Below, piece after piece: positions 1 through 64,000 of a stretch of DNA of 64,000 nt; positions within the stretch are counted from its first letter, which is position 1; each line of letters begins with the position of its first letter. The notes under the pieces are model-generated. The model had not been told where the DNA came from and made no database searches. It saw only the letters and a program-made list of their open reading frames with translations. A program made the translations under genes and the position numbers. This DNA comes from Deltaproteobacteria bacterium. GTDB taxonomy: Bacteria; Myxococcota; Kuafuiibacteriia; Kuafuiibacteriales; Kuafuiibacteriaceae. Location: assembly GCA_040218735.1 (NCBI GenBank), contig JAVJQW010000042.1, forward strand, positions 279,948 through 343,947, given 5' to 3'.

Positions 1-636
1 GCGCTCGGTGCGAAGGAGGGCGTCCACGCGGTCCGCCATCTTGTTGAACGCGTGCGCCACCTCGGCGAGCTCACGGCCTCCGGTCTCCGGCAGACGGTGT
101 GACAGATCGCCGCCCGCCATGCGCTCCATCGCGCCGACGGTGGTCCTCAGCGGACGCGTCGCGATCGTCGCGGCGTAGATTGCAACGAGGATCACGAACC
201 CCGCGATCGCCAGGAGCACCCAGCCCACGCGCTGTTGCGGCTGCTCGACGTCGAGGTCGCGACGCACCACCACCCAGCCGACGCTGGTCTCGACCGCCGC
301 CGGCGCCAGGCGTCCGCGACACACGAACAAATGACGCTCGCGGTGCGTCCGCTCTTCGCACCGCGGATGAGGACGGTCGCGCCGCGGCTTTCGACGGACG
401 AACCGCGGCGGGCGGTGTCGGACGCGGATGTCGAGGCCGAGGCGGCGCCCCAGCTCCGCGGCGTCGCCGCCCTTCTCCAGCTCGTCGGCGACGTAGGTGA
501 CTTGGTCGAGGTGGGCCTCCAGCACCTCGCGCGCGAACGGCGCGATCACCGCGCGGCGCGTGACGAACCAGGCGATGAACAGACTCGTCGCGACCGCCAA
601 CGCGAGGAGGAGCGCGAGCCGGACGCGGACGCTCAT
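1..636 (-). CDS. Sensor histidine kinase, N-terminal part (two TM segments + HAMP); runs off left edge
   Basis: Read manually: MSVRVRLALLLALAVA...RPLRTTVGAMERMAGGDLSHRLPETGGRELAEVAHAFNKMADRV (HAMP); start overlaps the stop of the response regulator (ATGA). Confidence 0.85.
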   Translation of the reverse strand, partial: MSVRVRLALLLALAVATSLFIAWFVTRRAVIAPFAREVLEAHLDQVTYVADELEKGGDAAELGRRLGLDIRVRHRPPRFVRRKPRRDRPHPRCEERTHRERHLFVCRGRLAPAAVETSVGWVVVRRDLDVEQPQQRVGWVLLAIAGFVILVAIYAATIATRPLRTTVGAMERMAGGDLSHRLPETGGRELAEVAHAFNKMADRVDALLRTER

Positions 637-1319
637 GCCGGCGCCTTCGGCATCGTGTAACCGACGCCGCGCACCGTCTTCACGTAGGTCGGGTTCTTCG
701 GATCGTCGCCGAGCTTCTTGCGGATGTGGCTGACGTGCACGTCGACGCTGCGCTCGAACGACGCGTACTCGTCGCCGCGCGCGAGCTCCATCAAACGTTC
801 GCGCGGGATGATGCGCCCCGCGTTGGCCGCGAGCGTGCGGAGGATCTCGAACTCTGTCGTGGTGAGCTCGACGTAGGTGCCGTCGAGGTGGACCTCGCGT
901 CGATCGACGTCGACGCGCAGCGCGCCGAGCTCGAGCAAACTGCTCGGCGCGGCGGAGGCGTCGGTGCGGCGGAGCACCGCCTGGATGCGCGCGAGGAGCT
1001 CGCGCGGGTTGAAGGGTTTGGGCATGTAGTCGTCGGCGCCGATCTCCAGCCCGACGATGCGGTCCATCTCGTCGCCGCGTGCGGTGAGCATGATGACGGG
1101 CGTGCGCGAGAACTTGCGGAGCTCGCGCACGACCTCGAACCCGTCGAGGCCCGGCATCATCACGTCGAGGACCACGAGATCCACCGCTTCACCGCGTAGG
1201 CGCGCGAGGCCGTCTTCGCCGTCCTCGGCGGTGACCACCGCGAAGCCCCGACCTTCGAGGTACTCGGCGACGAGCGACCGCAGCCGCTCGTCGTCGTCGA
1301 CGACGAGGATCTTCTTCAC
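633..1319 (-). CDS. OmpR/CpxR-family response regulator
   Basis: ILVVDDD, LDVMMP (phospho-Asp), GADDYMPKPF, winged helix RSVDVHVSHIRKKL...TVRGVGY. Confidence 0.95.
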   Translation of the reverse strand: MKKILVVDDDERLRSLVAEYLEGRGFAVVTAEDGEDGLARLRGEAVDLVVLDVMMPGLDGFEVVRELRKFSRTPVIMLTARGDEMDRIVGLEIGADDYMPKPFNPRELLARIQAVLRRTDASAAPSSLLELGALRVDVDRREVHLDGTYVELTTTEFEILRTLAANAGRIIPRERLMELARGDEYASFERSVDVHVSHIRKKLGDDPKNPTYVKTVRGVGYTMPKAPA

Positions 1320-1330
1320 GTCTTCGCGTC

Positions 1331-1834
1331 TTACTCCCCAATGGCGCCGCGGTCACGTCGTCCGCGTCGTTCGGCGCGGCGCTCGAGACGCTTGCCGAGC
1401 TTCTCGCGCTGTTCGGGGGTGAAGGTGGCGTGCAGCTCCAGGAACTTGTCGATCGCCGCGTGGGTCATCTTGCTCATGCGCGCGAGCATCTGGTCGGCGA
1501 TGCCGTGGAGCTTCGCAGCGTCGGGGGTGGGTTTGGCGAGCTCGGTCGCGACGGCCTTCATCTGCGCCGGGCGGTCGACCTTGCCGGCCTGCATCTCTTC
1601 CTTCATCTGGTGGCGGAGGCGGACGGCCTTCACCTCCTGCTCTTCGGTGAGGTCGAGGTGTCGGACCATGCGCATCAGGCGGAAGCCGAGGCCGGGGCCG
1701 CCGCCGGGCCCGCCGCGGCGACCCTTGTGCGGGCCGGCGAGGGCGACGCCGCCGAGCGCGAGCGCGCCGACGACGGAAGCAACGATGAGGAGGTGTTTCT
1801 TGGAGGGGGAGGGGGTGCCGTTCATGACGAACAT
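1331..1834 (-). CDS. Spy/CpxP-family periplasmic chaperone
   Basis: Signal peptide, LDLTEEQ and FTPEQ (LTxxQ-type) motifs, upstream of a two-component pair. Confidence 0.85.
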   Translation of the reverse strand: MFVMNGTPSPSKKHLLIVASVVGALALGGVALAGPHKGRRGGPGGGPGLGFRLMRMVRHLDLTEEQEVKAVRLRHQMKEEMQAGKVDRPAQMKAVATELAKPTPDAAKLHGIADQMLARMSKMTHAAIDKFLELHATFTPEQREKLGKRLERRAERRGRRDRGAIGE

Positions 1835-1881
1835 TCAACACCCAAACGCGGGCGGGAGGGGCCGAAGAAGGGCGACCGATC

Positions 1882-1896
1882 GTCAAGGTTTGTTAA
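1882..1896. promoter_or_regulatory. CpxR-like direct-repeat box GTCAA-N5-GTTAA upstream of the spy-RR-HK operon
   Basis: Resembles the CpxR consensus GTAAA-N5-GTAAA; overlaps a minus-strand TTGACG and the map stop codon. Confidence 0.5.
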
Positions 1897-2644
1897 GGGT
1901 CAGGATCTCCGCGCCGTCCGGTCCGACGTAGACCGTGTGCTCGGCCTGCGCCGACAGGCTCCCGTCGTCGGTGACGACCGTCCAGTCGTCGCCGAGGACG
2001 CGGACGTCCGCGCCGCCGAGGTTCACCATGGGTTCGATCGTGAAGACCATGCCTTCGCGCAACCGCAACCCGCGGCCCGCCTTGCCGTGATGCGGGACGT
2101 GCGGCGCCTCGTGCATGGTGCGGCCGATGCCGTGCCCGCCGTAGTCGCGGACCACGCTGCACCCCTCGCGCTCGACGAACGCCTGGATGGCGGCGCCGAT
2201 GTCACCGAGCCGCGCGCCCGGGCGCACCTGCGCGATGCCGATCATGAGCGCCTCCTTCGCCACGCGGACCACGTGTTCGGCGTCCGGCGAGGGGGTCCCG
2301 ACGAAGAACATGGTCGAGGTGTCTCCGCAGTAGCCGTCGAGCTCGGTGGTGCAGTCGATGTTGATGATGTCGCCGTCCTCGAGGACGACGTCGGGGGAGG
2401 GGATGCCGTGGCAGACGACGTGGTTCACGCTCGTGCAAACGGCTGCGGGGAACCCGTGGTAGCCGAGCTGCGTGGGGCGCCCGCCCCGCGCGGCGGTGTC
2501 CTTGCGGACGAGGGTGTCGATCTGCGCCGTGGTGAGGCCGGGGCGCACCGCGGCGCCCGCCGCGTAGAGCGTCGAGGCTGCGGCGCGGCCGGCGGCGCGC
2601 AGGCGGCGTCGGGCGTCTTCGGTGTTGTGCAGCTCGATCGCCAC
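1883..2644 (-). CDS. map: Type I methionine aminopeptidase
   Basis: [51 protein letters not shown]; start set at GTG 2644 because the longer ORF overlaps the divergent LysR gene. Confidence 0.95.
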
Positions 2645-2679
2645 GGGAGCAGGTTCGGCGGGCGGGCGGATGGGGTCCA

Positions 2680-2694
2680 ATACCGATGCGGTAT
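2680..2694. promoter_or_regulatory. LysR recognition site ATAC-N7-GTAT
   Basis: ATACCGATGCGGTAT is an exact BenM/CatM-type T-N11-A dyad between divergent map and the LysR gene. Confidence 0.7.
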
Positions 2695-2711
2695 CGTGTA
2701 GCTTGGAGCGC

Positions 2712-3026
2712 GTGAGCCTCGACCAGATTCGGTACTTCGTCGCCGTCGCCGAGGAGCAGAACCTCACCCGCGCCGCCGCGCGGCTTCACATCAGCCAGCC
2801 CCCGCTCACGCGACAGATTCGCGCGCTCGAAGACGAGCTCGGATCGAATCTATTCGAGCGAACGCCCCGCGGGATGTCGTTGCTCCCCGCCGGACGGAAG
2901 TTTCTCGGACACGCACGACTCATCCTCGACGAAGTCGAGCGCGCGCGTGCCTCGGTCGGATCACTCCGTGGGGAGGACGTCGTAGAGGCGGGCGTGGATC
3001 TCGAACCGCGAGACGTCGGCGCCTAG
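2712..3026 (+). CDS. LysR-family HTH-only regulator (no substrate-binding domain)
   Basis: [47 protein letters not shown]; about 104 aa, 3' end overlaps the convergent gene. Confidence 0.8.
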
Positions 3027-3674
3027 GGCGGCGATCGCAGCGCGGGTCGCGTCGATGTCTTCGACGCCGGTCAGGACGAGCCGGTACTTCGGCGCGATGT
3101 CACTCTTCGTGTACCCCGCGATCGTCCGGAAGAAGACGTCGTTCGGGGCCTGAGCGGTCGACAGATCCAGGATGGCCTTCGAGGCCCCCGCCGCGGCGCA
3201 CTCCGCGAACAGGCGGCCCGCGATCGCGTCGATGGTGTCGGCGAGCATCGGGCCGACGATCCAACCCACGACGGCGCCCGGCACTCGGAGCACCGGCGTC
3301 GACGTTCGCAGCATCTTGTTCTGGCGCGTCTCGAGGCGCTCGGTCGTCCCGAGCGCGTGGGCGTCGGCGATGATCTTCACGAGCTCGCGGACCCGCCCCG
3401 CGAAGCGGTGGTCGGGACCGAGCACGTCAGCGAGGAGCAGCGGCTGGAGGATCGCCGCGGACGCCGGCCGCCCCTCCTGTCCGAGGCGTCGGCCGTGCAT
3501 GGCGCAGAGGCGGTACAGGTCACCCTCGGCGCTGCTGTCACCTTCGGTCGCGCGCTCCAGCAGCTCCAGCCACCCGGCGAACTCCGAAGCCACGGCTTCG
3601 GCGCCGGCCATCGTGACCCGAGCGGCCGCGAGCCGCTCCAGCCAGGCGGTGAGGGTGAGGTCGTCCGTTGCCAA
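2961..3674 (-). CDS. RsbR-like protein with divergent C-terminal STAS domain
   Basis: STPVLRV...IVGPM...AILDLS resembles the RsbR STAS start; helical N-terminal region; start uncertain (TTG 3674). Confidence 0.5.
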
Positions 3675-3756
3675 CCCGAATACCCTGGCACGCACGACGC
3701 GCGGTTCCAAGCGGACTTGACCGGCGGCGGCCCCTGCGGCGACTTCACCGGGCGCC

Positions 3757-4716
3757 ATGGGACTCGACTTCGTCTACGTGATGGACCCGATCGAGCGCAT
3801 CGACATCGATGCGGACTCGACCTTCGTGCTGATGCTCGAAGCGCAAAAACGCGGGCACCGCGTGCTGTACGGGCAGATGAACCAGCTCGCGCTGAGGGGC
3901 GGGGATCCGGTCATGTCGGTGCAGCCGGCCACGCTGCAGCGCAAGCGCGGGGACCACGTGGCGCTGGGCGAGCGGGAGACGGTGCGCCTCTCGCAGTGCG
4001 ACGCGGTGTTCATGCGGAAGGACCCGCCGTTCGACGTGGACTTCCTCCTCGCGACGCTCCTCCTGGATCGGGTCGACCACGATCGCGTGGTGATGGTGAA
4101 CCGGCCGCAGACGCTACGGGACTTCAACGAGAAGCTCGCGGCGCTCTACTGGCCCGAGCTGATGCCGCCCACGATGATCAGCGCCGACCGCGCCGAGATC
4201 CGCGCCTTCATCGCCGAGCACGGGCGCGCCGTGGTGAAGCCGCTCTCCGGAGCGGGCGGGGCGGGGGTCCTGCTGCTCGAACACGGAGACCGGAACATCG
4301 GTTCGGTGCTCGACCTGTTGACCGTGGAGGGCCGGCGCCTGATCGAGGTCCAAGGGTTCATCGAGGCGGTGCAGGAGGGGGACAAGCGCGTCATCCTGCT
4401 GGAGGGCGAGCCGATCGGCGCCGTGAACCGAGTCCCGCAGAAGGGTGACCTCCGGGCGAACATGCACGTCGGCGGGTCGGCTCAGCCGACCGAATTGACG
4501 GATCGGGACCGAGAAATCGCTGCGGCGCTCGCGCCGGAAATGAAAAAGCGCGGGCTGGTGTTCGTCGGCATAGACGTCATCGGTGGGTATCTCACCGAGG
4601 TGAATGTCACGAGCCCGACGGGTCTCCAGGAGATCGATCGCTTCGATGGCGTGTGCCTCGAGGGTCAGATCATCGATTGGGTCGAGGCCAGGCACGCGGA
4701 GCTTCGCAAGGCCTAG
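3757..4716 (+). CDS. gshB: Glutathione synthetase
   Basis: VMDPIE..DSTF, FMRKDPPFD, NEKL, GDKRV, RANMHVGG, GIDVIGGYLTEVNVTSPTG. Confidence 0.97.
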   Translation: MGLDFVYVMDPIERIDIDADSTFVLMLEAQKRGHRVLYGQMNQLALRGGDPVMSVQPATLQRKRGDHVALGERETVRLSQCDAVFMRKDPPFDVDFLLATLLLDRVDHDRVVMVNRPQTLRDFNEKLAALYWPELMPPTMISADRAEIRAFIAEHGRAVVKPLSGAGGAGVLLLEHGDRNIGSVLDLLTVEGRRLIEVQGFIEAVQEGDKRVILLEGEPIGAVNRVPQKGDLRANMHVGGSAQPTELTDRDREIAAALAPEMKKRGLVFVGIDVIGGYLTEVNVTSPTGLQEIDRFDGVCLEGQIIDWVEARHAELRKA

Positions 4717-4780
4717 ACGCTTCGAACCACGTTCCTGACTCGCCGGGCGACGAACTCATTGTCGCTTAGGAGGAGTCCCC

Positions 4781-6241
4781 ATGGAACGTATCGACCACAG
4801 GGTACCCGGCTTCGCGCTCGTCGCCGTCGTACTCACCACCCTGTTCTCTTGCGGATCCGCGTTCGAGGCCGAGCGCGCAGAAGCGGTGCCGGAGCTGCAG
4901 TCCGCCGTCACCCCCGCCGTGGGCGGCGGGACGCAGGGCCTCACGGCGATCGCGGACGTGTCCGAGCGCGCGGTCCGCAGCGTGGTCAACATCTCGACCA
5001 CGAAGAAGGCCTCGGCGCCGCGCGCGAGCCCGTACTCCCAGGACCCGTTCTTCCAGCACTTCTTCCGTCAGCACCCGCGTCGCCAGATGCCGCAGGAGCG
5101 CCTCGAGCGCAGCCGTGGCTCGGGGGTGATCGTGCAGGCCGACGGCGTCGTGCTCACCAACAACCACGTGGTCGATGGCGCCGACGAGGTCGTCGTGACG
5201 CTGCACGACGGCCGTGAGGTCGAGGCGGAGATCGCGGGGACGGACCCGGCGAGCGACCTGGCGGTGCTTCGGCTGAAGGACGCGCCCAACGATCTGCAGG
5301 CGCTGGGTTTCGGTGACTCGGACGCGCTGCGGCTCGGTGAGGTGGTGGTTGCGATCGGCAACCCGTTCGGCGTGGGTCAGACGGTGACGATGGGGATCGT
5401 TTCGGCGAAGGGTCGAGCGAATGTCGGAATCGTCGATTACGAAGATTTCATTCAGACCGACGCTGCGATCAATCCCGGAAACTCGGGCGGAGCTCTGCTG
5501 AATCTGAAGGGTGAGTTGGTGGGTATCAACACCGCCATTCTCAGCCGTAGCGGTGGGTACCAGGGCATTGGTTTTGCCGTGCCGTCGACGATGGCGCAGT
5601 CCATCATGTCCGACCTGCTCGACGACGGTAAGGTCGTGCGCGGGTTCCTCGGGGTGATGATTCAGGATCTCACGCCGGCTTTGGCGCGAGCGATGAAGGT
5701 CGAGGGCACGGCGGGGGTGTTGATCTCCGATGTCGTCGACGGCTCGCCGGCCGATCGCGCGGGGCTCGAGCCCGGCGACGTGGTCGAGAAGATCGACGGC
5801 CGGCCGGTGCAGTCGGCGGCGAAGCTGCGGAACCTCGTCGCGTCGGTCGGCGCGGGGCGCACGGTGGCGATCGAGCTCAAACGGAACGGCGACGCGAAGA
5901 AGATCGACGTCGAGCTCGAGGAGAAGGCGGGCGGACAGCGCGCCTCGGCGCGAGGTGGCGACGCCTCGGACGGTATCGCGGTCGAGCCGCTCTCCGACAT
6001 GCTGCGCTCCCGGTACGAGATCGACCGGCGCGTCGAGGAAGGCGTCGTCGTGACCGCCGTGAAGCCGGGGAGCTGGGCCGCCCGCGCCGGACTCCGCCCG
6101 GGCGACGTGATCCTCGGGATCGACCAGTCCCGGATCGAGGATCCGCAGGACCTCGCGGATGCGCTGAAGGAGGCTAAGGACGAGTTCCTAGTACGCGTGC
6201 ATCGCCGTGGCGGCTCGCTGTTCGTCGTCGCGAAAAAGTAG
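4781..6241 (+). CDS. degQ: DegP/DegQ (HtrA) serine protease with two PDZ domains
   Basis: GSGVI..TNNHVV, SDLAV, QTDAAINPGNSGG catalytic triad motifs; two PDZ repeats. Confidence 0.93.
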   Translation: MERIDHRVPGFALVAVVLTTLFSCGSAFEAERAEAVPELQSAVTPAVGGGTQGLTAIADVSERAVRSVVNISTTKKASAPRASPYSQDPFFQHFFRQHPRRQMPQERLERSRGSGVIVQADGVVLTNNHVVDGADEVVVTLHDGREVEAEIAGTDPASDLAVLRLKDAPNDLQALGFGDSDALRLGEVVVAIGNPFGVGQTVTMGIVSAKGRANVGIVDYEDFIQTDAAINPGNSGGALLNLKGELVGINTAILSRSGGYQGIGFAVPSTMAQSIMSDLLDDGKVVRGFLGVMIQDLTPALARAMKVEGTAGVLISDVVDGSPADRAGLEPGDVVEKIDGRPVQSAAKLRNLVASVGAGRTVAIELKRNGDAKKIDVELEEKAGGQRASARGGDASDGIAVEPLSDMLRSRYEIDRRVEEGVVVTAVKPGSWAARAGLRPGDVILGIDQSRIEDPQDLADALKEAKDEFLVRVHRRGGSLFVVAKK

Positions 6242-6255
6242 GCTGCGACGCGCTT

Positions 6256-6275
6256 GACGCGGGCGGAGCCGCGTC
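6256..6275 (+). terminator. GC hairpin after degQ
   Basis: GACGCGG-gcggag-CCGCGTC inverted repeat; no strong U-tract. Confidence 0.4.
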
Positions 6276-6457
6276 TACCCGATCGAGCGAACATCACGTG
6301 CGGGTGGAGAGTCGCCATGGTGGGACACGGTGCAACCGAGGCCGCGCGTGCCGCGGTCCCCGACATTTCCACGACGACTCGCGCCGACCCTCCGTCGCTG
6401 TCTCACCGAGCTGGAGGGGCGTGTGCGAGCGACGCACAAACCGAAGGAGGAGAGTCC

Positions 6458-7417
6458 ATGTCCAGTTTGAATACTTCACTCGCCCGCTCGACCGGGCGCC
6501 CTCGTACGCCGTTCGTCCCGGCGCGGGTCGAGACTCGGATGCGTCTCGACCCGCTCGCGATCCCCATGACGCTGCCCCTCGAGAGCACACTCGATCTTCT
6601 GTTCGAAGAAGAGGCCGACTGGGCGCTCGTCGTGAACGAGACCGAGGAGCTCGTGGGCGTCGTTGCCAGGTCGCAGGTGGAGGATGCGCTGGGGCGCGAG
6701 CCCGACGTGACGGAAGAGCTCGATGGCTACTTCGTCGAGTCGGTGTTCGTCGCCGCTGATGTGATGCAACCCTACGTTCGTGTGCTGCGGCCGTGGATGA
6801 CGGCATCCGAGGCGCTCGCCCTGATGGAGGCGGAGGGGCTGGAGTTCGCACCCGTCGTCATCGAGGGTGACACTCGGGCCGCAGGAGCGGTGCACCGCTC
6901 AGACTTGGAGGACATCGTCGCGGCGTCCTCGGCCACGTGGCGATCCGAACCCCATGGGACCTACCGGGACGGCTTCGGGATCGTGGACGAAGGCATCGCG
7001 GATGACCGGCGCGATCTCGTCCGCCGGGCGTCGAGGATCGCGGACGCTTGGCTCGGAGCGACGGCGGTGGCGGCCGATGCGCCGGGAGCCGTGACATTCG
7101 CGGCCGTGATGCTCCCGGTACTTTCTGAGTTGTACGACAAGCTCGTCGAGCACTACTCGGATCTTCAGGAGCATGCGCTCGAGGAGATCGAGGAGGCGAG
7201 CCCGTCGCTGTCGGCGAGGATCGACGACCTGCGGCGTCGCCAGGGCGATGCGCTCGCGCATCTGTCTGGGCTCATGGGGGCGATTCGGCGGGAGCGACGC
7301 CCGAGGCAGGATCGCCTGCAGTCGATCCAGGCGCACCTCGAGGTGATCGACCGGATCGAGACGGACGAGAACGAGCTGTTCTACGTCGCGCACTACGTCG
7401 ACGTTGGCGAGGTTTAG
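6458..7417 (+). CDS. CBS-pair protein with C-terminal hemerythrin-like helical domain
   Basis: RBS GGAGG then ATG 6458; LVVNETEELVGVVA and AADVM...APVV (CBS); C-terminal L..H...E...P...L..R...E..L....DVG pattern. Confidence 0.6.
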   Translation: MSSLNTSLARSTGRPRTPFVPARVETRMRLDPLAIPMTLPLESTLDLLFEEEADWALVVNETEELVGVVARSQVEDALGREPDVTEELDGYFVESVFVAADVMQPYVRVLRPWMTASEALALMEAEGLEFAPVVIEGDTRAAGAVHRSDLEDIVAASSATWRSEPHGTYRDGFGIVDEGIADDRRDLVRRASRIADAWLGATAVAADAPGAVTFAAVMLPVLSELYDKLVEHYSDLQEHALEEIEEASPSLSARIDDLRRRQGDALAHLSGLMGAIRRERRPRQDRLQSIQAHLEVIDRIETDENELFYVAHYVDVGEV

Positions 7418-7433
7418 TGCTCAACTCCGCCGG

Positions 7434-7961
7434 ATGAAGCTCCTCAAGAAGCTCCTCCTCGCCATCGTGGTCCTCGTGCTGTTGCTCGTGGGGAGCGCGT
7501 TCCTGCTCCCTGCGAAGTACGGGGTGGAGCGCAGCGTAGAGATCGCGGCGTCGCCCGAGAAGGTGTTCGACCACGTGAACCACCTCCAGAAGAACGAGGC
7601 GTGGTCGCCCTGGGCCGCCGCCGACCCGTCGATCAAGACGACGTACTCCAGCTCCGTCGCGAAGGGCGTCGGCGCTTGGTACTCGTGGACGAGCGAGAAC
7701 TCGGGCGACGGCAAACTCACCATCGAGGTGAGCGAGCCGCCGAAGCGCATCGTGAACGAGCTCGACTTCATGGAGAACGGGAAAGGCAAGGGCTACTGGA
7801 CCTTCGAGGCCACCAAGGCGGGCACGATCGCGACGTGGCGCATGGAGGGCGACGCCGGTAACGACCCGGTGGGCCGCTGGTTCGGCTTCTTCATCGATGG
7901 GTTCGTGGGTCCGATGTTCGAGGACGGCCTCGCGCGCCTGAAGAAGGTCAGCGAGAGTTAG
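7434..7961 (+). CDS. SRPBCC/polyketide cyclase family protein
   Basis: N-terminal TM, VERSVEIAASPEKVF, WSPW, FEDGLARLK. Confidence 0.85.
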   Translation: MKLLKKLLLAIVVLVLLLVGSAFLLPAKYGVERSVEIAASPEKVFDHVNHLQKNEAWSPWAAADPSIKTTYSSSVAKGVGAWYSWTSENSGDGKLTIEVSEPPKRIVNELDFMENGKGKGYWTFEATKAGTIATWRMEGDAGNDPVGRWFGFFIDGFVGPMFEDGLARLKKVSES

Positions 7962-8530
7962 TCACCAGGGGATCGTGGCGCCGTCCCAGGCGACGAAGCG
8001 TCCGTTGTCCTTGGGACCGACGCGGTCGACGATGTTCAGGAACTGCCGCGCGGCACGTTCTACTGAAAAGAGGCTTTCGACGCGCGGTAGGCGTACCAGC
8101 CGCCGAGGCGGTCATCGGTGATGCTGCCGACGCGCGCGGAGACGTTGGCGAGGACCGCGCGTTCGTCGTGTTGGAGGAAACGCGCGAAGTGTTTGGCGAC
8201 GAGCAGGGGGCCCGAGGCGTTCACCGCGAACGCGCGCGCGAGGTTCTCGGGGGCGACCTCCGTGAGGCGGCGCTCGGGGCCGAAGCCGTCGCCGTGCAGG
8301 ACGCCGGCGACGTTCATCAGGAGGTGCAGGCGCTCGGTGTGTTGGGCGACGGCCGCGGCGGCGGCTTCGATCGAGGCCTCGTCGGTGACGTCGAGCGGGA
8401 TCGTGGGGACGTCGAGGTCGACACCCGCGGGGTCGCGGCAGGTTGCGATGACCTGAACGCCGCGCGCGTGGAGCTGGCGTACGAGCTCGCGGCCGAGGCC
8501 GCGGCTCGCGCCTTGGATGAGCGCCCACAT
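7962..8530 (-). pseudogene. CsgA-like short-chain dehydrogenase with internal deletion and frameshift
   Basis: GASRGLG, NVAG, SARVGSI, YRASKA then stop at 8060; the normal C-terminus LFSVERAARQF...GRFVAWDGATIPW continues in another frame; the LHPGTVDT segment is absent. Confidence 0.8.
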
Positions 8531-8559
8531 CGCGGACCCGAACAAAGCAGGGGCGCGGA

Positions 8560-9348
8560 TCACTCCGGGAGAATCGTGAGCTTCAGCTCGACGAAGCGGT
8601 CGTCGCGCCGGAGGAGGACGTCGAAGTGGTTCGTCGCGTCGTCGCGCCACTTCTTCTGGAGGTGTGCGTAGGACGCGAGCGCCTGGTCTACGTTGGGGAT
8701 GGGGAGGTCGTCGATGCAGACGATGATGTCGCCGTGTTCGAGCCCTGCGCGTTCGTACGCGCTGTCCGGTCGAAAGCCGAGGATCTTGAACCCGATGGGT
8801 CGCTGGTCCTCGAACGCGGGGACGATTCGGGTCCGACACGCGACGCCGTGCACCGACGACGTCGGCATTCGGCGCATCGTTCGGGAGAGCGTCGCCGACC
8901 CTCGGTACGGACACGCGGGCAGGACGAGCACGTTGAGTTTCAGGTCGACGTAACACCCGCGTCTCCGCACGAGCATCTCCAACCGATTCGGTCCGCCCTT
9001 GCGCCAGCGCCTCGTCGTGCGGTGCCAGGTTCGTTGGGCGCTGTCGACGTCGCCGACCTTCTCTCCGTCGATGCTGATCAGGATGTCGCCGTTCTCGAAC
9101 CCATAGCGCGCCGGGAGAGACTCGGGGGGGAGGTCGATGAGTTTGAGGCCCACCGCGTGGCCGCGTTCGTACACCGGCGCGAGGGTGTGGGCCCACCACG
9201 GCGCGTCTTCGATGCTCGCGTGCCGGACCGTGAGGTCGATCGTCGTCGCCACGCCGGGCGACGTTGCGCAGTACGGCGGAGGTGGCTCGGGTGTGGTGGG
9301 CTCGAAGAGGGCGAGCACGGGGGTGAGCAGGAGCTCCCAGGCGATCAT
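8560..9348 (-). CDS. Tandem GspC-type PDZ-domain protein
   Basis: Two repeats: LAPVYE..VGLKL..GFENGDILISIDG and IVPAFE..IGFKI..GLEHGDIIVCID. Confidence 0.65.
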   Translation of the reverse strand: MIAWELLLTPVLALFEPTTPEPPPPYCATSPGVATTIDLTVRHASIEDAPWWAHTLAPVYERGHAVGLKLIDLPPESLPARYGFENGDILISIDGEKVGDVDSAQRTWHRTTRRWRKGGPNRLEMLVRRRGCYVDLKLNVLVLPACPYRGSATLSRTMRRMPTSSVHGVACRTRIVPAFEDQRPIGFKILGFRPDSAYERAGLEHGDIIVCIDDLPIPNVDQALASYAHLQKKWRDDATNHFDVLLRRDDRFVELKLTILPE

Positions 9349-9450
9349 GCCGTCTGCGCATCGCAAGGCACGTGCCGCGCGTGCTTTCGCATCGATCGAC
9401 GCGGCGCCGCGACACGCTGTCACGAACGCGTCGTATCGGCTGCCATCGCG

Positions 9451-10206
9451 TCAGACGGGTCGCGCCAGGTACACCGTCGTGTCGTAGACGATCGTCACGC
9501 GTCCGTCGTCTGCGTGGGCGTCGAACAGCGCATCGATCCCCGCCTGCATCGACTTGTACTTCGGGTGGTCCGCCTTCGGGATGTACGAGCAGGACTGGAT
9601 GCGTTGCCGCAGGCCGTCGCGGTCGAGGTGCTGAAGGTTCTCGAACAGCGCGGGCTCGGGCGGCGGTGCGCCGAAGACCGTCGTCATCGCGTCGGGGGAT
9701 TGGTAGCTGGCCTTCACCGCGAGGTAGTCGATGCCCCACGCCACGAGGAAGGCCTCGTACGCGCGGAGGAACGCGGTGTCCTCCAGGCGGCGTTCGTTCC
9801 AGAACAGCGCGACGTGTCCGCCGGGGCGGAGGATGCGTCTCACTTCCTTCGCGAAGCCGTCCGCGTCGAACCAGTGGAACGCCTGCGCCGCCGCGACGAG
9901 GGACGCGGATGCGTCGTCGAGGGTCGTCGCCTCGGCGCGCGCCTCCACGATCCGAGCGCGGTCACCGAAACGCTCGCGTGCGAGCGCGACCATCGCGGCG
10001 TTGGGTTCGACGAGCGTCGTCGGGTGCCCCGACTCCACGAACCGGATCGTCGACAGGCCGGTCCCCGCGCCGACGTCGACCACCGGGTCTACGACCGCGA
10101 GCCCGGCCTTGGAGATCACGTGGTCGATCGCCGCGTCCGGGTAGCGAGGACGCGCGCGGTCGTAGTCGTCGGCGCGGTCGGAGAAGCGGGTGGTGACGTC
10201 GGCCAT
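9451..10206 (-). CDS. Class I SAM-dependent methyltransferase
   Basis: RFSDRADDYDRARPRYP, VDVGAGTG, AAQAFHWFD, RILRPGG. Confidence 0.93.
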   Translation of the reverse strand: MADVTTRFSDRADDYDRARPRYPDAAIDHVISKAGLAVVDPVVDVGAGTGLSTIRFVESGHPTTLVEPNAAMVALARERFGDRARIVEARAEATTLDDASASLVAAAQAFHWFDADGFAKEVRRILRPGGHVALFWNERRLEDTAFLRAYEAFLVAWGIDYLAVKASYQSPDAMTTVFGAPPPEPALFENLQHLDRDGLRQRIQSCSYIPKADHPKYKSMQAGIDALFDAHADDGRVTIVYDTTVYLARPV

Positions 10207-10234
10207 GGCGGCGGCGACTCTAACCACGGGAGCT

Positions 10235-10696
10235 TCAGCCCGGCCACTGAAGGATCATCGCTTCGCGAAAGGGCGTCGCGCGCCACCGACCGCGTAGGCC
10301 CCTAAGGATCTCGAGCGCCTCGCGGAGCATCGTCGGCGTGACCCACGCCGAGAGCTCAGCGTCTTGCGCAGCCGCCCCCGCAGCGAGCCGCGCGAAGATC
10401 GTCTCCGCGTCGGCCGTCGTCTTCAGCGTGCCCTGAACCTGCGCCACGACGTTCTCGATCGTCGCCATCCCCTCGAAGACCGTCTCACGATCGTTGAGCA
10501 CGGCGAGCGGGGCGCCCGCGGCGAGGCGTCCGTAGAATCCGTCGCCGCGCCGCCCCGCCGACTCCACCGCGTAGTGCACGAAGTCGTGCAGGAGGAACGA
10601 GCGCGTCTCACACTCGACGCGCTCGTCGCGCGCTCCGGGTCCGACGACCCGCAGCGTGTGCGTCGCGTCGTCGATGCGCTGGAAGTGGAGCTCCAT
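10235..10696 (-). CDS. Hypothetical protein with HDxxH motif
   Basis: MELHFQR...LLHDFVHYAVES...GFYG; start overlaps the upstream stop. Confidence 0.65.
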   Translation of the reverse strand: MELHFQRIDDATHTLRVVGPGARDERVECETRSFLLHDFVHYAVESAGRRGDGFYGRLAAGAPLAVLNDRETVFEGMATIENVVAQVQGTLKTTADAETIFARLAAGAAAQDAELSAWVTPTMLREALEILRGLRGRWRATPFREAMILQWPG

Positions 10697-11781
10697 CAGG
10701 CCACCGGCTGCATCGTCGCCAAGTCGAGCAGCTCGTAGCGCGGGGCGCCGCCGTACCCCATGCCGCCGTCGACGAACACCATCGCGGCTTCGTCTTCGCC
10801 CACCGCTTCGACCGTTCCGAAGTCGTAGGTGCGTTGCGGGATGCGGAGCACGCGGAGGGGGCCGTCGATCGCTTCGCCGCCGACGCCCAGCAACGCGCGA
10901 CACTTTCGGTCGCGGATGTGTCCCACGATCTGGAGCACGCCGCGCGGGAGCTGCATCGGATCGAAGCGGCGGCGGTACGGACCCGAGAACCAGCGTGTGT
11001 CCCCGTGCGGCCACGCGGGGCGGTGGTAGAGGACGCCGCCCCCTTCGCCGTCCGTCGCGTTGCCGGGGTGGTGGAGGGCGTCGATCACGAGCGGGCCGTC
11101 CGTCCACGCGTCGACCGCGGCGTCGAGGCGTTCGTCGAGCCACTCTGCAATCGAGCTTGCATCGTCGCCCTCGACGTCGTCCCGCGTGACGCCCGCGTGC
11201 ACGATCAGCTTCGACCCGACCGCGCGCGCCATCCGCATTCGACGAGACCGGAGCAGGTGCGTTACGAGCTCGCGCTGCGCGACCGTGAACGCCGAGAAGT
11301 CCCGCGCCGCGACCTCCGAGCTCGGGAGCTCCGGATACGCCGCGAGGAACGCTGCCTCCGCTTCGGCGTCACCGCTGCCGTACACCCGCGCCGCGCGGTT
11401 CTGCGCGGTCGCGAACCGTGTGTCGTCGAACGCGGCGAGCTCTCCCACGCGGCCGAGGTCGTGGTTGCCGGCGATGATCGTTGCGCGCGACGGGTCGTGC
11501 GCCGCGAGCCACCCGAGGAGCAGCAGGCCATCGCGCGCTGCGTCGCGGGCGCGGTCGAGCCCGCCGTAGTCGAAGTGATCCCCCACCGAGGTCAGGTGCA
11601 CACCGTCCGCGAGGGTGCCGTCCGTGCCGATCAGCCCGTGTCGGTCGAGGATCTCGAAGAAGGTGCGGATCGGCGCCTGCGGGTCACCGATCACGACGTC
11701 ACGCCGCACCGTGTCACACCGCCCCGTGAACGGGCCGCCGGCCACGGCGCGTTCGAGCGCCGCGTGTACGCGCTCCGTCAT
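10696..11781 (-). CDS. Calcineurin-like metallophosphoesterase
   Basis: VIGDPQ, VGDHFDYG, AGNHD, VHAG, VGH, VDGG motifs. Confidence 0.85.
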   Translation of the reverse strand: MTERVHAALERAVAGGPFTGRCDTVRRDVVIGDPQAPIRTFFEILDRHGLIGTDGTLADGVHLTSVGDHFDYGGLDRARDAARDGLLLLGWLAAHDPSRATIIAGNHDLGRVGELAAFDDTRFATAQNRAARVYGSGDAEAEAAFLAAYPELPSSEVAARDFSAFTVAQRELVTHLLRSRRMRMARAVGSKLIVHAGVTRDDVEGDDASSIAEWLDERLDAAVDAWTDGPLVIDALHHPGNATDGEGGGVLYHRPAWPHGDTRWFSGPYRRRFDPMQLPRGVLQIVGHIRDRKCRALLGVGGEAIDGPLRVLRIPQRTYDFGTVEAVGEDEAAMVFVDGGMGYGGAPRYELLDLATMQPVA

Positions 11782-11827
11782 CCTTCGACACTACACCCCA
11801 ATCACAACTCGACGTATCCTCGCGCGA

Positions 11828-12547
11828 ATGCTCGACCCTCGCGACATGCTCAACACCGCCTACAAGTACTTCCGCGGCCACCCCGAGGAGGTCGCTCGGC
11901 TCGTGAAGAGTGGCTTCGGGCTCCGGTTCGGCGTCCCGCTCGCGGCGTTCCGCTGGATGATCGAGCAGGTGGTCAACGACATCGACGGCCTCGACCCGCA
12001 GATCGAAGCCGTGCCTCCGGGCATCAAGCTCGGCGCGACGCTCGAGCGCATGGAGACGCGCATTCGCGTTTCGATGATCCTCTACGTCACGCGCGTGCAG
12101 ATCTCCTCCGACCAAGCGCGCGTGCACCTGCGCTTCGAAGACGTCGCGCTCAAGGTGCTCAGTGAGAAGAAGACCCTCGTGTCGGCGCTGATCAACTCGG
12201 GCGCGCTCGACATCGGACAGATCGGCAACCTCGTCCGCGAGCTGCCGCAGCGCCCGCCGGTGATCGTCGAGGCGGGCAACGATCGCATCGTCATCGACCT
12301 GATGCAGTCGCCGCGGTTCTCGGACAACAACATCGTCCGCCACCTCGCCGGCCTGATGTCCTCGCTCATCACCGTGCACGGCGTACAGACCGAGACCGAG
12401 CACCTCGACGTCGTGTTCCGCGCGCTCCCGCGCGGCGGAGGTGCGGCGGTCGACGCGATCGAGAACCACTTCGTCGGGCCCGGCCTGCGTCGCGTCCGCT
12501 CGTTGCTCGGGCGCGATCAGCGGCAGCTCGCCGAATCGATCTTCTGA
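11828..12547 (+). CDS. Hypothetical protein coupled to the MglA-like GTPase
   Basis: Typical codon usage; TATCCT-N7-ATG; stop overlaps the next start. Confidence 0.7.
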   Translation: MLDPRDMLNTAYKYFRGHPEEVARLVKSGFGLRFGVPLAAFRWMIEQVVNDIDGLDPQIEAVPPGIKLGATLERMETRIRVSMILYVTRVQISSDQARVHLRFEDVALKVLSEKKTLVSALINSGALDIGQIGNLVRELPQRPPVIVEAGNDRIVIDLMQSPRFSDNNIVRHLAGLMSSLITVHGVQTETEHLDVVFRALPRGGGAAVDAIENHFVGPGLRRVRSLLGRDQRQLAESIF

Positions 12548-13098
12548 TGGCGTTCGTCGACCTGCAGAAGAACAAACTCGTCCTCAAGGTCGTGCTCGCC
12601 GGCCCGCCCGCCGTCGGGAAGACGGAGCGCCTCGAACAGATCGGCGCGGTGGGTGAGAACCATCGTTTCGGGTCGTCGCTCATGGGGCCGACGCAGATGG
12701 CGACGCTCCCGCTCACCGCGGAGCGCGACGGCCGGCCCGTGCAGATCGAAGTCTACGAGTGGCACGGCCCCGAGAAGGCGGACGTGCGCGCGAAGGGGCT
12801 TTTCGTCGGGCTCGACGGCATCGTGTACATCGCCGACGCGCGCGAGGATCGGTACGTCGACTCCGTGCGGCAGTTCGAGTTCCTCGTGAAGGAGGCCGGC
12901 AAGTCGAAGGTGCAGCGCCTCCCCGGCCTGCTCGTGCTCGGCATGAAGGACGAGGGCGTCCTGCGGTTGTCGTCGCTCGAGAAGAAGCTGATGGGCCCGA
13001 CCTGGAGTGACCGCGTCGAGACCGAGGTCGACGACGCCGAGCCGTTCATCGAGGCCTTGCGCGTGTTCGGCGAGGTGATGATGGCGCGGGCGCTCTGA
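12547..13098 (+). CDS. Divergent MglA-like small GTPase
   Basis: LKVVLAGPPAVGKT P-loop; GLDGIVYIADA resembles MglA GVDGVVFVADS. Confidence 0.75.
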   Translation: MAFVDLQKNKLVLKVVLAGPPAVGKTERLEQIGAVGENHRFGSSLMGPTQMATLPLTAERDGRPVQIEVYEWHGPEKADVRAKGLFVGLDGIVYIADAREDRYVDSVRQFEFLVKEAGKSKVQRLPGLLVLGMKDEGVLRLSSLEKKLMGPTWSDRVETEVDDAEPFIEALRVFGEVMMARAL

Positions 13099-13099
13099 G

Positions 13100-14206
13100 C
13101 TACGCAGGGGGGTTCGCTTCCAGAGCGGCCCGACGATCCTCGTTGTCGGCGACGCGATAGAACCTCTGGCTCGGCAGTGGCACCTTCATCCGCGCGATGG
13201 CGCGCGGGGCCTCGTCGCTGGCGGGGCCGTCGGCGTCGCGCACCACGAACACCGCGAGCGCACGCGCGTCGTCCGGGAGGTCCGACAGGTCGAACGTCGC
13301 CGTGCCCGACTCACAGCCCGCGGCCATCGCGAGGTACGCGCGCGGCTTCGGGAGATCTTGGGTCGCGAGGTAGTCGCCGACGCACTTGCCCTTGCCGTCG
13401 AGCGCCCGGATGACGACGCGACTCCCGGCGGGGGCGTCGATGTCCACGCGGCCTCGGTCGTTCTCGAACCACAACACACCCTTGTTCTCGTCGCCCGCGC
13501 AGATGTCGCGCCCGCCGATGTTGTCGTTGGACAGCGGCACCGAGAACCCGCCTTCGAACGAGTAGTCGTGGTTGCGCTGCGCCGTGCGCTTCATGAACAC
13601 GAGCGGCGCGGCGAACGTCGGCGTCTCGCGGTTCCGGAACGTGAGGCCGATGCCGTCCTTCTCGTACTTCACGCTCACGTCGCGTCCGAAGTAGGTCTTC
13701 AGGAGGTTCGGCATCGCCTTCTGCTCTTCGGAGGTCAGCGCGTCCCATGCGTCCGTCACCGCGCGCAGATGCACGAGGTCCGTCTCGCCGTCGCGGTTCT
13801 CGAGCGACGTCTCGGCGATGCGCTTCGCAAGCGCGCGCAGATCCGCGTCACCGTCGCTGCAGGGCCGGACGTCCTCCCAACGCACCGACGCGAAGTTCCA
13901 GTCCGACCAGATGCGGTCGAGATCGTCGAGCGGCGTCGTGAGGTCCGTGAAGAGCGGCGCCATGCGCAGCTCCCCCTTCGTGAGGTTCTCGCCGTTGCGA
14001 CACTTGATCCAATCCTTCAGCCACTGGCCCTCGTAGTGGTTGCTCGCGTTGTCCTTGTAGCCGTGTCCGCCGCGGTCCGGTCGGTTCATGTCCATCGCAT
14101 CGGTGCGCGCGACGAAGCGCGCCCAGTCTTGTCTGCAGATGTCCGTGTCCGCCGGCAGCGCCGCTTCCATCGTCTTGTGTGAAACTCGGTAGTTCGTGTA
14201 GTCCAT
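13100..14206 (-). CDS. Hypothetical protein (orphan)
   Basis: Strong RBS GGAGGGAG before ATG 14206; typical codon usage; no recognised domain. Confidence 0.7.
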   Translation of the reverse strand: MDYTNYRVSHKTMEAALPADTDICRQDWARFVARTDAMDMNRPDRGGHGYKDNASNHYEGQWLKDWIKCRNGENLTKGELRMAPLFTDLTTPLDDLDRIWSDWNFASVRWEDVRPCSDGDADLRALAKRIAETSLENRDGETDLVHLRAVTDAWDALTSEEQKAMPNLLKTYFGRDVSVKYEKDGIGLTFRNRETPTFAAPLVFMKRTAQRNHDYSFEGGFSVPLSNDNIGGRDICAGDENKGVLWFENDRGRVDIDAPAGSRVVIRALDGKGKCVGDYLATQDLPKPRAYLAMAAGCESGTATFDLSDLPDDARALAVFVVRDADGPASDEAPRAIARMKVPLPSQRFYRVADNEDRRAALEANPPA

Positions 14207-14255
14207 TTGGTTCTCCCTCCGTGTGTAGAGGTCTTCGTCAGGACCGCACAGGACG

Positions 14256-14981
14256 GTGCCCGGTCGCCCGGGGCATCGCGCCTTGATCACGATCAAGACG
14301 CTCGCTAAACGCGATGATGTGGGGATCGTCGAAGTGTTCGAAGCCGCCCGCCGCGGTCCGGAAGCCGCAGAGGCGACGCACGACGGGCGTTCGCTCACGA
14401 CGCGCGCGGATCAGCTGATCTACGTCGAGCTCGATCCACCGAGCGAGGTCTACCTGCTGACGCGCGGGTGGGTTCAGCTCTTCGTCGGCGACGGCAAACA
14501 GAGACAAACGTCCCTCTTCCTGCGCGCGCCGGCGTTGTTCGGGGACCGCGACGTCATTGCGGGGTGCGCCATCACGCACGAGTCGGCGCGGAGTGTGTCG
14601 TCCGCGAACCTGCTGTGTTTTTCGCGCGAGTCGCTCGAAGAGGCGTACGCCGCCGACCGGGACTTCGCGGACGCGCTCCACCGTGACCTCGTCGTTCGCT
14701 ACGCACGCTCGCTCACGTTCTCGAGCTTTCGTGCGATGAACCTCGAGAACCGTGTCTTGTGGATCCTCTGGGAGCTCGGATCCACGACGCTGCCGACCTA
14801 CGAGACACTCGCGCTGCTCACCGACGCATCACAGAAGTCCGTCGGCCGCGCGGTGAAGGCGCTGCAGGACGACGGGCGCCTCGAGCTCCGCGCGGAACGA
14901 CAGCTCGTCGTTTCGCAGCAGACCTGGGACGAGCTCGGCGCGCCCGAGTCACTCGGGCTCTTCCACAGCATCGGGCACTGA
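14256..14981 (+). CDS. Crp/Fnr-family regulator
   Basis: VYLLTRGWV..LFGD cNMP-binding fold plus HTH TYETLALLTDASQKSVGRAVKAL; start may be GTG 14319. Confidence 0.75.
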   Translation: MPGRPGHRALITIKTLAKRDDVGIVEVFEAARRGPEAAEATHDGRSLTTRADQLIYVELDPPSEVYLLTRGWVQLFVGDGKQRQTSLFLRAPALFGDRDVIAGCAITHESARSVSSANLLCFSRESLEEAYAADRDFADALHRDLVVRYARSLTFSSFRAMNLENRVLWILWELGSTTLPTYETLALLTDASQKSVGRAVKALQDDGRLELRAERQLVVSQQTWDELGAPESLGLFHSIGH

Positions 14982-15707
14982 GCACACGCGGATGAGCGGC
15001 GCGTCCGTCGGGCCGACGACGAGCGCCGCGACGCCTTCGCGGTCGACCACCGCCAAGCCGTGGTTCGAGAGCTCGACGAGCCCCGCCTTCTGCCACGCCT
15101 TGAGGAGTCGGTTCACGGTCTCGGGCCGAACGCCGACCGCCTGCGCGAGCTCGACCTGCCGGATCGGAATCGTGCGACCGTCGTGGTCGTCCTCGACGTC
15201 CTCGAAGACCTGCAGCAGACAGGTGAGGTAGCGTGCGCAGCTCTCGGCGGGTTTGAGCGACGGCTCGTAGCGCCAGGTCTCGATCGCGCCGAGGAACCGG
15301 TGGCTGAGCTCGAGGTAGAGGCGTCGCGTCAGCGCGAGGTAGCGCGAGATCAGCGCGACGAAGTTCTTCTTCGAGAGGCCGAGCGCGAGCACGCGTGTGA
15401 TGGCCACGCCCGTACCGGACCACGGCTTGCCCGCGATGACCTGCGCCTCGCCGAGGAACGACGGCGCCGCGAGGATCGCCGCGACCGGCCCCCGCGTCTC
15501 ACCGCTCCTCGGGTACTCGACCTGGATGGCGCCCGAGAGGATCACGAACACCTGCGTGGCGGTCTCACCGCTCGTGTAGAGCGTCTCGCCTCGCTCCACG
15601 TGGATCTCGGCGGCGGTCTCGACGATGTGTTTCAGCGCGTCGTCGTCGAGGTCGCAGAAGATCGGGTGACGACCGAGGGCCGTCGCGAGCGCGTCGATCC
15701 GTGACAC
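14949..15707 (-). CDS. Crp/Fnr-family regulator
   Basis: HPIFCDL, VFVILSGAI, FLGE, RQVELAQAVGVRPETVNRLL. Confidence 0.88.
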   Translation of the reverse strand: MSRIDALATALGRHPIFCDLDDDALKHIVETAAEIHVERGETLYTSGETATQVFVILSGAIQVEYPRSGETRGPVAAILAAPSFLGEAQVIAGKPWSGTGVAITRVLALGLSKKNFVALISRYLALTRRLYLELSHRFLGAIETWRYEPSLKPAESCARYLTCLLQVFEDVEDDHDGRTIPIRQVELAQAVGVRPETVNRLLKAWQKAGLVELSNHGLAVVDREGVAALVVGPTDAPLIRVCSVPDAVEEPE

Positions 15708-15708
15708 C

Positions 15709-17691
15709 TCAGCGCGCCTTCGGCGTGAAGCTGTCGAGGTCGCGGCGGAGCGCTACGGGGTCGTCGCCGTCGCGCGCGTCGAGGGGGCGCGGCGCGAGGA
15801 GCCCGGTCGTCTCGGCGGCGCGGATCAGCTTGGCGTCGAGCTCGGGATCGAAGGGCACGATTCCGGGTCGGTCGAGGTCCATGCACTGCAACGTGCAGGC
15901 GGTGATGCCGATGCTCGTGACCTGGAATCGGTCCGCCCACATGTCGTCGGTGAGGTTCGGCGGTTGGCCCTCCGTGAGGAGGTGGATCCGCGTGTCGCCG
16001 ATCGTCAGCGCTAGGTCCGGCGTCGGCTCGCGGCGCTCGCGGGTGCGCGTGACCTCTTGGTGGGTAGCCGCCTTGCGGAGCGCCGCAGTGTCGACGCCCT
16101 TGCCGCCCGACGTCAGCGGGATCACGACGAGCTCCTCGGCGTAGTCGTGGGCGGTCTTCACGTCGAAACCGACGCCGGGCGTCGCGACGAACAGCACACC
16201 CTTGTCTTCCCGTCGGTCGGGGGCGTCGTCGGCGTGGCGCGTCGAGAACCCGAGCGACTCCGCGCGAGCGAGCACCTCCGGGTCGACGTCGATGATCGTG
16301 ATCTTCGAGCGGTCCATCCCGAATGCGTCGAGCGCATCGACCACCGCCTGTCCGAGCAGACCGGCGCCCTTCACGAACACCGGTACGTCGCCGATGCGCT
16401 CGCCCAGCTTCTCGCGCGCCTCGCGCGCGCCGATCAGCGCGTACTGCTCGCCGAGGAAGGTCGCCTCCAGCGCCTTGATGCGGCTGCCCGCGAAGTCCAC
16501 GCCCCACACGTGGTCCTTCACCGCGCCGAGCGCATCGACGTCGTCGCGGTTGTGCACGATCGCGCGCACCGCGCCGTTCGTGACGGCGTCGGGGAGCTCC
16601 TCGCCGAGTGACTTCAGCCAGGCGCCGCCCTTGTCGAGCACCATCGTGTCGCCGCCCCACGTCGACCAGCCGCTGAGGATCGCGTGGTCGAGGAAGCCGC
16701 CGACCGTGTAGTTTCGGTGGCGTCGTGGGTCGGCGTAGAGCTTCTCTTCGTCCGTGTGGGCGCTGAACGAAGCGTCGAGCCCTTCGAGGGCCAGGACACT
16801 CTTGGCTTCGGCGCAGCCCGTGCGGTTCGAAAGCCAGGTCACGACTTGGTCCGCCCCGAACGCACGCAGGCCGGGGAGGAGCGAGGTCATCGCCCACGTG
16901 GGGTGGCCGTTGTAGAGCAGCTTGGTCTTGGAGAGCACGTCGCCGTCGGCAGGGATCGCGAAGTGGTCGTCGAGGATCGTCATCGCCTCCGACCAGTAGT
17001 CGCCGAACAGCCCGAGCGACTGCATCGTGTCGAGCGTCGCGCGCCCGACGTCGGTGCTTCGCTTCGGGTGTTCGTGGAGGAGGCCCAGCATTAGTCGCCC
17101 CGTCTTCTGTCGGCTCGCGCTCCCGACGCGCTTGGCCCACCCGCGGAGCGCGGTGCGTTCGTGGTCGTCGAACTCCGCGTCGAGGACACGCACGAGGTCG
17201 TCCTTCAGACCGACGAGCTGCTGTAGTCGAATGCACGAGTGCATCGGCGGCGCCGCGGCGTCGACGACCTGGTCCATGCGGACGACGACGTTCGGGAAGA
17301 GCACGTCGCTCGGCCACTTGTCGGCGAGGAGGTCGCGGAGCTCGACGTCCGACTTGGGGGACGACGACTTCGCGACGACGTCGATGAACGTGTTGTCTCG
17401 GTAGCCGAGCCGCGGCGTCTCCAGCTTCGCGGAGGTGATGTGCTCGGCGACCTCGGGGTCCGCGAGGAGCGCCGCCGTGTGTCGCTCGAGCGTTCCGGGT
17501 GCGACGCCGGCCCAGGGGTCGAGCGTCGTGAACGGCATGTCGAAGCGCACCGCGTTGTAGCCGGCGCGCCCTTCGAGGAAGTCGACGTAGCGGTGGCCGC
17601 GCGGCGCGATCTCGACGTCCCGGGACGGCGTCGCGTCCGGGGCGATCGGTCCGGCCGGCGTGTTCGCCAGGTTGTAGAGGGTCGGCTTCAC
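15709..17691 (-). CDS. Divergent S-adenosylhomocysteine-hydrolase-fold NAD-binding protein with N-terminal extension
   Basis: GHPT, MVLDKGG, SRIKALE, GAGLLG, IIDVDP, FVATPG, LLTEGQPPNL occur in AdoHcyase motif order; TATAAT just upstream of GTG 17691. Confidence 0.6.
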   Translation of the reverse strand: MKPTLYNLANTPAGPIAPDATPSRDVEIAPRGHRYVDFLEGRAGYNAVRFDMPFTTLDPWAGVAPGTLERHTAALLADPEVAEHITSAKLETPRLGYRDNTFIDVVAKSSSPKSDVELRDLLADKWPSDVLFPNVVVRMDQVVDAAAPPMHSCIRLQQLVGLKDDLVRVLDAEFDDHERTALRGWAKRVGSASRQKTGRLMLGLLHEHPKRSTDVGRATLDTMQSLGLFGDYWSEAMTILDDHFAIPADGDVLSKTKLLYNGHPTWAMTSLLPGLRAFGADQVVTWLSNRTGCAEAKSVLALEGLDASFSAHTDEEKLYADPRRHRNYTVGGFLDHAILSGWSTWGGDTMVLDKGGAWLKSLGEELPDAVTNGAVRAIVHNRDDVDALGAVKDHVWGVDFAGSRIKALEATFLGEQYALIGAREAREKLGERIGDVPVFVKGAGLLGQAVVDALDAFGMDRSKITIIDVDPEVLARAESLGFSTRHADDAPDRREDKGVLFVATPGVGFDVKTAHDYAEELVVIPLTSGGKGVDTAALRKAATHQEVTRTRERREPTPDLALTIGDTRIHLLTEGQPPNLTDDMWADRFQVTSIGITACTLQCMDLDRPGIVPFDPELDAKLIRAAETTGLLAPRPLDARDGDDPVALRRDLDSFTPKAR

Positions 17692-17843
17692 CGCAGCCCG
17701 CCGATTATAGGGAGCGCGTGGTGGTGTGAGCAGGGGGGCTGTCGCCCCCAACCTCTCGCATTCGAGGCACGCGACCCACCCCGCGGGTGCGGCGCTCGCG
17801 GGGCTTTGTGGTCCCTCGCCCCGGCCCGGTAGAGTTCGAGACG

Positions 17844-20177
17844 ATGCGCCGCTCGCTCCTCCTCGCCCCCGCGCTCCTGTTCGCCGCGTGCACCGGTGAC
17901 ACCACGATCGACGAGACGACCACCATCGCCGGCGTCGTGATCGACGCCGACACGATGACCCCCCTCGCCGACGCGCGGATCACCGCGACGCCTCGGTTGG
18001 GCACCGTCATCACCGACGCCACGGGGAGCTTCGAGTTCGAAGGCGCGCGCTACGGCACGCTCTACCAGCTCCGCATCGAGAGCCAGGGCTACCAGGACGC
18101 GACCGTCAACGTGACGCCGAGCGTGAGCGACGACGAGCCGATCGAAGTGCGCATGTCGGTCGTCGTCGCGTGCAGCCCCGGCGCGCGCTCGTGTCTGGTT
18201 GGCGCCCAGATCGAGGGCATTCAGACCTGTAACGCGCGCGGCAACGAGTTCACCGTCAACGAGTGCCCGACGGCGCAGGTCTGCGACCCCGCGACGATCG
18301 CGTGCAGCGTCGCGCACACCCTCACGATCGAAGCGCCCACCGGCGGTGTGATCACCTCCCAGCCCGCCGGGCTCAACTGCGGTGTCAGCTGCGAGAAGGC
18401 GTTCGTCGCCGGCACGATGGTCACGCTCCGCGCCAACCCCCTCGGCGCGGCGACCTTCACGGGGTGGACCGGCGACTGCGCGGCGCAGGGCTCGATGCCG
18501 ACGTGCACACTCACGATGGACGCCGCCCACACCGCGGGCGCCGCGTTCGACGACTTCTCGCTGACCGTCGAGCGGCGCGGTGACGGTGAGGGGGCCGTGA
18601 CCTCGATGCCCGCCGGGATCGACTGCGGCACGACCTGCACCTCCAACTTCGACGAGAACACCACGGTGACGCTCACCGCAGCGCCGACCGCGCCGTCGAT
18701 CTTCGAGAGCTGGGGCGGCGACTGCAGCGGCGCGTCCCCGACGTGCACCGTGACGATCGACGGTAGCAAACGCGCCGTCGCTCGGTTCCAGATACCGCGC
18801 TTCCCGCTCGACGTCTCTCTCGCGGGGACCGGCGCCGGCGTCGTCACTTCGATGCCCGCCGGGATCGACTGCGGGTCGGAGTGCAGCTTCGACTTCGTGA
18901 TCGACACGATGGTCACGCTCACCGCCGAGCCGGCGAACGGCTCGACGTTCGAAGGCTTCGCCGGCGCGTGCACCGGAATGACTTGCACCGTCACGATGGA
19001 CCAGGCGCGGAGCGTGACCGCGAGCTTCGACGGCATCGCCTACCCGCTCACCGTCACGAACGGCGGGACGGGCGGCGGCGTCGTGACGTCGATGCCGGGG
19101 GGCATCGACTGCGGCGCGACGTGCTCCGCGTCGTACGGCCCGGGGACGGTCGTCACGCTCACGGCGGCGCCCGCTGCGAACAGCCTGTTCGGCGGGTGGT
19201 CGGACGCGTGCGCGGCGCAAGGGACGATGCCGACCTGCGACGTCACGATGGACATGGCGCAGTCGGTCGGCGCGCAGTTCGACATCAACGCGGTCGCGCT
19301 CACCGTCAACGTGAGCGGCGGCGGGCGGATCGTGTCGACGCCCGTCGGGATCGACTGCCCGGGTGACTGCGACGAAGCGTTCACGCCGGGCACGATGGTG
19401 ACGCTGGACGCGACCGCCAACCCGGGGAGCGGCTTCGCGGCCTGGCAGGGCGACTGCGCGGGGAGCGGCGCGAGCTGCATGATCACCGCGATGGCCGGGA
19501 GCGCCGCGACGGCGGAGTTCCTCCCGTCGACCGAGCTGCCGCTCGTCGCCGACGGGTCGTGCACGACGCTCTACCACTTCGACGGCGCGCAGCCTTACAG
19601 CTCCGCGTGTGGCGCGGGGGGCCCGGCTTCGATCGTCGGGACGTATGCGGTGGCGGCGTCGCGGAACACGTATCTTCAGGACGCGCTCGACGCGGGCGGC
19701 GCGACCGAGGAGGCCTGGATCGACACCGTGGCGACGGGGCCCGCTCCGCCGAACGCGACGGTGGAGATGACGGTGCGCAAGGACGGTCCGGCCTTCGACG
19801 GGCGGACCCGGGGCACGCTCTACGCCGACTACGACACCACCGACCCGAACCGCGTCGGCTTCTCGCTCGTGGTGGTCGACGACGGGACGCTCGTCGCCCA
19901 GACCCGCAACGCTGCGCAACAGACCACGACCGCGAGCACCGCGGTGGGTCAACTCACCGATGGGGTGTGGTATCACGTCAGCGCGACCATCAGTGATACG
20001 GGAGGGCTCGCGTTGTTCGTCGACGGAGTGGAGGTTGCGCGCACGGCCGGAGCGCCGAACTGGACGGCGTCGTCGTCCACGGCGTGGGTAGGCGCCGCCC
20101 GAGAGGGCGCCGGCGCGATCGACCGCTTCGACGGCGCGGTCGACGAGCTACGGGTAAGCAACGTTGTCCGCTACTAG
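17844..20177 (+). CDS. Lipoprotein: carboxypeptidase-regulatory-like domain, about five divergent InlB-B-type repeats, C-terminal LamG domain
   Basis: LFAAC lipobox; repeated G.VTS.PAGIDCG..C...F..GT.VTLTA.P...S.F.GW.G.C; WYHVS...LFVDG...FDGAVDELRVS. Confidence 0.85.
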   Translation: MRRSLLLAPALLFAACTGDTTIDETTTIAGVVIDADTMTPLADARITATPRLGTVITDATGSFEFEGARYGTLYQLRIESQGYQDATVNVTPSVSDDEPIEVRMSVVVACSPGARSCLVGAQIEGIQTCNARGNEFTVNECPTAQVCDPATIACSVAHTLTIEAPTGGVITSQPAGLNCGVSCEKAFVAGTMVTLRANPLGAATFTGWTGDCAAQGSMPTCTLTMDAAHTAGAAFDDFSLTVERRGDGEGAVTSMPAGIDCGTTCTSNFDENTTVTLTAAPTAPSIFESWGGDCSGASPTCTVTIDGSKRAVARFQIPRFPLDVSLAGTGAGVVTSMPAGIDCGSECSFDFVIDTMVTLTAEPANGSTFEGFAGACTGMTCTVTMDQARSVTASFDGIAYPLTVTNGGTGGGVVTSMPGGIDCGATCSASYGPGTVVTLTAAPAANSLFGGWSDACAAQGTMPTCDVTMDMAQSVGAQFDINAVALTVNVSGGGRIVSTPVGIDCPGDCDEAFTPGTMVTLDATANPGSGFAAWQGDCAGSGASCMITAMAGSAATAEFLPSTELPLVADGSCTTLYHFDGAQPYSSACGAGGPASIVGTYAVAASRNTYLQDALDAGGATEEAWIDTVATGPAPPNATVEMTVRKDGPAFDGRTRGTLYADYDTTDPNRVGFSLVVVDDGTLVAQTRNAAQQTTTASTAVGQLTDGVWYHVSATISDTGGLALFVDGVEVARTAGAPNWTASSSTAWVGAAREGAGAIDRFDGAVDELRVSNVVRY

Positions 20178-21333
20178 TCCGACGACCGGAGATCTCATCG
20201 GCAAACGCGCCACTGCGGCGATCCATTCGATAGAAGACGCCTCGCTGCGCGAGCGTGTCCTCCGCGCCGTCGTCATCTGCGACGACGCGCTCGAGACCGT
20301 CGACGCCCTGGACCTCGCCCCCTACGAGCTCGACGACGACGGGAGCCCCGACCTGTCCGTCTGGGAGGCGCTCGCCCCCGACATTCGCAACATCCTCGTC
20401 GCGGTGCGCAACACGAGTGAAGAGCTCGCGATGTTGTTCCCGCCGTCGGAGACCCCGGAGCCGGACGACTTCGACTTCGAGCTCGTGCTCGACGAGGACG
20501 GCCTGCCCGAGCCCATCCGCGACACGCGGGACATCGAGCTCGACGCGCTCGTCGAGGGGAACCCGAACGAAGAGGTGGGGGCGTCGATCGCGGTGCTCGC
20601 GTCGATGCTCCGGAGCGACATCGTCCAGTTCGGCACGCGCCTGCGGAACCCGCGGGTGACGGCGGATCGGTGGTTCCTGCTCGGGGAGCTCCAGGAGATG
20701 CGCTCGAAGTGTTCGCAGTGCCTGACGGCGATCGTCGCTTCGATCATCTCCGCGTTCACGGAGGCCGACGTCGCCGAGGTCTTGCCGCGGTACGCGAGCG
20801 CGACGGCGCGCGCCATCAAGCTGCGGACGCGCGTCGTGGATCTGTCGTTCGACGTGAATCGTCTGAACACGGCGCTCGCCGGGAGCGGCGTCGCGCAGGC
20901 GTCGGCGGTGCGCACGGCGTTGGCGATGCGGTTGAACGAGTTCGAGAAGAGCGAGGCGTACCCGGAGCTTCGACCGCAGGACAAACGGTTGCTGATCGAC
21001 TTCCGGAACAAACTCGCTTCGTACCGGGACATCTCTGCGCAGCGGATGGAGCTGGTGCGCGACGCGGAGGGGCTGTCGAAGTTCCTCGAGGTGATGCGCG
21101 CGATCAACCAGCGCGAGGTGTTGATCGCGAGCGACAAGAGTCGGCTCCAGACGATCCGAATGCTCCTCGAGTCGGAGGTCGACCTCGACGAAGTGCAGGA
21201 ACACCTCGAGGCGATCTACGGTCGGTGGCCGGCGATCGACGACTTCGTTCGGCTCGGACGCAAGGGCCGCTACGCCGCGGCCGAGGACGTACTCCCGATC
21301 GTCCTCGAAGCGCAGGAGAGTCTGCGGGACTGA
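20164..21333 (+). CDS. Hypothetical alpha-helical protein
   Basis: 389-aa ORF with typical codon usage; no recognised motif. Confidence 0.7.
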   Translation: MSATSPTTGDLIGKRATAAIHSIEDASLRERVLRAVVICDDALETVDALDLAPYELDDDGSPDLSVWEALAPDIRNILVAVRNTSEELAMLFPPSETPEPDDFDFELVLDEDGLPEPIRDTRDIELDALVEGNPNEEVGASIAVLASMLRSDIVQFGTRLRNPRVTADRWFLLGELQEMRSKCSQCLTAIVASIISAFTEADVAEVLPRYASATARAIKLRTRVVDLSFDVNRLNTALAGSGVAQASAVRTALAMRLNEFEKSEAYPELRPQDKRLLIDFRNKLASYRDISAQRMELVRDAEGLSKFLEVMRAINQREVLIASDKSRLQTIRMLLESEVDLDEVQEHLEAIYGRWPAIDDFVRLGRKGRYAAAEDVLPIVLEAQESLRD

Positions 21334-21382
21334 GCCTGCGCAGGTTGCCTGGCCGAGCGCCGTGTGCGACGACGGCGGGGCG

Positions 21383-22549
21383 ATGGATTTCAAGCTCGAC
21401 GACATCCAGCAGCAGATTCACGACATGACGCAGGACTTCGCGGCGAAGGAGATTCGCCCGGTCGCTGCGACGCTCGATGAGGAGCAGCAGTTCCCGGCGG
21501 ACCTCGTGAAGCGCATGGCCGAGCTGGGCCTCATGGGCATGATGGTCCCCGAAGAGTGGGGCGGCACCGGCATCGACACGGTGAGTTACGCGATCGCGAT
21601 CGAGAACATCTCGTGGGGGTGCGCGAGCACAGGCGTGATCATGAGCGTCAACAACTCGCTGTACTGCGACCCGGTGTGGAAGTTCGGGACGGACGCGCAG
21701 AAGGCAGAGTGGCTCCGTCCGTACGCGTCCGGCGAAAAGCTCGGGTGTTACGGGCTGACGGAGCCGATGAGCGGCTCGGACGCCTCGCACATGAACACGC
21801 GCGCGGAGAAGAAGGGCGACACGTACATCCTCCGCGGGCAGAAGAACTTCATCACGAACGGTCCGCAGGCGGACGCGATCGTCGTGTTCGCGGCGACGGA
21901 TCCCGAGAAGGGCTCGCGCGGTGCGACGGCCTTCGTCGTCCCGCGCGACGCGAAGGGTTACGTGATCGAGCCGAAGGACAAGAAGCTCGGCATCCGCGGA
22001 TCCCACTCGTGCACGATCACGTTCGACGAGTGTGAAGTGCCCGAGGCGCAGCGGCTCGGCGACGAGGGGCAGGGTTTCAAGATCGCGATGGGGACGCTCG
22101 ACGGTGGGCGCATCGGCATCGCGGCGCAGGCGCTCGGGATCGCGCGAGCGGCGTACGAAGCGGCGCGTGACTGGTCGCTGGAGCGCAAGGCGTTCGGCGT
22201 GCCGATCTCTCAGCACCAGGCGATTCAGTTCAAGCTCGCCGACATGGCGACGCAGATCGACGCGGCGCGGATGCTCACGTGGCGCGCGGCGTTCTTGAAG
22301 GACAAGGGTGTGCGGCACTCGCGCGAGTCAGCGATGGCGAAGCTCTACGCGAGCGAGGTCGCGATGCGCGTGACGACGGAGGCCGTACAGGTCTTCGGCG
22401 GGTACGGCTACGTGACGGAGTACCCGGTCGAACGCCACTTCCGCGACGCGAAGATCTGCGAGCTCTACGAGGGCACGTCGGAGATTCAGCGGATCGTCAT
22501 CGCGGCGAACGTCCTCAAGAGCGGGCCCTTCGGGGCGCTCGGGTACTGA
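21383..22549 (+). CDS. Acyl-CoA dehydrogenase (short-chain/butyryl type)
   Basis: GLTEPMSGSDA, GQKNFITNG, KKLGIRGS, LDGGRIGIA, LYEGTSEIQR. Confidence 0.95.
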   Translation: MDFKLDDIQQQIHDMTQDFAAKEIRPVAATLDEEQQFPADLVKRMAELGLMGMMVPEEWGGTGIDTVSYAIAIENISWGCASTGVIMSVNNSLYCDPVWKFGTDAQKAEWLRPYASGEKLGCYGLTEPMSGSDASHMNTRAEKKGDTYILRGQKNFITNGPQADAIVVFAATDPEKGSRGATAFVVPRDAKGYVIEPKDKKLGIRGSHSCTITFDECEVPEAQRLGDEGQGFKIAMGTLDGGRIGIAAQALGIARAAYEAARDWSLERKAFGVPISQHQAIQFKLADMATQIDAARMLTWRAAFLKDKGVRHSRESAMAKLYASEVAMRVTTEAVQVFGGYGYVTEYPVERHFRDAKICELYEGTSEIQRIVIAANVLKSGPFGALGY

Positions 22550-22556
22550 CCTCTCC

Positions 22557-24092
22557 GTGCGGCGCCTCGGCTTCGTGTTGGTCGCCGCGCTCGCGGTCGC
22601 CGGTTGCCGTTGCACGGAGACGACCTCCGCCGTCGACATCCCGATCGATCTCGACCAGCTGCGGGAGCGTCACGCGCCGCCGCAGGTCGTCGTGAAGATC
22701 GTGGAGCAGACCCGACGCCGGGGCGGCGGTGGCGGGTGCGGGCACTCTCCGCTGTGCGTCATCGTGCTCCCGTTCATGGTGTACGACGCCGTGTTCCCCG
22801 AGCGGTGGGAAGAGGTCACCGTCACGGAGGGGGGCAAGGTCACGTTCGTCGGCTCCTACGAGCGGAGCGGTCCGCTGATCGAGGCGCACGCGCAGGAGGG
22901 CGATCGTGTCCGGTACTTCGGTCGCCTGGAGTTGAAGGCGCTTCACCGTCGACTCTACGTGCAGCTCGGGGAGGCGACCCTCGCGGAAGACGGCACGGTG
23001 GGGGCGCGGCATCGGACGCCGATCCAGCCGCAGGTCGACGTCCTCGCGCTGTACGAGAAAGCGCTCGCCGAAGAAGACGACGCCGATGACCGCGCGCGGT
23101 TGATCCTCGAGGCGGTGGAGTGGCTCGGTCCGGAGGCGGACGCGTTCCTCGAAGCGCGGTTGCGCGACGCCGCAGAGCCCGACGCCTCGCGCGCCGAGCT
23201 CGTCAAGGCACGTTGCAAGTACGCCACCGACGCGCGCAAGGCATGTATCGCGGCGGAGACGTCCGGCGTGAAGACCGCGCTCGCGGTGGGCGCGTGCATC
23301 TACCATCACGAGGAGCTCGGCGATCTCGCGCACGAGCATGCGGCGGCGGTCGGCGCGCTGATCTGCGACGACCACGATTCGGACGAGCTCGTTTCGCTGT
23401 CGTGGGTCCTCGGAAACATGCGGACGCGGGGCGCGACGGTCACCGCGACGTGTCAGGCGCCGGCCGCTCAGGTGTTGGTCGACCGTGCGCTGGGGCGCTC
23501 GATCGCCGCCGAGGCCGCGGAGGCGGCGGTCCGGGGCGACGATCCCCACGGGCATGCGTTTGCGATGCGGTTGAAGGCCCGGGGGGCGGACCGGAAGATC
23601 CTCTTCGCCGCACTGGATGCACACCCAGACGACGAGTCGATCCTGAAGCGCATCGGAGAGTCGCCGCAGGCGTTCACCGATGGGGAGCTCGATCTGATCG
23701 CGAAGAGTTACCTCGCGAGCCCGCGCGCGCAGCGCAAGGCCGGCACGCTCGATCTGTTCTACCGGTCCACGCTCGCGGGCGCGAAGCGCGACGCGGCCCG
23801 GCGTCGCGTTACGGCGGCGCTGGAGGCGGAGAAGCCGAAGCGTCGTGCGCCGCTCCACGCCGCTCTGCTCGTGCTCGGGGACCGCGACCACGCGGCGCCG
23901 GCGGCGGCGATCGTGGATGACCCGCGACCGCGTGTCCCCGACCAACCCAACTTCGTGTACGACGACGAAGATCTCGTCTTGTACGCGCTGCGTCGAATGG
24001 GTTGCGACCGGGCCTCGCTGATCGCGGCGCTCGCCGAGGGGCGCCCCACGGATGAATCACGCGGTCCCCTGTGCACGAAGCCGATGCGGTAG
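22557..24092 (+). CDS. Hypothetical lipoprotein with helical-repeat C-terminus
   Basis: LAVAGC lipobox; GGGCGHSPLC motif. Confidence 0.65.
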   Translation: MRRLGFVLVAALAVAGCRCTETTSAVDIPIDLDQLRERHAPPQVVVKIVEQTRRRGGGGGCGHSPLCVIVLPFMVYDAVFPERWEEVTVTEGGKVTFVGSYERSGPLIEAHAQEGDRVRYFGRLELKALHRRLYVQLGEATLAEDGTVGARHRTPIQPQVDVLALYEKALAEEDDADDRARLILEAVEWLGPEADAFLEARLRDAAEPDASRAELVKARCKYATDARKACIAAETSGVKTALAVGACIYHHEELGDLAHEHAAAVGALICDDHDSDELVSLSWVLGNMRTRGATVTATCQAPAAQVLVDRALGRSIAAEAAEAAVRGDDPHGHAFAMRLKARGADRKILFAALDAHPDDESILKRIGESPQAFTDGELDLIAKSYLASPRAQRKAGTLDLFYRSTLAGAKRDAARRRVTAALEAEKPKRRAPLHAALLVLGDRDHAAPAAAIVDDPRPRVPDQPNFVYDDEDLVLYALRRMGCDRASLIAALAEGRPTDESRGPLCTKPMR

Positions 24093-24101
24093 AATGAGGG
24101 C

Positions 24102-24800
24102 GTGCGTTACGCGCTCCTCCTGATGATCGCGTTGGTCGCGTGTCGGCCGGCGACGTCGCCTCGTCACCCGGCGATGGCGAAGGGGGTCGAGGCGCTGGAG
24201 CGCATCACCGCGCAGACGCTGGACCAGGACTTCGGTGATCCGCAGTTCGAGACGGCGGCGCGGTACTTCGAAGCGGTGCCGGAGGACTCGCCGGATCACC
24301 CGACGGCGCAGGCGTTGCTCGCGCAGATTCGGGAGGGCCGGGCGCGACACGAGGCGCGCCAGCGCGAGGAGGCCGAAGAAGCGGTCGCGCGCGCGGAGGC
24401 CGAGGAGCGCGCAGAGCAAGTGAGCTTGCAGCGCACGATCGCGCTCGCGAAGGAGCAGCGCGCGGCGTTCGAGGAGCGCGAGCGCGAGTCGCGTGTCGCC
24501 GCAGCGCAGGCGGAGCTCGCACGCCGGAAGCGACTGGAGGTCGCGCGCAAGGAGGGCGACCGTCTGGTCGCGAAGCGCGAGGGCCTCGCCGCGAAGCGCC
24601 GCCGTGAAGCCGAGGAAGCACGGCTCGCGGCCCAGGCCGCCGCCGCCGAGCGCGCGAAGTGCGAGGCGGCGCGAAAGAAGTGCCGTTCGACGTGCGCGTG
24701 GGTTCGGGATCCCACGACCGGGCGCACCGGGGGGATCGGATCGCCGATCTCGATGCAGTGTTACGCGACGTGCCCGGAGTGCGACGGGATTGGGCGCTAG
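24102..24800 (+). CDS. Lipoprotein with long coiled coil and Cys-rich tail
   Basis: LVAC lipobox; Ala/Glu/Arg-rich helix; C-terminal CxxxC repeats. Confidence 0.7.
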   Translation: MRYALLLMIALVACRPATSPRHPAMAKGVEALERITAQTLDQDFGDPQFETAARYFEAVPEDSPDHPTAQALLAQIREGRARHEARQREEAEEAVARAEAEERAEQVSLQRTIALAKEQRAAFEERERESRVAAAQAELARRKRLEVARKEGDRLVAKREGLAAKRRREAEEARLAAQAAAAERAKCEAARKKCRSTCAWVRDPTTGRTGGIGSPISMQCYATCPECDGIGR

Positions 24801-24853
24801 TCCGAGCGCCGGGGCCGTGCTCGACTTCGCCGAACCACGTATAATGACGGGGC

Positions 24854-25366
24854 GTGCCCAGCAGTGGCTCCTTCTATCAAGACGTTCTCGAGGCACTCTC
24901 GCGAGCGAAGGTACGTTTTGTCATCGTCGGTGGCGTCGCAGTGAACCTCCAAGGCGTTCCGCGCTTTACAGCCGATCTCGACGTAGCTGTCGCGCTCGAC
25001 GCTGAGAACCTGCGCATCGTCGCGATGGCGATGGATGAGCTCGGACTCGTCGCACGGCTCCCCGGTTCGCTCGATCTGCTTGCTGACCCGGATACCGTTC
25101 GATCGTGGATCGACGAGCGAAATCTCAAAGCGTACACGTTCCAGGATTCGAACAACCCGCTCCGGCAGGTCGACCTCCTCCTCGACATGCCGCTCACGCT
25201 CGAAGAGCTCGAGCACGACGCGGATGTGATTACTGCCGGTGGAGTCGTGGCACGGGTCGCCTCGATCGAGTCGCTCATCCGGATGAAGTCAGGCACCGGT
25301 CGAGCGCAGGATGCCTCCGATGTCGAGGCGCTACGACGCATCCAGGAGCTCGAAGATGGACCGTGA
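24854..25366 (+). CDS. Minimal nucleotidyltransferase (DUF6036-like)
   Basis: FVIVGGVAV...RFTADLDV, LIRMK..TGRAQDASDV. Confidence 0.8.
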   Translation: MPSSGSFYQDVLEALSRAKVRFVIVGGVAVNLQGVPRFTADLDVAVALDAENLRIVAMAMDELGLVARLPGSLDLLADPDTVRSWIDERNLKAYTFQDSNNPLRQVDLLLDMPLTLEELEHDADVITAGGVVARVASIESLIRMKSGTGRAQDASDVEALRRIQELEDGP

Positions 25367-25538
25367 TTCCAAGCGTGGGTTCTCGCATCACCACACCGAC
25401 GAGGAGCTTCGCGCCTACCGCAAGCTCAGCGCGGAGCAGAAGCTCCAGTGGCTGCAGGACGCCTGGCAGTTCACGGTCGACTTTCTCCCCGAGGAGAAGC
25501 GACGAATCATGGAGAAGATGCGCAAGGGGGAAATCTAG
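25356..25538 (+). CDS. Small protein, putative antitoxin-like partner of the nucleotidyltransferase
   Basis: 60 aa, YRKLSAEQKLQWL motif, overlaps the upstream stop. Confidence 0.6.
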   Translation: MDRDSKRGFSHHHTDEELRAYRKLSAEQKLQWLQDAWQFTVDFLPEEKRRIMEKMRKGEI

Positions 25539-26404
25539 TTCCCTTCCTGACAGAGCTCCTGACCGGTGGGGGCTCGGCACTGTCCGGCTTCGCAGACGAG
25601 TGACTCGCACTGGTAGTCGAACGTGTTCGGGTGCGACACACACGCGGCGCCCGGTGCTTGAAATGGGCGGCACGTCGGCGTCGATAGGCCGTCGTCGGCG
25701 CACGCTTCGCCGGCGAAGACGTTGCAGAAGTTGTCCGCGTCGTTGCTCGGATCACACGTGGCGCCCGAGGGGAGGAGCTCGAGGCAGCGGCCCTGGTGGC
25801 ACGAGCCGTCGCGGCACTCCATGAAGCCGAGGTCTTGGGGGAGTGCGCCGCACGACGCCCCGGGCGGCAGCGTGCCTTCGAACGCGCCGAGGCAAAGGTA
25901 GAGCTGGGAGAGGGGAGGACGCGTGCAGCTCCCGGCGGCGAGCGCGTCGAGGTCGGCGCGACATTGCGCGAGGCGCTCCTCGTTCAGGACGGTGACGCCC
26001 GAGTCGAGGAGGTCGTCGAGGCCGGACTCTGCGGCGTACTGCCGGAAGCTCACGAACTGGATGGTGCAGTCGTCGACGGATCCGCCGAAGCTGTCGAGGA
26101 CCCTGATGTCGGTACAGCACGCGAACAGCGCGTCGCAGGTGGCGCGCGCCACGGTGTCGACCCAGCGGTCGATCGCGATGGTCCCGATCGAAGATCCGGC
26201 GTCGCGTGCGCCTGCGTCGCGTGGGGTTCCGGCATCCGAAGCGCCTGCGTCCGAAGCGCCCGCGTCGGCGAAGCCTGCGTCGCGAGGTCTTCCGGCGTCC
26301 GTGGCGACGGACGCGTCGCCGACGCCCGCATCGATCTCGCGCGTAGGCGCTTCACAGGCGAGGAGTGTGAACAGACAGGCGCTGATGGCAGAGTTTCGTA
26401 GCAT
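25535..26404 (-). CDS. Cys-rich lipoprotein with DAG-repeat linker
   Basis: LLAC lipobox, (S/R)DAG repeats, paired cysteines. Confidence 0.75.
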   Translation of the reverse strand: MLRNSAISACLFTLLACEAPTREIDAGVGDASVATDAGRPRDAGFADAGASDAGASDAGTPRDAGARDAGSSIGTIAIDRWVDTVARATCDALFACCTDIRVLDSFGGSVDDCTIQFVSFRQYAAESGLDDLLDSGVTVLNEERLAQCRADLDALAAGSCTRPPLSQLYLCLGAFEGTLPPGASCGALPQDLGFMECRDGSCHQGRCLELLPSGATCDPSNDADNFCNVFAGEACADDGLSTPTCRPFQAPGAACVSHPNTFDYQCESLVCEAGQCRAPTGQELCQEGN

Positions 26405-26499
26405 CACGACGGTGCTACGCAAGGCGCGTACCGGTGCGCGCAGGGGTCGACCTGACTCGCGATCCGACGCGCCGAGCGCGGACGGCAGCGACAGTCGCG

Positions 26500-29163
26500 T
26501 CAGACCGGCTTGAGCAGCTCGGTCTCGACGAGCACGTAAGCCATCGTCAGGTACAGACGCTTCTCTTCCGGCCACTGCCGGATGAGCGCGCCGATCTTCT
26601 TGCCGTTCGCGAGATACGACGCGACGGTGAGCTGCGTGCGGGTCAGCGCCATCTCGTCGATGCGGCGGCCGAAGTTCTCGCAGGGTCGGAGCTCGGCGTC
26701 CATCACCGAGCGCAGCGCGTGTTTCAGCGCCTGGTTGTCGATCGAGCGGTGCACGAGCTCGGGCAACAGCGCGTTGAGTGACTTCGCGAACGGCCGCTTG
26801 TGTTTGACGTCCGTGCGCTCCTCGAAAGTGAACTTGCCGGCCGAGCGCGCGAAGGCCTCCACCAGCCGCTCCTTCATGAACAGCGGCACGTAACGCCCGA
26901 GGTCGGTCGCGAGGTACGCGCTCGCGAGCGACGCGAGGGTCTTTCGCTGCTTCAACGCGTCGTGCACCAGCCGCCCGATGAACGTGGGGGGCACCAGCTC
27001 CTTGTCGACGAGCAGGTCCGGCAGCTGCAGCCGCGGCACGTTCGCGTACACGTACGTGGGGCGGCCCTTCACGACTTCGATCTCGCGGAAGTCCGTCGAC
27101 TGGCTCAGGCGCTCCACGACGAACAGCCGGCCGGTCGCCTGGTTGCGGGAGAGCATGCCGAAGACGGACGCGAGCGAGCGACGACCCAACGTCCCGACGA
27201 GCAACCCGCTCTTGGGGACGAGCTCGTCGTCGTGACGGAGCATCGACTCCATCCCCACGAGGAGCGCGAAGTCACGGAGCGTCGTCCAGTGCGCGCCGTC
27301 CGGTGAGATCTCCGAGGTCGCGGACAACCGCGCGCGCAGCTCCGAGCGTGCGATCTGCGCGGCCTTGTCGTACGCGCAGGGACCGATCTTCGCCTGGTCG
27401 TTGTCGCGCAACCAGAACGGGTGCTCGCCCTCGTACGCCATCTCGTCGAGGCCGAAGGATCCCCACTTCCGCAGCGCGTGATCCGAGACGCGGTCCGCGT
27501 GCCGCCGGACGTCGAAGCCCGCGATCATCGTGTCGTGCGGGACCAGCTCGAGCTTGGCCTCGGGCATGTTGCGGACGTCCGAAACCGCCTCCGCGACCAA
27601 CGCCTCCATCGCATCGTCGGCCGGCGTGTTGTCCGGGATCGGCGTGAGTGCGTTCGGGCCGAGCGGGAGCGGCGCGCTGGGACGTCGCGGTGGCGGGAGG
27701 CGCGACGGCGTCTGGTTCAGCGGGGGCAGGTCCGAAGTGATCGCCTCGAGGCGCCGCATCGAATCGTTCGGCGTCGACGACCGTAGCGGCGCGGCCTTCG
27801 GCGGGAGCGGCGGCGCCGACTGCGGGCCCCGCGCCCACGCCGACGGACGCGGCGTCCCGCCGGGGGGCGTCTCCACGGTGTTCGGTGGCGTCACGGACTG
27901 CGAGAGGCCGCGTTGGATCTCGGCGTCGGACGCCTCGACAACCGGTGGCGGCGTCGGCGGCGGCCCCGCGGGATCGTCGAACACGTGCGCGTAGCCGCCG
28001 TTCACCGCCTGACGGCTCGCGGCCGGCACGGGCGTCGAGTCGCCGACGCGTTTGTAATAGAGCGGGTCTTCGACGAGGCCATCCGGGATCGGCGACTGCG
28101 TCCCCGTCGTGGAGAAGGAGCGGAAGCCGGACGTCGAACGCGAACGTGCGTTGGGGTGGCTCCCCGAGCCGGTGGGTTTCTTGGCGTCGTCGATCGAGCC
28201 GACGCCCGCGGTCTCGGCGGCGGCGCGCCCGCACATCACTTCGATGACGGAGCGCATCGCGTCGTCGTTCGGGGTCGTGCCGAGCTGCGCGCCGAGCTCC
28301 TGCACGGCGGCCTTCATCTCTCGCGCGGACTGGAAGCGTTGCTGCGGGTCGACGGAGACCGCTTTGAAGAGGAGCTGATCGAACTCCGCGGGGACGTCCT
28401 TGGCGTAGTGCGTGACGGCGCGACGCGGGCCGTTCACGATTCGGTTCATCACCTCGATGTCGGGCCCGCCGCCGAAGAGCCGGCGTTGCGCGAGGCCCTC
28501 CCAGAGGACGACGCCGGCGGCGAACAGATCGGTGCGGGCGTCGATCGCTCGGGTGTAGAGCTGCTCGGGCGCCATGTACGCGACCTTGCCCTTGAGCTGG
28601 CCGGCCTGCGTCTGCCACGGGCGCGCGGTGTCGTGCGCGACGCCGAAGTCACCCAGCTTCACTTCACCGCGAACGGACAAGAAGAGGTTCGACGGCGTGA
28701 CGTCGCGGTGAACGATGTTGCGCAAGTTGCCTTGCTCGTCGCGCAAGCCGTGCGCGTAGTCGAGGGCGTCGAGGAGCTCCGTGACGATGCGGAGCGTGAA
28801 CCACGGCGGCACCCGGAGTTTACGGCGCGCGGCGATCTTGAGGAGCTGACGGAAGTCGAGCCCCTCGATGAGCTCCATGACGATGAAGTACTCGCCGCTG
28901 TCGAGCTGCGACAGCTCGAACACCTGCACCACGTTCTTGTGTTGCACCTGCGCGGCGAGCGTCGCTTCGGCGACGAACATGTCGACGTACTGCGGTTTGC
29001 GAACGAGGTGCGGAAGCATTCGCTTCACGACGACGGTCTTCGAAAAGCCCGCGACGCCGACGAAGCGCGCACGGAAGACCTCGGCCATGCCGCCATCGCC
29101 GATCCGTTCCAGGAGCTCGTACTTGCCGAACTTCACCGGCAGGTCTGAGGCGTCGTCCGCCAT
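26500..29163 (-). CDS. Hanks-type Ser/Thr protein kinase with Pro-rich linker and DUF4388-like C-terminal domain
   Basis: IGDGGMAEV, VVVK, HRDVTPSN, DFG, YMAPE; C-terminal SLASVF...ATGRL...GRP. Confidence 0.93.
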   Translation of the reverse strand: MADDASDLPVKFGKYELLERIGDGGMAEVFRARFVGVAGFSKTVVVKRMLPHLVRKPQYVDMFVAEATLAAQVQHKNVVQVFELSQLDSGEYFIVMELIEGLDFRQLLKIAARRKLRVPPWFTLRIVTELLDALDYAHGLRDEQGNLRNIVHRDVTPSNLFLSVRGEVKLGDFGVAHDTARPWQTQAGQLKGKVAYMAPEQLYTRAIDARTDLFAAGVVLWEGLAQRRLFGGGPDIEVMNRIVNGPRRAVTHYAKDVPAEFDQLLFKAVSVDPQQRFQSAREMKAAVQELGAQLGTTPNDDAMRSVIEVMCGRAAAETAGVGSIDDAKKPTGSGSHPNARSRSTSGFRSFSTTGTQSPIPDGLVEDPLYYKRVGDSTPVPAASRQAVNGGYAHVFDDPAGPPPTPPPVVEASDAEIQRGLSQSVTPPNTVETPPGGTPRPSAWARGPQSAPPLPPKAAPLRSSTPNDSMRRLEAITSDLPPLNQTPSRLPPPRRPSAPLPLGPNALTPIPDNTPADDAMEALVAEAVSDVRNMPEAKLELVPHDTMIAGFDVRRHADRVSDHALRKWGSFGLDEMAYEGEHPFWLRDNDQAKIGPCAYDKAAQIARSELRARLSATSEISPDGAHWTTLRDFALLVGMESMLRHDDELVPKSGLLVGTLGRRSLASVFGMLSRNQATGRLFVVERLSQSTDFREIEVVKGRPTYVYANVPRLQLPDLLVDKELVPPTFIGRLVHDALKQRKTLASLASAYLATDLGRYVPLFMKERLVEAFARSAGKFTFEERTDVKHKRPFAKSLNALLPELVHRSIDNQALKHALRSVMDAELRPCENFGRRIDEMALTRTQLTVASYLANGKKIGALIRQWPEEKRLYLTMAYVLVETELLKPV

Positions 29164-29274
29164 GGATGGGGCGAAAGCGTAGCGAAGAAACGTCGCGCCG
29201 AACTACCGCCGATGTAGCCGTAGAGGGGACTTTCCGACGGGACGACCACACTTGCGTATGCTATCGATACACGC

Positions 29275-30408
29275 GTGGACCTCGAGCTTTCGGAAGTGCA
29301 AACCCGCGTCCGTGAAACCGCGCGTCGCATCGCCGAGACCGAGCTTCTCCCGCGTGCGAAGGAAGCGGATCGAAACGCAAAGTTCCCTGCGGAACAGATC
29401 CGGGCGCTCGCAAAGGAAGGGTTCCTCGCGATGCTCGTCCCGGAGGCGTTCGGCGGTACCGATCTGGGATCCGTTTGTTACAGCCTTGCGATGACCGAGA
29501 TCGCACGTGCGTGTGCGTCGACCGCCGTCACCATGGCCGTGACGAACATGGTGGGCGATGCGATCTGCGCGTGGGGCAACGACACACAAAAGAAGAAGTA
29601 CGTGCCCCGGCTCGCGCGCGCAGAGCTGCTCGCCGGGTCGTTTGCGCTCTCCGAGCCGGGCGCGGGCTCCGACGCTGCGGCGCTCCAGGCGAGCGCGGTG
29701 TTGGACGGGGATCACTATCGGCTCAACGGCAGCAAGTGCTGGATCACGAGCGGTGATGTGGCGGGGGTCATCCTCGTCATGGCGAAGACGGATCCGGCGG
29801 CGGGTGCGCGAGGGATCTCCACGTTCCTCGTCGAGCCGTCGATGCCCGGCTTCTCGGTCGGACGGCACGAAGAGAAGATGGGCATCCGCGGTTCGAGCAC
29901 GGTGACGATCAACCTCGACGACGTCCGCGTCCCGGTCGAGAACCGCCTCGGCGAAGAGGGCGTGGGGTTCAAGGTCGCGATGCGTGCGCTCGACGGCGGG
30001 CGGATCGGGATCGGCTCGCAGGCGCTCGGGATGGGGCGCGCCGCGCTCGAGACCGCCGCCGAGTACGTGCGGGGGCACGAGACCCTCGCGAAGAAGCAAT
30101 CCATTCAGTGGAAACTCGCCGACACCGCGACCGAGCTGGACGCCGCGCGGATGCTCGTGCTGCGCGCCGCCACGATGAAGCATGCGTCGATCCCCTTCTC
30201 GAAGGAGGCGTCGATGGCCAAGGTCTACGCGACGGAGGCCGCGAACCGGGCCACGCACGCGGCGGTCGAGATCTGCGGGGACGCTGCGCTCTCGGACGAC
30301 CTCCCCCTGGAGCGCTTCCTGAGGGACGTTCGGGTGACGACGATCTACGAGGGCACCAGCGAAATCCAGCGCTTCGTCATCGCCCGACAGCTCCTCGCCG
30401 AGGCTTGA
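29275..30408 (+). CDS. Acyl-CoA dehydrogenase
   Basis: FALSEPGAGSDA, NGSKCWITSG, KMGIRGS, IYEGTSEIQR. Confidence 0.95.
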   Translation: MDLELSEVQTRVRETARRIAETELLPRAKEADRNAKFPAEQIRALAKEGFLAMLVPEAFGGTDLGSVCYSLAMTEIARACASTAVTMAVTNMVGDAICAWGNDTQKKKYVPRLARAELLAGSFALSEPGAGSDAAALQASAVLDGDHYRLNGSKCWITSGDVAGVILVMAKTDPAAGARGISTFLVEPSMPGFSVGRHEEKMGIRGSSTVTINLDDVRVPVENRLGEEGVGFKVAMRALDGGRIGIGSQALGMGRAALETAAEYVRGHETLAKKQSIQWKLADTATELDAARMLVLRAATMKHASIPFSKEASMAKVYATEAANRATHAAVEICGDAALSDDLPLERFLRDVRVTTIYEGTSEIQRFVIARQLLAEA

Positions 30409-30512
30409 CCGCCGTCACGACTGCGTTGGGCGGGGGCCCAACTCCGTATCTACACTGAGCGGCATCTGCGTTCTTGACCGGCGCGGGGCCCGACTCTTAG
30501 TGGAGAGCCCGC

Positions 30513-31091
30513 ATGCGTGGATGGATGACAGCCTGTTTGATGACCGGCGCCCTCTTGGTCGGTTCCCCCGCGGACGCGGCGATGAAGGTCGCCGTCGTCG
30601 ACGTGCAGAAGGTCATGGAGGCGACCGGGCACTGGAAGGAAGCCGTGCAGCGCCTCGAGACCGAGCGCACCGCGCGCCAGGCCGTCCTCGAGAAGAAGCA
30701 GAAGGAGCTGCGCAAGAAGAACGAGCAGATCGAGGCGAAGGCCGCGGTCGTCGCTCCGGACGCGCTCCTCGCCGAGAAGGAAGAGCTGCAGCGCGACGCG
30801 GCGCAGCTCACCGAGGCGTTCATGCAGAACCAACGCGCGCTCACCGCCCTCGAGCAGGAAGTGACCGGCATGATGCTCACGCGTGTGAACGCGGTCGTTC
30901 AGCAGATCGCGCAGCAGGAAGACTACGCGTTTGTCTTCGAGACCGGGCCCGAGACCGCGCCGAACGTGCTCTTCAGCCAGCGTAAGATCGACATCACGAA
31001 GATCGTCACGCAGACCTACGAGAAGGCCTACAAGGGCAAGCCGCTCGACTTCTCGCGCGTCGGTCTGGACATGCCGGGCAGGAACAAGTGA
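30513..31091 (+). CDS. skp: Skp/OmpH chaperone
   Basis: Signal peptide, [10 protein letters not shown], coiled coil, DIT; precedes lpxD. Confidence 0.88.
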
Positions 31092-32164
31092 GCGCGGCGG
31101 TTTCGACCACCGTCGCCGAGCTCGCGGCGCTCGTGGACGGGGAGCTCGTCCGCGGCGACGGTGCGCTCCCGATCCTCCGCGTCATGCCGACGGATCGCGC
31201 CGACCAGGGCGCGGTCACGTTCGTCACGCGGCCCGAGTACCTCGCGATGCTCGCGGGGACGAACGCGTCGGCGGTGATCATCGCGCCGGACGTCCTCGAG
31301 CGGGACGACGTCTCGATCCCCGAGCAGGTCGCGGTTATCGCGGCGAAGAAGCCGTACGTCGCGTTTGCGAAGGCAGCGCAGCTGCTCGCGAAGAAGGTTC
31401 CGGCTCCGGTCGGCGTGCACCCTGCGGCGGTAATCGAGGACGGCGCAGAGCTCGGTGCGGACGTCGCGATCGGTGCGTTCTGCGTCATCGGGCGCGGCGC
31501 GAGGATCGGCGACGGCGCGGTCCTGTACCCCGGCGTGCACGTGGAAGCGGAGTCGACGGTCGGTGCGGGCTCGGTGCTCTACAACCACGTCGTCGTTCGG
31601 CACGGATGCCAAGTCGGCGCGCGCTGCATCCTCCACCCGGGCGTAGTGGTCGGCTCCGACGGCTTCGGCTTTGCGTTGTCGGTCGACGAGTCCGGCGTCC
31701 CGGCGCACCACAAGATCCCGCAGGTCGGCGACGTGGTGTTGGAGGACGACGTGGAGATCGGCTCCAACAGCTGCATCGATCGCGGCGCGTTGGGCAGCAC
31801 GACGATCGGCACGGGCACCAAGGTCGACAACCTCGTGCAGATCGGACACAACGTCACGATCGGACGCGGGGCCATCCTCGTCGCGCAGTCTGGTGTCGCC
31901 GGATCCAGCACACTCGAAGACGGCGTGATCCTCGGCGCGCAGTCCGGGATCTCGGGCCACCTCACGATCGGCGCGGGCGCGGTGGTGCTCGGGCAGGCCG
32001 GCGTGATGAAGGACCTCGAGCCGAAGGCCCAGGTCGCGGGGACTCCCGCCGAGCCGAAGGGCGACTTCTTCCGCAAGGTCGTTCGGTTGGGAAAGCTTGA
32101 CTCACTCTTTTCGCGGGTGAAGAAGCTCGAAGCCCTCGCGTCTCGCGAGGGATCTTCGTCATGA
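31088..32164 (+). CDS. lpxD: UDP-3-O-(3-hydroxyacyl)glucosamine N-acyltransferase
   Basis: Hexapeptide repeats, [28 protein letters not shown]. Confidence 0.96.
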
Positions 32165-32652
32165 CCCTGCTGAACCTGAGCCAGATCAAACAGTACCTCC
32201 CCCACCGCTATCCCTTCCTGTTCGTGGATTCGGTCGAGGAGCTCGTGCCCAACGAGTACATCATCGCCAAGAAGGGCGTGACCGGGAACGAGGACTTCTT
32301 CAACGGCCACTTCCCGGGCAACCCGGTGATGCCAGGGGTGCTGCAGATCGAGGCGATGGGGCAGGCGGGTGCGCTGCTCGCGATCATGTCCGGCGCGAAG
32401 CTCGACGAGGAGACTTCGATCTACGTCACGAGCATCACCGACTGCCGCTTCAAGAAGCCGGTGGTGCCGGGCGACATGCTCGAGCTGCGGTCCAAGGTGA
32501 TCCGACAGCGCATGGGCGTGTGGAAGCTCGGGTGCGAAGTGCGCGTCGGCGGCGACATCGCGTCGATGGCGACGGTGACCGCGACCTCCGGGCCGAAGGT
32601 GAAGCAACCGGAGCTTCCGGCCGACTTCCGAAAGCCGATCTTCAACGACTGA
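32161..32652 (+). CDS. fabZ: 3-hydroxyacyl-ACP dehydratase
   Basis: [31 protein letters not shown]. Confidence 0.96.
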
Positions 32653-32670
32653 AGTTCCAAGGAGCAAACG

Positions 32671-33468
32671 ATGGCCGACACGAACATCCACGCGAGCTCG
32701 ATCGTCGACCCGAAGGCGGAGCTCGGCGAGGGCGTGACGGTCGGACCGTTCTCGATCGTCGGGCCCCACGTGAAGCTCGGCGACGGCGTGAAGATCCACT
32801 CCCACGCGGTCATCGACGGGCACACCACGCTCGGCCGCGAGGTCCAGGTCTATCCGCAGGCCGCCGTCGGGCTGCCGCCGCAGGATCTCAAGTACGACGG
32901 CTCGGCGACGACGCTCGAGGTCGGCGACCGCACGGTGATCCGCGAGTGCGCGACCCTGCAGCCGGGGAGCATCGGCGAGGGGTGCGGCGAGACCGTCGTC
33001 GGGAGTGACTGCCTGATCATGGCGTACTGCCACGTCGCGCACGACTGCCGGATCGGCAACCGCGTGATCATGGCGAACGCAACCCAGGTTGCGGGCCACT
33101 GCACGATCGAGGACTTCGTGATCCTCGGCGGCGTGACGACGGTGCACCAGTTCGTCCGCATCGGGACGCGCGCCTTCACCGGCGCGTCGACGCGCGTGGT
33201 GATGGACATCCCGCCGTTCACGACGGCGGACGGGCACCCGGCGCGCCTCGTTGGGCTGAACCGCGTCGGGCTGGAGCGCGGCGGGATGCCCGAGCCGGTG
33301 CGGCGTGCGATCAAGCAGGCGTACCGCGCGATCTTCATGCGCGGTCCGTACGCGGACGCGCTCGCGGAGGTCGAAGGGACCCTCGCGAAGGAGCACGAGG
33401 AGGTCGCGTACTTCTGCAACTTCCTGCGCGGCTCCGAGCGCGGCGTGACGCGCGGACGCAAGAAGTAG
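32671..33468 (+). CDS. lpxA: UDP-GlcNAc O-acyltransferase
   Basis: PQDLKY, MAYCHVAHDC, VHQFVRIG, GLNRVGL. Confidence 0.96.
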   Translation: MADTNIHASSIVDPKAELGEGVTVGPFSIVGPHVKLGDGVKIHSHAVIDGHTTLGREVQVYPQAAVGLPPQDLKYDGSATTLEVGDRTVIRECATLQPGSIGEGCGETVVGSDCLIMAYCHVAHDCRIGNRVIMANATQVAGHCTIEDFVILGGVTTVHQFVRIGTRAFTGASTRVVMDIPPFTTADGHPARLVGLNRVGLERGGMPEPVRRAIKQAYRAIFMRGPYADALAEVEGTLAKEHEEVAYFCNFLRGSERGVTRGRKK

Positions 33469-34616
33469 TGCGTGTCTTCATCAGCGCGGGGGAGGCCAGC
33501 GGCGACGCGCTTGGCGCCGCGCTGGTTCGGGAGCTCAAGGCCCGGCGGCCGGATCTCATCGCTTACGGCATGGGCGGGCCGCGAATGCAGGCCGAGGGGT
33601 TCGAGGTCGTGAAGTCCTCGAACGAGCTGAACGTCGTGGGTTTGTTCGAGGTGCTACGGCACCTGCCGCGGCTGTTCCGCTTGCTCGACGAGCTCGCGCG
33701 CGCCGCCATCGCGGGGAAGCCGGACGTCGCGGTGCTGATCGACGTGCCCGACTTCAACGTGCGCCTCGCCCGGCGCCTCACGCGCGCGAAGGTTCCGGTG
33801 GCGGGCTACGTCGGACCGTCGGTGTGGGCGTGGCGCGCGGGGCGGACCAAGACGTTCAAGCGGTGGATGAACCGGATGCTGGTGCTGTTCCCGTTCGAGG
33901 TCGACGTTTGGCGCGACGCGGGGATGGACGTGGAGTGCGTCGGTCACCCGCTGCTCGACGAGGTGGCGCCGGCGCCGATCGCGCTCGCGAAGCCGCGGGT
34001 GGTGGCGTTGCTGCCGGGGAGTCGGCACTCGGAGATCAAGCGGCACCTCGAGGTGATGCTGCGGACGGCGAAGCGCCTGCGCGACGACGGGTTGGTGGAT
34101 CGCTTCGTCCTCCCCGTCGCGCCGACGCTCGACCTCGACGCGCTCGCCGCGCGCGTAGACGAGCACGGGTTGTCGGAGGTCGTGACGCTCGTGGAGGCGG
34201 ACGCCGAGGCGCGCCGGAAAGCGATCGCGGAGAGCTCCGTCGCGTTGGTGGCGAGCGGTACGGCGACGCTCGAGACCACCTTGGTCGGTCGCCCGCAGGT
34301 CATCTTCTATCGCGTGAACTGGCTGTCGTTCTGGATCGGCCGGATGCTGATGAAGGTGAAACACTTCGGCCTCCCGAACATCATCGCGGGGCGGGAGATC
34401 GCCCCGGAGCTGCTGCAGGGGGAGCTCAACGTCGACCGGCTCTACGGTGAGGCGCAGAGGCTCCTCGCCGACGAGCAGGCGCGGCAAGTTGCCTTGCAAG
34501 GGGTCGAGGAAGTGCGCGAGCGCCTCGGCGAGGCGCGTGCCGCCGCGCGGGCGGCGGAGGCGGTGCTGGCGATGGTGCCGGAAGCCCTCCCGGCCGGGGA
34601 TCACTCCGGACCGTAG
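33468..34616 (+). CDS. lpxB: Lipid-A-disaccharide synthase
   Basis: AGEASGD, IDVPDFN, PSVWAWR, VGHPL, LLPGSR, SGTATLE, LPNI, PELLQ. Confidence 0.96.
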   Translation: MRVFISAGEASGDALGAALVRELKARRPDLIAYGMGGPRMQAEGFEVVKSSNELNVVGLFEVLRHLPRLFRLLDELARAAIAGKPDVAVLIDVPDFNVRLARRLTRAKVPVAGYVGPSVWAWRAGRTKTFKRWMNRMLVLFPFEVDVWRDAGMDVECVGHPLLDEVAPAPIALAKPRVVALLPGSRHSEIKRHLEVMLRTAKRLRDDGLVDRFVLPVAPTLDLDALAARVDEHGLSEVVTLVEADAEARRKAIAESSVALVASGTATLETTLVGRPQVIFYRVNWLSFWIGRMLMKVKHFGLPNIIAGREIAPELLQGELNVDRLYGEAQRLLADEQARQVALQGVEEVRERLGEARAAARAAEAVLAMVPEALPAGDHSGP

Positions 34617-34659
34617 AAGCTGATGTTCAGCCGGTGCGCGGCGACGCGATGACTTCAGA

Positions 34660-35871
34660 TCATCGCAGGCCTTGGATCTCTGCGGCGATCCCGGACATCG
34701 AGAAGGCGACGGAGAACGCGTCCTGCGCCCGCGGAGACTGTACGCAGCTCTTTGGATCGTCGGGATCGACAGGGAGGATCGTGTTGGCGGGGCACGATGC
34801 GGTCGCGCTCGGGCAGACCGGGTTACCGGTGCCGTCGCAGCAGAGATCGACGAGGCCGTCGCCGTCGCGATCGAAGAAACACTCCCGCCCGTCGCCGTCC
34901 ACGTCGATGTCCGGGTCCTGGAGTCCCTGGGAGCGGACGAGGGAGTACAGGTCGTCGGCGAGGGCGACCGGACACCGTGGTGAGACGGTCCTGCAGTAGG
35001 GGTTCCTGTTCGACGCGAGGTTGCCCACCGGCATCGCGCCGGCGAGGACACCCGCAGTCAACGTGAACATGCCCTCGTCGATCACGCCGGTGAAGGACGC
35101 GTTGAAGAGATCGACCACGAACGTCGGCGGCTCACACGCCGAGGGGATCACACGCGCGTTCACGGCGTGTGTGGTTTCGATGCGGTAGTCGACGATACGC
35201 GCGGGGATGCGGGCGGTCGGCTGTCCGTTGCCGTCCAGTCGGCTGCTCCGCACGAGGAACTGGCAACAGGTCGTGTGTCCCGGCGGGACCTTGAAGTTGT
35301 TCGCGGGGAAGAACGGATCGTCGGCGTCGGCGAGGACGTAGATCTTGATCGTGACGGATCGATCGTAGCCGCGGAACGGGGTCGTCAGCCCCGCGATCTC
35401 CACGCCGATGAGCGTCTCGCCGCCGAGCAACCCTTGTCGGATCTGGTCGTTCGCGAGGTCGCCCAGCGGTGCGAGCGCATTGTCGAGGCACACGCCGTTG
35501 CGGCACTTCCCGTCGACGTTCGCGCCGACCGTCGCTGGCGCGATGGCCACCGTGTTGATCACGAACGTGGGGCCCGACGCGACGGGGTCGTCCCAGCCGT
35601 CGGGCGGGAAGGGCGCCTCGCCGGTGCACTGTTCGAGCGGGATCTCTTCGCGAACGCAGCGGCCGTTTTCGTCGCAGAAGGGTTCCGTCGAACAGCACAC
35701 GCTGCTGCCGTCACACGCGAAGGACGCGCAGTCCGAGGCGACGGTGCAGTCGCTCACGCACGCGCCGCCTTCGCAGTAGGTGCCGGACGGGCATGACGAT
35801 TCGGTGCAGGTGTCGCTGCAGGCGGCGGCGAGCAGCAACGCGAGGACGGCTCCGCGGACGATCGGCGGCAC
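34660..35871 (-). CDS. Cys-rich lipoprotein with DxDGDG Ca-binding-like loops
   Basis: LAAAC lipobox, many Cys, DIDVDGDG and DRDGDG. Confidence 0.75.
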   Translation of the reverse strand: MPPIVRGAVLALLLAAACSDTCTESSCPSGTYCEGGACVSDCTVASDCASFACDGSSVCCSTEPFCDENGRCVREEIPLEQCTGEAPFPPDGWDDPVASGPTFVINTVAIAPATVGANVDGKCRNGVCLDNALAPLGDLANDQIRQGLLGGETLIGVEIAGLTTPFRGYDRSVTIKIYVLADADDPFFPANNFKVPPGHTTCCQFLVRSSRLDGNGQPTARIPARIVDYRIETTHAVNARVIPSACEPPTFVVDLFNASFTGVIDEGMFTLTAGVLAGAMPVGNLASNRNPYCRTVSPRCPVALADDLYSLVRSQGLQDPDIDVDGDGRECFFDRDGDGLVDLCCDGTGNPVCPSATASCPANTILPVDPDDPKSCVQSPRAQDAFSVAFSMSGIAAEIQGLR

Positions 35872-35886
35872 GGCCGCAGTATGCCT

Positions 35887-36693
35887 CTACTCGGGCGTTG
35901 GCTGCGAGGCGGGCTGCGAGGCCGGAGGCGCGGGTCGGGACGACGGGTTCTTCGGCGCGCCGAGCTCCGCGAAGGGGTCCTCGTCGAACATCATCGAGAC
36001 GTCGTTGGCGCCGGCGAGGCCTTCGATTTCGAACGGGATCAGCCAGTCGTGCTTCGTCGAGATCTGCGCCCCCGTCTGCAGGGTCTGGTAGCGCTCCCAG
36101 GTCACGGCGAGGCCGCCGACGGGGATGATGTCGACCCACATCTTCCAGCGGTTCGGTTTCCAGCGGCCGTCGTGGAAGAAGAGGTACTTGTCGCCGGGGG
36201 TCACGCCGCCGGAGCCGTAGCTCACGAGGAGCGCCTGTTTGTTGCCTTCGAGCTCGACGATCTCGCGCGTGACACCTTCGTTGAAGAAGGTGGCCATCGG
36301 GTTGAGCCAGAACGTGTCGTTGACGAAGCGGACGTTGGCTTCTTCGAGCGCCGCCTTCGCTGCGTCGCCCTCGACTACTTCGCCCTTCACGCGCACGATC
36401 CCGCTGCGGTCGTCGAGGCGCATCAACACCTCGGTCTCACCCCAGCGAATGCGCGCGTAGCGGCGGTTCCGATCCCACACGTGTTGGAAGCGCCCACCGA
36501 AGTCGAAGCGCACGATGCCGGTCGCGTTCCACCGGTCCATCTCCACGGCGCCCTGCATTCGGCGCGCGAGGAGGTCGGCGAAGGGGCCCGCCTTGCCGGT
36601 CGGCGGTGCTTCGTCGGCGACGACGATCGTGATGACGAGCGCGGCGACGAGCACGAGGAGGAGGGCGGCGATGCGAACGAGCCAACGTTTCAT
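35887..36693 (-). CDS. Membrane-anchored conserved hypothetical protein
   Basis: N-terminal TM; NDTFWL, GGVTPGDKY motifs. Confidence 0.7.
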   Translation of the reverse strand: MKRWLVRIAALLLVLVAALVITIVVADEAPPTGKAGPFADLLARRMQGAVEMDRWNATGIVRFDFGGRFQHVWDRNRRYARIRWGETEVLMRLDDRSGIVRVKGEVVEGDAAKAALEEANVRFVNDTFWLNPMATFFNEGVTREIVELEGNKQALLVSYGSGGVTPGDKYLFFHDGRWKPNRWKMWVDIIPVGGLAVTWERYQTLQTGAQISTKHDWLIPFEIEGLAGANDVSMMFDEDPFAELGAPKNPSSRPAPPASQPASQPTPE

Positions 36694-36782
36694 CGGGACC
36701 TTCATCAACCGCAAGGGGCGCCGCATGTAAACCGATGGCGCCGGTGGCGCTCGCCGGGGGCGTCTGGTAAGCGGGCGGGGTC

Positions 36783-37487
36783 GTGCGCACCGTCATCTGC
36801 ATGCCCACGTACAACGAGCGCGAGAACCTCCCGTCGCTCCTCGAAGAGATCTTCGCGACCGTCGAGGGCGTCGACGTCATGGTCCTCGACGACAACTCAC
36901 CCGACGGGACGGGCGCCGCGGCGGATGGGTTGGCCAAGAAACACAAACGCCTGCAGGTCGTGCACCGGCCGGGGAAGGCCGGCATCGCCGCCGCGTACGC
37001 GGACGGGTTCGCGCGTGCGATCGAGCAGGGCTACGACCGCATCTTCCAGATGGACGCGGACTACTCCCACCAGCCGCGTTACCTGCCAAAGCTGATCGAG
37101 GCGCTCGACCGCGCCGACATGGTGATCGGATCGCGTTACGTGGAGGGGGGGCGCGTCGAGCAGTGGTCGGCGCCGCGTCGCCTGCTGTCGCGCGCCGGAA
37201 ACACGTACGCCAACACGCTCCTCGGGCTCCCCTACCGCGACGCGACGGCCGGGTTCTGCGGGTACCGCCGGCACGTCCTCGAGGCGATCGAGCTGGGGTC
37301 GAGCACGAAGGACAACCACGCGTTCCAGGTCGAGCTGAAGCTCCGCGTGCACGAGAAGGGCTTCACGATCGTCGAGGTGCCCATCGTGTTCTGGGACCGC
37401 GTGGTGGGGGCGTCGAAGCTGCCGCCGCGCGCGGCGCTCGGGTCGGCGATGCGGATCCTGCGCCTGCGTATCAAAGGCACCGACTGA
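36783..37487 (+). CDS. Polyprenol monophosphomannose synthase-like GT2
   Basis: PTYNEREN, DDNSPDGT, QMDADYSH, VIGSRYV, DATAGF. Confidence 0.92.
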   Translation: MRTVICMPTYNERENLPSLLEEIFATVEGVDVMVLDDNSPDGTGAAADGLAKKHKRLQVVHRPGKAGIAAAYADGFARAIEQGYDRIFQMDADYSHQPRYLPKLIEALDRADMVIGSRYVEGGRVEQWSAPRRLLSRAGNTYANTLLGLPYRDATAGFCGYRRHVLEAIELGSSTKDNHAFQVELKLRVHEKGFTIVEVPIVFWDRVVGASKLPPRAALGSAMRILRLRIKGTD

Positions 37488-37495
37488 ACCGCGAC

Positions 37496-38875
37496 GTGGA
37501 CAAGAGGGCCGGTCTCGTCGTCGTCGGCGCGCTCATGATCGCGGCGGCGTACTGCCTCCCGCCGGCGTTCGACGAGGTCTACTACTGGACCTGGGCGTCC
37601 GCTCCGGGGTGGACGTACTACGACCACCCGCCCGGCGTCGCGTGGGCGATCGCCGCGGCGCGTGTGGTGTTCGGCGACGGGCTCCTCGCGCTTCGTGTGG
37701 TCGGGCTCGGTGGTGCGGCGGTCGTTGCGGTCGCCTCCGTCGCGTCGGCGCGGCGCCTCGCAGACGATCCGCGCGATGCAAGCTACCTTGCGCTGCTCAC
37801 CCTCGCGGGCTCGATGATGTTCGTCATCGGCTACCTCCCGGCGACGCCCGACGTCGTCCAGGGGGCGGTGCTCGCGCTCGCCACACATGCGTTGATCCGG
37901 TCGCGGACCTCGCGCGTGGCGGCGGTGGTGGCGGCCGCGCTGTTCGTCGGAGGCATCGTCGTCAAACACTCCTCGGCGCTGGTGTTGATCGGCGTGGCGG
38001 CGACGCTCGTGATGCGCCGGCCGCGGGTGTTCAACTCGCCCTGGCCGTGGTTGGGCGCTGCGCTCGGCGCTGCGCTCCTCGTGCCGTGGTGGCTCGCGGA
38101 CACCGAGGGCTCGACCGCGTTCCAGGCGGCGCGCGTGTTCTCGGCGGCGAAGGTCCGCGGCGTGGTCGGGGTGCCGCTGACGGTCGGCGCGATGTTGCTG
38201 ACGCTCGGCGTGCCCTTCACGGTCGCGTTCTTCGCGCTGCCGATGCGCCGCCTCTCGGTGGTGGAGTCCGCGCTGACCGCCGGCGCGTGGTGCCTCGTGT
38301 TGGCGTGCGCGGTCGCGGCGTGGCTCGGGACGGGGGAGATCAACTGGGTAATGCCGGCTCTGGTCGTCGCGCTGCCGGTGGCCGTCGCGCGCCTGTCGGC
38401 GAAGCGTCGGAGGCTCTACGTCGTGGTGACCGCGGTGACCGCCGCGGTCTGGGCGGCCGGGCTCCTCCACATCGTCACGCCGTATCTCCCCCTCGAGCCC
38501 GCGAAGGACCGGACGCTCCGCTCCGCGGGGTTCGACGTGATCGCCGCCGAGGCCGAGGCGCTCGCCCGGACCCACGGCGCCGACACCCTCGTCGCGCGTC
38601 GCTACCAGATCGCGAGCATGATGCGGTTCTGGACCGCCGACCGGCTCGCCGTCTACGAGCTCGGGACCTCCCGCGAGAGCCAGTACGACCGGTGGCCGCG
38701 ACCGCCGCTTCGGGCGGGGGACCGCGCCGTGGTGGTGCTCCCCACCCAGCGCCTCCCGGACGGCCTGACGCCGATCGGCCCGGCGACGCGGGTCGAGCAG
38801 ACCCGAGCCGGCCGGGCCCTCGGCACGTACGTGCTCACTCCCGTCGTAGTCTCGGCGGAATTTACCCGGCAGTAA
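37496..38875 (+). CDS. GT-C (PMT/ArnT-family) membrane glycosyltransferase
   Basis: DEVYYWTW..YYDHPP motif and many TM helices. Confidence 0.85.
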   Translation: MDKRAGLVVVGALMIAAAYCLPPAFDEVYYWTWASAPGWTYYDHPPGVAWAIAAARVVFGDGLLALRVVGLGGAAVVAVASVASARRLADDPRDASYLALLTLAGSMMFVIGYLPATPDVVQGAVLALATHALIRSRTSRVAAVVAAALFVGGIVVKHSSALVLIGVAATLVMRRPRVFNSPWPWLGAALGAALLVPWWLADTEGSTAFQAARVFSAAKVRGVVGVPLTVGAMLLTLGVPFTVAFFALPMRRLSVVESALTAGAWCLVLACAVAAWLGTGEINWVMPALVVALPVAVARLSAKRRRLYVVVTAVTAAVWAAGLLHIVTPYLPLEPAKDRTLRSAGFDVIAAEAEALARTHGADTLVARRYQIASMMRFWTADRLAVYELGTSRESQYDRWPRPPLRAGDRAVVVLPTQRLPDGLTPIGPATRVEQTRAGRALGTYVLTPVVVSAEFTRQ

Positions 38876-38971
38876 CGCGGGGCGTCACGTGCGTGGGGCG
38901 CTGAATCGCCTGCGTGTCCAGCGGATGGGCCACAAATCCCCGTTCTGACCGCGTCTTGGGCGCGGAAGCGG

Positions 38972-38999
38972 ACAACAACTGACGTCCGCGCGCCGATAT
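38972..38999 (+). promoter_or_regulatory. Sigma-28-like promoter
   Basis: ACAAC-N15-GCCGATAT, 60 nt upstream of ATG 39059. Confidence 0.6.
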
Positions 39000-39058
39000 C
39001 CTACATAACCTGACAAGGTGCGAAGGTGTCGTACCAGTTCAGGTGACGGGCGGCACCG

Positions 39059-42000
39059 ATGGGATTCTTGAACCGAGCGCTGGGGTGGAGGCCGATTCGA
39101 ACGTCGGCCGTCGCGCCGACGCACGCTCGGCCCGCCGACCAGACGGCCGCCACGCCCGTCGCCCCGGTCGTCGTCGAGGGGGCGCCGTCCGAGCTGATCA
39201 GCCCGCACCGCCTGCGGCTGACGAACGACGACGGCGAGATCGTCACCCGACCGGCGAGCAACTACTACGTGCACGAGGACGGGAGCCGGCGCCCGATCGT
39301 CGACGACCTCGCGAAGCTCGTGCTCAGCCGCCCGGCCGAGGCGCAGCGAATGTTCGCCGACCGCATCACGCGGGCGCACGCCGACGCAGAGATGTCGTTC
39401 CGCGTGAAGGACCCCGAGACCGGCGCCTACGACAAGGTGTTCGAGGTCCCGTGTCACCCGAACCCCATCCCCCTCGAGCAGCGGCACTTCGACGCGCTCG
39501 TGGAGTCGACCGGCCCCGTGATGCGCTCGCTGCGCGAGCTGCTCCAGGTCTTCTACTCGAAGCCCGACGCCACCGCGGAAGACCTCGGCCTCGCCGACCT
39601 GCCCGCTGAGGAGCGCGACCGGTTGATGGAGACGATACGCGGGTCGGTCTACTTCGAGCCGAAGCTCGTCGACGCCAACATGGCCGACTACCCGTTCCTC
39701 TCCGTCGCCGGGTTCGACGCTGCCGTCGGTGACCTCGACGATCCGGATCCCATCTTCTTCGAGTTCAACCTCGGGACGCCGAGTGGACTGTCGAACAACA
39801 TCCAGCTCCTCGAAGTCCTGCGCGAGCAGGACCCCGAGATGTACGAAGTGCTCCGGCAGCGCCTCCCGAAGGACGAGACGTTCACGATCCTCGCGGATGC
39901 GATCCGCTCCAACGCAGAGGCGTGGACGAAGCGCCCCGACGGCATATCCGTCGTCATCGGCCCCGGCGTCGCGAACGGCGCGCACCCTGACGTCGCGTCG
40001 ATCGCACACTACTCCGGGATGCCGCTCGTGAACCCGAGCGACCTCTACGAAGACCACAACGGCGACATCCGGCTCAACACGCCGAACCTCGAGCCGCACC
40101 CGTACGTCACCGGCATCTACGGGCGCATGGAGGAGTCGTACTTCCTGCAGGACAGCGACGCCGGCTACCCGATCCGCGACCCGCACCTCGTCGACTCCGA
40201 AGCGCTGTCGAAGCGCCTCGGTGTGAAGCTCGAGCCCGGCATCCTCTACGACTTCGTCTACGACGAGCAGGACCCGGAGAAGATCGTCGACGTGAAGAAG
40301 GACGCCGAAGGGCGCCCGCAGCTCGCGAAGGTGTTCGAGTCGATCGGCCAGGACCCGGCGCGGCCCGACGCGAAGCGCGGCAGCTTCGCCGACGCGATCA
40401 AGAACCGAAAGCTCTACTACAGCGGTCTGGGCGGGCGCGTCGTCGATGACAAACGCGTGTTCCAGGCGATATCGCGCTACGTCGCTCCGCGCCACTTGCG
40501 CTCGGACGGTGAGCCCATCGCCCGGCCGCCGCGCACGCTCGACGTCTCCGAGTACGAGCAGTTCTATTCGAGCGAAGACCTCACGCGCTTCGTCGTGAAG
40601 GCGCCCGATCGCTCCGGCGGCGACGGCGTGATGTTGATGTGCAACCTCACCGAGGAGAAGCGCCGACAGGTCGTCGAAGAGGTCCGCGCGAACCCGTCGC
40701 AGTTCATCGTGCAGGAAATGGTGCCCTCGGCGGTGACGCTCTCGCCGGAGCGCGGTGAGGACGGCAAGCTCGGGCTCGGCTCGCTGATGACCGACTGGCG
40801 CATCTTCTCCGCGATGGACGCCAACGGTGATGTCCGTGCCGGTGCGAACTCACTCCTGCTGCGCGTGGCGAAGGCGGCGTCGGCGTCGACGAACACCTCG
40901 CAGGGTGGCGGCTACGGCCTCGGCACCGTGCTCGCGCCGCCCGGAGAAGGCGCGGTTCGCAAGCCCGGCGAGTCGCTGCTCCCCACGCCCCCGAAGCACG
41001 CGTTCCTGACCCAGTCGAAGGTCGACGAGCTCGACGAGTGGCTGAAGCTCTTCGCGTTGGTGCTCCAGTGGTCGGACCCGGAGGCGGGTAACGAGCTTCA
41101 GCCGATCGGGAACGCGACGTTCCTCGCGGATCGGCAGCGGGGCGTGATGGAGCTGCTCGGCCGCGACTTCGCGGACGTGATGCCGCTGCTGCGGCGCTAC
41201 GACAAGGGCGAGGAGACGCAGGAGACGGTGCACCTCACCCTGCTCGAGCTGCGCAACCGGCTCCTCGCGCACGACGACTTCCCGGTCGACGGGGTGCAGG
41301 CGATCATCCGCAACCACCTCGGCACGTACCTCCCGCCGCAGACCGCCAAGGTCGAGGGGCCCGCGCCGCAGCCGCGCACCGAGAGCCTCGCGAAGCTGAA
41401 GCTGACGGAGCTCGACTCGCCGCGCGCGATCTTCGAGGCCAAGTCCGGTGATGTGACTTCGGTTGTCTTCGAGACCGCGACGTACGCGGCGCCTCCCCCC
41501 GCGATCGTCGCGGCGAACGAGCGCCTCGCGAAGTTCGGCGGCGAGGTTCGCTTCGTGCGCGAGAAGATCGACGGAGCGTGGAGTGACTTCGCCGCGGCGC
41601 CGCACTTCCGGGTCGAGGACGGCGTCCCGTTCGTCGGGCTCGACGTTACGCAGCCGAACGCGACGTCCGCGCTCGCACACCAGATGGCGTACTTCGAGGT
41701 GTTCGAAGAGAGCGTGCAGTCGCTCGTGCGCGACGGGGTGGAGCCCGACCTCGCCGCGAAGATGGCGGGGGTGATGACGAAGGACGTGAGCCTGTGGGCG
41801 CGTGCGGAGCGGCGCGGCATCAAGGCGGCGATCGCGACGGACCTCGCGGACACCTCCGAGCTGAACCGCAGCGACTACTTCCGTCCGACGACCCCGCGCG
41901 ACCCCGGTTACGCATCGCGCGTCGGGCACGTCGACGTCGAAGCGATTCGTTCCGTGCTGTTCGCCGGGAAGGTCGACGGCGACCTCGACGTCAAGCTCGC

Positions 42001-42583
42001 GAAGGAGCACCTCAACCGCCTCGTTCACACCACGAAGAAGGCGAACGCGGCGCACCTCGACGTCCTGAAGGCGCGGGTCGCGACGGGGCGGCGCACGGCG
42101 TCTTCGTCGGCGCGGCTCCGCCGGATGCGCGACGAGGCCTCGATCCACGCGCTCGAGACCACGCCGCTGTTCGAGCTGTGCTTCGACGGCGCGGCGCGCG
42201 CGCGCTTCGAGGAGAACGGGACGCTCGACCAGCTCCGTCAGCTCTTCGACGAGGTCGTCGCGGAGCGTTCGCGACCGGCGCGGACGCGGGGCGCGATGTT
42301 CGAATCTCCGGCGTCGGTGCGGAACGGCCGCGACTCGATCGACGAGGCGCGTGACAACGATCCGACCTCCGTCGCGAGCCGCGTGCTGCTCGCGGGGATG
42401 AGCGTCGCGACCGGTGTCCAGGGTTACCAGTTCATCGCGGCGCCGCTCGTCGAGCAGACGATGTTCCAGAACGTGTCGCGCGAGCAGCGAGGCGAAGCGA
42501 AGCAGCACGATGGTGGCGCCATCCAGGTCGACCGGCACCTCGCGCAGCGCGAGAACGATGGGGGGCACGACCATGGGCCATGA
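39059..42583 (+). CDS. Circularly permuted type-2 ATP-grasp ligase fused to ~550 aa of extra C-terminal sequence
   Basis: FEFNLGTPSGLS, LVNPSDL, GIYGR, VVDDK, VVK...SGG.G, NPSQFIVQ, DWRIF, RVA....NTSQGGG match CP_ATPgrasp_2 motif order. Confidence 0.85.
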   Translation: MGFLNRALGWRPIRTSAVAPTHARPADQTAATPVAPVVVEGAPSELISPHRLRLTNDDGEIVTRPASNYYVHEDGSRRPIVDDLAKLVLSRPAEAQRMFADRITRAHADAEMSFRVKDPETGAYDKVFEVPCHPNPIPLEQRHFDALVESTGPVMRSLRELLQVFYSKPDATAEDLGLADLPAEERDRLMETIRGSVYFEPKLVDANMADYPFLSVAGFDAAVGDLDDPDPIFFEFNLGTPSGLSNNIQLLEVLREQDPEMYEVLRQRLPKDETFTILADAIRSNAEAWTKRPDGISVVIGPGVANGAHPDVASIAHYSGMPLVNPSDLYEDHNGDIRLNTPNLEPHPYVTGIYGRMEESYFLQDSDAGYPIRDPHLVDSEALSKRLGVKLEPGILYDFVYDEQDPEKIVDVKKDAEGRPQLAKVFESIGQDPARPDAKRGSFADAIKNRKLYYSGLGGRVVDDKRVFQAISRYVAPRHLRSDGEPIARPPRTLDVSEYEQFYSSEDLTRFVVKAPDRSGGDGVMLMCNLTEEKRRQVVEEVRANPSQFIVQEMVPSAVTLSPERGEDGKLGLGSLMTDWRIFSAMDANGDVRAGANSLLLRVAKAASASTNTSQGGGYGLGTVLAPPGEGAVRKPGESLLPTPPKHAFLTQSKVDELDEWLKLFALVLQWSDPEAGNELQPIGNATFLADRQRGVMELLGRDFADVMPLLRRYDKGEETQETVHLTLLELRNRLLAHDDFPVDGVQAIIRNHLGTYLPPQTAKVEGPAPQPRTESLAKLKLTELDSPRAIFEAKSGDVTSVVFETATYAAPPPAIVAANERLAKFGGEVRFVREKIDGAWSDFAAAPHFRVEDGVPFVGLDVTQPNATSALAHQMAYFEVFEESVQSLVRDGVEPDLAAKMAGVMTKDVSLWARAERRGIKAAIATDLADTSELNRSDYFRPTTPRDPGYASRVGHVDVEAIRSVLFAGKVDGDLDVKLAKEHLNRLVHTTKKANAAHLDVLKARVATGRRTASSSARLRRMRDEASIHALETTPLFELCFDGAARARFEENGTLDQLRQLFDEVVAERSRPARTRGAMFESPASVRNGRDSIDEARDNDPTSVASRVLLAGMSVATGVQGYQFIAAPLVEQTMFQNVSREQRGEAKQHDGGAIQVDRHLAQRENDGGHDHGP

Positions 42584-45338
42584 CGTCAGCCGTCTGAAGA
42601 GCGCGCGCTCGATCCCGGTCTCGTCCGCTACGGGGGAAGCGCCCGCGAACGCCTCGAAGGTCCTGCAGATGCCGGACGCGCCGGTGTCTCGACCCCGTCA
42701 CGTCGGTTGCTCGACCGATCCGTCGTCGCCGAACGGCGTCATCGGCGTGCGCGGGAAGAACCGCGGGACGCTCAACGGCAGCCGTGCGCTCCGCGCGCTC
42801 ACGGGTTTGGAGGGGCACATCTCGCGTCGCGACCTCGTCGCGCTCGGGGCGGTGCGCACCAAGCAGTCCGCGCTGGCCGGTCTGTCCGAGGCGCAGCTCC
42901 AGTCGCGCTTCGCGGAGCTGAAGTCGTTCGTGCGCGGTGACCGCAAGCGGATGGAGAAGGTCCTGCCGGAGCTGATCGCCGTCGCGACCACCGTCGCGCG
43001 CAAGACGCTCTCGCTGCCGGCGCGCGACGAGCAGATCGTCGCCGCGATCGCGATGGTGCGCGGCTCCGCCGTCGAGCTGTCGACGGGCGAAGGCAAGTCG
43101 CTCGCGGTGGGGCTCGCCGCGGCGGCGCTCGCGACCGAAGGCAAGGGCGTCCACGTGATGACCGCGAACCACTACCTCGCGGATCGCGACAGCGGTCAGA
43201 TGCGGGCGTTGTTCGACGGTCTCGGCCTCACGGTCGGCCTCGTCGCGGACGACCAGGGGCCGCAGCGGTACGAGAACAAACGCGTCGCGTACGCCGCCGA
43301 CGTCACGTACGGCGCGGTGTCGACGATGGCGTTCGACTGGCTCGAGGATCAGACGTGGTGGCGCAAGGAGTCGCGCGTGATGCGCGGCCAGCCGTCGGCG
43401 CTCGTCGACGAGCTCGACCACATCCTCCTCGACACGGCGGTCGAGCCGCTGGTCCTCAGCCGCTTCCCCACGGAGCACGAAACGATCGACCCGGTCGACG
43501 AGTCGCTGCTGAAGACCGCGAAGCAGATCATCGACGCGCTCGACGCCGACGATGTCACTGTCTACCTCGAAGGTGACATTCCGCGCCCGCAGCTGTCGGA
43601 GTCCGGCCTCGAGAAGATGGAACACGCCGCGCGCGACGTGCTCGGCCTCACGGGCGGCGAGTGCATCTGGGAAGAGCAGCACACCGAGCTCCTCGCCGAG
43701 CTTCGCCTCGCGCTCGAGGCGCGGTTCTCCGTGCGCCCGGGGCGCGACTACATCAAGCAGGACGGCGACATCGTCCTCGTGAGCCAGTCGACGGGGCGCC
43801 CGAACCCCGCCGCGCGCCTGCGGCACGGTCTCCACAACGCCGTGCGCGTTCGTGAGGGGCTCCCGCCCGAGAACAACGCCGTCCCGATCGCGATGGGGTC
43901 GTATCACCACTTCCTCCGCGCGTACGACTACATGACCGGGACGACGGCGACGGTGCACGGCGCGCGTCAAGAGCTGCGCGAGCTGCACGGCCTGACGATC
44001 ACGCGCATCCCGACGCACCGGGAGAACAAACGCGAGGACCTGCCGGATCGCATCTTCTCGCACCCCGCGGTTCGCGACGCGGCGGCGATCGCCGATCTGT
44101 TCAAGCGCAACGCGGACGGGCAGCCGGTGTTGATCTCGACGGTCTCCGTCGAAGCGTCGAAGCGCATCGCGAACCTCACGCGCGATCCGCTCGCGGCGCT
44201 CGCGGCTGCGGCGTGCTCTTCGTCCAAGCTCATGGCGATCGCTGGGGAGCTGATCGACGACGCCGACGAGCTCCTCGGTCGACCCGAGGCCCGCGGCGAC
44301 GACGAGCTGCGGTCGACGCTCTCCCACTCGCTCGCGGAGCGGATGCGGGAGGACCGCGCGGGCACGTCCAAGTTCGTCGCGTTCCTCGCCAAGCAGGGGC
44401 TCGATCTCTCGGTTCTGCTCGACCGCTCGGAAGGCCTCGCGCCGCAGGTGCTCAACGCCGAGAACCACGCCGCCGAGGCCGACATCATCGGCAGCGCCGG
44501 CGGGAAGGGCGCGGTCATCATCGCCACGCAGATGGCGGGCCGCGGCGCGCACATCCACGTCCCGGACGAGGTGCTGGAGCTCGGTGGTCTGCACGTCATC
44601 GGCGTCGAACGCAAGGAGAGCAGGCGGCTCGACCTGCAGGTGATCGGACGCTCCGGGCGTTGCGGCGAGATCGGCTCCAGCCAGTTCTTCGTGTCGCCGG
44701 CCGACGCGTTCCTCACGCACCTCGCGGCGAGTGACCGGCGCGCCCTCGCGCGGCGCCTCAGCGGCGATGAGCCCGAGCTGACGAACGGCGTCCGTCGCTT
44801 CTTCTTCTCGCGTACCGTGAAGCGCGCGCAGGAGCACGCGGAGATGCGCGCGGCGTCGATTCGCTACACCACGGCGCCGCTGGACGAGTCCCTCGAGCAC
44901 CAGCGCGCCGCGGTGCAGAAGTTCCGCAACGAGACGATCGAACACGCCGACCCGCTGGATCTCGTCCTCGGGTGGGTCCGCGAGCTGGCCATCGACGACG
45001 AGGCGCGGGTTCGCACGATGTTCGGGCTGGGCGACGCTCGGGGCGACGTCGCAGCGCTGATCCGCGCGCGCGTCGAAGCGCACGACGCCGCGAACGGCAC
45101 TTCGTCCGAGGCGTCGGCGGACTTCGTCCGCGACATGATCCTCAGCCACGTCGACGTGTGGTGGCTCGCGCAGCTGCACGAGCACGAGTCGCTACGCAGC
45201 ACCGCGTTCATGCGGACGCGGATGAACACCTGGGCGGACCACACGTTCGATACCGCCGAGGCGTTCGCCGAGATGTGCTTGCAGTTCCAGGATCAGACGC
45301 TGGAGCAGCTGGCGTTTCATCTGACCGGCGTGGCTTGA
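42573..45338 (+). CDS. Divergent SecA paralog
   Basis: STGEGKS, GKGVHVMTANHYLADRD, VDELD, GLHNAV..REG, GQPVLI, ATQMAGRG, GGLHVIG.ER.ESRR.D.Q..GRSGR; no SEC-C tail. Confidence 0.9.
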   Translation: MGHDVSRLKSARSIPVSSATGEAPANASKVLQMPDAPVSRPRHVGCSTDPSSPNGVIGVRGKNRGTLNGSRALRALTGLEGHISRRDLVALGAVRTKQSALAGLSEAQLQSRFAELKSFVRGDRKRMEKVLPELIAVATTVARKTLSLPARDEQIVAAIAMVRGSAVELSTGEGKSLAVGLAAAALATEGKGVHVMTANHYLADRDSGQMRALFDGLGLTVGLVADDQGPQRYENKRVAYAADVTYGAVSTMAFDWLEDQTWWRKESRVMRGQPSALVDELDHILLDTAVEPLVLSRFPTEHETIDPVDESLLKTAKQIIDALDADDVTVYLEGDIPRPQLSESGLEKMEHAARDVLGLTGGECIWEEQHTELLAELRLALEARFSVRPGRDYIKQDGDIVLVSQSTGRPNPAARLRHGLHNAVRVREGLPPENNAVPIAMGSYHHFLRAYDYMTGTTATVHGARQELRELHGLTITRIPTHRENKREDLPDRIFSHPAVRDAAAIADLFKRNADGQPVLISTVSVEASKRIANLTRDPLAALAAAACSSSKLMAIAGELIDDADELLGRPEARGDDELRSTLSHSLAERMREDRAGTSKFVAFLAKQGLDLSVLLDRSEGLAPQVLNAENHAAEADIIGSAGGKGAVIIATQMAGRGAHIHVPDEVLELGGLHVIGVERKESRRLDLQVIGRSGRCGEIGSSQFFVSPADAFLTHLAASDRRALARRLSGDEPELTNGVRRFFFSRTVKRAQEHAEMRAASIRYTTAPLDESLEHQRAAVQKFRNETIEHADPLDLVLGWVRELAIDDEARVRTMFGLGDARGDVAALIRARVEAHDAANGTSSEASADFVRDMILSHVDVWWLAQLHEHESLRSTAFMRTRMNTWADHTFDTAEAFAEMCLQFQDQTLEQLAFHLTGVA

Positions 45339-45353
45339 CGCGGCGAAGCCGCG
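45339..45353 (+). terminator. Hairpin immediately after the secA-like stop
   Basis: CGCGGC-gaa-GCCGCG. Confidence 0.4.
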
Positions 45354-45363
45354 GACGATTCGA

Positions 45364-45516
45364 ATTCTCATCCCCTGGCCCCGGTCTCGGCTTTCCGAGT
45401 TTTCGGTCTTCGGTGTTTGCGTTCATGGACGGACGCCCTAGGGCGCCCGCTTCAGTTCGCAGGATGTAGGAATTCAGGAAGTTGGAAAGCCGCGATGAGG
45501 GCCGGGGGGTGGGAAT
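45364..45516 (+). ncRNA. Candidate rod-like structured RNA (6S-like architecture possible)
   Basis: Arms 45364-45398 and 45482-45516 pair at 32 of 35 positions, including 5 G-U wobbles on the + strand; an inner stem closes on CGCC-ctag-GGCG. Confidence 0.55.
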
Positions 45517-45528
45517 GGGAACGGGACT

Positions 45529-48500
45529 TCACCCGGGATGCGGCGACGTATCGTCGCGCGGCGCATCCTGCGGCTCCGTCGGCGTCTCCGCCTCGCGCTC
45601 CGCCGCCGCCGCCGCCGCCGCCGCGCGCTCCGCCTCGACGTGCGCCTCTACGTCCGCGTCCGACACGATGTACGACGTCCAGTTCGACGGGAGGTTCAGG
45701 CGCTCCGCGATCTGCAGCCCCTCTTCGGTCTGGTTCCGCAGGTCCGGCACGCCGTTCACGAACAGTGCGATGCGGTACTGCGGGTCCATCGCGCTGCCGA
45801 TGTACGTCGACGGCGCGTGCCAGTTGAGGCGCACGTCGTGGGCGCCCCACACGAAGTCGGGCTCGCCGTACGTGAAGCCTTCGTTCAGGACGCGGCCGGT
45901 GCGCTCGTCGATCTGCATCCAGCCCGCGAACACCTTGTTCGTCCCGCCGAGGCCGGCCTGGAACACCATCTTGTCGCCCGCCTGCCGCTCGAGCGGTCCG
46001 CGGATGCCGACGAGGTCGGCCGACCCGCTGAACGCGGGGCGGTCCGCCCCCTGCGTCACGTACGTCTCGATCGAATCGATCCACTTCCGCGCGTTCGAGA
46101 TGCCTCGCGCGAGCGAGCCCTCGTTGACGTACACCCCCTCCGCGCGCTGCACGAAGCTGACGTAGTGCGAGAAACGCACGTCGTGCGGCGTCTCGCCCTG
46201 GATGTAATCGACCTCGTCCGCGCGGAACGTGATGTTCTTGCCGGTGGTGAGGTTCATCTGGAACTCACCCGCGAACGGCGCGTCCGCGGAGAACGAAAGG
46301 AAGCGCTCGGGCACCACCAGGTTCTCACCCGACTGCACCCACCCCGCGGGACGCTCGGCGACCGCGGCGTTGCTCTCCTGCACGGCCTCCAGCGTGTACC
46401 CGAACGGCGCGAGCTCCGGGCGATCCAACGCCTGCGCGATCGTGCGCGGCGCTTCGCCGCCGACCTCGACCTCGTGGGCCGGGATCTTCAGATCGAGCGT
46501 CGCGCCCTCGGGGAGCGCGACGCGATCCCACATGCGGAAGAACGAAGGACGCGCCTCGCGCGTCGCGGCGTCGATCGCAGCCGCGTCGTGCTCCGGCGTC
46601 GCGTGCGCCTCGAGGACCGAAGCCCAGGTGTCGCCCTCCGCGACCTCGTGCTGGACGTCGCCGTCGCCGATGCGGAGGTGCACCGTCGCGCCGACCTCGA
46701 GCTGCGGAATCACGATCGCCGTGAGCGCGTCGCGGTTCGCCTGGGCGACTCGGTTGTTGCCGACGATGTCGAACACCGCGAGCTGCTCCGCCACGGTGTT
46801 CCCGTCGGCCGCAACCGAAAGCGTGATCTCCGGAAGCGAGAGCTTCTCGTCCGGCAGCATCGTGTGCGCCGGGCGCGCGAGCACGTCCGGGTTCGCGCGG
46901 AGGAACTGCGACACCGTGACGTCGAGCTCGGCGAGGCCGAACTTCTCGTACTGCATCTGCAGCGTCTCACCCGGCTGCACGTCCTCGGCGGCGCGCTTGC
47001 GCCCCGGGTTCGCCGCGTCGGGATCCGAACCGAGCTCCGCCGCCGACCAGTCGAGGTGCGACAGATCCGTCACCGGCTTGCCGGACTTGCTGATGAAGTT
47101 CGTGCCGCTCTGGTAGATGACGCGAACCTCATCACCCTGGTTCATGATGAAGCGAACCTGGGCCGCGTTGATCGTCTGACCTTCCAGACGCAGCGAACCG
47201 AGGATCGGCTCACTCGGCGTGTTGTGGATCCGCAGCACGTCTTCGTCGATGAACCGGTGGTTCGTCTGCGTGAACGGCGATGGCGTGAACCCGACGAGCT
47301 CACCGAAGTTGGTGTAGATCGTCGTGCCCCGCTGCCAGCGCACTTCGGTCGCGTCGTAGCCGAACCGATAGCCACCATCGACCGGGTTCTGCGTTCCGCC
47401 GATCCCGGGCAGGTCCATGTACACGAGGTCGCGCGCGTCGTTCTTCGGGATCGCGACGAGCTCGCCACCGACGCGGATGTACACCTGACGGTCCGTCTGA
47501 CCGATGAACTCACGCGGCAGATCCGGGAACCGCCCGAAGAGCTGGTCCGACCCACCGTTGTCGTCGCACTGGCCCCAGTACCCGGTCTCGAGCGTCTGGT
47601 TCGCGTGGCCGTCGCCGAGCACACGGCCCGACGGCGTCTTCAGCAGACCGACCACTTCACTCGCCGGCACACTTTGGCCGGCGACCGGATCCGAGAACTG
47701 CAGCGACCAGTGCGCGGGCTCGCCGTCCTCTTCGTGAATCACGACCTCGACGTCGAGGCGCTGACCGTTGTCCGCGCGGACCACGTGTAGCTGCGTCGAG
47801 CTGTTCGCTTCGACCGCCTGACCGGTCGCGGTGATCGCGTCGATCGGGAACGTGAACCCGGGCTGCACGGGGAGCTCGCCGAGTCGAACGTCGTTCGCGA
47901 AGCCGTCGGCTCGCGACCCGACCTGGATCATCTTTCCGTAGTTGAGGCGGTCCAGCGGCGGCGACGCTTCGTTGAACGTGATCTTGTGGTGCCCGGAGGG
48001 CTCGCCGACCATGTACCCGAGCGACGGGAAGCTCTTGAGCTCCACCGCCGCCGGATCGCGACCGTCCGCCACGCGGATCCGGTCGAGCGCGACCATCCCC
48101 GAGGCGAGGTTCGACGTGCTCATCGACAGCCGCGTCGGGCTGGAGCGGTTGTCCGCCGCGCGGAACTCGGTCGGGAAGTCGTTCGGCTCGAAGCCCTTCG
48201 CGATCGCCTGCGCGAGGCCCATGCCGGAGCCGTTGAAGTCCGTCGCGAAGAACTGGAGCAGCGCGCGCGCGTCCGCGCCGAAGCGTCGCTCGTCGAAGAC
48301 CGGGAGCTTGAAGAACGCGTCGAGCAGCTCCTCCTGCACCTGATGTTTGATGCGATCGCCCGTCGCGAGCGCGGTGTCGTCCCACGCGTTGAGCGCGCGC
48401 CCGAACTGGTAGAGCAGGCAGGTCATTTCGTACTTGCGTTGCTCGAGCGGCGCACGCTCGTAGTGCCCGACCTGAGTGCCCAAGCCGTACTCCGTGCCGA

Positions 48501-49326
48501 TGCGCTCGGGGAGCCAGCGGATGGGCCAGGTGTCGATGATGGAGCGGTCGGTGCCCCACCACTCGGCGTCGGAGCACACGCGCACCTCGCCGGCGTCGAC
48601 CGGCGCGTGGTTCGGGTTGGCGCCGATCTCGACCTCGGGGAGGTTGAAGCCGGCGCGCAGTAGTGGCACCGCCTCCTGCGTGATGAACGCGGAGTGGCGC
48701 GGGTCCTCGAGCATGAAGCGAATCAGCGCGGAGTGACCGGCCGTCACCTGTATGGGACCGGCGCGATCCGAAGCGGAAGCGAGCCGCGTCCCGTCGAGGT
48801 CGTGGGTGCGTGCGTACTCGAGTAAGTGACCGACGCCCTCCGGCGTCAGCCCGTCGACCCCGCGGTGCGAAGTCCCGGGCGTGTCCGAGTCCCAGAAGAT
48901 CTTGAAGAGCGGATACTCCTCGGCGCGGCCCGGCTCGAACTCGACGCCGGTCTGCTGGATCGGCGCGGTCAGCTCGGACTCCACGACGACGGGCGTCCCC
49001 TGGTCGAGCCGCACGTAGTCCGCGTACGCGGGGACCGTCGCGCTCATCCCGGCCAACAGCGCGAGCCCCGCGCCCAGCCTTCGGAGCCGACCGCCGCCGA
49101 GCGCTCCGAAGATCGCCCCGCCGCCCGAGCCGGCCTTGCCGACCTGACGCTGCGCGTCATGCGTCGCGTTGCGACCCTTCCGGGTCGTGCCCGCCGAGCC
49201 CATCGGGGCCTGAGGCAACGCGCTCCCCTTGCGCTCGAGGCGACCGGGTGCGGAACCCTTACGGAGGTCCGTCGAAGCGGGCGTGTAGCCGCCGCGGGGG
49301 GAGTTGGGGACGATCGGTGATGCCAT
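45529..49326 (-). CDS. Large exported protein with extended signal peptide, transglutaminase-elicitor-like motifs and about four LysM-like repeats
   Basis: About 80 basic/Gly/Pro/Ser residues then LGAGLALLAGMSATVPAYA; YWGQC and PDFVW motifs; VQPGETL..FLRANP and EVAEGDTW-type repeats. Confidence 0.7.
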   Translation of the reverse strand: MASPIVPNSPRGGYTPASTDLRKGSAPGRLERKGSALPQAPMGSAGTTRKGRNATHDAQRQVGKAGSGGGAIFGALGGGRLRRLGAGLALLAGMSATVPAYADYVRLDQGTPVVVESELTAPIQQTGVEFEPGRAEEYPLFKIFWDSDTPGTSHRGVDGLTPEGVGHLLEYARTHDLDGTRLASASDRAGPIQVTAGHSALIRFMLEDPRHSAFITQEAVPLLRAGFNLPEVEIGANPNHAPVDAGEVRVCSDAEWWGTDRSIIDTWPIRWLPERIGTEYGLGTQVGHYERAPLEQRKYEMTCLLYQFGRALNAWDDTALATGDRIKHQVQEELLDAFFKLPVFDERRFGADARALLQFFATDFNGSGMGLAQAIAKGFEPNDFPTEFRAADNRSSPTRLSMSTSNLASGMVALDRIRVADGRDPAAVELKSFPSLGYMVGEPSGHHKITFNEASPPLDRLNYGKMIQVGSRADGFANDVRLGELPVQPGFTFPIDAITATGQAVEANSSTQLHVVRADNGQRLDVEVVIHEEDGEPAHWSLQFSDPVAGQSVPASEVVGLLKTPSGRVLGDGHANQTLETGYWGQCDDNGGSDQLFGRFPDLPREFIGQTDRQVYIRVGGELVAIPKNDARDLVYMDLPGIGGTQNPVDGGYRFGYDATEVRWQRGTTIYTNFGELVGFTPSPFTQTNHRFIDEDVLRIHNTPSEPILGSLRLEGQTINAAQVRFIMNQGDEVRVIYQSGTNFISKSGKPVTDLSHLDWSAAELGSDPDAANPGRKRAAEDVQPGETLQMQYEKFGLAELDVTVSQFLRANPDVLARPAHTMLPDEKLSLPEITLSVAADGNTVAEQLAVFDIVGNNRVAQANRDALTAIVIPQLEVGATVHLRIGDGDVQHEVAEGDTWASVLEAHATPEHDAAAIDAATREARPSFFRMWDRVALPEGATLDLKIPAHEVEVGGEAPRTIAQALDRPELAPFGYTLEAVQESNAAVAERPAGWVQSGENLVVPERFLSFSADAPFAGEFQMNLTTGKNITFRADEVDYIQGETPHDVRFSHYVSFVQRAEGVYVNEGSLARGISNARKWIDSIETYVTQGADRPAFSGSADLVGIRGPLERQAGDKMVFQAGLGGTNKVFAGWMQIDERTGRVLNEGFTYGEPDFVWGAHDVRLNWHAPSTYIGSAMDPQYRIALFVNGVPDLRNQTEEGLQIAERLNLPSNWTSYIVSDADVEAHVEAERAAAAAAAAEREAETPTEPQDAPRDDTSPHPG

Positions 49327-49387
49327 GGTGTGCCGCCACGGGTCCGTGACGTGGGGTTGTCCCGCGTCACCTGTAACCCTGTTTCAG

Positions 49388-49414
49388 TTATCGGACCGAG
49401 ACGTTCAGCGTTGC
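49388..49414 (-). promoter_or_regulatory. Sigma-28-like promoter
   Basis: Minus strand GCAAC-N14-TCCGATAA upstream of ATG 49326. Confidence 0.65.
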
Positions 49415-49535
49415 GCACAAGGTAGTCAGGTGTAGCTAGACATCTGACCTTTCTCCGGCGCACCGGACTTGTCCGCCGGGCTGGACATCGACTAACGGGC
49501 CGTATCGTCGTTTCGGTCCAGAGGGGGGCGCGCCC

Positions 49536-51344
49536 TTGAGCGCCTGGCGCCGTCTGTTCGGCTACCTCGCGCCGTACCGCGGCGCCCTCGCCGTCGCCGT
49601 CGTCGCCATGGGCGGCCTCGCCGTCACCAACGCGACCTATCCCATCCTCCTCGACCTGTTGACCACGATCCTGATCGGCGGCGACCGCCCCGAGGCCGTC
49701 GCTTCGACGTTGGATCGCGTCGTCGCCATCGCCAAGACGCTCGGCTTCGCGATCGAGACGAACCACGTCGCGGGTGTCGTCGCCGCGAACATCGTGCCGC
49801 TCTTCGGCGGGGTCGTCGCGGTCAAGGCGGTGTCCCAAGCGGTGCGCTTCTACGCGATGGGTTACATCGCCCAGCGCGTCATCCGTGATCTGCGAACGCA
49901 ACTCTTCGATCGCATCGTGAAACAGGGCGCGACGTTCTTCGGTGACTCGGCGACCGGACACCTCGTGTCGCGTGTGATGAACGACGTCGCGCAGGTCGAA
50001 CGCGCGACGACGTACGGCATCCCGATCCTCATCGGCGACGCGCTCCGCGTGGTCACCCTCGCGACCGCGTGTGTCGTGCAGTACCCGCGGCTGTCCCTCG
50101 TCGCGTTCGTCGTGCTCCCGGTCGCGGTGTTGCCGATCGTTCAGTTCGGCAAGGCGCTCAAGCGCTACGGCAAACGCGGCCAACACGCGCTCGGTGTGCT
50201 CACGAACCGCATCACGGAAACCCTCGGCGGCATCCGCGTCGTCCACACCTACGGGCGCGAGGGTTACGAAGTGCAGCGCTTCGATCGCGAGAGCGACCAG
50301 TACCTCGGCGTGATGATGAAGAGTGTCTTCGTGCGCGCGGTGCAGACGCCGCTCATGGAGCTCATCGGCGTCGTCGCGTTGCTCGCGACGATCGCCTACG
50401 CCGTCGACGAAGTCGAAGCCGGCACCCTACGCCCCGGCGCCGTCGTCGGGTTCATGCTCGCGCTGATCCTGATGTACGAGCCGGTCAAGGCGATCGGTCG
50501 TTTGAATGGAATCGTGATGCCGGGTCTCGCGGCGGCGGAGCGTGTCTTCGAGATCATCGATCGCGAGGCCGACGTCGTCGATCGCCCCGAAGCGAAACCC
50601 CTCGCCAAGGCCCCCGAGCTCGTCCGGTTCGAGAGCGTCTCGTTCAAGTACCGCGAAGACACACCGCTGGTGCTCGAGGGGCTCGACCTCGACCTCCCGC
50701 GCGGCCAGGTCGTCGCGCTGGTCGGGAGCTCCGGCGCCGGCAAGTCCACGGTCGCGGCGCTGCTCCCGCGCCTGTTCGACGTCACCGACGGCCGCATCAC
50801 GGTCGACGGCGAAGACATCCGCGACGTCACGCTCGAGAGCCTCCGCGCGAACATCGCGATGGTCGGCCAGGAGACGTACCTCTTCAACGACTCGGTGCGC
50901 GACAACATCCGGTACAGCCGCCCCGACGCGACCGACGAACAGATCGAAGAAGCCGCGCGCCGCGCCTACGCACACGACTTCATCACCGCGCTCCCCGACG
51001 GCTACGACACCATCGCCGGCGAGCGCGCGGTGCAGCTCTCCGGCGGGCAGCGCCAGCGCCTCGCCATCGCGCGCGCGTTCCTCCGCGACGCTCCCATACT
51101 GATCCTCGACGAAGCGACCAGCGCGCTCGACGTCGAGAGCGAGCGGGAAGTGCAGCGCGCGCTCGACGCGCTCCTCGAGAACCGCACCGCGCTCGTCATC
51201 GCGCATCGCCTCTCCACCGTGCAGCGTGCCGACGAGATCCTCGTGCTCGAAGGCGGCCGCGTCGTCGAGCGTGGCCGCCACGAAGCCCTCCTCGAGAACG
51301 ACGGTCCCTACCGGCGCTTCGTCGAGATGAGCGAACACGCCTAG
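49536..51344 (+). CDS. msbA: Lipid A flippase-type ABC transporter
   Basis: TMD plus NBD (GSSGAGKST, LSGGQRQR, LILDEATS, IAHRLST); adjacent to waaA. Confidence 0.85.
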   Translation: MSAWRRLFGYLAPYRGALAVAVVAMGGLAVTNATYPILLDLLTTILIGGDRPEAVASTLDRVVAIAKTLGFAIETNHVAGVVAANIVPLFGGVVAVKAVSQAVRFYAMGYIAQRVIRDLRTQLFDRIVKQGATFFGDSATGHLVSRVMNDVAQVERATTYGIPILIGDALRVVTLATACVVQYPRLSLVAFVVLPVAVLPIVQFGKALKRYGKRGQHALGVLTNRITETLGGIRVVHTYGREGYEVQRFDRESDQYLGVMMKSVFVRAVQTPLMELIGVVALLATIAYAVDEVEAGTLRPGAVVGFMLALILMYEPVKAIGRLNGIVMPGLAAAERVFEIIDREADVVDRPEAKPLAKAPELVRFESVSFKYREDTPLVLEGLDLDLPRGQVVALVGSSGAGKSTVAALLPRLFDVTDGRITVDGEDIRDVTLESLRANIAMVGQETYLFNDSVRDNIRYSRPDATDEQIEEAARRAYAHDFITALPDGYDTIAGERAVQLSGGQRQRLAIARAFLRDAPILILDEATSALDVESEREVQRALDALLENRTALVIAHRLSTVQRADEILVLEGGRVVERGRHEALLENDGPYRRFVEMSEHA

Positions 51345-51346
51345 CC

Positions 51347-52660
51347 GTGCACCTGTTCTATCAGCTCCTCAGCTACGTGGTGTTCGGCGCGCTGTGGCCG
51401 GTGCTGCTGCTGCACCCGAAGATCCGCCGCGGCATCAAGCGGCGCCTCGGGTTCTTCGACGTCCCCGAGCGACCGTGGCCCGCGTCGCGCTCGGCGGAGG
51501 GGCCTCGCGTGTGGTTCCACGGGGCCTCGGCCGGTGACCTGCTCGCGCTCTTCCCGGTGGTGAAGCAGATCCGCGACGCGCGCCCCGACGCGACGTTGAT
51601 CGTGTCGACGATGACGAACTCCGGGTACGCGATCGCCGAGACGAAGCTGATGCCGATCGTCGACGCGATCACCTACGTCCCGTACGACTTCCCCGGCTCC
51701 ACGCGCCGCACGGTCGAAGTGCTGCGACCGGACGTCCTCGTCCTCGAGTACGCGGAGCTGTGGCCCAACCTCATCCACGCGTGTCGACGCGGCGGCGCGC
51801 GCGTCGCGCTGACGAACGGGCGGCTGTCGGAGTCACTCGTGCGTCGGTACCGGCTCCTCAACGCGGTCGCCGGCAACCAGCTCGACAAACTCGACCTCAT
51901 GATGATGCGCGAGCCCGTCGAAGCGGAGCGCGCGCTCGCGCTCGGTGCGCCGCCGTCGCGTGTGAAGGTCACCGGCAACACGAAGTTCGACAACCTCCCG
52001 CAGGCGCCCGACGACGCGGCAATCGACGACCTGAAGCAGCGGCTCGGTGTCGACGATCGCCACGTGCTCGTCGCGGGCTCCACTCACGAAGGTGAGGAGA
52101 AGTCGATCCTCGGCGCGTTTTCCGGGATGCGCGAAGTCGACGCGACGGTGCGTCTGTTCATCGCGCCGCGCTACATCGAGCGCGCGGCGAAGATCGAAGC
52201 GCTCGCGCGCGCGGAGGGGTTCACGGTCGCGCTGCGGAGCGCGGCGGATCGTGATCCCAAAGCGATCGCCGCGGCCGATGTGTTGGTGCTCGACACGATG
52301 GGTGAGCTGTCGCGCGTGTACGGGCTCGCGACGTTGGTGTTCGTCGGTGGCTCGTTCGTCCCGCGCGGCGGACAGAACATCCTCGAGCCGGCCGGTCAGG
52401 GACGACCCGTGCTCTTCGGACCCTACATGATGAACTTCCGCGACTCGGTCGAGATCCTCCTCGGGCGCGGCGGTATTCAGGTGCAGACCCCCGCGCAGCT
52501 CGAGAAGATCGGACGCGAGCTGTTGTCGCGGCCCGACGAGATCGAGCGCCTCGGGGTCATGGCGCGCTCCGCGGTCCAGAAGGCGCGCGGCGCTTCCGCG
52601 AAGAACGCGCAGATGATCCTCGCTCTGCCGACGAGGCGTGACCGCTCACAGCCCTCGTGA
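51347..52660 (+). CDS. waaA: Kdo transferase
   Basis: WFHGASAGD, ELWPN, NGRLS, TGNTKFD, AGSTHEGE, DTMGEL, GGQNILEP; start GTG 51347. Confidence 0.93.
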   Translation: MHLFYQLLSYVVFGALWPVLLLHPKIRRGIKRRLGFFDVPERPWPASRSAEGPRVWFHGASAGDLLALFPVVKQIRDARPDATLIVSTMTNSGYAIAETKLMPIVDAITYVPYDFPGSTRRTVEVLRPDVLVLEYAELWPNLIHACRRGGARVALTNGRLSESLVRRYRLLNAVAGNQLDKLDLMMMREPVEAERALALGAPPSRVKVTGNTKFDNLPQAPDDAAIDDLKQRLGVDDRHVLVAGSTHEGEEKSILGAFSGMREVDATVRLFIAPRYIERAAKIEALARAEGFTVALRSAADRDPKAIAAADVLVLDTMGELSRVYGLATLVFVGGSFVPRGGQNILEPAGQGRPVLFGPYMMNFRDSVEILLGRGGIQVQTPAQLEKIGRELLSRPDEIERLGVMARSAVQKARGASAKNAQMILALPTRRDRSQPS

Positions 52661-52673
52661 TACGGGCTGCCGC

Positions 52674-54083
52674 ATGGCAACCGAGCGATACGACGTCGTA
52701 GTGATCGGCGGGGGTCCGGGGGGCTACCCGGCCGGCATCCGCCTGGGACAGCACGGTAAGAAGGCGCTGGTCATCGAGCGCGAGAACCTCGGGGGCGTCT
52801 GCCTGAACTGGGGCTGCATCCCCAGCAAGGCGATCATCCACGCCGCGAACCTTCGCCACGAAGTCGAGGCGATGAAGAACATCTACTCGGCCGTACCGGA
52901 CGTGAACGCGACGGAGCTGATGGCGTGGAAGGACGGCATCATCAAGAAGCAGCGCACCGGGATCGCCGGGCTGCTGAAGGCCAACGGCTGCGCGCACAAG
53001 AAGGGCGACGCGACGATCGTCGGCCCCAACGCGCTCTCGCTGAAGACCGGCGAGGGCGAGGATCGCATCGAGTTCGACCAGCTGATCATCGCGACGGGCG
53101 CGTCGATCATCGAGATCCCGCCGTTCCCGTTCTCGGAGCCGTTCATCGGCTACGCGCGCGACGCGGTCGCCTACGATCCCATCCCGAAGGACCTCGTCAT
53201 CGTCGGCGGCGGCGTCATCGGGTGTGAGCTCGGCATGGCGTACGCGAAGCTCGGCGCGAAGGTCACGATCGTCGAGATGCTCGACAGCATCCTCCCCGGC
53301 ACCGACAAGGATCTGCTCCGCCCGATCACCAAGACCATGAAGAAGGTCGGGATCGAAGTGCTCACCAAGGCGAAGGCCGCCGGGTACGAGAAGAAGGGCG
53401 ACGGCTGTGAGGTGAAGGTCGAGGTCGGCGGCGAGACGAAGAAAATCCCCGCGGACCGCGTGCTCGTCGCGGTGGGGTTCCGTCCGAACACGAAGTCACT
53501 CGGCCTCGACAAGATCGGCGTCGCGCTCGACGAGCGCGGCTGGGTGAAGGTCGATAACACCTGCCGCACGAGTGTGAACCACGTGTTCGCGGTCGGCGAC
53601 GTCACCGGCCCGCCGCTCCTCGCGCACCGCGCGACGACGATGGGCGAGGTCGCGGCCGAGGTCATCTGCGGCAAGCCCGCGGCGTTCGACGTCGTCGCGA
53701 TGCCGCTCGGCACGTTCACGGATCCGGAGGTCGCGGTCGCGGGCCTCACGGAAGAAGCTGCGAAGGAGCAGGGCTACGACGTCCGCACCGGCCTCTTCCC
53801 GATGGCCGCGCTCGGTCGCGCCGGCGCGATGAACGCGACGGAGGGCGTGGTGAAGGTCGTCATCGACGGCAAGACCGACGTCATCCTCGGCGTGGGCATC
53901 ACCGCGTTCAACGCGTGTGACCTCATCGCGGAGGCGTGCCTCGCGCTGGAGATGGGCGCGCTCGCGGAGGACCTCGCGCTCACCGTGCACGCGCACCCGA
54001 CGCTCGCCGAAGGCCTCATGGAGGCGGCGAAGGCGGCGCGCGGCGAGGCGTTGCACATCCTCAACAAGAAGCCGCGGAAGTGA
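52674..54083 (+). CDS. lpdA: Dihydrolipoamide dehydrogenase (E3)
   Basis: GGGPGGY, GGVCLNWGCIPSK, HAHPTLAE. Confidence 0.96.
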   Translation: MATERYDVVVIGGGPGGYPAGIRLGQHGKKALVIERENLGGVCLNWGCIPSKAIIHAANLRHEVEAMKNIYSAVPDVNATELMAWKDGIIKKQRTGIAGLLKANGCAHKKGDATIVGPNALSLKTGEGEDRIEFDQLIIATGASIIEIPPFPFSEPFIGYARDAVAYDPIPKDLVIVGGGVIGCELGMAYAKLGAKVTIVEMLDSILPGTDKDLLRPITKTMKKVGIEVLTKAKAAGYEKKGDGCEVKVEVGGETKKIPADRVLVAVGFRPNTKSLGLDKIGVALDERGWVKVDNTCRTSVNHVFAVGDVTGPPLLAHRATTMGEVAAEVICGKPAAFDVVAMPLGTFTDPEVAVAGLTEEAAKEQGYDVRTGLFPMAALGRAGAMNATEGVVKVVIDGKTDVILGVGITAFNACDLIAEACLALEMGALAEDLALTVHAHPTLAEGLMEAAKAARGEALHILNKKPRK

Positions 54084-54745
54084 CGCGCCGCCTCGAAGTC
54101 ATCGAGCTCGACCGCGTCCGCTACGCGGACGGGCTCACGTTGATGGAGGACCGCGTCGCGGCGCGCATGAAGGACGAGGCGCCCGACACGCTCTTCCTCC
54201 TCGAGCACGACCCCGTCATCACGATGGGGCGCCGCGCAAACGCCGACAACATCGTCGTCCCCGCCGAGGCGCTCGCCGCGCGCGGCGTCGAGGTGTTCGA
54301 GACGGGGCGCGGCGGCGACGTCACCTACCACGGGCCTGGGCAGATCGTCGGGTACCCGATCGTGGACCTGAAGCCGGACCGAAAGGACGTGAAGAAGTAC
54401 GTCTGCGATCTCGAGCACGTGATGATCGACGTGTGTGCGTCCTACGGCGTGAAGGCGGGGCGCGTCGACGGGTTGATCGGGACGTGGATCGACGGCCGCC
54501 GAAAGATCGGCGCCATCGGCGTGCGCATCTCGAAGTGGGTGACGAGCCACGGCTTCGCCTTCAACGTCAGCACCGCCCTCGACGCCTTCTCGCTGATCGT
54601 CCCGTGCGGCATCCGCGACAAGGGCGTGACCTCGCTGTCGCTGGAGCTGGATCGGGAGATCGATCCCAAGCAAACGCGCGGGCGGATCGTCGAAGCGTTC
54701 GAAGCGCGCTTCGGCGCGAAGCGAATCGTCCCGTCCGAAGTGTGA
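54080..54745 (+). CDS. lipB: Octanoyltransferase
   Basis: LLEHDPVIT.G, RGGDVTYHGPGQ, KIGAIG, SHGFAFN, IVPCGI. Confidence 0.96.
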   Translation: MTRRLEVIELDRVRYADGLTLMEDRVAARMKDEAPDTLFLLEHDPVITMGRRANADNIVVPAEALAARGVEVFETGRGGDVTYHGPGQIVGYPIVDLKPDRKDVKKYVCDLEHVMIDVCASYGVKAGRVDGLIGTWIDGRRKIGAIGVRISKWVTSHGFAFNVSTALDAFSLIVPCGIRDKGVTSLSLELDREIDPKQTRGRIVEAFEARFGAKRIVPSEV

Positions 54746-54754
54746 GTCGGGCGC

Positions 54755-55558
54755 CTACCGGAAGACGCCGTCGAGCACGCGCTTGAGATCACGTCGATCC
54801 GTCGCGGGCACCGTCTCCGGCTTCGCCGTCTTGGTGCTCGGCGCGGTGCCGAGCTTCGCGAGATCCTGCGGGGCGCGCACGAGGGTGATCGCGCGCGACG
54901 GCGAGTACTGTGCGAGGGCTTCGACCGTCGCCTTCACGACGTCGAGCCGCGCGCCGCCGATGTCCGCCTTGATCCGCGCGTGCGCCATCGTCGGCGTCAC
55001 GAGCGCGTCGAGGTCACGCCCGAGCGTGGCGAACCGATCGCCCCATGCGCCGTCCTTTTCGAACGGGCGCGCGATGGTCGCGAGGTCGTTCGGGTGCGGG
55101 ACGAAGCCGTGTTTCATCGCCCACGCGGCGGAGTGCTGCGCGTCGCGGACGTGCTGGTTGTCGGCGTCGTGCAGCTCCTCGAACATCGCCATCAGCTCGG
55201 CGTCGTTCACCGCGATGATGGCGGCCGAGGCGACCGAGACGCCGTCCGGGATCGACGCGCTGACGTCGTAACCCGCCAGCGCCTGCTGCATCTGGTTGTA
55301 GAGGCGCTGCTCGGCGTGCGACGAGGCGATCGCGTCCGCGGCCATCTGGGCCTGGATGCGCTGCCGCTCGCGCGCGGCGGCCTCGTTGCGCTGGTCCGCC
55401 TGCAGGAGCGCGATCTCGTGTTTGCGGTCGGCGGCGGCCTCCGCGGCGGCTTCGATCTGCTGGTTCCAGGCGTCGAGGAGCGCAGCCATGCGCTTGGCCT
55501 CGGCCTCTTGCAGCATCCGACGTAGCTCGACGGAGGTAGACATCACTTCGACGGGCAC
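54755..55558 (-). CDS. Hypothetical protein with N-terminal coiled coil
   Basis: Ala/Gln/Glu-rich helix; has its own sigma-28-like promoter; start may be ATG 55543. Confidence 0.7.
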   Translation of the reverse strand: MPVEVMSTSVELRRMLQEAEAKRMAALLDAWNQQIEAAAEAAADRKHEIALLQADQRNEAAARERQRIQAQMAADAIASSHAEQRLYNQMQQALAGYDVSASIPDGVSVASAAIIAVNDAELMAMFEELHDADNQHVRDAQHSAAWAMKHGFVPHPNDLATIARPFEKDGAWGDRFATLGRDLDALVTPTMAHARIKADIGGARLDVVKATVEALAQYSPSRAITLVRAPQDLAKLGTAPSTKTAKPETVPATDRRDLKRVLDGVFR

Positions 55559-55573
55559 TCGGGCCCATCGCGG

Positions 55574-55600
55574 TTATCGGCGCGCGGCGCGAGATGGTGC
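55574..55600 (-). promoter_or_regulatory. Sigma-28-like promoter
   Basis: Minus strand GCACC-N14-GCCGATAA (perfect FliA -10). Confidence 0.7.
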
Positions 55601-55631
55601 GCCCAAGATCTCGGACGATCGACGGACCGGT

Positions 55632-56120
55632 TCAGTTCAGGTGCAGGGCCTTGGCGAGCTGCGTGATCTCCCGGATGGCTTCGGCTTCGTTGTTGCTCGT
55701 CCCGACCGTGCGCCCGCTCCCGGTGTAGCGGCGCTTCGCCTTCGAGATCAGCGACCGGGTGATCTGCCCCGTCCGGCGTTTGTCGTCGTGCACGAGGATC
55801 TCGATCGCGCGGTACTTGAGGTTGTCGGGGAGGTTCGCGTCGCGGACCTGGGGAGGGAGGTAGTCGAGGCCGTCGGCGCCCACCGCCACCATGTCCTCGA
55901 GGATGCGCTCGGCCGTGCGGATGTTCAGCTCGAGCATCTGCGGCGACGTGTTGCGGTCGCCGCCGCGGTCGTACTTGTCGTGGAGTCGCTCGACGTGACG
56001 CTGCAGCTCGGCCCGGGTCAGCACGCCGTCGGGGGGCGGCGTGCCCGCCTCGGCGTCCAGGTCCATCACCTCGCTGCGAACGACGCGTGGGAAGGTTTCG
56101 ACCGGGATGACGGTACTCAC
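55632..56120 (-). CDS. Hypothetical protein with two EF-hand-like loops
   Basis: DGVLTRAEL and TGQITRSLI; RBS GGAG; own promoter. Confidence 0.65.
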   Translation of the reverse strand: MSTVIPVETFPRVVRSEVMDLDAEAGTPPPDGVLTRAELQRHVERLHDKYDRGGDRNTSPQMLELNIRTAERILEDMVAVGADGLDYLPPQVRDANLPDNLKYRAIEILVHDDKRRTGQITRSLISKAKRRYTGSGRTVGTSNNEAEAIREITQLAKALHLN

Positions 56121-56140
56121 AGGTGGGACTCCAACCGACG

Positions 56141-56168
56141 TTATCGGAGGGTGTGTGACAACCGTTGC
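56141..56168 (-). promoter_or_regulatory. Sigma-28-like promoter
   Basis: Minus strand GCAAC-N15-TCCGATAA. Confidence 0.65.
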
Positions 56169-56238
56169 TTGGAAAGCGCGCGTGCTGTGCGCGTCGGGGT
56201 GAACGATCTCGGTAGGATACGGATCGTCGCAGGCTGGA

Positions 56239-56538
56239 TCAGACCAGGAGCGCGGCGGCGGCGCCCAGCGCGAGGCCGCCCACGGCGAGGGCGGTGACGG
56301 CGACTTGGCGCTTGTGCTGGCCTACGGCGGCGTCCAGGAGCACGTCGTCTTCCGGGACGGCCACCGGGACGGGGAGCGGTCGGGCGCTCACGTCGAAGAA
56401 GCTCGCGTGGCCGAGGTCGTCCATCGCCGGCGGGTTCGTATACCCGAGCGCGAGCGGCGGGACGGCCGTCTCTTCCTCCGAGTCGAAGAGGGGGAGGGGA
56501 TGCGGGAGCTGGCTGGCGACTTCGAGTGACGACTGCAT
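56239..56538 (-). CDS. Small protein with C-terminal TM anchor
   Basis: Acidic/Pro-rich N-terminus, terminal VAVTALAVGGLALGAAAALLV. Confidence 0.5.
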   Translation of the reverse strand: MQSSLEVASQLPHPLPLFDSEEETAVPPLALGYTNPPAMDDLGHASFFDVSARPLPVPVAVPEDDVLLDAAVGQHKRQVAVTALAVGGLALGAAAALLV

Positions 56539-56645
56539 GACGGAGCCGGCGACCTTGGACCCGGTGACGCCCCAAGTCCAGTTTTTCTCGCGCGTTTGCG
56601 AATCGTTGACCGCCGCCCAAGGGGCCCCTAACGTCCCGCGCGAAC

Positions 56646-57956
56646 ATGGCATTCGAGTTCAAGCTGCCGGACATCGGAGAGGGCGTCGTCGAGGGCGAGA
56701 TCGTCAAATGGCTGGTGAAGCCGGGCGATCAGATCGAGGTCGATCAGCCCATGGTCGAGGTGATGACGGACAAAGCGACCGTCGTCATCCCGTCGCCGAA
56801 GCAAGGCGTCGTGAAGGAGACGCGCGGCAGCGAGGGCGACATCGTCGAGGTCCACTCGGTCATCGTGGTGATCGAAGAGGGCGGCGGCGGCGCGCCGGCC
56901 GCGGAGGCGCCGAAAGAGGCTCCGAAGGCCGAAGCCCCGAAGGCCGAAGCGCCGAAAGCGGAGGCACCCAAGGCCGAGGCGCCGAAGGCCGAAGCACCCA
57001 AGGCACCTGCGCCCGCCGCGCCGGCCGATCACGGCGGCAAGGTGCTCGCCGCGCCGGCGACGCGTCGGCTCGCGCGTGAGCTCGGCGTGAACCTCGGCGC
57101 CGTGCAGGGTACGGGCCCCGCCGGTCGTGTCACGTCGGACGACGTTCGCGCGGCGGCGTCGCAACCCGCAGCGCCCGCGGCGCAGGCCCCCGCACAGACG
57201 AAGCGCCCCGCGGCGCCCGCGCCGAGCCCCGCGCCCGAGGCGACCGACGCGGACGAGCGCATCCCGGTTCGCGGTCTTCGTCGTCGCATCTGGGACAAGA
57301 TGGCCCAGTCGGCGTTCACCGCGGCGCACTTCACGTTCGTGGAGGAGTGTGACGCGACGGACCTGGTCGGCGTCCGCAAGCGCTTCAACGCGAACCTGCG
57401 CGACGACGAGGAGAAGCTCTCCTACCTGCCGTTCATCGTGAAGGCGGTGGTCGCGTCGTTGAAGAAGTTCCCGCAGATGAACGGGCACGTCGACGACGAC
57501 AACATGGATTTCATCCGGCGCGCGCACTACCACATCGGGATCGCGGTCGCGTCGGATCGCGGCCTCATCGTGCCGGTGATTCGCCACGCGGATCGGCGTT
57601 CGCTGCTGGACCTCGCGGCGGAGATCCTGCGCCTCGCGAACGCGGTGCGGACGAACTCGCTCAGCACCGACGACCTCGGCGGATCGACGTTCTCGATCAC
57701 GAGCCTCGGCAAGGAGGGCGGCATCTTCGCGACGCCGATCATCAACTACCCCGAGGTCGCGATCATGGGCGTGCACAAGATGGCGAAGCGCCCGGTCGTG
57801 CGCGGCGACAACGACGAGATCGTCGTGCGCAACATGATGAACCTGTCGCTGTCGTTCGATCACCGCCTCATCGACGGCCACGTCGGCGCGGCCTTCGCGT
57901 ACAACGTGATCGGGCTGCTCGAGAACCCGGACCGCCTGATGATGGAGATGGCCTGA
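56646..57956 (+). CDS. 2-oxoacid dehydrogenase E2 (dihydrolipoamide acyltransferase)
   Basis: Lipoyl domain EVMTDKA, E3-binding AAPATRRLA..GTGPAGRV, catalytic FDHRLIDG. Confidence 0.95.
   Translation: MAFEFKLPDIGEGVVEGEIVKWLVKPGDQIEVDQPMVEVMTDKATVVIPSPKQGVVKETRGSEGDIVEVHSVIVVIEEGGGGAPAAEAPKEAPKAEAPKAEAPKAEAPKAEAPKAEAPKAPAPAAPADHGGKVLAAPATRRLARELGVNLGAVQGTGPAGRVTSDDVRAAASQPAAPAAQAPAQTKRPAAPAPSPAPEATDADERIPVRGLRRRIWDKMAQSAFTAAHFTFVEECDATDLVGVRKRFNANLRDDEEKLSYLPFIVKAVVASLKKFPQMNGHVDDDNMDFIRRAHYHIGIAVASDRGLIVPVIRHADRRSLLDLAAEILRLANAVRTNSLSTDDLGGSTFSITSLGKEGGIFATPIINYPEVAIMGVHKMAKRPVVRGDNDEIVVRNMMNLSLSFDHRLIDGHVGAAFAYNVIGLLENPDRLMMEMA
56902..57009 (+). repeat. Degenerate 15-bp tandem repeat encoding the (EAPKA)n linker of E2
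   Basis: AEAPKEAPKAEAPKAEAPKAEAPKAEAPKAEAPKAP. Confidence 0.8.
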
Positions 57957-57957
57957 G

Positions 57958-59055
57958 GTGTCGATCCTGACCCTCGAGCCGCCGTTCGCGGAGCCCAAGC
58001 TCCATCAGGTCATCGGCCCGGACGGCAAGCAGGTCGGCGTGCTCCCGGACGTCGACGTCGACACGATGCTGCGCATGTACCGCTACATGCTGCTCATCCG
58101 ACTGCTCGACGAGCGCATGATGATCCTGCAGCGCCAGGGCCGCATCGGTTTCTACGGTGCGTGCACCGGCCAGGAGGCGCCACCGGTCGGCACGGCCGCG
58201 GCGCTGCACGCGACGGACTGGATCTTCCCCGGCCTGCGCGAAGGCGTCGCGATGTTGTACCGCGGCTACCCGCTCGAGCCGTACGTGTGTCAGGTGTTCG
58301 GGAACGACGGCGACGTGTTGAAGGGGCGGCAGATGCCGTCGCACTACGCGGACAAGTCGGTGCACCAGGTGTCGTGGTCGAGTGTGATCGGCCCGCAGAT
58401 CACGCAGGCCGTCGGCGCGGCGATGGGTGCGAAGATCAAGAAGGACGACACGGTCACGGTCGGCTTCATGGGTGACGGCGCGACGTCGAGCGCGGACTTC
58501 CACACCGGCCTGAACTTCGCGGGTGTCTACCAGGCGCCGTGCATCCTGATCTGCCAGAACAACCACTGGTCGATCAGCGTGCCGACGAAGCAGCAGACCT
58601 CGGCGCGTACGATCGCGGAGAAGGCGATCGCCTACGGCGTCCCGTACGCGCGCGTGGACGGCAACGACATCCTCGCGGTCTACGGTGCGGTGCGTGAGGC
58701 CGCGGATCGGGCGCGGCGCGGCGAGGGCCCGGCGTTCCTCGAGATGCTGACGTACCGCATCGGCGCGCACTCCAGCTCCGACGACCCGCGGGTGTACCGC
58801 GACGAAGCGGAGGTCGAGGTCTGGAAGGAGCGCGACCCGCTCCAGCGCTACAAGGCGTACTTGGTCGACAAGGGGCTGTGGAGCGACGACCGGGACGAGG
58901 ACGCGCGCAAGTCGTTGAACGAAGAGATCGTTTCGACGGTGGACCGTGCGGAGGCCCGCCCGGCGCCGACGCAGGCTACGCTGTTCGAAGACGTCTACGC
59001 GACGCCGCCCTGGCATCTGGAGGAGCAGCGTCGCTCCGTGCTCGGCGAAGGCTGA
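57958..59055 (+). CDS. 2-oxoacid (pyruvate/branched-chain) dehydrogenase E1 alpha
   Basis: QRQGRIGFY, GRQMPSH, GDGATS...NN TPP motif, YRIGAHSSSDDP. Confidence 0.95.
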   Translation: MSILTLEPPFAEPKLHQVIGPDGKQVGVLPDVDVDTMLRMYRYMLLIRLLDERMMILQRQGRIGFYGACTGQEAPPVGTAAALHATDWIFPGLREGVAMLYRGYPLEPYVCQVFGNDGDVLKGRQMPSHYADKSVHQVSWSSVIGPQITQAVGAAMGAKIKKDDTVTVGFMGDGATSSADFHTGLNFAGVYQAPCILICQNNHWSISVPTKQQTSARTIAEKAIAYGVPYARVDGNDILAVYGAVREAADRARRGEGPAFLEMLTYRIGAHSSSDDPRVYRDEAEVEVWKERDPLQRYKAYLVDKGLWSDDRDEDARKSLNEEIVSTVDRAEARPAPTQATLFEDVYATPPWHLEEQRRSVLGEG

Positions 59056-59092
59056 GGATCGATCGCCTTCGATTGTGGTACTTTTGCCGCCT

Positions 59093-59578
59093 ATGGCGGA
59101 CAAACCGGGAGACCTGACGGAGACGCTGATCGCCGTCGCGAAGGGTGACCTTCCTCTGTCGATGGTGGCGGGGTTGAGCGCGAAGGAGCTCGCCCAGGTG
59201 TTGAGTCAGGCGTTGGCGCAGATGCAGATCGGGCGCGACGACAAGGCGTTGCCGATCCTGAAGGTGCTGGTCGCGCTCGACGAGAAAAACCCGATCTTTC
59301 ACGAGTATCTGGGGCTGGCGTACGAGCGGCTCGGTCGGCACGACGAGGCGCTCGAGGCGTACTCGCGGAACATCGAGGCGTTGGGTTCGTTGACTTCGGC
59401 CGAGGATCGGCTGTGTGAGGGGTACCTGCTGCGCGCGCGGTTGAATGCGCAGCGCGGGGAGCTGTCGGACGCGAAGCACGACGTCGAGGCGGCGAAGCGC
59501 CACAGCAAGGGTGTGGACGCGGAGATGGCGCAGGAGATTGCGGTGCTCGAGCAGGTGCTCGGGGAGGCTCGGCCATGA
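59093..59578 (+). CDS. SycD/LcrH-like TPR chaperone
   Basis: GDLPLSMVAGLSAKELAQV...GRDDKALPILKVLVALD..NP.F...LG...ERLG..DEALEAY follows the class II T3SS chaperone pattern. Confidence 0.65.
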   Translation: MADKPGDLTETLIAVAKGDLPLSMVAGLSAKELAQVLSQALAQMQIGRDDKALPILKVLVALDEKNPIFHEYLGLAYERLGRHDEALEAYSRNIEALGSLTSAEDRLCEGYLLRARLNAQRGELSDAKHDVEAAKRHSKGVDAEMAQEIAVLEQVLGEARP

Positions 59579-60135
59579 CGGTGCGATCGAATTTTCCGGT
59601 GGGTTCGCCGCAGTACAACCAGGTGATTGAGGAGACGGCGACGCGTGGCGCGGAGGCGCTGCAAAAGATGTCGCAGCCGGAGCAGAAGGCGATCCTCGAT
59701 GCGTTGCCGGGGCGTCTGCCGGACATCACGCGGACGCTGCAGAAGCGGGTCTTGAGCCGTAGCGCGGCTCAGCTCACGAAGATGATCGAGGCGGGTCAGC
59801 ACGCGGAGCCGACGTTCGAGGCCGGCGATCGTCTCGCGGATCTTCGGGATGCGGTGACCGAGGAGAAGGCGCCGCGAATCATGGCGGCGCTTGAGGAGAT
59901 CGCGCACGCGGGTGAGGTGAGCCCGGGGGTGTTCGGCAAGCTCGTGGAGCGGCTCGAGCTGATCGCGGAGCTGTCCGGTAAGGACTTGGCGATGGTGCCG
60001 GCGCCGACACGGGCGAAGATCCAGTCGCTCGCGAACGGCGACATGGCGGCGTTGCCGAAGCTGATCGCGGACGAGCTGGGGCACTACGCCTACAAGCCGC
60101 TGGGCGACGCGGTGAATCAGGTCGGTTCAGGCTGA
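59575..60135 (+). CDS. Hypothetical helical protein, candidate chaperone client
   Basis: ATGA-coupled to the TPR gene; no Sec signal. Confidence 0.65.
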   Translation: MTVRSNFPVGSPQYNQVIEETATRGAEALQKMSQPEQKAILDALPGRLPDITRTLQKRVLSRSAAQLTKMIEAGQHAEPTFEAGDRLADLRDAVTEEKAPRIMAALEEIAHAGEVSPGVFGKLVERLELIAELSGKDLAMVPAPTRAKIQSLANGDMAALPKLIADELGHYAYKPLGDAVNQVGSG

Positions 60136-60241
60136 GGCGCGCCCGCCACATGGGAATCGGTGCTCCCTGACCGTGAAGTAGGGCTCTGCACATACGCGGT
60201 GAGGTCGAAAGTCCGCGTCGAGTCGGCGCAGGCTTTGGTTC

Positions 60242-60514
60242 ATGCGCCGGGTGTTGTCATCGATGTTCGCTTTGTTGGTGGTGCTCGCGGGGACGGCGGC
60301 TTGGTCGTCGACGGCGGGGACCTTGGTGGTCGACGCGCGTCCGAGCAGCGCGGTCTTGGTCGACGGTGAGTCGATCGGTGAGACGCCGGTCCGTGTCTCG
60401 CTGGAGGCGGGTGAGTACGAGGTTCGACTGCGAGCGCCGGACGGGCGCGAGCGCGCGTTCGTGCGTCGTGTCGATGCGGGCCGCGAGACGCGGTTCAGGT
60501 TTCACTGGAAGTAG
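60242..60514 (+). CDS. Secreted single PEGA-domain protein
   Basis: Signal peptide; GTLVVDARP..AVLVDG..IGETP....L.AGEYEV. Confidence 0.85.
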   Translation: MRRVLSSMFALLVVLAGTAAWSSTAGTLVVDARPSSAVLVDGESIGETPVRVSLEAGEYEVRLRAPDGRERAFVRRVDAGRETRFRFHWK

Positions 60515-60875
60515 TGGGCTCGACGGCTCCTGCGGAGAGCAGGAGCGCGTGGGGCATCCAGCAGTCCGACTTCTCGGTCCCGACCTCGTGTCCGTTGGTG
60601 CAGAGGGTGTTCAGGCCGTCGCACCCGTCGAGGCCGCAGCACCCGTTGAGGCGGCTCGGGTCGTGGTGGTGTTGGGTGTGGATCGTGTCCTCGAGGTGAA
60701 CGAGGTAGGCGCCTTCGGAGTCCGTGAAGAAGCTGCCGTCGGAGACGATGTATCGGCCGCGCGGGACGTGGGGTTGGGCGTCGCGTTCTTCGAGTTGATC
60801 GGGGTCGGTGAGCTCTTCGAGTCGAACGGTGACGGCGACGCCGCAAGCGCGGCACCGGAACGCGGTGGCGGTCAT
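60495..60875 (-). CDS. Cys-rich putative zinc-binding protein
   Basis: CRACG, GCCGLDG, C.NGHEVGTE.SDCW. Confidence 0.75.
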   Translation of the reverse strand: MTATAFRCRACGVAVTVRLEELTDPDQLEERDAQPHVPRGRYIVSDGSFFTDSEGAYLVHLEDTIHTQHHHDPSRLNGCCGLDGCDGLNTLCTNGHEVGTEKSDCWMPHALLLSAGAVEPTTSSET

Positions 60876-61420
60876 GACTTGTGACCCTCGGTGAAGATGA
60901 ACGGCAGGAGCGTGGCGATGTTTCGGGCGTCATCGATGGCGCGGTGATGCGTGCCGTCGAGCGGGAGCCCGACGTGGCGCAGCGCCTGAGCCATCCCGAG
61001 CTTCTTGCGGAGTGATTGGGCTTCGCTGAACTTCCGCTTCAGGTTGATGTGTCCGAAGGGGAGTGGGTTGGCGACGTCGTGAAACGTGACGTCCTGTCGG
61101 AGTTGTCGACGATCGTAGTCGCCCCAGGAGCAGAAGATGGGTTGTTCGGCGTTCTGGGTGACCCAATCGTGCCAGCGCTCGGCGACCTCCGGAAATGACG
61201 GCGCCGTCGAGACGTCAGACTGACGAATTGTGGTGAGTCGGGTGCAGAACGGGGTGAGTTGGGGATGGCGGACGGGGCGGACGAACGATTGGAACTCAGC
61301 GAGGGGGGTCACGAGGTCATCTCGAACGAGGCAGGCCCCGACCTCGATGATCTCCATCTCGTCCCGCGGCACGGCGCCGGCGTCGTCGCACGTCGCTTCG
61401 AAGTCTACGACGAGGTACAT
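60872..61420 (-). CDS. DEDDh 3'-5' exonuclease (ERI-1/KapD-like)
   Basis: VVDFEATC, EIIEVG, SWGDYD, HHRAIDDA. Confidence 0.92.
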   Translation of the reverse strand: MYLVVDFEATCDDAGAVPRDEMEIIEVGACLVRDDLVTPLAEFQSFVRPVRHPQLTPFCTRLTTIRQSDVSTAPSFPEVAERWHDWVTQNAEQPIFCSWGDYDRRQLRQDVTFHDVANPLPFGHINLKRKFSEAQSLRKKLGMAQALRHVGLPLDGTHHRAIDDARNIATLLPFIFTEGHKS

Positions 61421-61492
61421 GATGCGGAGTCATAGTGCCCGCGACGGGAGCGTCCAGGCGGAGGTTCGAAAGGAGGCTACTTCGGATGGGCG

Positions 61493-62167
61493 CTAGCCGT
61501 CTTCGGTCGAGCTCGCCAGCTGGTCCTGGAGCTCGAACTGCCCTTCGAGTGCTTCTGTAGAAGGTACGGGACGGCGCGAGCGCTCGGCGATCGAGGGTCC
61601 TTGGGCCCAAAGCGGTGGGTAGATACTGAAGGTCTGGTCGCCTTGGAGTGCTCGGACCTCGGACGCCCAGTCGTCCCATCGCTGCGCGGCGTAGAATCCA
61701 TCGAGGTCGCCGTGCAGGAGCCAGGAGAGGAAGTCTCCAAAGCCCAACGACGTGTCCTCCCACCGAAGACTGTCGGGCGCGAAGTAGGCGACGTGGCCTG
61801 CTTCTCCGGGAACCCCACCGCCGTTCAGGACGAAGATCCCCCCGAGCACGTCGTCCGCGATGTGCAGACAACCGACGGGAAGAAGCCGGACGCGCTCCCG
61901 CGCGTTCGCGGAAAGGAGGCTCCTCGGGAGGCGCTCGTGTCCGGAGCCCAGCAGCCTCACCCACCCGTGCTGAACCAGCACACCGCCGGTCTCATACGCG
62001 ATAGTTCCGAGCGGAGAGCGAGTCGTGACTTGGAGGTGCAGAAGACAAGCTTCGCGCATCGCGGCCGACGGCGTGAGTACCTCGACCTCGTTCGTTGCTT
62101 CGTCCGTCCACCGCTGAAAGTCGCGCAGGAAGGGCTCACTAGAGAGCAGTTCATTCAGGGGTCGCAT
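61493..62167 (-). CDS. DUF2625-like protein
   Basis: LQVTTRSPLG...TGG...GWVRLLGSG, ADDVLGG.F.LNGG, YFAPDSL.WE, YPPLW. Confidence 0.75.
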   Translation of the reverse strand: MRPLNELLSSEPFLRDFQRWTDEATNEVEVLTPSAAMREACLLHLQVTTRSPLGTIAYETGGVLVQHGWVRLLGSGHERLPRSLLSANARERVRLLPVGCLHIADDVLGGIFVLNGGGVPGEAGHVAYFAPDSLRWEDTSLGFGDFLSWLLHGDLDGFYAAQRWDDWASEVRALQGDQTFSIYPPLWAQGPSIAERSRRPVPSTEALEGQFELQDQLASSTEDG

Positions 62168-62759
62168 TGCACTCACAACGCGTGACCGAAGGCCCATCAG
62201 ACTCATCCTCATGTTGGACTGCTTGTGTCATTAGTGCGTCCCAGTCGTGTTGTAGGAAGTTCTCGAGCCTCGCCCTCTGTCGTGCTGCCTCCGGCCAGGG
62301 ACTCGTTTCGAGTGCCTGAAGCATCGGTGAGATCTGCTCTGCTGTAGCCTTCGCCTGGATTGCGAGCTGCGTGACGAAGTGAACAGCGGCGTCGCGGACC
62401 ATGCTTTCACTGTCGGCAGCTAGCTTCGCAGCAGCAGGTATCTCCGATGGTCCACCGATCTGCGCGAGGAGCGAGATCGCCAGGTAGCGTTGACTAGCGT
62501 CCGGCGTGGTCAAGAGCTCGACGCAACGCCTGATAGCGTCAGGCGGTCGAATCTCGCGGAGTGTTTCCTCGGCGAGTGTTGCACCCGGCCCCATGGCTAC
62601 GACGACGTCCACGGCGTCGATATACACACCAGGGCCATAGGTGTCGCGCAGGTATCGGTCCGCCCACCGGATGATGACTTGCCGACCGCGTTTGACGAAC
62701 GACGAGTCGTCTTCCTCCACGGCTTGGATGAGCTCTTCGTTCAAATCTACGGGACTCAT
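62151..62759 (-). CDS. HEAT-repeat-like cassette protein
   Basis: Atypical codon usage; RYLAISLLAQIG and DSESMVRDAA; follows an attC R' site. Confidence 0.6.
   Translation of the reverse strand: MSPVDLNEELIQAVEEDDSSFVKRGRQVIIRWADRYLRDTYGPGVYIDAVDVVVAMGPGATLAEETLREIRPPDAIRRCVELLTTPDASQRYLAISLLAQIGGPSEIPAAAKLAADSESMVRDAAVHFVTQLAIQAKATAEQISPMLQALETSPWPEAARQRARLENFLQHDWDALMTQAVQHEDESDGPSVTRCECNATPE
62176..62219 (-). mobile_element. Truncated attC remnant
   Basis: GTCCAAC-atgag-GATGAGTCTGATGGGCCTTCGGTCAC; R'' nearly complements the upstream R' GCTGGAC; right half lost. Confidence 0.45.
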
Positions 62760-62775
62760 TGCCAGCCTTGAGTTC

Positions 62776-62837
62776 GTCCAGCACCCGATGATAAGCGGCG
62801 GGGCGAAGCCCCGTCAGTCTTCGTCATCATGTTGGGC
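62776..62837 (-). mobile_element. Integron attC site (degenerate R')
   Basis: GCCCAAC-atgat-...CTGACGGGGCTTCGCCCCGCC...-atcgggt-GCTGGAC. Confidence 0.7.
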
Positions 62838-62873
62838 TGCCTCGGCGTTGGGCCGGGCGCGCGGCTGTCTGTG

Positions 62874-63404
62874 CTACCCCGTGCACTTTAGTACCCTGAA
62901 TTCGCAGTAGGTCTCACGCTCAGCTTGCGCGAGCACTTCGTATACGAAGTACAGTCGCGCAGCTCCGAAGATGCATGGGAGCTTCGAGAGTCTCTCATTG
63001 AGCTCCGCGCGAGCTATCGACCGGGGGACTCGCCAGACCACGCCGGCGCTGTATGAGAGGTCAACGTCGGAGAGGCGGAGCTGCTCAAGGAAGTCGAGGG
63101 TAGCAGAGCGCTCGTTCACGGACGTTATGACGAGATCGTATAAGTCGAACTGGTACCCGAGGTCATAGAACTTTGCGTCGGTCTCCGGCGTTCGCCTCGA
63201 GCCCAGTGTCTTTACGGCGCCCGTCGACTTGTTAATGATACATCCGTTGGAGCCCGCTGGGATGTCGAGTGGATCGGCATCGGGTAGCCCGCGGTAGGGA
63301 AAGAGCCAGCCCGACTCCAGCTCCTTGACGCGATCGCGGTCGATCATCAGGCCGTCGGGCGTCTGTCCGCCGGCGATTCGGAGAGCCTGATTCTTGTCGA
63401 TCAT
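62874..63404 (-). CDS. Cassette gene with YrhB/Imm35-like N-terminal domain
   Basis: QALRIA...ESGWLFPY...AGSNGCIINKSTGAVKTLGS; bounded by attC sites. Confidence 0.6.
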   Translation of the reverse strand: MIDKNQALRIAGGQTPDGLMIDRDRVKELESGWLFPYRGLPDADPLDIPAGSNGCIINKSTGAVKTLGSRRTPETDAKFYDLGYQFDLYDLVITSVNERSATLDFLEQLRLSDVDLSYSAGVVWRVPRSIARAELNERLSKLPCIFGAARLYFVYEVLAQAERETYCEFRVLKCTG

Positions 63405-63428
63405 GTCTTCCTCCGCGGTCACTCGTCA

Positions 63429-63494
63429 GCCCAACACCCGATGTTCAGCTGCGGGCGGCGTAGCCGCCCGTCAGACTGCAACATCCTGTTGGGC
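63429..63494 (-). mobile_element. Integron attC site
   Basis: GCCCAAC-aggat-GTTGCAG...GGGCGGCTACGCCGCCC...CTGAAC-atcgggt-GTTGGGC, with RYYYAAC/GTTRRRY ends and an extra base in L''. Confidence 0.85.
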
Positions 63495-63607
63495 AGCCGC
63501 GAGGCCGATGTGGGTGGCTAGAATCCGGGACGTAGGGAGGGGCGAGCAGGATCTCCTGCCTGTCCACATCTAGCGCTCGCTTGGTGGAGACCATCATCGT
63601 TGAGTTC

Positions 63608-64000
63608 CTATATTGCTTGCGCACGAGTCCACGTCCCGCCGTCGAATCGGAGGTAGAGGCCGTGCTCCTGGTCCCAATACGGTACGAGCACTACTCGAAC
63701 GGAATAGCGGTCGCGGTCGTCTGACCACCTATACACGGAGAGAAACCGATCCGAGATGTAGGGCCGGAGGGCGGAGACAGACAGGTCGCCTGGCATTGCG
63801 TCGGCTGGATTGACCCACTCGGAGTTCTCAATCGCATCTCGGTATTCCTCGTGCACGAGCTCCGCAAGCTGCTCCGCATGCTGCACGAAGCAGACCTTGA
63901 GCTCGCCTGCGAGGCGGAGTGACTCGTCGGAAGGGGTCGGGTCGACGAATGCACGGGGGTCCGAGCTCAGGCGTACTTGGAATGGGCCAAAGGGCGAAGG
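63608..64000 (-). CDS. Cassette gene, 3' part (W..EHG motif, immunity-like); runs off right edge
   Basis: Frame is open to base 64000; ends VPYWDQEHGLYLRFDGG; followed by an attC. Confidence 0.6.
   Translation of the reverse strand, partial: PSPFGPFQVRLSSDPRAFVDPTPSDESLRLAGELKVCFVQHAEQLAELVHEEYRDAIENSEWVNPADAMPGDLSVSALRPYISDRFLSVYRWSDDRDRYSVRVVLVPYWDQEHGLYLRFDGGTWTRAQAI

Follow-up and report, generated by a model that had tools for sequence, protein, structure and literature searches.

The gene cluster described here, from the large genome of the marine Deltaproteobacteria bacterium GCA_040218735.1 (Myxococcota), may be a lineage-specific accessory export module which resembles the SecA2-only systems and is embedded in a regulon of the sigma-28 (FliA) type, a reading to which we give a probability of roughly 40%. 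The cluster lies on contig JAVJQW010000042.1, and all positions refer to the window, that is, the whole stretch of 64,000 nucleotides that was analysed. On this reading, a divergent SecA paralog would act as a SecA2-only accessory motor together with the single SecYEG, and its clients would be those pre-proteins of the regulon that carry a long leader, often with PDAP at residues 29–34. A neighbouring enzyme with a putative papain/transglutaminase fold and LysM-like units would be one such client, and the ligase encoded beside the paralog, its peptidase motif lost, would assist the motor or its clients as a partner in the cytoplasm, acting either as a modifier or as an adaptor.

The open reading frames of the window form two convergent transcription units. 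The first, on the forward strand, is an operon of a CP-ATP-grasp ligase gene (39059..42583, 1174 aa) and the SecA paralog gene (42573..45338, 921 aa), and the second, on the reverse strand, encodes the exported protein (45529..49326, 1265 aa). The reading frame of the paralog opens at 42414, its start codon being the ATG at 42573, which gives an 11-nt overlap with the end of the ligase gene (stop codon 42581–42583); a length of 921 aa is also found in public gene calls. The three proteins named in an earlier, sequence-only reading of this DNA, including a SecA-like ATPase overlapping the ligase gene, are borne out by open reading frames, and the ligase and the paralog also by Pfam matches. It took the host for a lipid A-producing diderm; lpxA, lpxB, an msbA-like gene and kdtA are among the flanking reading frames. 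The same reading had called for a separate canonical secA, and one was found at another locus (C70; SecA_DEAD 446 bits vs 210 for the cluster paralog), so that the paralog is not the only secA of the genome. Only one secY locus was detected in the genome, as expected from the claim that SecY2 is missing, and the resulting layout, with two SecA loci and one SecY locus, fits the SecA2-only type.

The paralog matches four Pfam domains above their cut-offs, namely SecA_DEAD (~208–210 bits), P-loop_SecA (130), SecA_PP_bind (45) and SecA_SW (34), and possesses the NBD1-PPXD-NBD2-HSD/HWD architecture of canonical SecA. In the alignment it keeps the Walker A sequence GEGKS, DELD (DExD), GRSGR (GRxGR) and the PPXD. 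It nevertheless scores far below the cut-offs of canonical SecA (TIGR00963, 417 vs 800 bits; PRK12904, 422 vs 814) as well as those of SecA2 (TIGR03714, 388/930 bits; TIGR04221, 325/725; TIGR04397, 394/1085; NF012136, 298/1100), of which TIGR04221, NF012136 and TIGR04397 are NCBIfam models that we take to represent SecA2-only systems. NBD2 contains an insert of ~85 aa, the motif V Asp is His in the paralogs of the host genome (G000) and its sister genome (G001), and these two also differ at the two-helix-finger tip, where 'FMRT' stands in place of 'LRGY' with a deletion of two residues that removes GY; AY is retained in the compared genomes G008 and G011. The protein ends just after the scaffold helices, and no C-terminal linker or zinc tail was seen; the aligned canonical copy is incomplete at its 3' end, and this comparison relies partly on the general anatomy of SecA. 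At its other end the paralog has an N-terminal leader of ~90 aa with PDAP at residues 34–37, the counterparts being PEAP at 35–38 in G001 and RDAP at 28–31 in a further compared genome, G006. Such a leader on the paralog itself would be compatible with cargo and motor alike.

The ligase was assigned by CP_ATPgrasp_2 (PF14403), at 69.4 bits against a cut-off of 32, and by its circularly permuted ATP-grasp fold, which occupies residues ~64–626. A four-helix bundle (647–753) follows, then an alpha/beta plus helical C-terminal domain (~780–1072) whose fold was unmatched; the ends (residues 1–42 and the tail 1073–1174) are disordered, and there is no signal peptide, unlike in the exported protein. 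Compared with Mfla_0391 (3N6X), glutathione synthetase and glutathionylspermidine synthetase/amidase, the ligase, at 1174 aa, has an added helical bundle and an extra HExxH-type C-terminal domain, which is degenerate here, HQMAY replacing the HExxH of 13 homologs. The family is common to Myxococcota and Bdellovibrionota. Ligases of this kind are known from a peptide-modification system in which they are accompanied by genes for alpha-E and for a COG1305-type transglutaminase or Anbu. No Pfam match to alpha-E, Anbu or a COG1305-type transglutaminase was obtained in the ligase or in 15 flanking reading frames, and the earlier statement that alpha-E is missing is upheld over this range.

In the exported protein, a leader of ~80 aa precedes the signal peptide, much as the very long signal region attributed to it had implied; the H-region and AxA site that follow are normal, ending at AYA-DY (residues ~80–102). 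The core carries an invariant GYWGxCDDN (Cys587), followed by three LysM-like beta-beta-alpha-alpha units (~790–1000) and a conserved C-terminal domain (~1010–1225). The description of this protein as a transglutaminase/LysM enzyme survives as hints at the level of the fold, since a confident predicted model weakly resembles the GP42 transglutaminase of Phytophthora sojae (3TW5) and LysM, but it has no counterpart in the sequence of the protein itself: no Pfam family was found and the gathering score of LysM (PF01476) was not reached, no transglutaminase family matched at E values up to 5, and a profile search against PDB sequences returned no match. Among 43 members of the family (E up to 0.1), one matched TGL, at E 0.096. 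GP42 has the motif 'CH' (PMC10318531), in place of which the exported protein, far larger and not related to GP42 at the sequence level, has 'CD' along with the LysM-like repeats and the extra C-terminal domain. The proximity of a CP-ATP-grasp ligase to a protein with such a fold match could suggest a variant of the alpha-E/transglutaminase/Anbu system acting on one shared substrate, with SecA incidental. We regard this as very improbable, given the missing alpha-E and Anbu matches, the export of the transglutaminase-fold protein and not of the ligase, a fold match to GP42 and not to a COG1305-type domain, and the occurrence of the ligase together with the exported-protein family at just 1 of 21 ligase loci elsewhere.

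Between the convergent genes lies a long imperfect inverted repeat with a rod-like fold (45356..45523; folding energy −104.7 kcal/mol), for which z is −5.3 on the forward and −4.0 on the reverse strand. It contains a terminator-like stem (45386–45399) followed by a T-run, is present in a single copy in the host genome, and matched no Rfam family. Predicted as a structured hairpin between the units, it does fold strongly, but it lacks a conserved counterpart in the sister genome (z −0.68); it would act as a bidirectional terminator and not as a separate component of the system.

The two units are preceded by the same promoter motif. That of the ligase-SecA operon (38972..38999, forward strand) reads ACAAC (38972–38976)-N16-CCGATAT (38993–38999) and is situated 60 nt upstream of the ATG, and that of the exported-protein gene (49388..49414, reverse strand) reads GCAAC (49414–49410)-N15-CCGATAA (49394–49388), 62 nt upstream of the ATG. 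Throughout the genome, GCAAC-Nx-CCGATA occurs 30 times at N15 and 23 times at N16, against 0–2 times at N11–14 and N17–20, and because the enrichment is confined to these two spacings the motif is far above chance; forward and reversed-control counts are 53 vs 1. With [GA]CAAC allowed, there are 64 sites in the host genome, 63 of them with a well-coded reading frame just downstream. The matching promoters noted earlier do exist in both units, but are not private to the cluster. The −10 element CCGATA(A/T) and the spacer of 15–16 nt are those of the sigma-28 (FliA/WhiG) class, but the −35 element is GCAAC and not TAAA/TTAAG, TAAA-N15/16-CCGATA having no match genome-wide. As for possible readers, the FliA-family sigma model TIGR02479 scores 198.9 bits at C59 (cut-off 189.6), 188 at C6 and 160 at C45. 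The motif class is widespread in the phylum (60 vs 1 control in G039, 45 vs 4 in G023), and it precedes the exported-protein orthologs of G001 and G011 and the SecA paralog of G011. Ligase homologs in other genomes have CCGATA upstream in 5 of 20 cases, one locus (L033) with GCAAC-N16.

A regulon so large and widespread favours the main rival explanation, namely that the three genes are co-regulated but independent members of ~64 sigma-28-type units, with shared regulation or common descent accounting for their adjacency in two genera. Under such an arrangement the ligase/HExxH protein would be self-contained and bifunctional, the paralog would do something unrelated, and ordinary Sec would suffice for export of the enzyme, as its normal H-region and AxA site would permit. 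We consider this a serious possibility, if not the one we prefer. The sequence-only reading had itself offered, as an alternative, a set of co-regulated effectors derived from housekeeping enzymes, which is still a credible rival.

Comparison across genomes speaks to both sides of this question. The three genes are adjacent in three genomes of two genera (the host, G001 and G006), and the neighbourhood check proposed earlier thus shows that they do co-occur. Both other families are present in all five genomes that carry the paralog (G000, G001, G006, G008 and G011), a count that, like the others here, is drawn from relatives and is not independent. Independence of the genes is favoured by their dispersal in G008 and G011, where they stand far apart among housekeeping genes, and by the ligase homolog loci of other genomes, 20 of 21 of which lack a SecA-like or exported-protein homolog within up to 10 kb on each side (less on short contigs); no neighbouring gene recurs around the ligase across 22 loci. 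The paralog was absent from all ten searched genomes with a stand-alone ligase, which yielded only canonical-scoring SecA, in one case as two canonical-like copies. The exported-protein family likewise occurs apart from the paralog (G002, G009, G010, G012, G028, G037 and G038) and, in at least six genomes, apart from both partners, often with no signal peptide. Against independence, the adjacency survives in G006 despite rearrangement and relocation, the cluster there differing in order, orientation and flanks, and the paralog of that genome continues at its C-terminus into a fused copy of the C-terminal ligase domain, which comprises 430 aa, is homologous to residues 695–953 of the ligase and has HExxH intact. 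Moreover, HExxH has been lost from the ligase precisely in the three genomes in which it adjoins the paralog, and is kept in the 13 other alignment rows covering the site (3/3 vs 0/13), and the paralog was seen in no genome without both other families. The dedicated modify-and-export module first envisaged accordingly gains from adjacency, co-carriage and fusion, but is weakened by the 64-site regulon, the stand-alone ligases, the ten genomes in which no paralog was found, the dispersed arrangements, the solitary exported-protein homologs and a hairpin that the sister genome does not share.

Further evidence comes from the leaders. Among 63 regulon proteins, at least 8 show a leader of 50–85 aa followed by a signal-like H-region, and PDAP within residues 25–40 is found in 5 of 64 regulon proteins vs 9 of 6184 background proteins, the protein set tested being the one in which the motif was first noticed. 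GC3 in the leaders is of the coding type (0.78–0.90), and their PDAP codons differ synonymously. In G011, which has the paralog, at least 3 of 30 reading frames behind the motif are of the leader type, vs 0 of 28 in G012, which does not have it. Similarly, the exported-protein homologs of G001, G006 and G011 (with the paralog) bear a leader and H-region, and those of G009, G012 and G002 (without it) begin directly at the conserved domain; the copy examined in G008, a paralog carrier, is without a signal peptide.

The same leaders are open to a different and unlikely interpretation, in which the paralog, and perhaps the ligase, would themselves be exported as housekeeping-derived effectors against prey or competitors, the PDAP leader being an export or sorting signal, possibly for a type-III-type gate. 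Consistent with this, a position-fixed PDAP leader is common to the paralog (with PEAP in G001 and RDAP in G006) and to secreted-type regulon proteins, the first 40–100 aa of all three cluster proteins form a disordered extension, and G000 and G001 have a degenerate translocation finger tip. Most regulon proteins have no signal peptide; 43 of 60 scanned have no Pfam family, and the regulon, mostly of unknowns, also includes proteases, cell-wall hydrolases such as NlpC/P60, a phospholipase D-like protein and an esterase. The genome has seven FHIPEP (FlhA/SctV) matches, but a regulon site next to such a gene is seen just once; proteins with both leader and H-region have the appearance of Sec substrates, and the conserved ATPase motifs and entire SecA architecture fit a working motor. 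If the accessory-motor reading is preferred, it can be extended, more doubtfully, to a new diderm accessory Sec route in marine Myxococcota. Regulon exo-enzymes would bear a conserved ~60-aa leader ('LxxPDAP' at residues 29–34) before the signal peptide, the dedicated SecA2-like motor would carry the same leader as a pseudo-substrate or co-localisation tag, the peptidase domain of the ligase would now be a non-catalytic adaptor, and export would serve attack on other cells. In a bolder variant, the SecA paralog itself might be delivered to prey and jam their translocon.

Accessory SecA2 systems are known and have been studied in monoderm bacteria, the SecA2-only type in mycobacteria, Listeria and Clostridioides. 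The cluster is similar to these in having a divergent second SecA beside the canonical one, a single SecY, no C-terminal tail and a presumed subset of exported proteins. It differs in its diderm Myxococcota host, in a paralog far below all SecA2 cut-offs that has an 85-aa NBD2 insert, an altered tip of the two-helix finger and a PDAP leader of ~90 aa, and in the translational coupling of this paralog to an ATP-grasp ligase under a sigma-28-type promoter. The aSec system (SecA2-SecY2-Asp-Gtf) exports serine-rich adhesins with signal peptides of ~90 aa. The cluster is similar to it in putative clients with extended signal peptides whose long N-region holds a conserved motif, and in a putative cytoplasmic modifying enzyme encoded with the accessory SecA; unlike aSec, there is no SecY2 in the genome and no Asp or glycosyltransferase gene in the cluster, the enzyme is an ATP-grasp ligase, and the putative clients are of hydrolase type instead of serine-rich repeat adhesins. 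A SecA2-only-type motor in a lipid A-producing diderm, if true, would show that Sec specialisation reaches further than is known, all the more so as operon structure, gene fusion and a shared promoter class would link the motor with an amide ligase and with exo-enzymes that bear the leader. The PDAP leader, if its role is confirmed, would provide a testable handle on client choice. In Bdellovibrio bacteriovorus, the FliA attack-phase promoter TTAAG-N16-CCGATA is found in 92 of 140 attack-phase promoters, and in addition to flagella the regulon covers proteases, surface proteins and many proteins of unknown function (PMC3627812). By comparison, the −35 element differs (GCAAC here, TTAAG there), no flagellar family occurs among the 60 downstream proteins scanned, and three FliA/WhiG-like sigmas are candidate readers; the −10 element and spacing are identical, and the 64 sites precede a similar mix of genes. 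The ~64-promoter FliA-type regulon, mostly unknowns and hydrolases, thus parallels the Bdellovibrio attack-phase regulon, and this parallel, together with a ligase family found in both Myxococcota and Bdellovibrionota, suggests that these lineages share a regulatory logic.

The window holds two convergent transcription units, namely a plus-strand operon in which the ORF of a CP-ATP-grasp ligase (39059-42583, 1174 aa) is followed by that of a divergent SecA paralog (42573-45338, 921 aa, the same product in public gene calls), the ATG of the latter gene overlapping the stop of the former by 11 nt, and a minus-strand ORF for a 1265-aa exported protein (45529-49326). Each unit is preceded by the motif xCAAC-N15/16-CCGATA(A/T), located at 38972-38999 (plus strand) for the operon and at 49388-49414 (minus strand) for the exported-protein gene, with 60-62 nt between motif and ATG in both; no sigma-70-like promoter was found in the trio region. 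The sequence-only reading had described this trio and its shared promoter class, an observation that is confirmed, and had proposed a dedicated modify-and-export module for a cross-linking enzyme, a proposal that finds partial support. With a probability of about 40%, we consider the trio to be a lineage-specific, SecA2-only-like module that would operate within a sigma-28-type regulon and serve leader-bearing exo-enzymes.

The trio is bordered on the left by a PMT_2 glycosyltransferase gene (37163-38875) and on the right by an msbA-like ABC gene (49536-51344), in a window of ~69% G+C. Since lpxA and lpxB lie upstream of it and kdtA, together with lpdA, downstream, the host makes lipid A, as had been claimed. 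The trio is embedded in a lipid A locus (lpxA, lpxB ... msbA-like, kdtA; 32671-34616 and 49536-52660). The structured hairpin noticed earlier between the two units is real (z -5.3) and has a terminator-like stem with a T-run. It is not kept in the sister genome, where most of the intergenic sequence differs and the predicted fold does not surpass that of shuffled controls (z -0.68). We read it as a bidirectional terminator. Its interpretation as a mobile repeat was rejected, as it occurs in a single copy in the genome.

Gene linkage was compared across 40 relatives, so that the counts are not independent of one another. The three genes are adjacent in G001, a genome of the same genus with the same gene order, and in G006, which belongs to another genus; there the SecA paralog gene lies on the opposite strand, and the flanks encode a PAS histidine kinase and a GGDEF protein rather than lipid A functions. 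Because the flanks are lipid A genes in the window's own genome (G000) and signalling genes in G006, the trio was either relocated as one unit or assembled twice. The paralog is present in G001, G006, G008 and G011, where its scores against the query are 305-1356 bits (canonical SecAs reach ~150-207), and all four genomes also carry the ligase and the exported-protein family. The expected co-occurrence holds in part: adjacency recurs in G001 and G006, but G008 and G011 have the genes scattered among unrelated ones, and outside this genome the partners are missing from 20 of 21 ligase loci, the exception being L037 in G006 (flanks of up to 10 kb, shorter on short contigs). No other recurrent ligase neighbour was seen among these 21 loci, and the divergent paralog was found in none of ten searched ligase-locus genomes, whose SecAs are only canonical-scoring. 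In G009 (91% complete) the ligase and the exported-protein family are present and the paralog was not found, while G002, G010, G012, G028, G037 and G038 have the exported-protein family without the other two.

A further tie between ligase and paralog is seen in G006. Its paralog (locus L022, G006:C1:462720-466886, minus strand) is one 1388-aa frame, with a 430-aa C-terminal extension that is a homolog of the ligase C-terminal domain and has an intact HExxH, a motif which the adjoining ligase has lost. HExxH is found in 13 of the 15 alignment rows covering the site, the two exceptions being the window's ligase (HQMAY) and that of G006 (STVEK); the G001 ligase reads HQVAY, and loss of the motif coincides exactly with the three genomes where the ligase abuts the paralog. 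The C-terminal domain itself (residues 780-1072, alpha/beta plus helical) gave no convincing match in fold and profile searches; it is preceded by a four-helix bundle (647-753), and residues 1-42 and 1073-1174 are disordered. The ligase family, ATP-grasp/HExxH proteins of 1000-1150 aa (L031-L051), was found at 22 loci, which according to record titles belong only to Myxococcota and Bdellovibrionota MAGs. A CCGATA -10 element occurs 35-70 nt before the ORF at 5 of 20 ligase loci; the -35 word is TTAA, CTAAC or TAAA at three Bdellovibrionota-type loci and GCAAC at L033. FlgM-like matches in 2 of 18 homologs (20.0 and 16.7 bits, cut-off 25) cover just 31 residues inside the ATP-grasp domain and were judged to be chance.

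The SecA paralog contains all four SecA Pfam domains, and scores about half of every cut-off of the curated SecA/SecA2 models. A separate canonical secA, anticipated earlier, does exist on another contig of the same genome (446 bits on SecA_DEAD versus 210 for the paralog), together with only one SecY. Aligned with four paralogs and the canonical copy, the window's protein retains Walker A (GEGKS), DELD and GRSGR, carries an ~85-aa insert in NBD2 and an N-terminal extension of ~90 aa, and is without the C-terminal tail; replacement of the motif V Asp by His and deletion of the two-helix-finger tip are confined to the G000 and G001 paralogs. A literature search on SecA2 and SecA paralogs of Gram-negatives and Myxococcota did not find such a paralog, which is not proof of absence. 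Six other genomes (G004, G010, G021, G029, G040, G050) have two SecA copies that both score as canonical, and these pairs are another type of duplication. The sole Rfam match, Cis52 inside the SecA-like gene, is sub-threshold (35 versus 56 bits) and was dismissed as chance.

The exported protein belongs to a rare family: it has nine close homologs, and 1.84 billion representatives include 48 clusters that match at E<=0.001. In the close homologs the leader is basic, variable and 60-100 aa long; next come a hydrophobic stretch rich in Gly, an H-region and AxA, and the mature N-terminus DYV is invariant. A Tat signal was rejected, since the RR pair is not kept across the family. The 'transglutaminase/LysM' label of the sequence-only reading is plausible at the level of the predicted fold, but it is unproven at the sequence level, as there is no Pfam or NCBIfam match for the protein and the LysM Pfam cut-off is reached by 1 of 43 homologs. 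Cys587 (GYWGxCDDN) is invariant and in the model stands at a helix start, the usual position of papain-like catalytic cysteines; a passage of PMC10318531 describes an unusual 'CH' motif in GP42. Foldseek against the PDB returned no match at E<=0.001, and chains of classical transglutaminases, NlpC/P60 proteins or amidases do not figure among the 50 structure matches listed, which does not exclude these classes. A search of the ESM Atlas with residues 104-780 gave no usable match, and 252 pattern matches from a metagenome scan with the family alignment yielded none that was confirmed. The C-terminal domain (~1010-1225; GETPxD, NEGF, STYIG) is an independent module, because it also makes up small separate proteins of 150-470 aa (P0024, P0026, P0034, P0035 and P0037-P0041).

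Leaders of this kind are not confined to the exported protein. In at least 8 of 63 proteins encoded behind the motif, 50-85 residues rich in P/A/R/K come before a signal-like H-region, and PDAP falls within residues 25-40 in 5 of 64 regulon proteins versus 9 of 6184 background proteins, in a post hoc test with uncertain background N-termini; there is no such enrichment at residues 41-90. Of the background cases, three resemble additional members of the leader class. The leaders are translated, because their GC3 is 0.78-0.90 and the PDAP codons differ synonymously. The exported-protein homologs of the paralog carriers G001, G006 and G011 have leader and H-region, those of G009, G012 and G002, which are without paralog, start straight at the conserved domain, and so does one copy in G008 despite its paralog. 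Leader-type ORFs follow the motif in at least 3 of 30 cases in G011 versus 0 of 28 in G012, although such trends are slight and were seen among relatives. All five PDAP-bearing regulon proteins have the motif at residues 29-34, and the SecA paralog is one of them; the paralog could therefore itself be exported cargo, a reading we hold to be improbable for a protein that keeps its Walker A, DELD and GRSGR motifs.

The matching sigma-28-like promoters are indeed carried by both units, but they are not private to them. In the 11.6-Mb genome, GCAAC and CCGATA are separated by N15 at 30 sites and by N16 at 23, against 0-2 at N11-14 and N17-20, and with different -35 words, TAAA and GAAC among them, the genome-wide spacing count has no N15/N16 peak before CCGATA. 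The [GA]CAAC form, with its sharp spacing specificity, totals 64 sites, and at 63 of them an ORF with coding-type codon bias starts within a few to ~300 nt downstream. The first in-frame start codon is at most 15 nt from the -10 element in 35 of the 63 genes, a hint that their mRNAs may be leaderless or nearly so, although the ORF caller favours short distances. A third copy in the window (GCAAC-N16-CCGATAA, ~56140-56170, minus strand) precedes a 162-aa ORF without Pfam family (55632-56120, minus strand). A Pfam family is likewise absent in 43 of 60 scanned downstream proteins, and the remainder include calpain-type protease, matrixin, proprotein-convertase P, PPC, NlpC/P60, PG_binding_1 and PLD-like domains, an esterase and DUF3626. 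In G001 and G011 the exported-protein orthologs have the motif in front of them, and in G011 it also lies upstream of the paralog. The size of this regulon, the lone ligases and the dispersed genes weigh against a dedicated module and would fit mere co-regulation of the trio genes, which we regard as the main rival, only somewhat less likely than the module; the adjacency, the G006 fusion and the HExxH loss speak for the module. The SecA2-only-like module within the regulon is the reading we prefer.

Motif enrichment over a reversed-pattern control extends to many relatives, but not all: it is clear in G001 (41 vs 0), G006 (39 vs 0), G008 (34 vs 0), G011 (43 vs 4), G012 (34 vs 6), G039 (60 vs 1) and G023 (45 vs 4), and lacking in G003 (10 vs 9) and G005 (1 vs 1). 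The window's own genome encodes three FliA/WhiG-like sigma factors (198.9, 188 and 160 bits on TIGR02479). The 160-bit gene (G000:C45:32405-35617) has regulon-promoter genes on both flanks, and its product is a candidate reader of the motif, with a possible anti-sigma adjoining; the best match (contig C59) has a FHIPEP gene close by. The genome contains seven FHIPEP (FlhA/SctV) matches (C23, C59, C41, C70, C38, C9, C16), six of them of full length, and three flagellin-N matches, and the FHIPEP gene at C23:323241 adjoins a regulon gene (C23:320866-322089). A literature search on FliA, flagella and type III secretion in Myxococcota did not find such a regulon, which again is not proof of absence. 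A known parallel is the attack-phase regulon of Bdellovibrio: in passages of PMC3627812, TTAAG-N16-CCGATA is given for 92 of its 140 promoters, and FliA is put forward as the factor that globally controls this phase, with proteases, surface proteins and many proteins of unknown function among its targets. Compared with the Bdellovibrio FliA promoter as given there, the -10 element and the spacing are identical here, whereas the -35 element differs.
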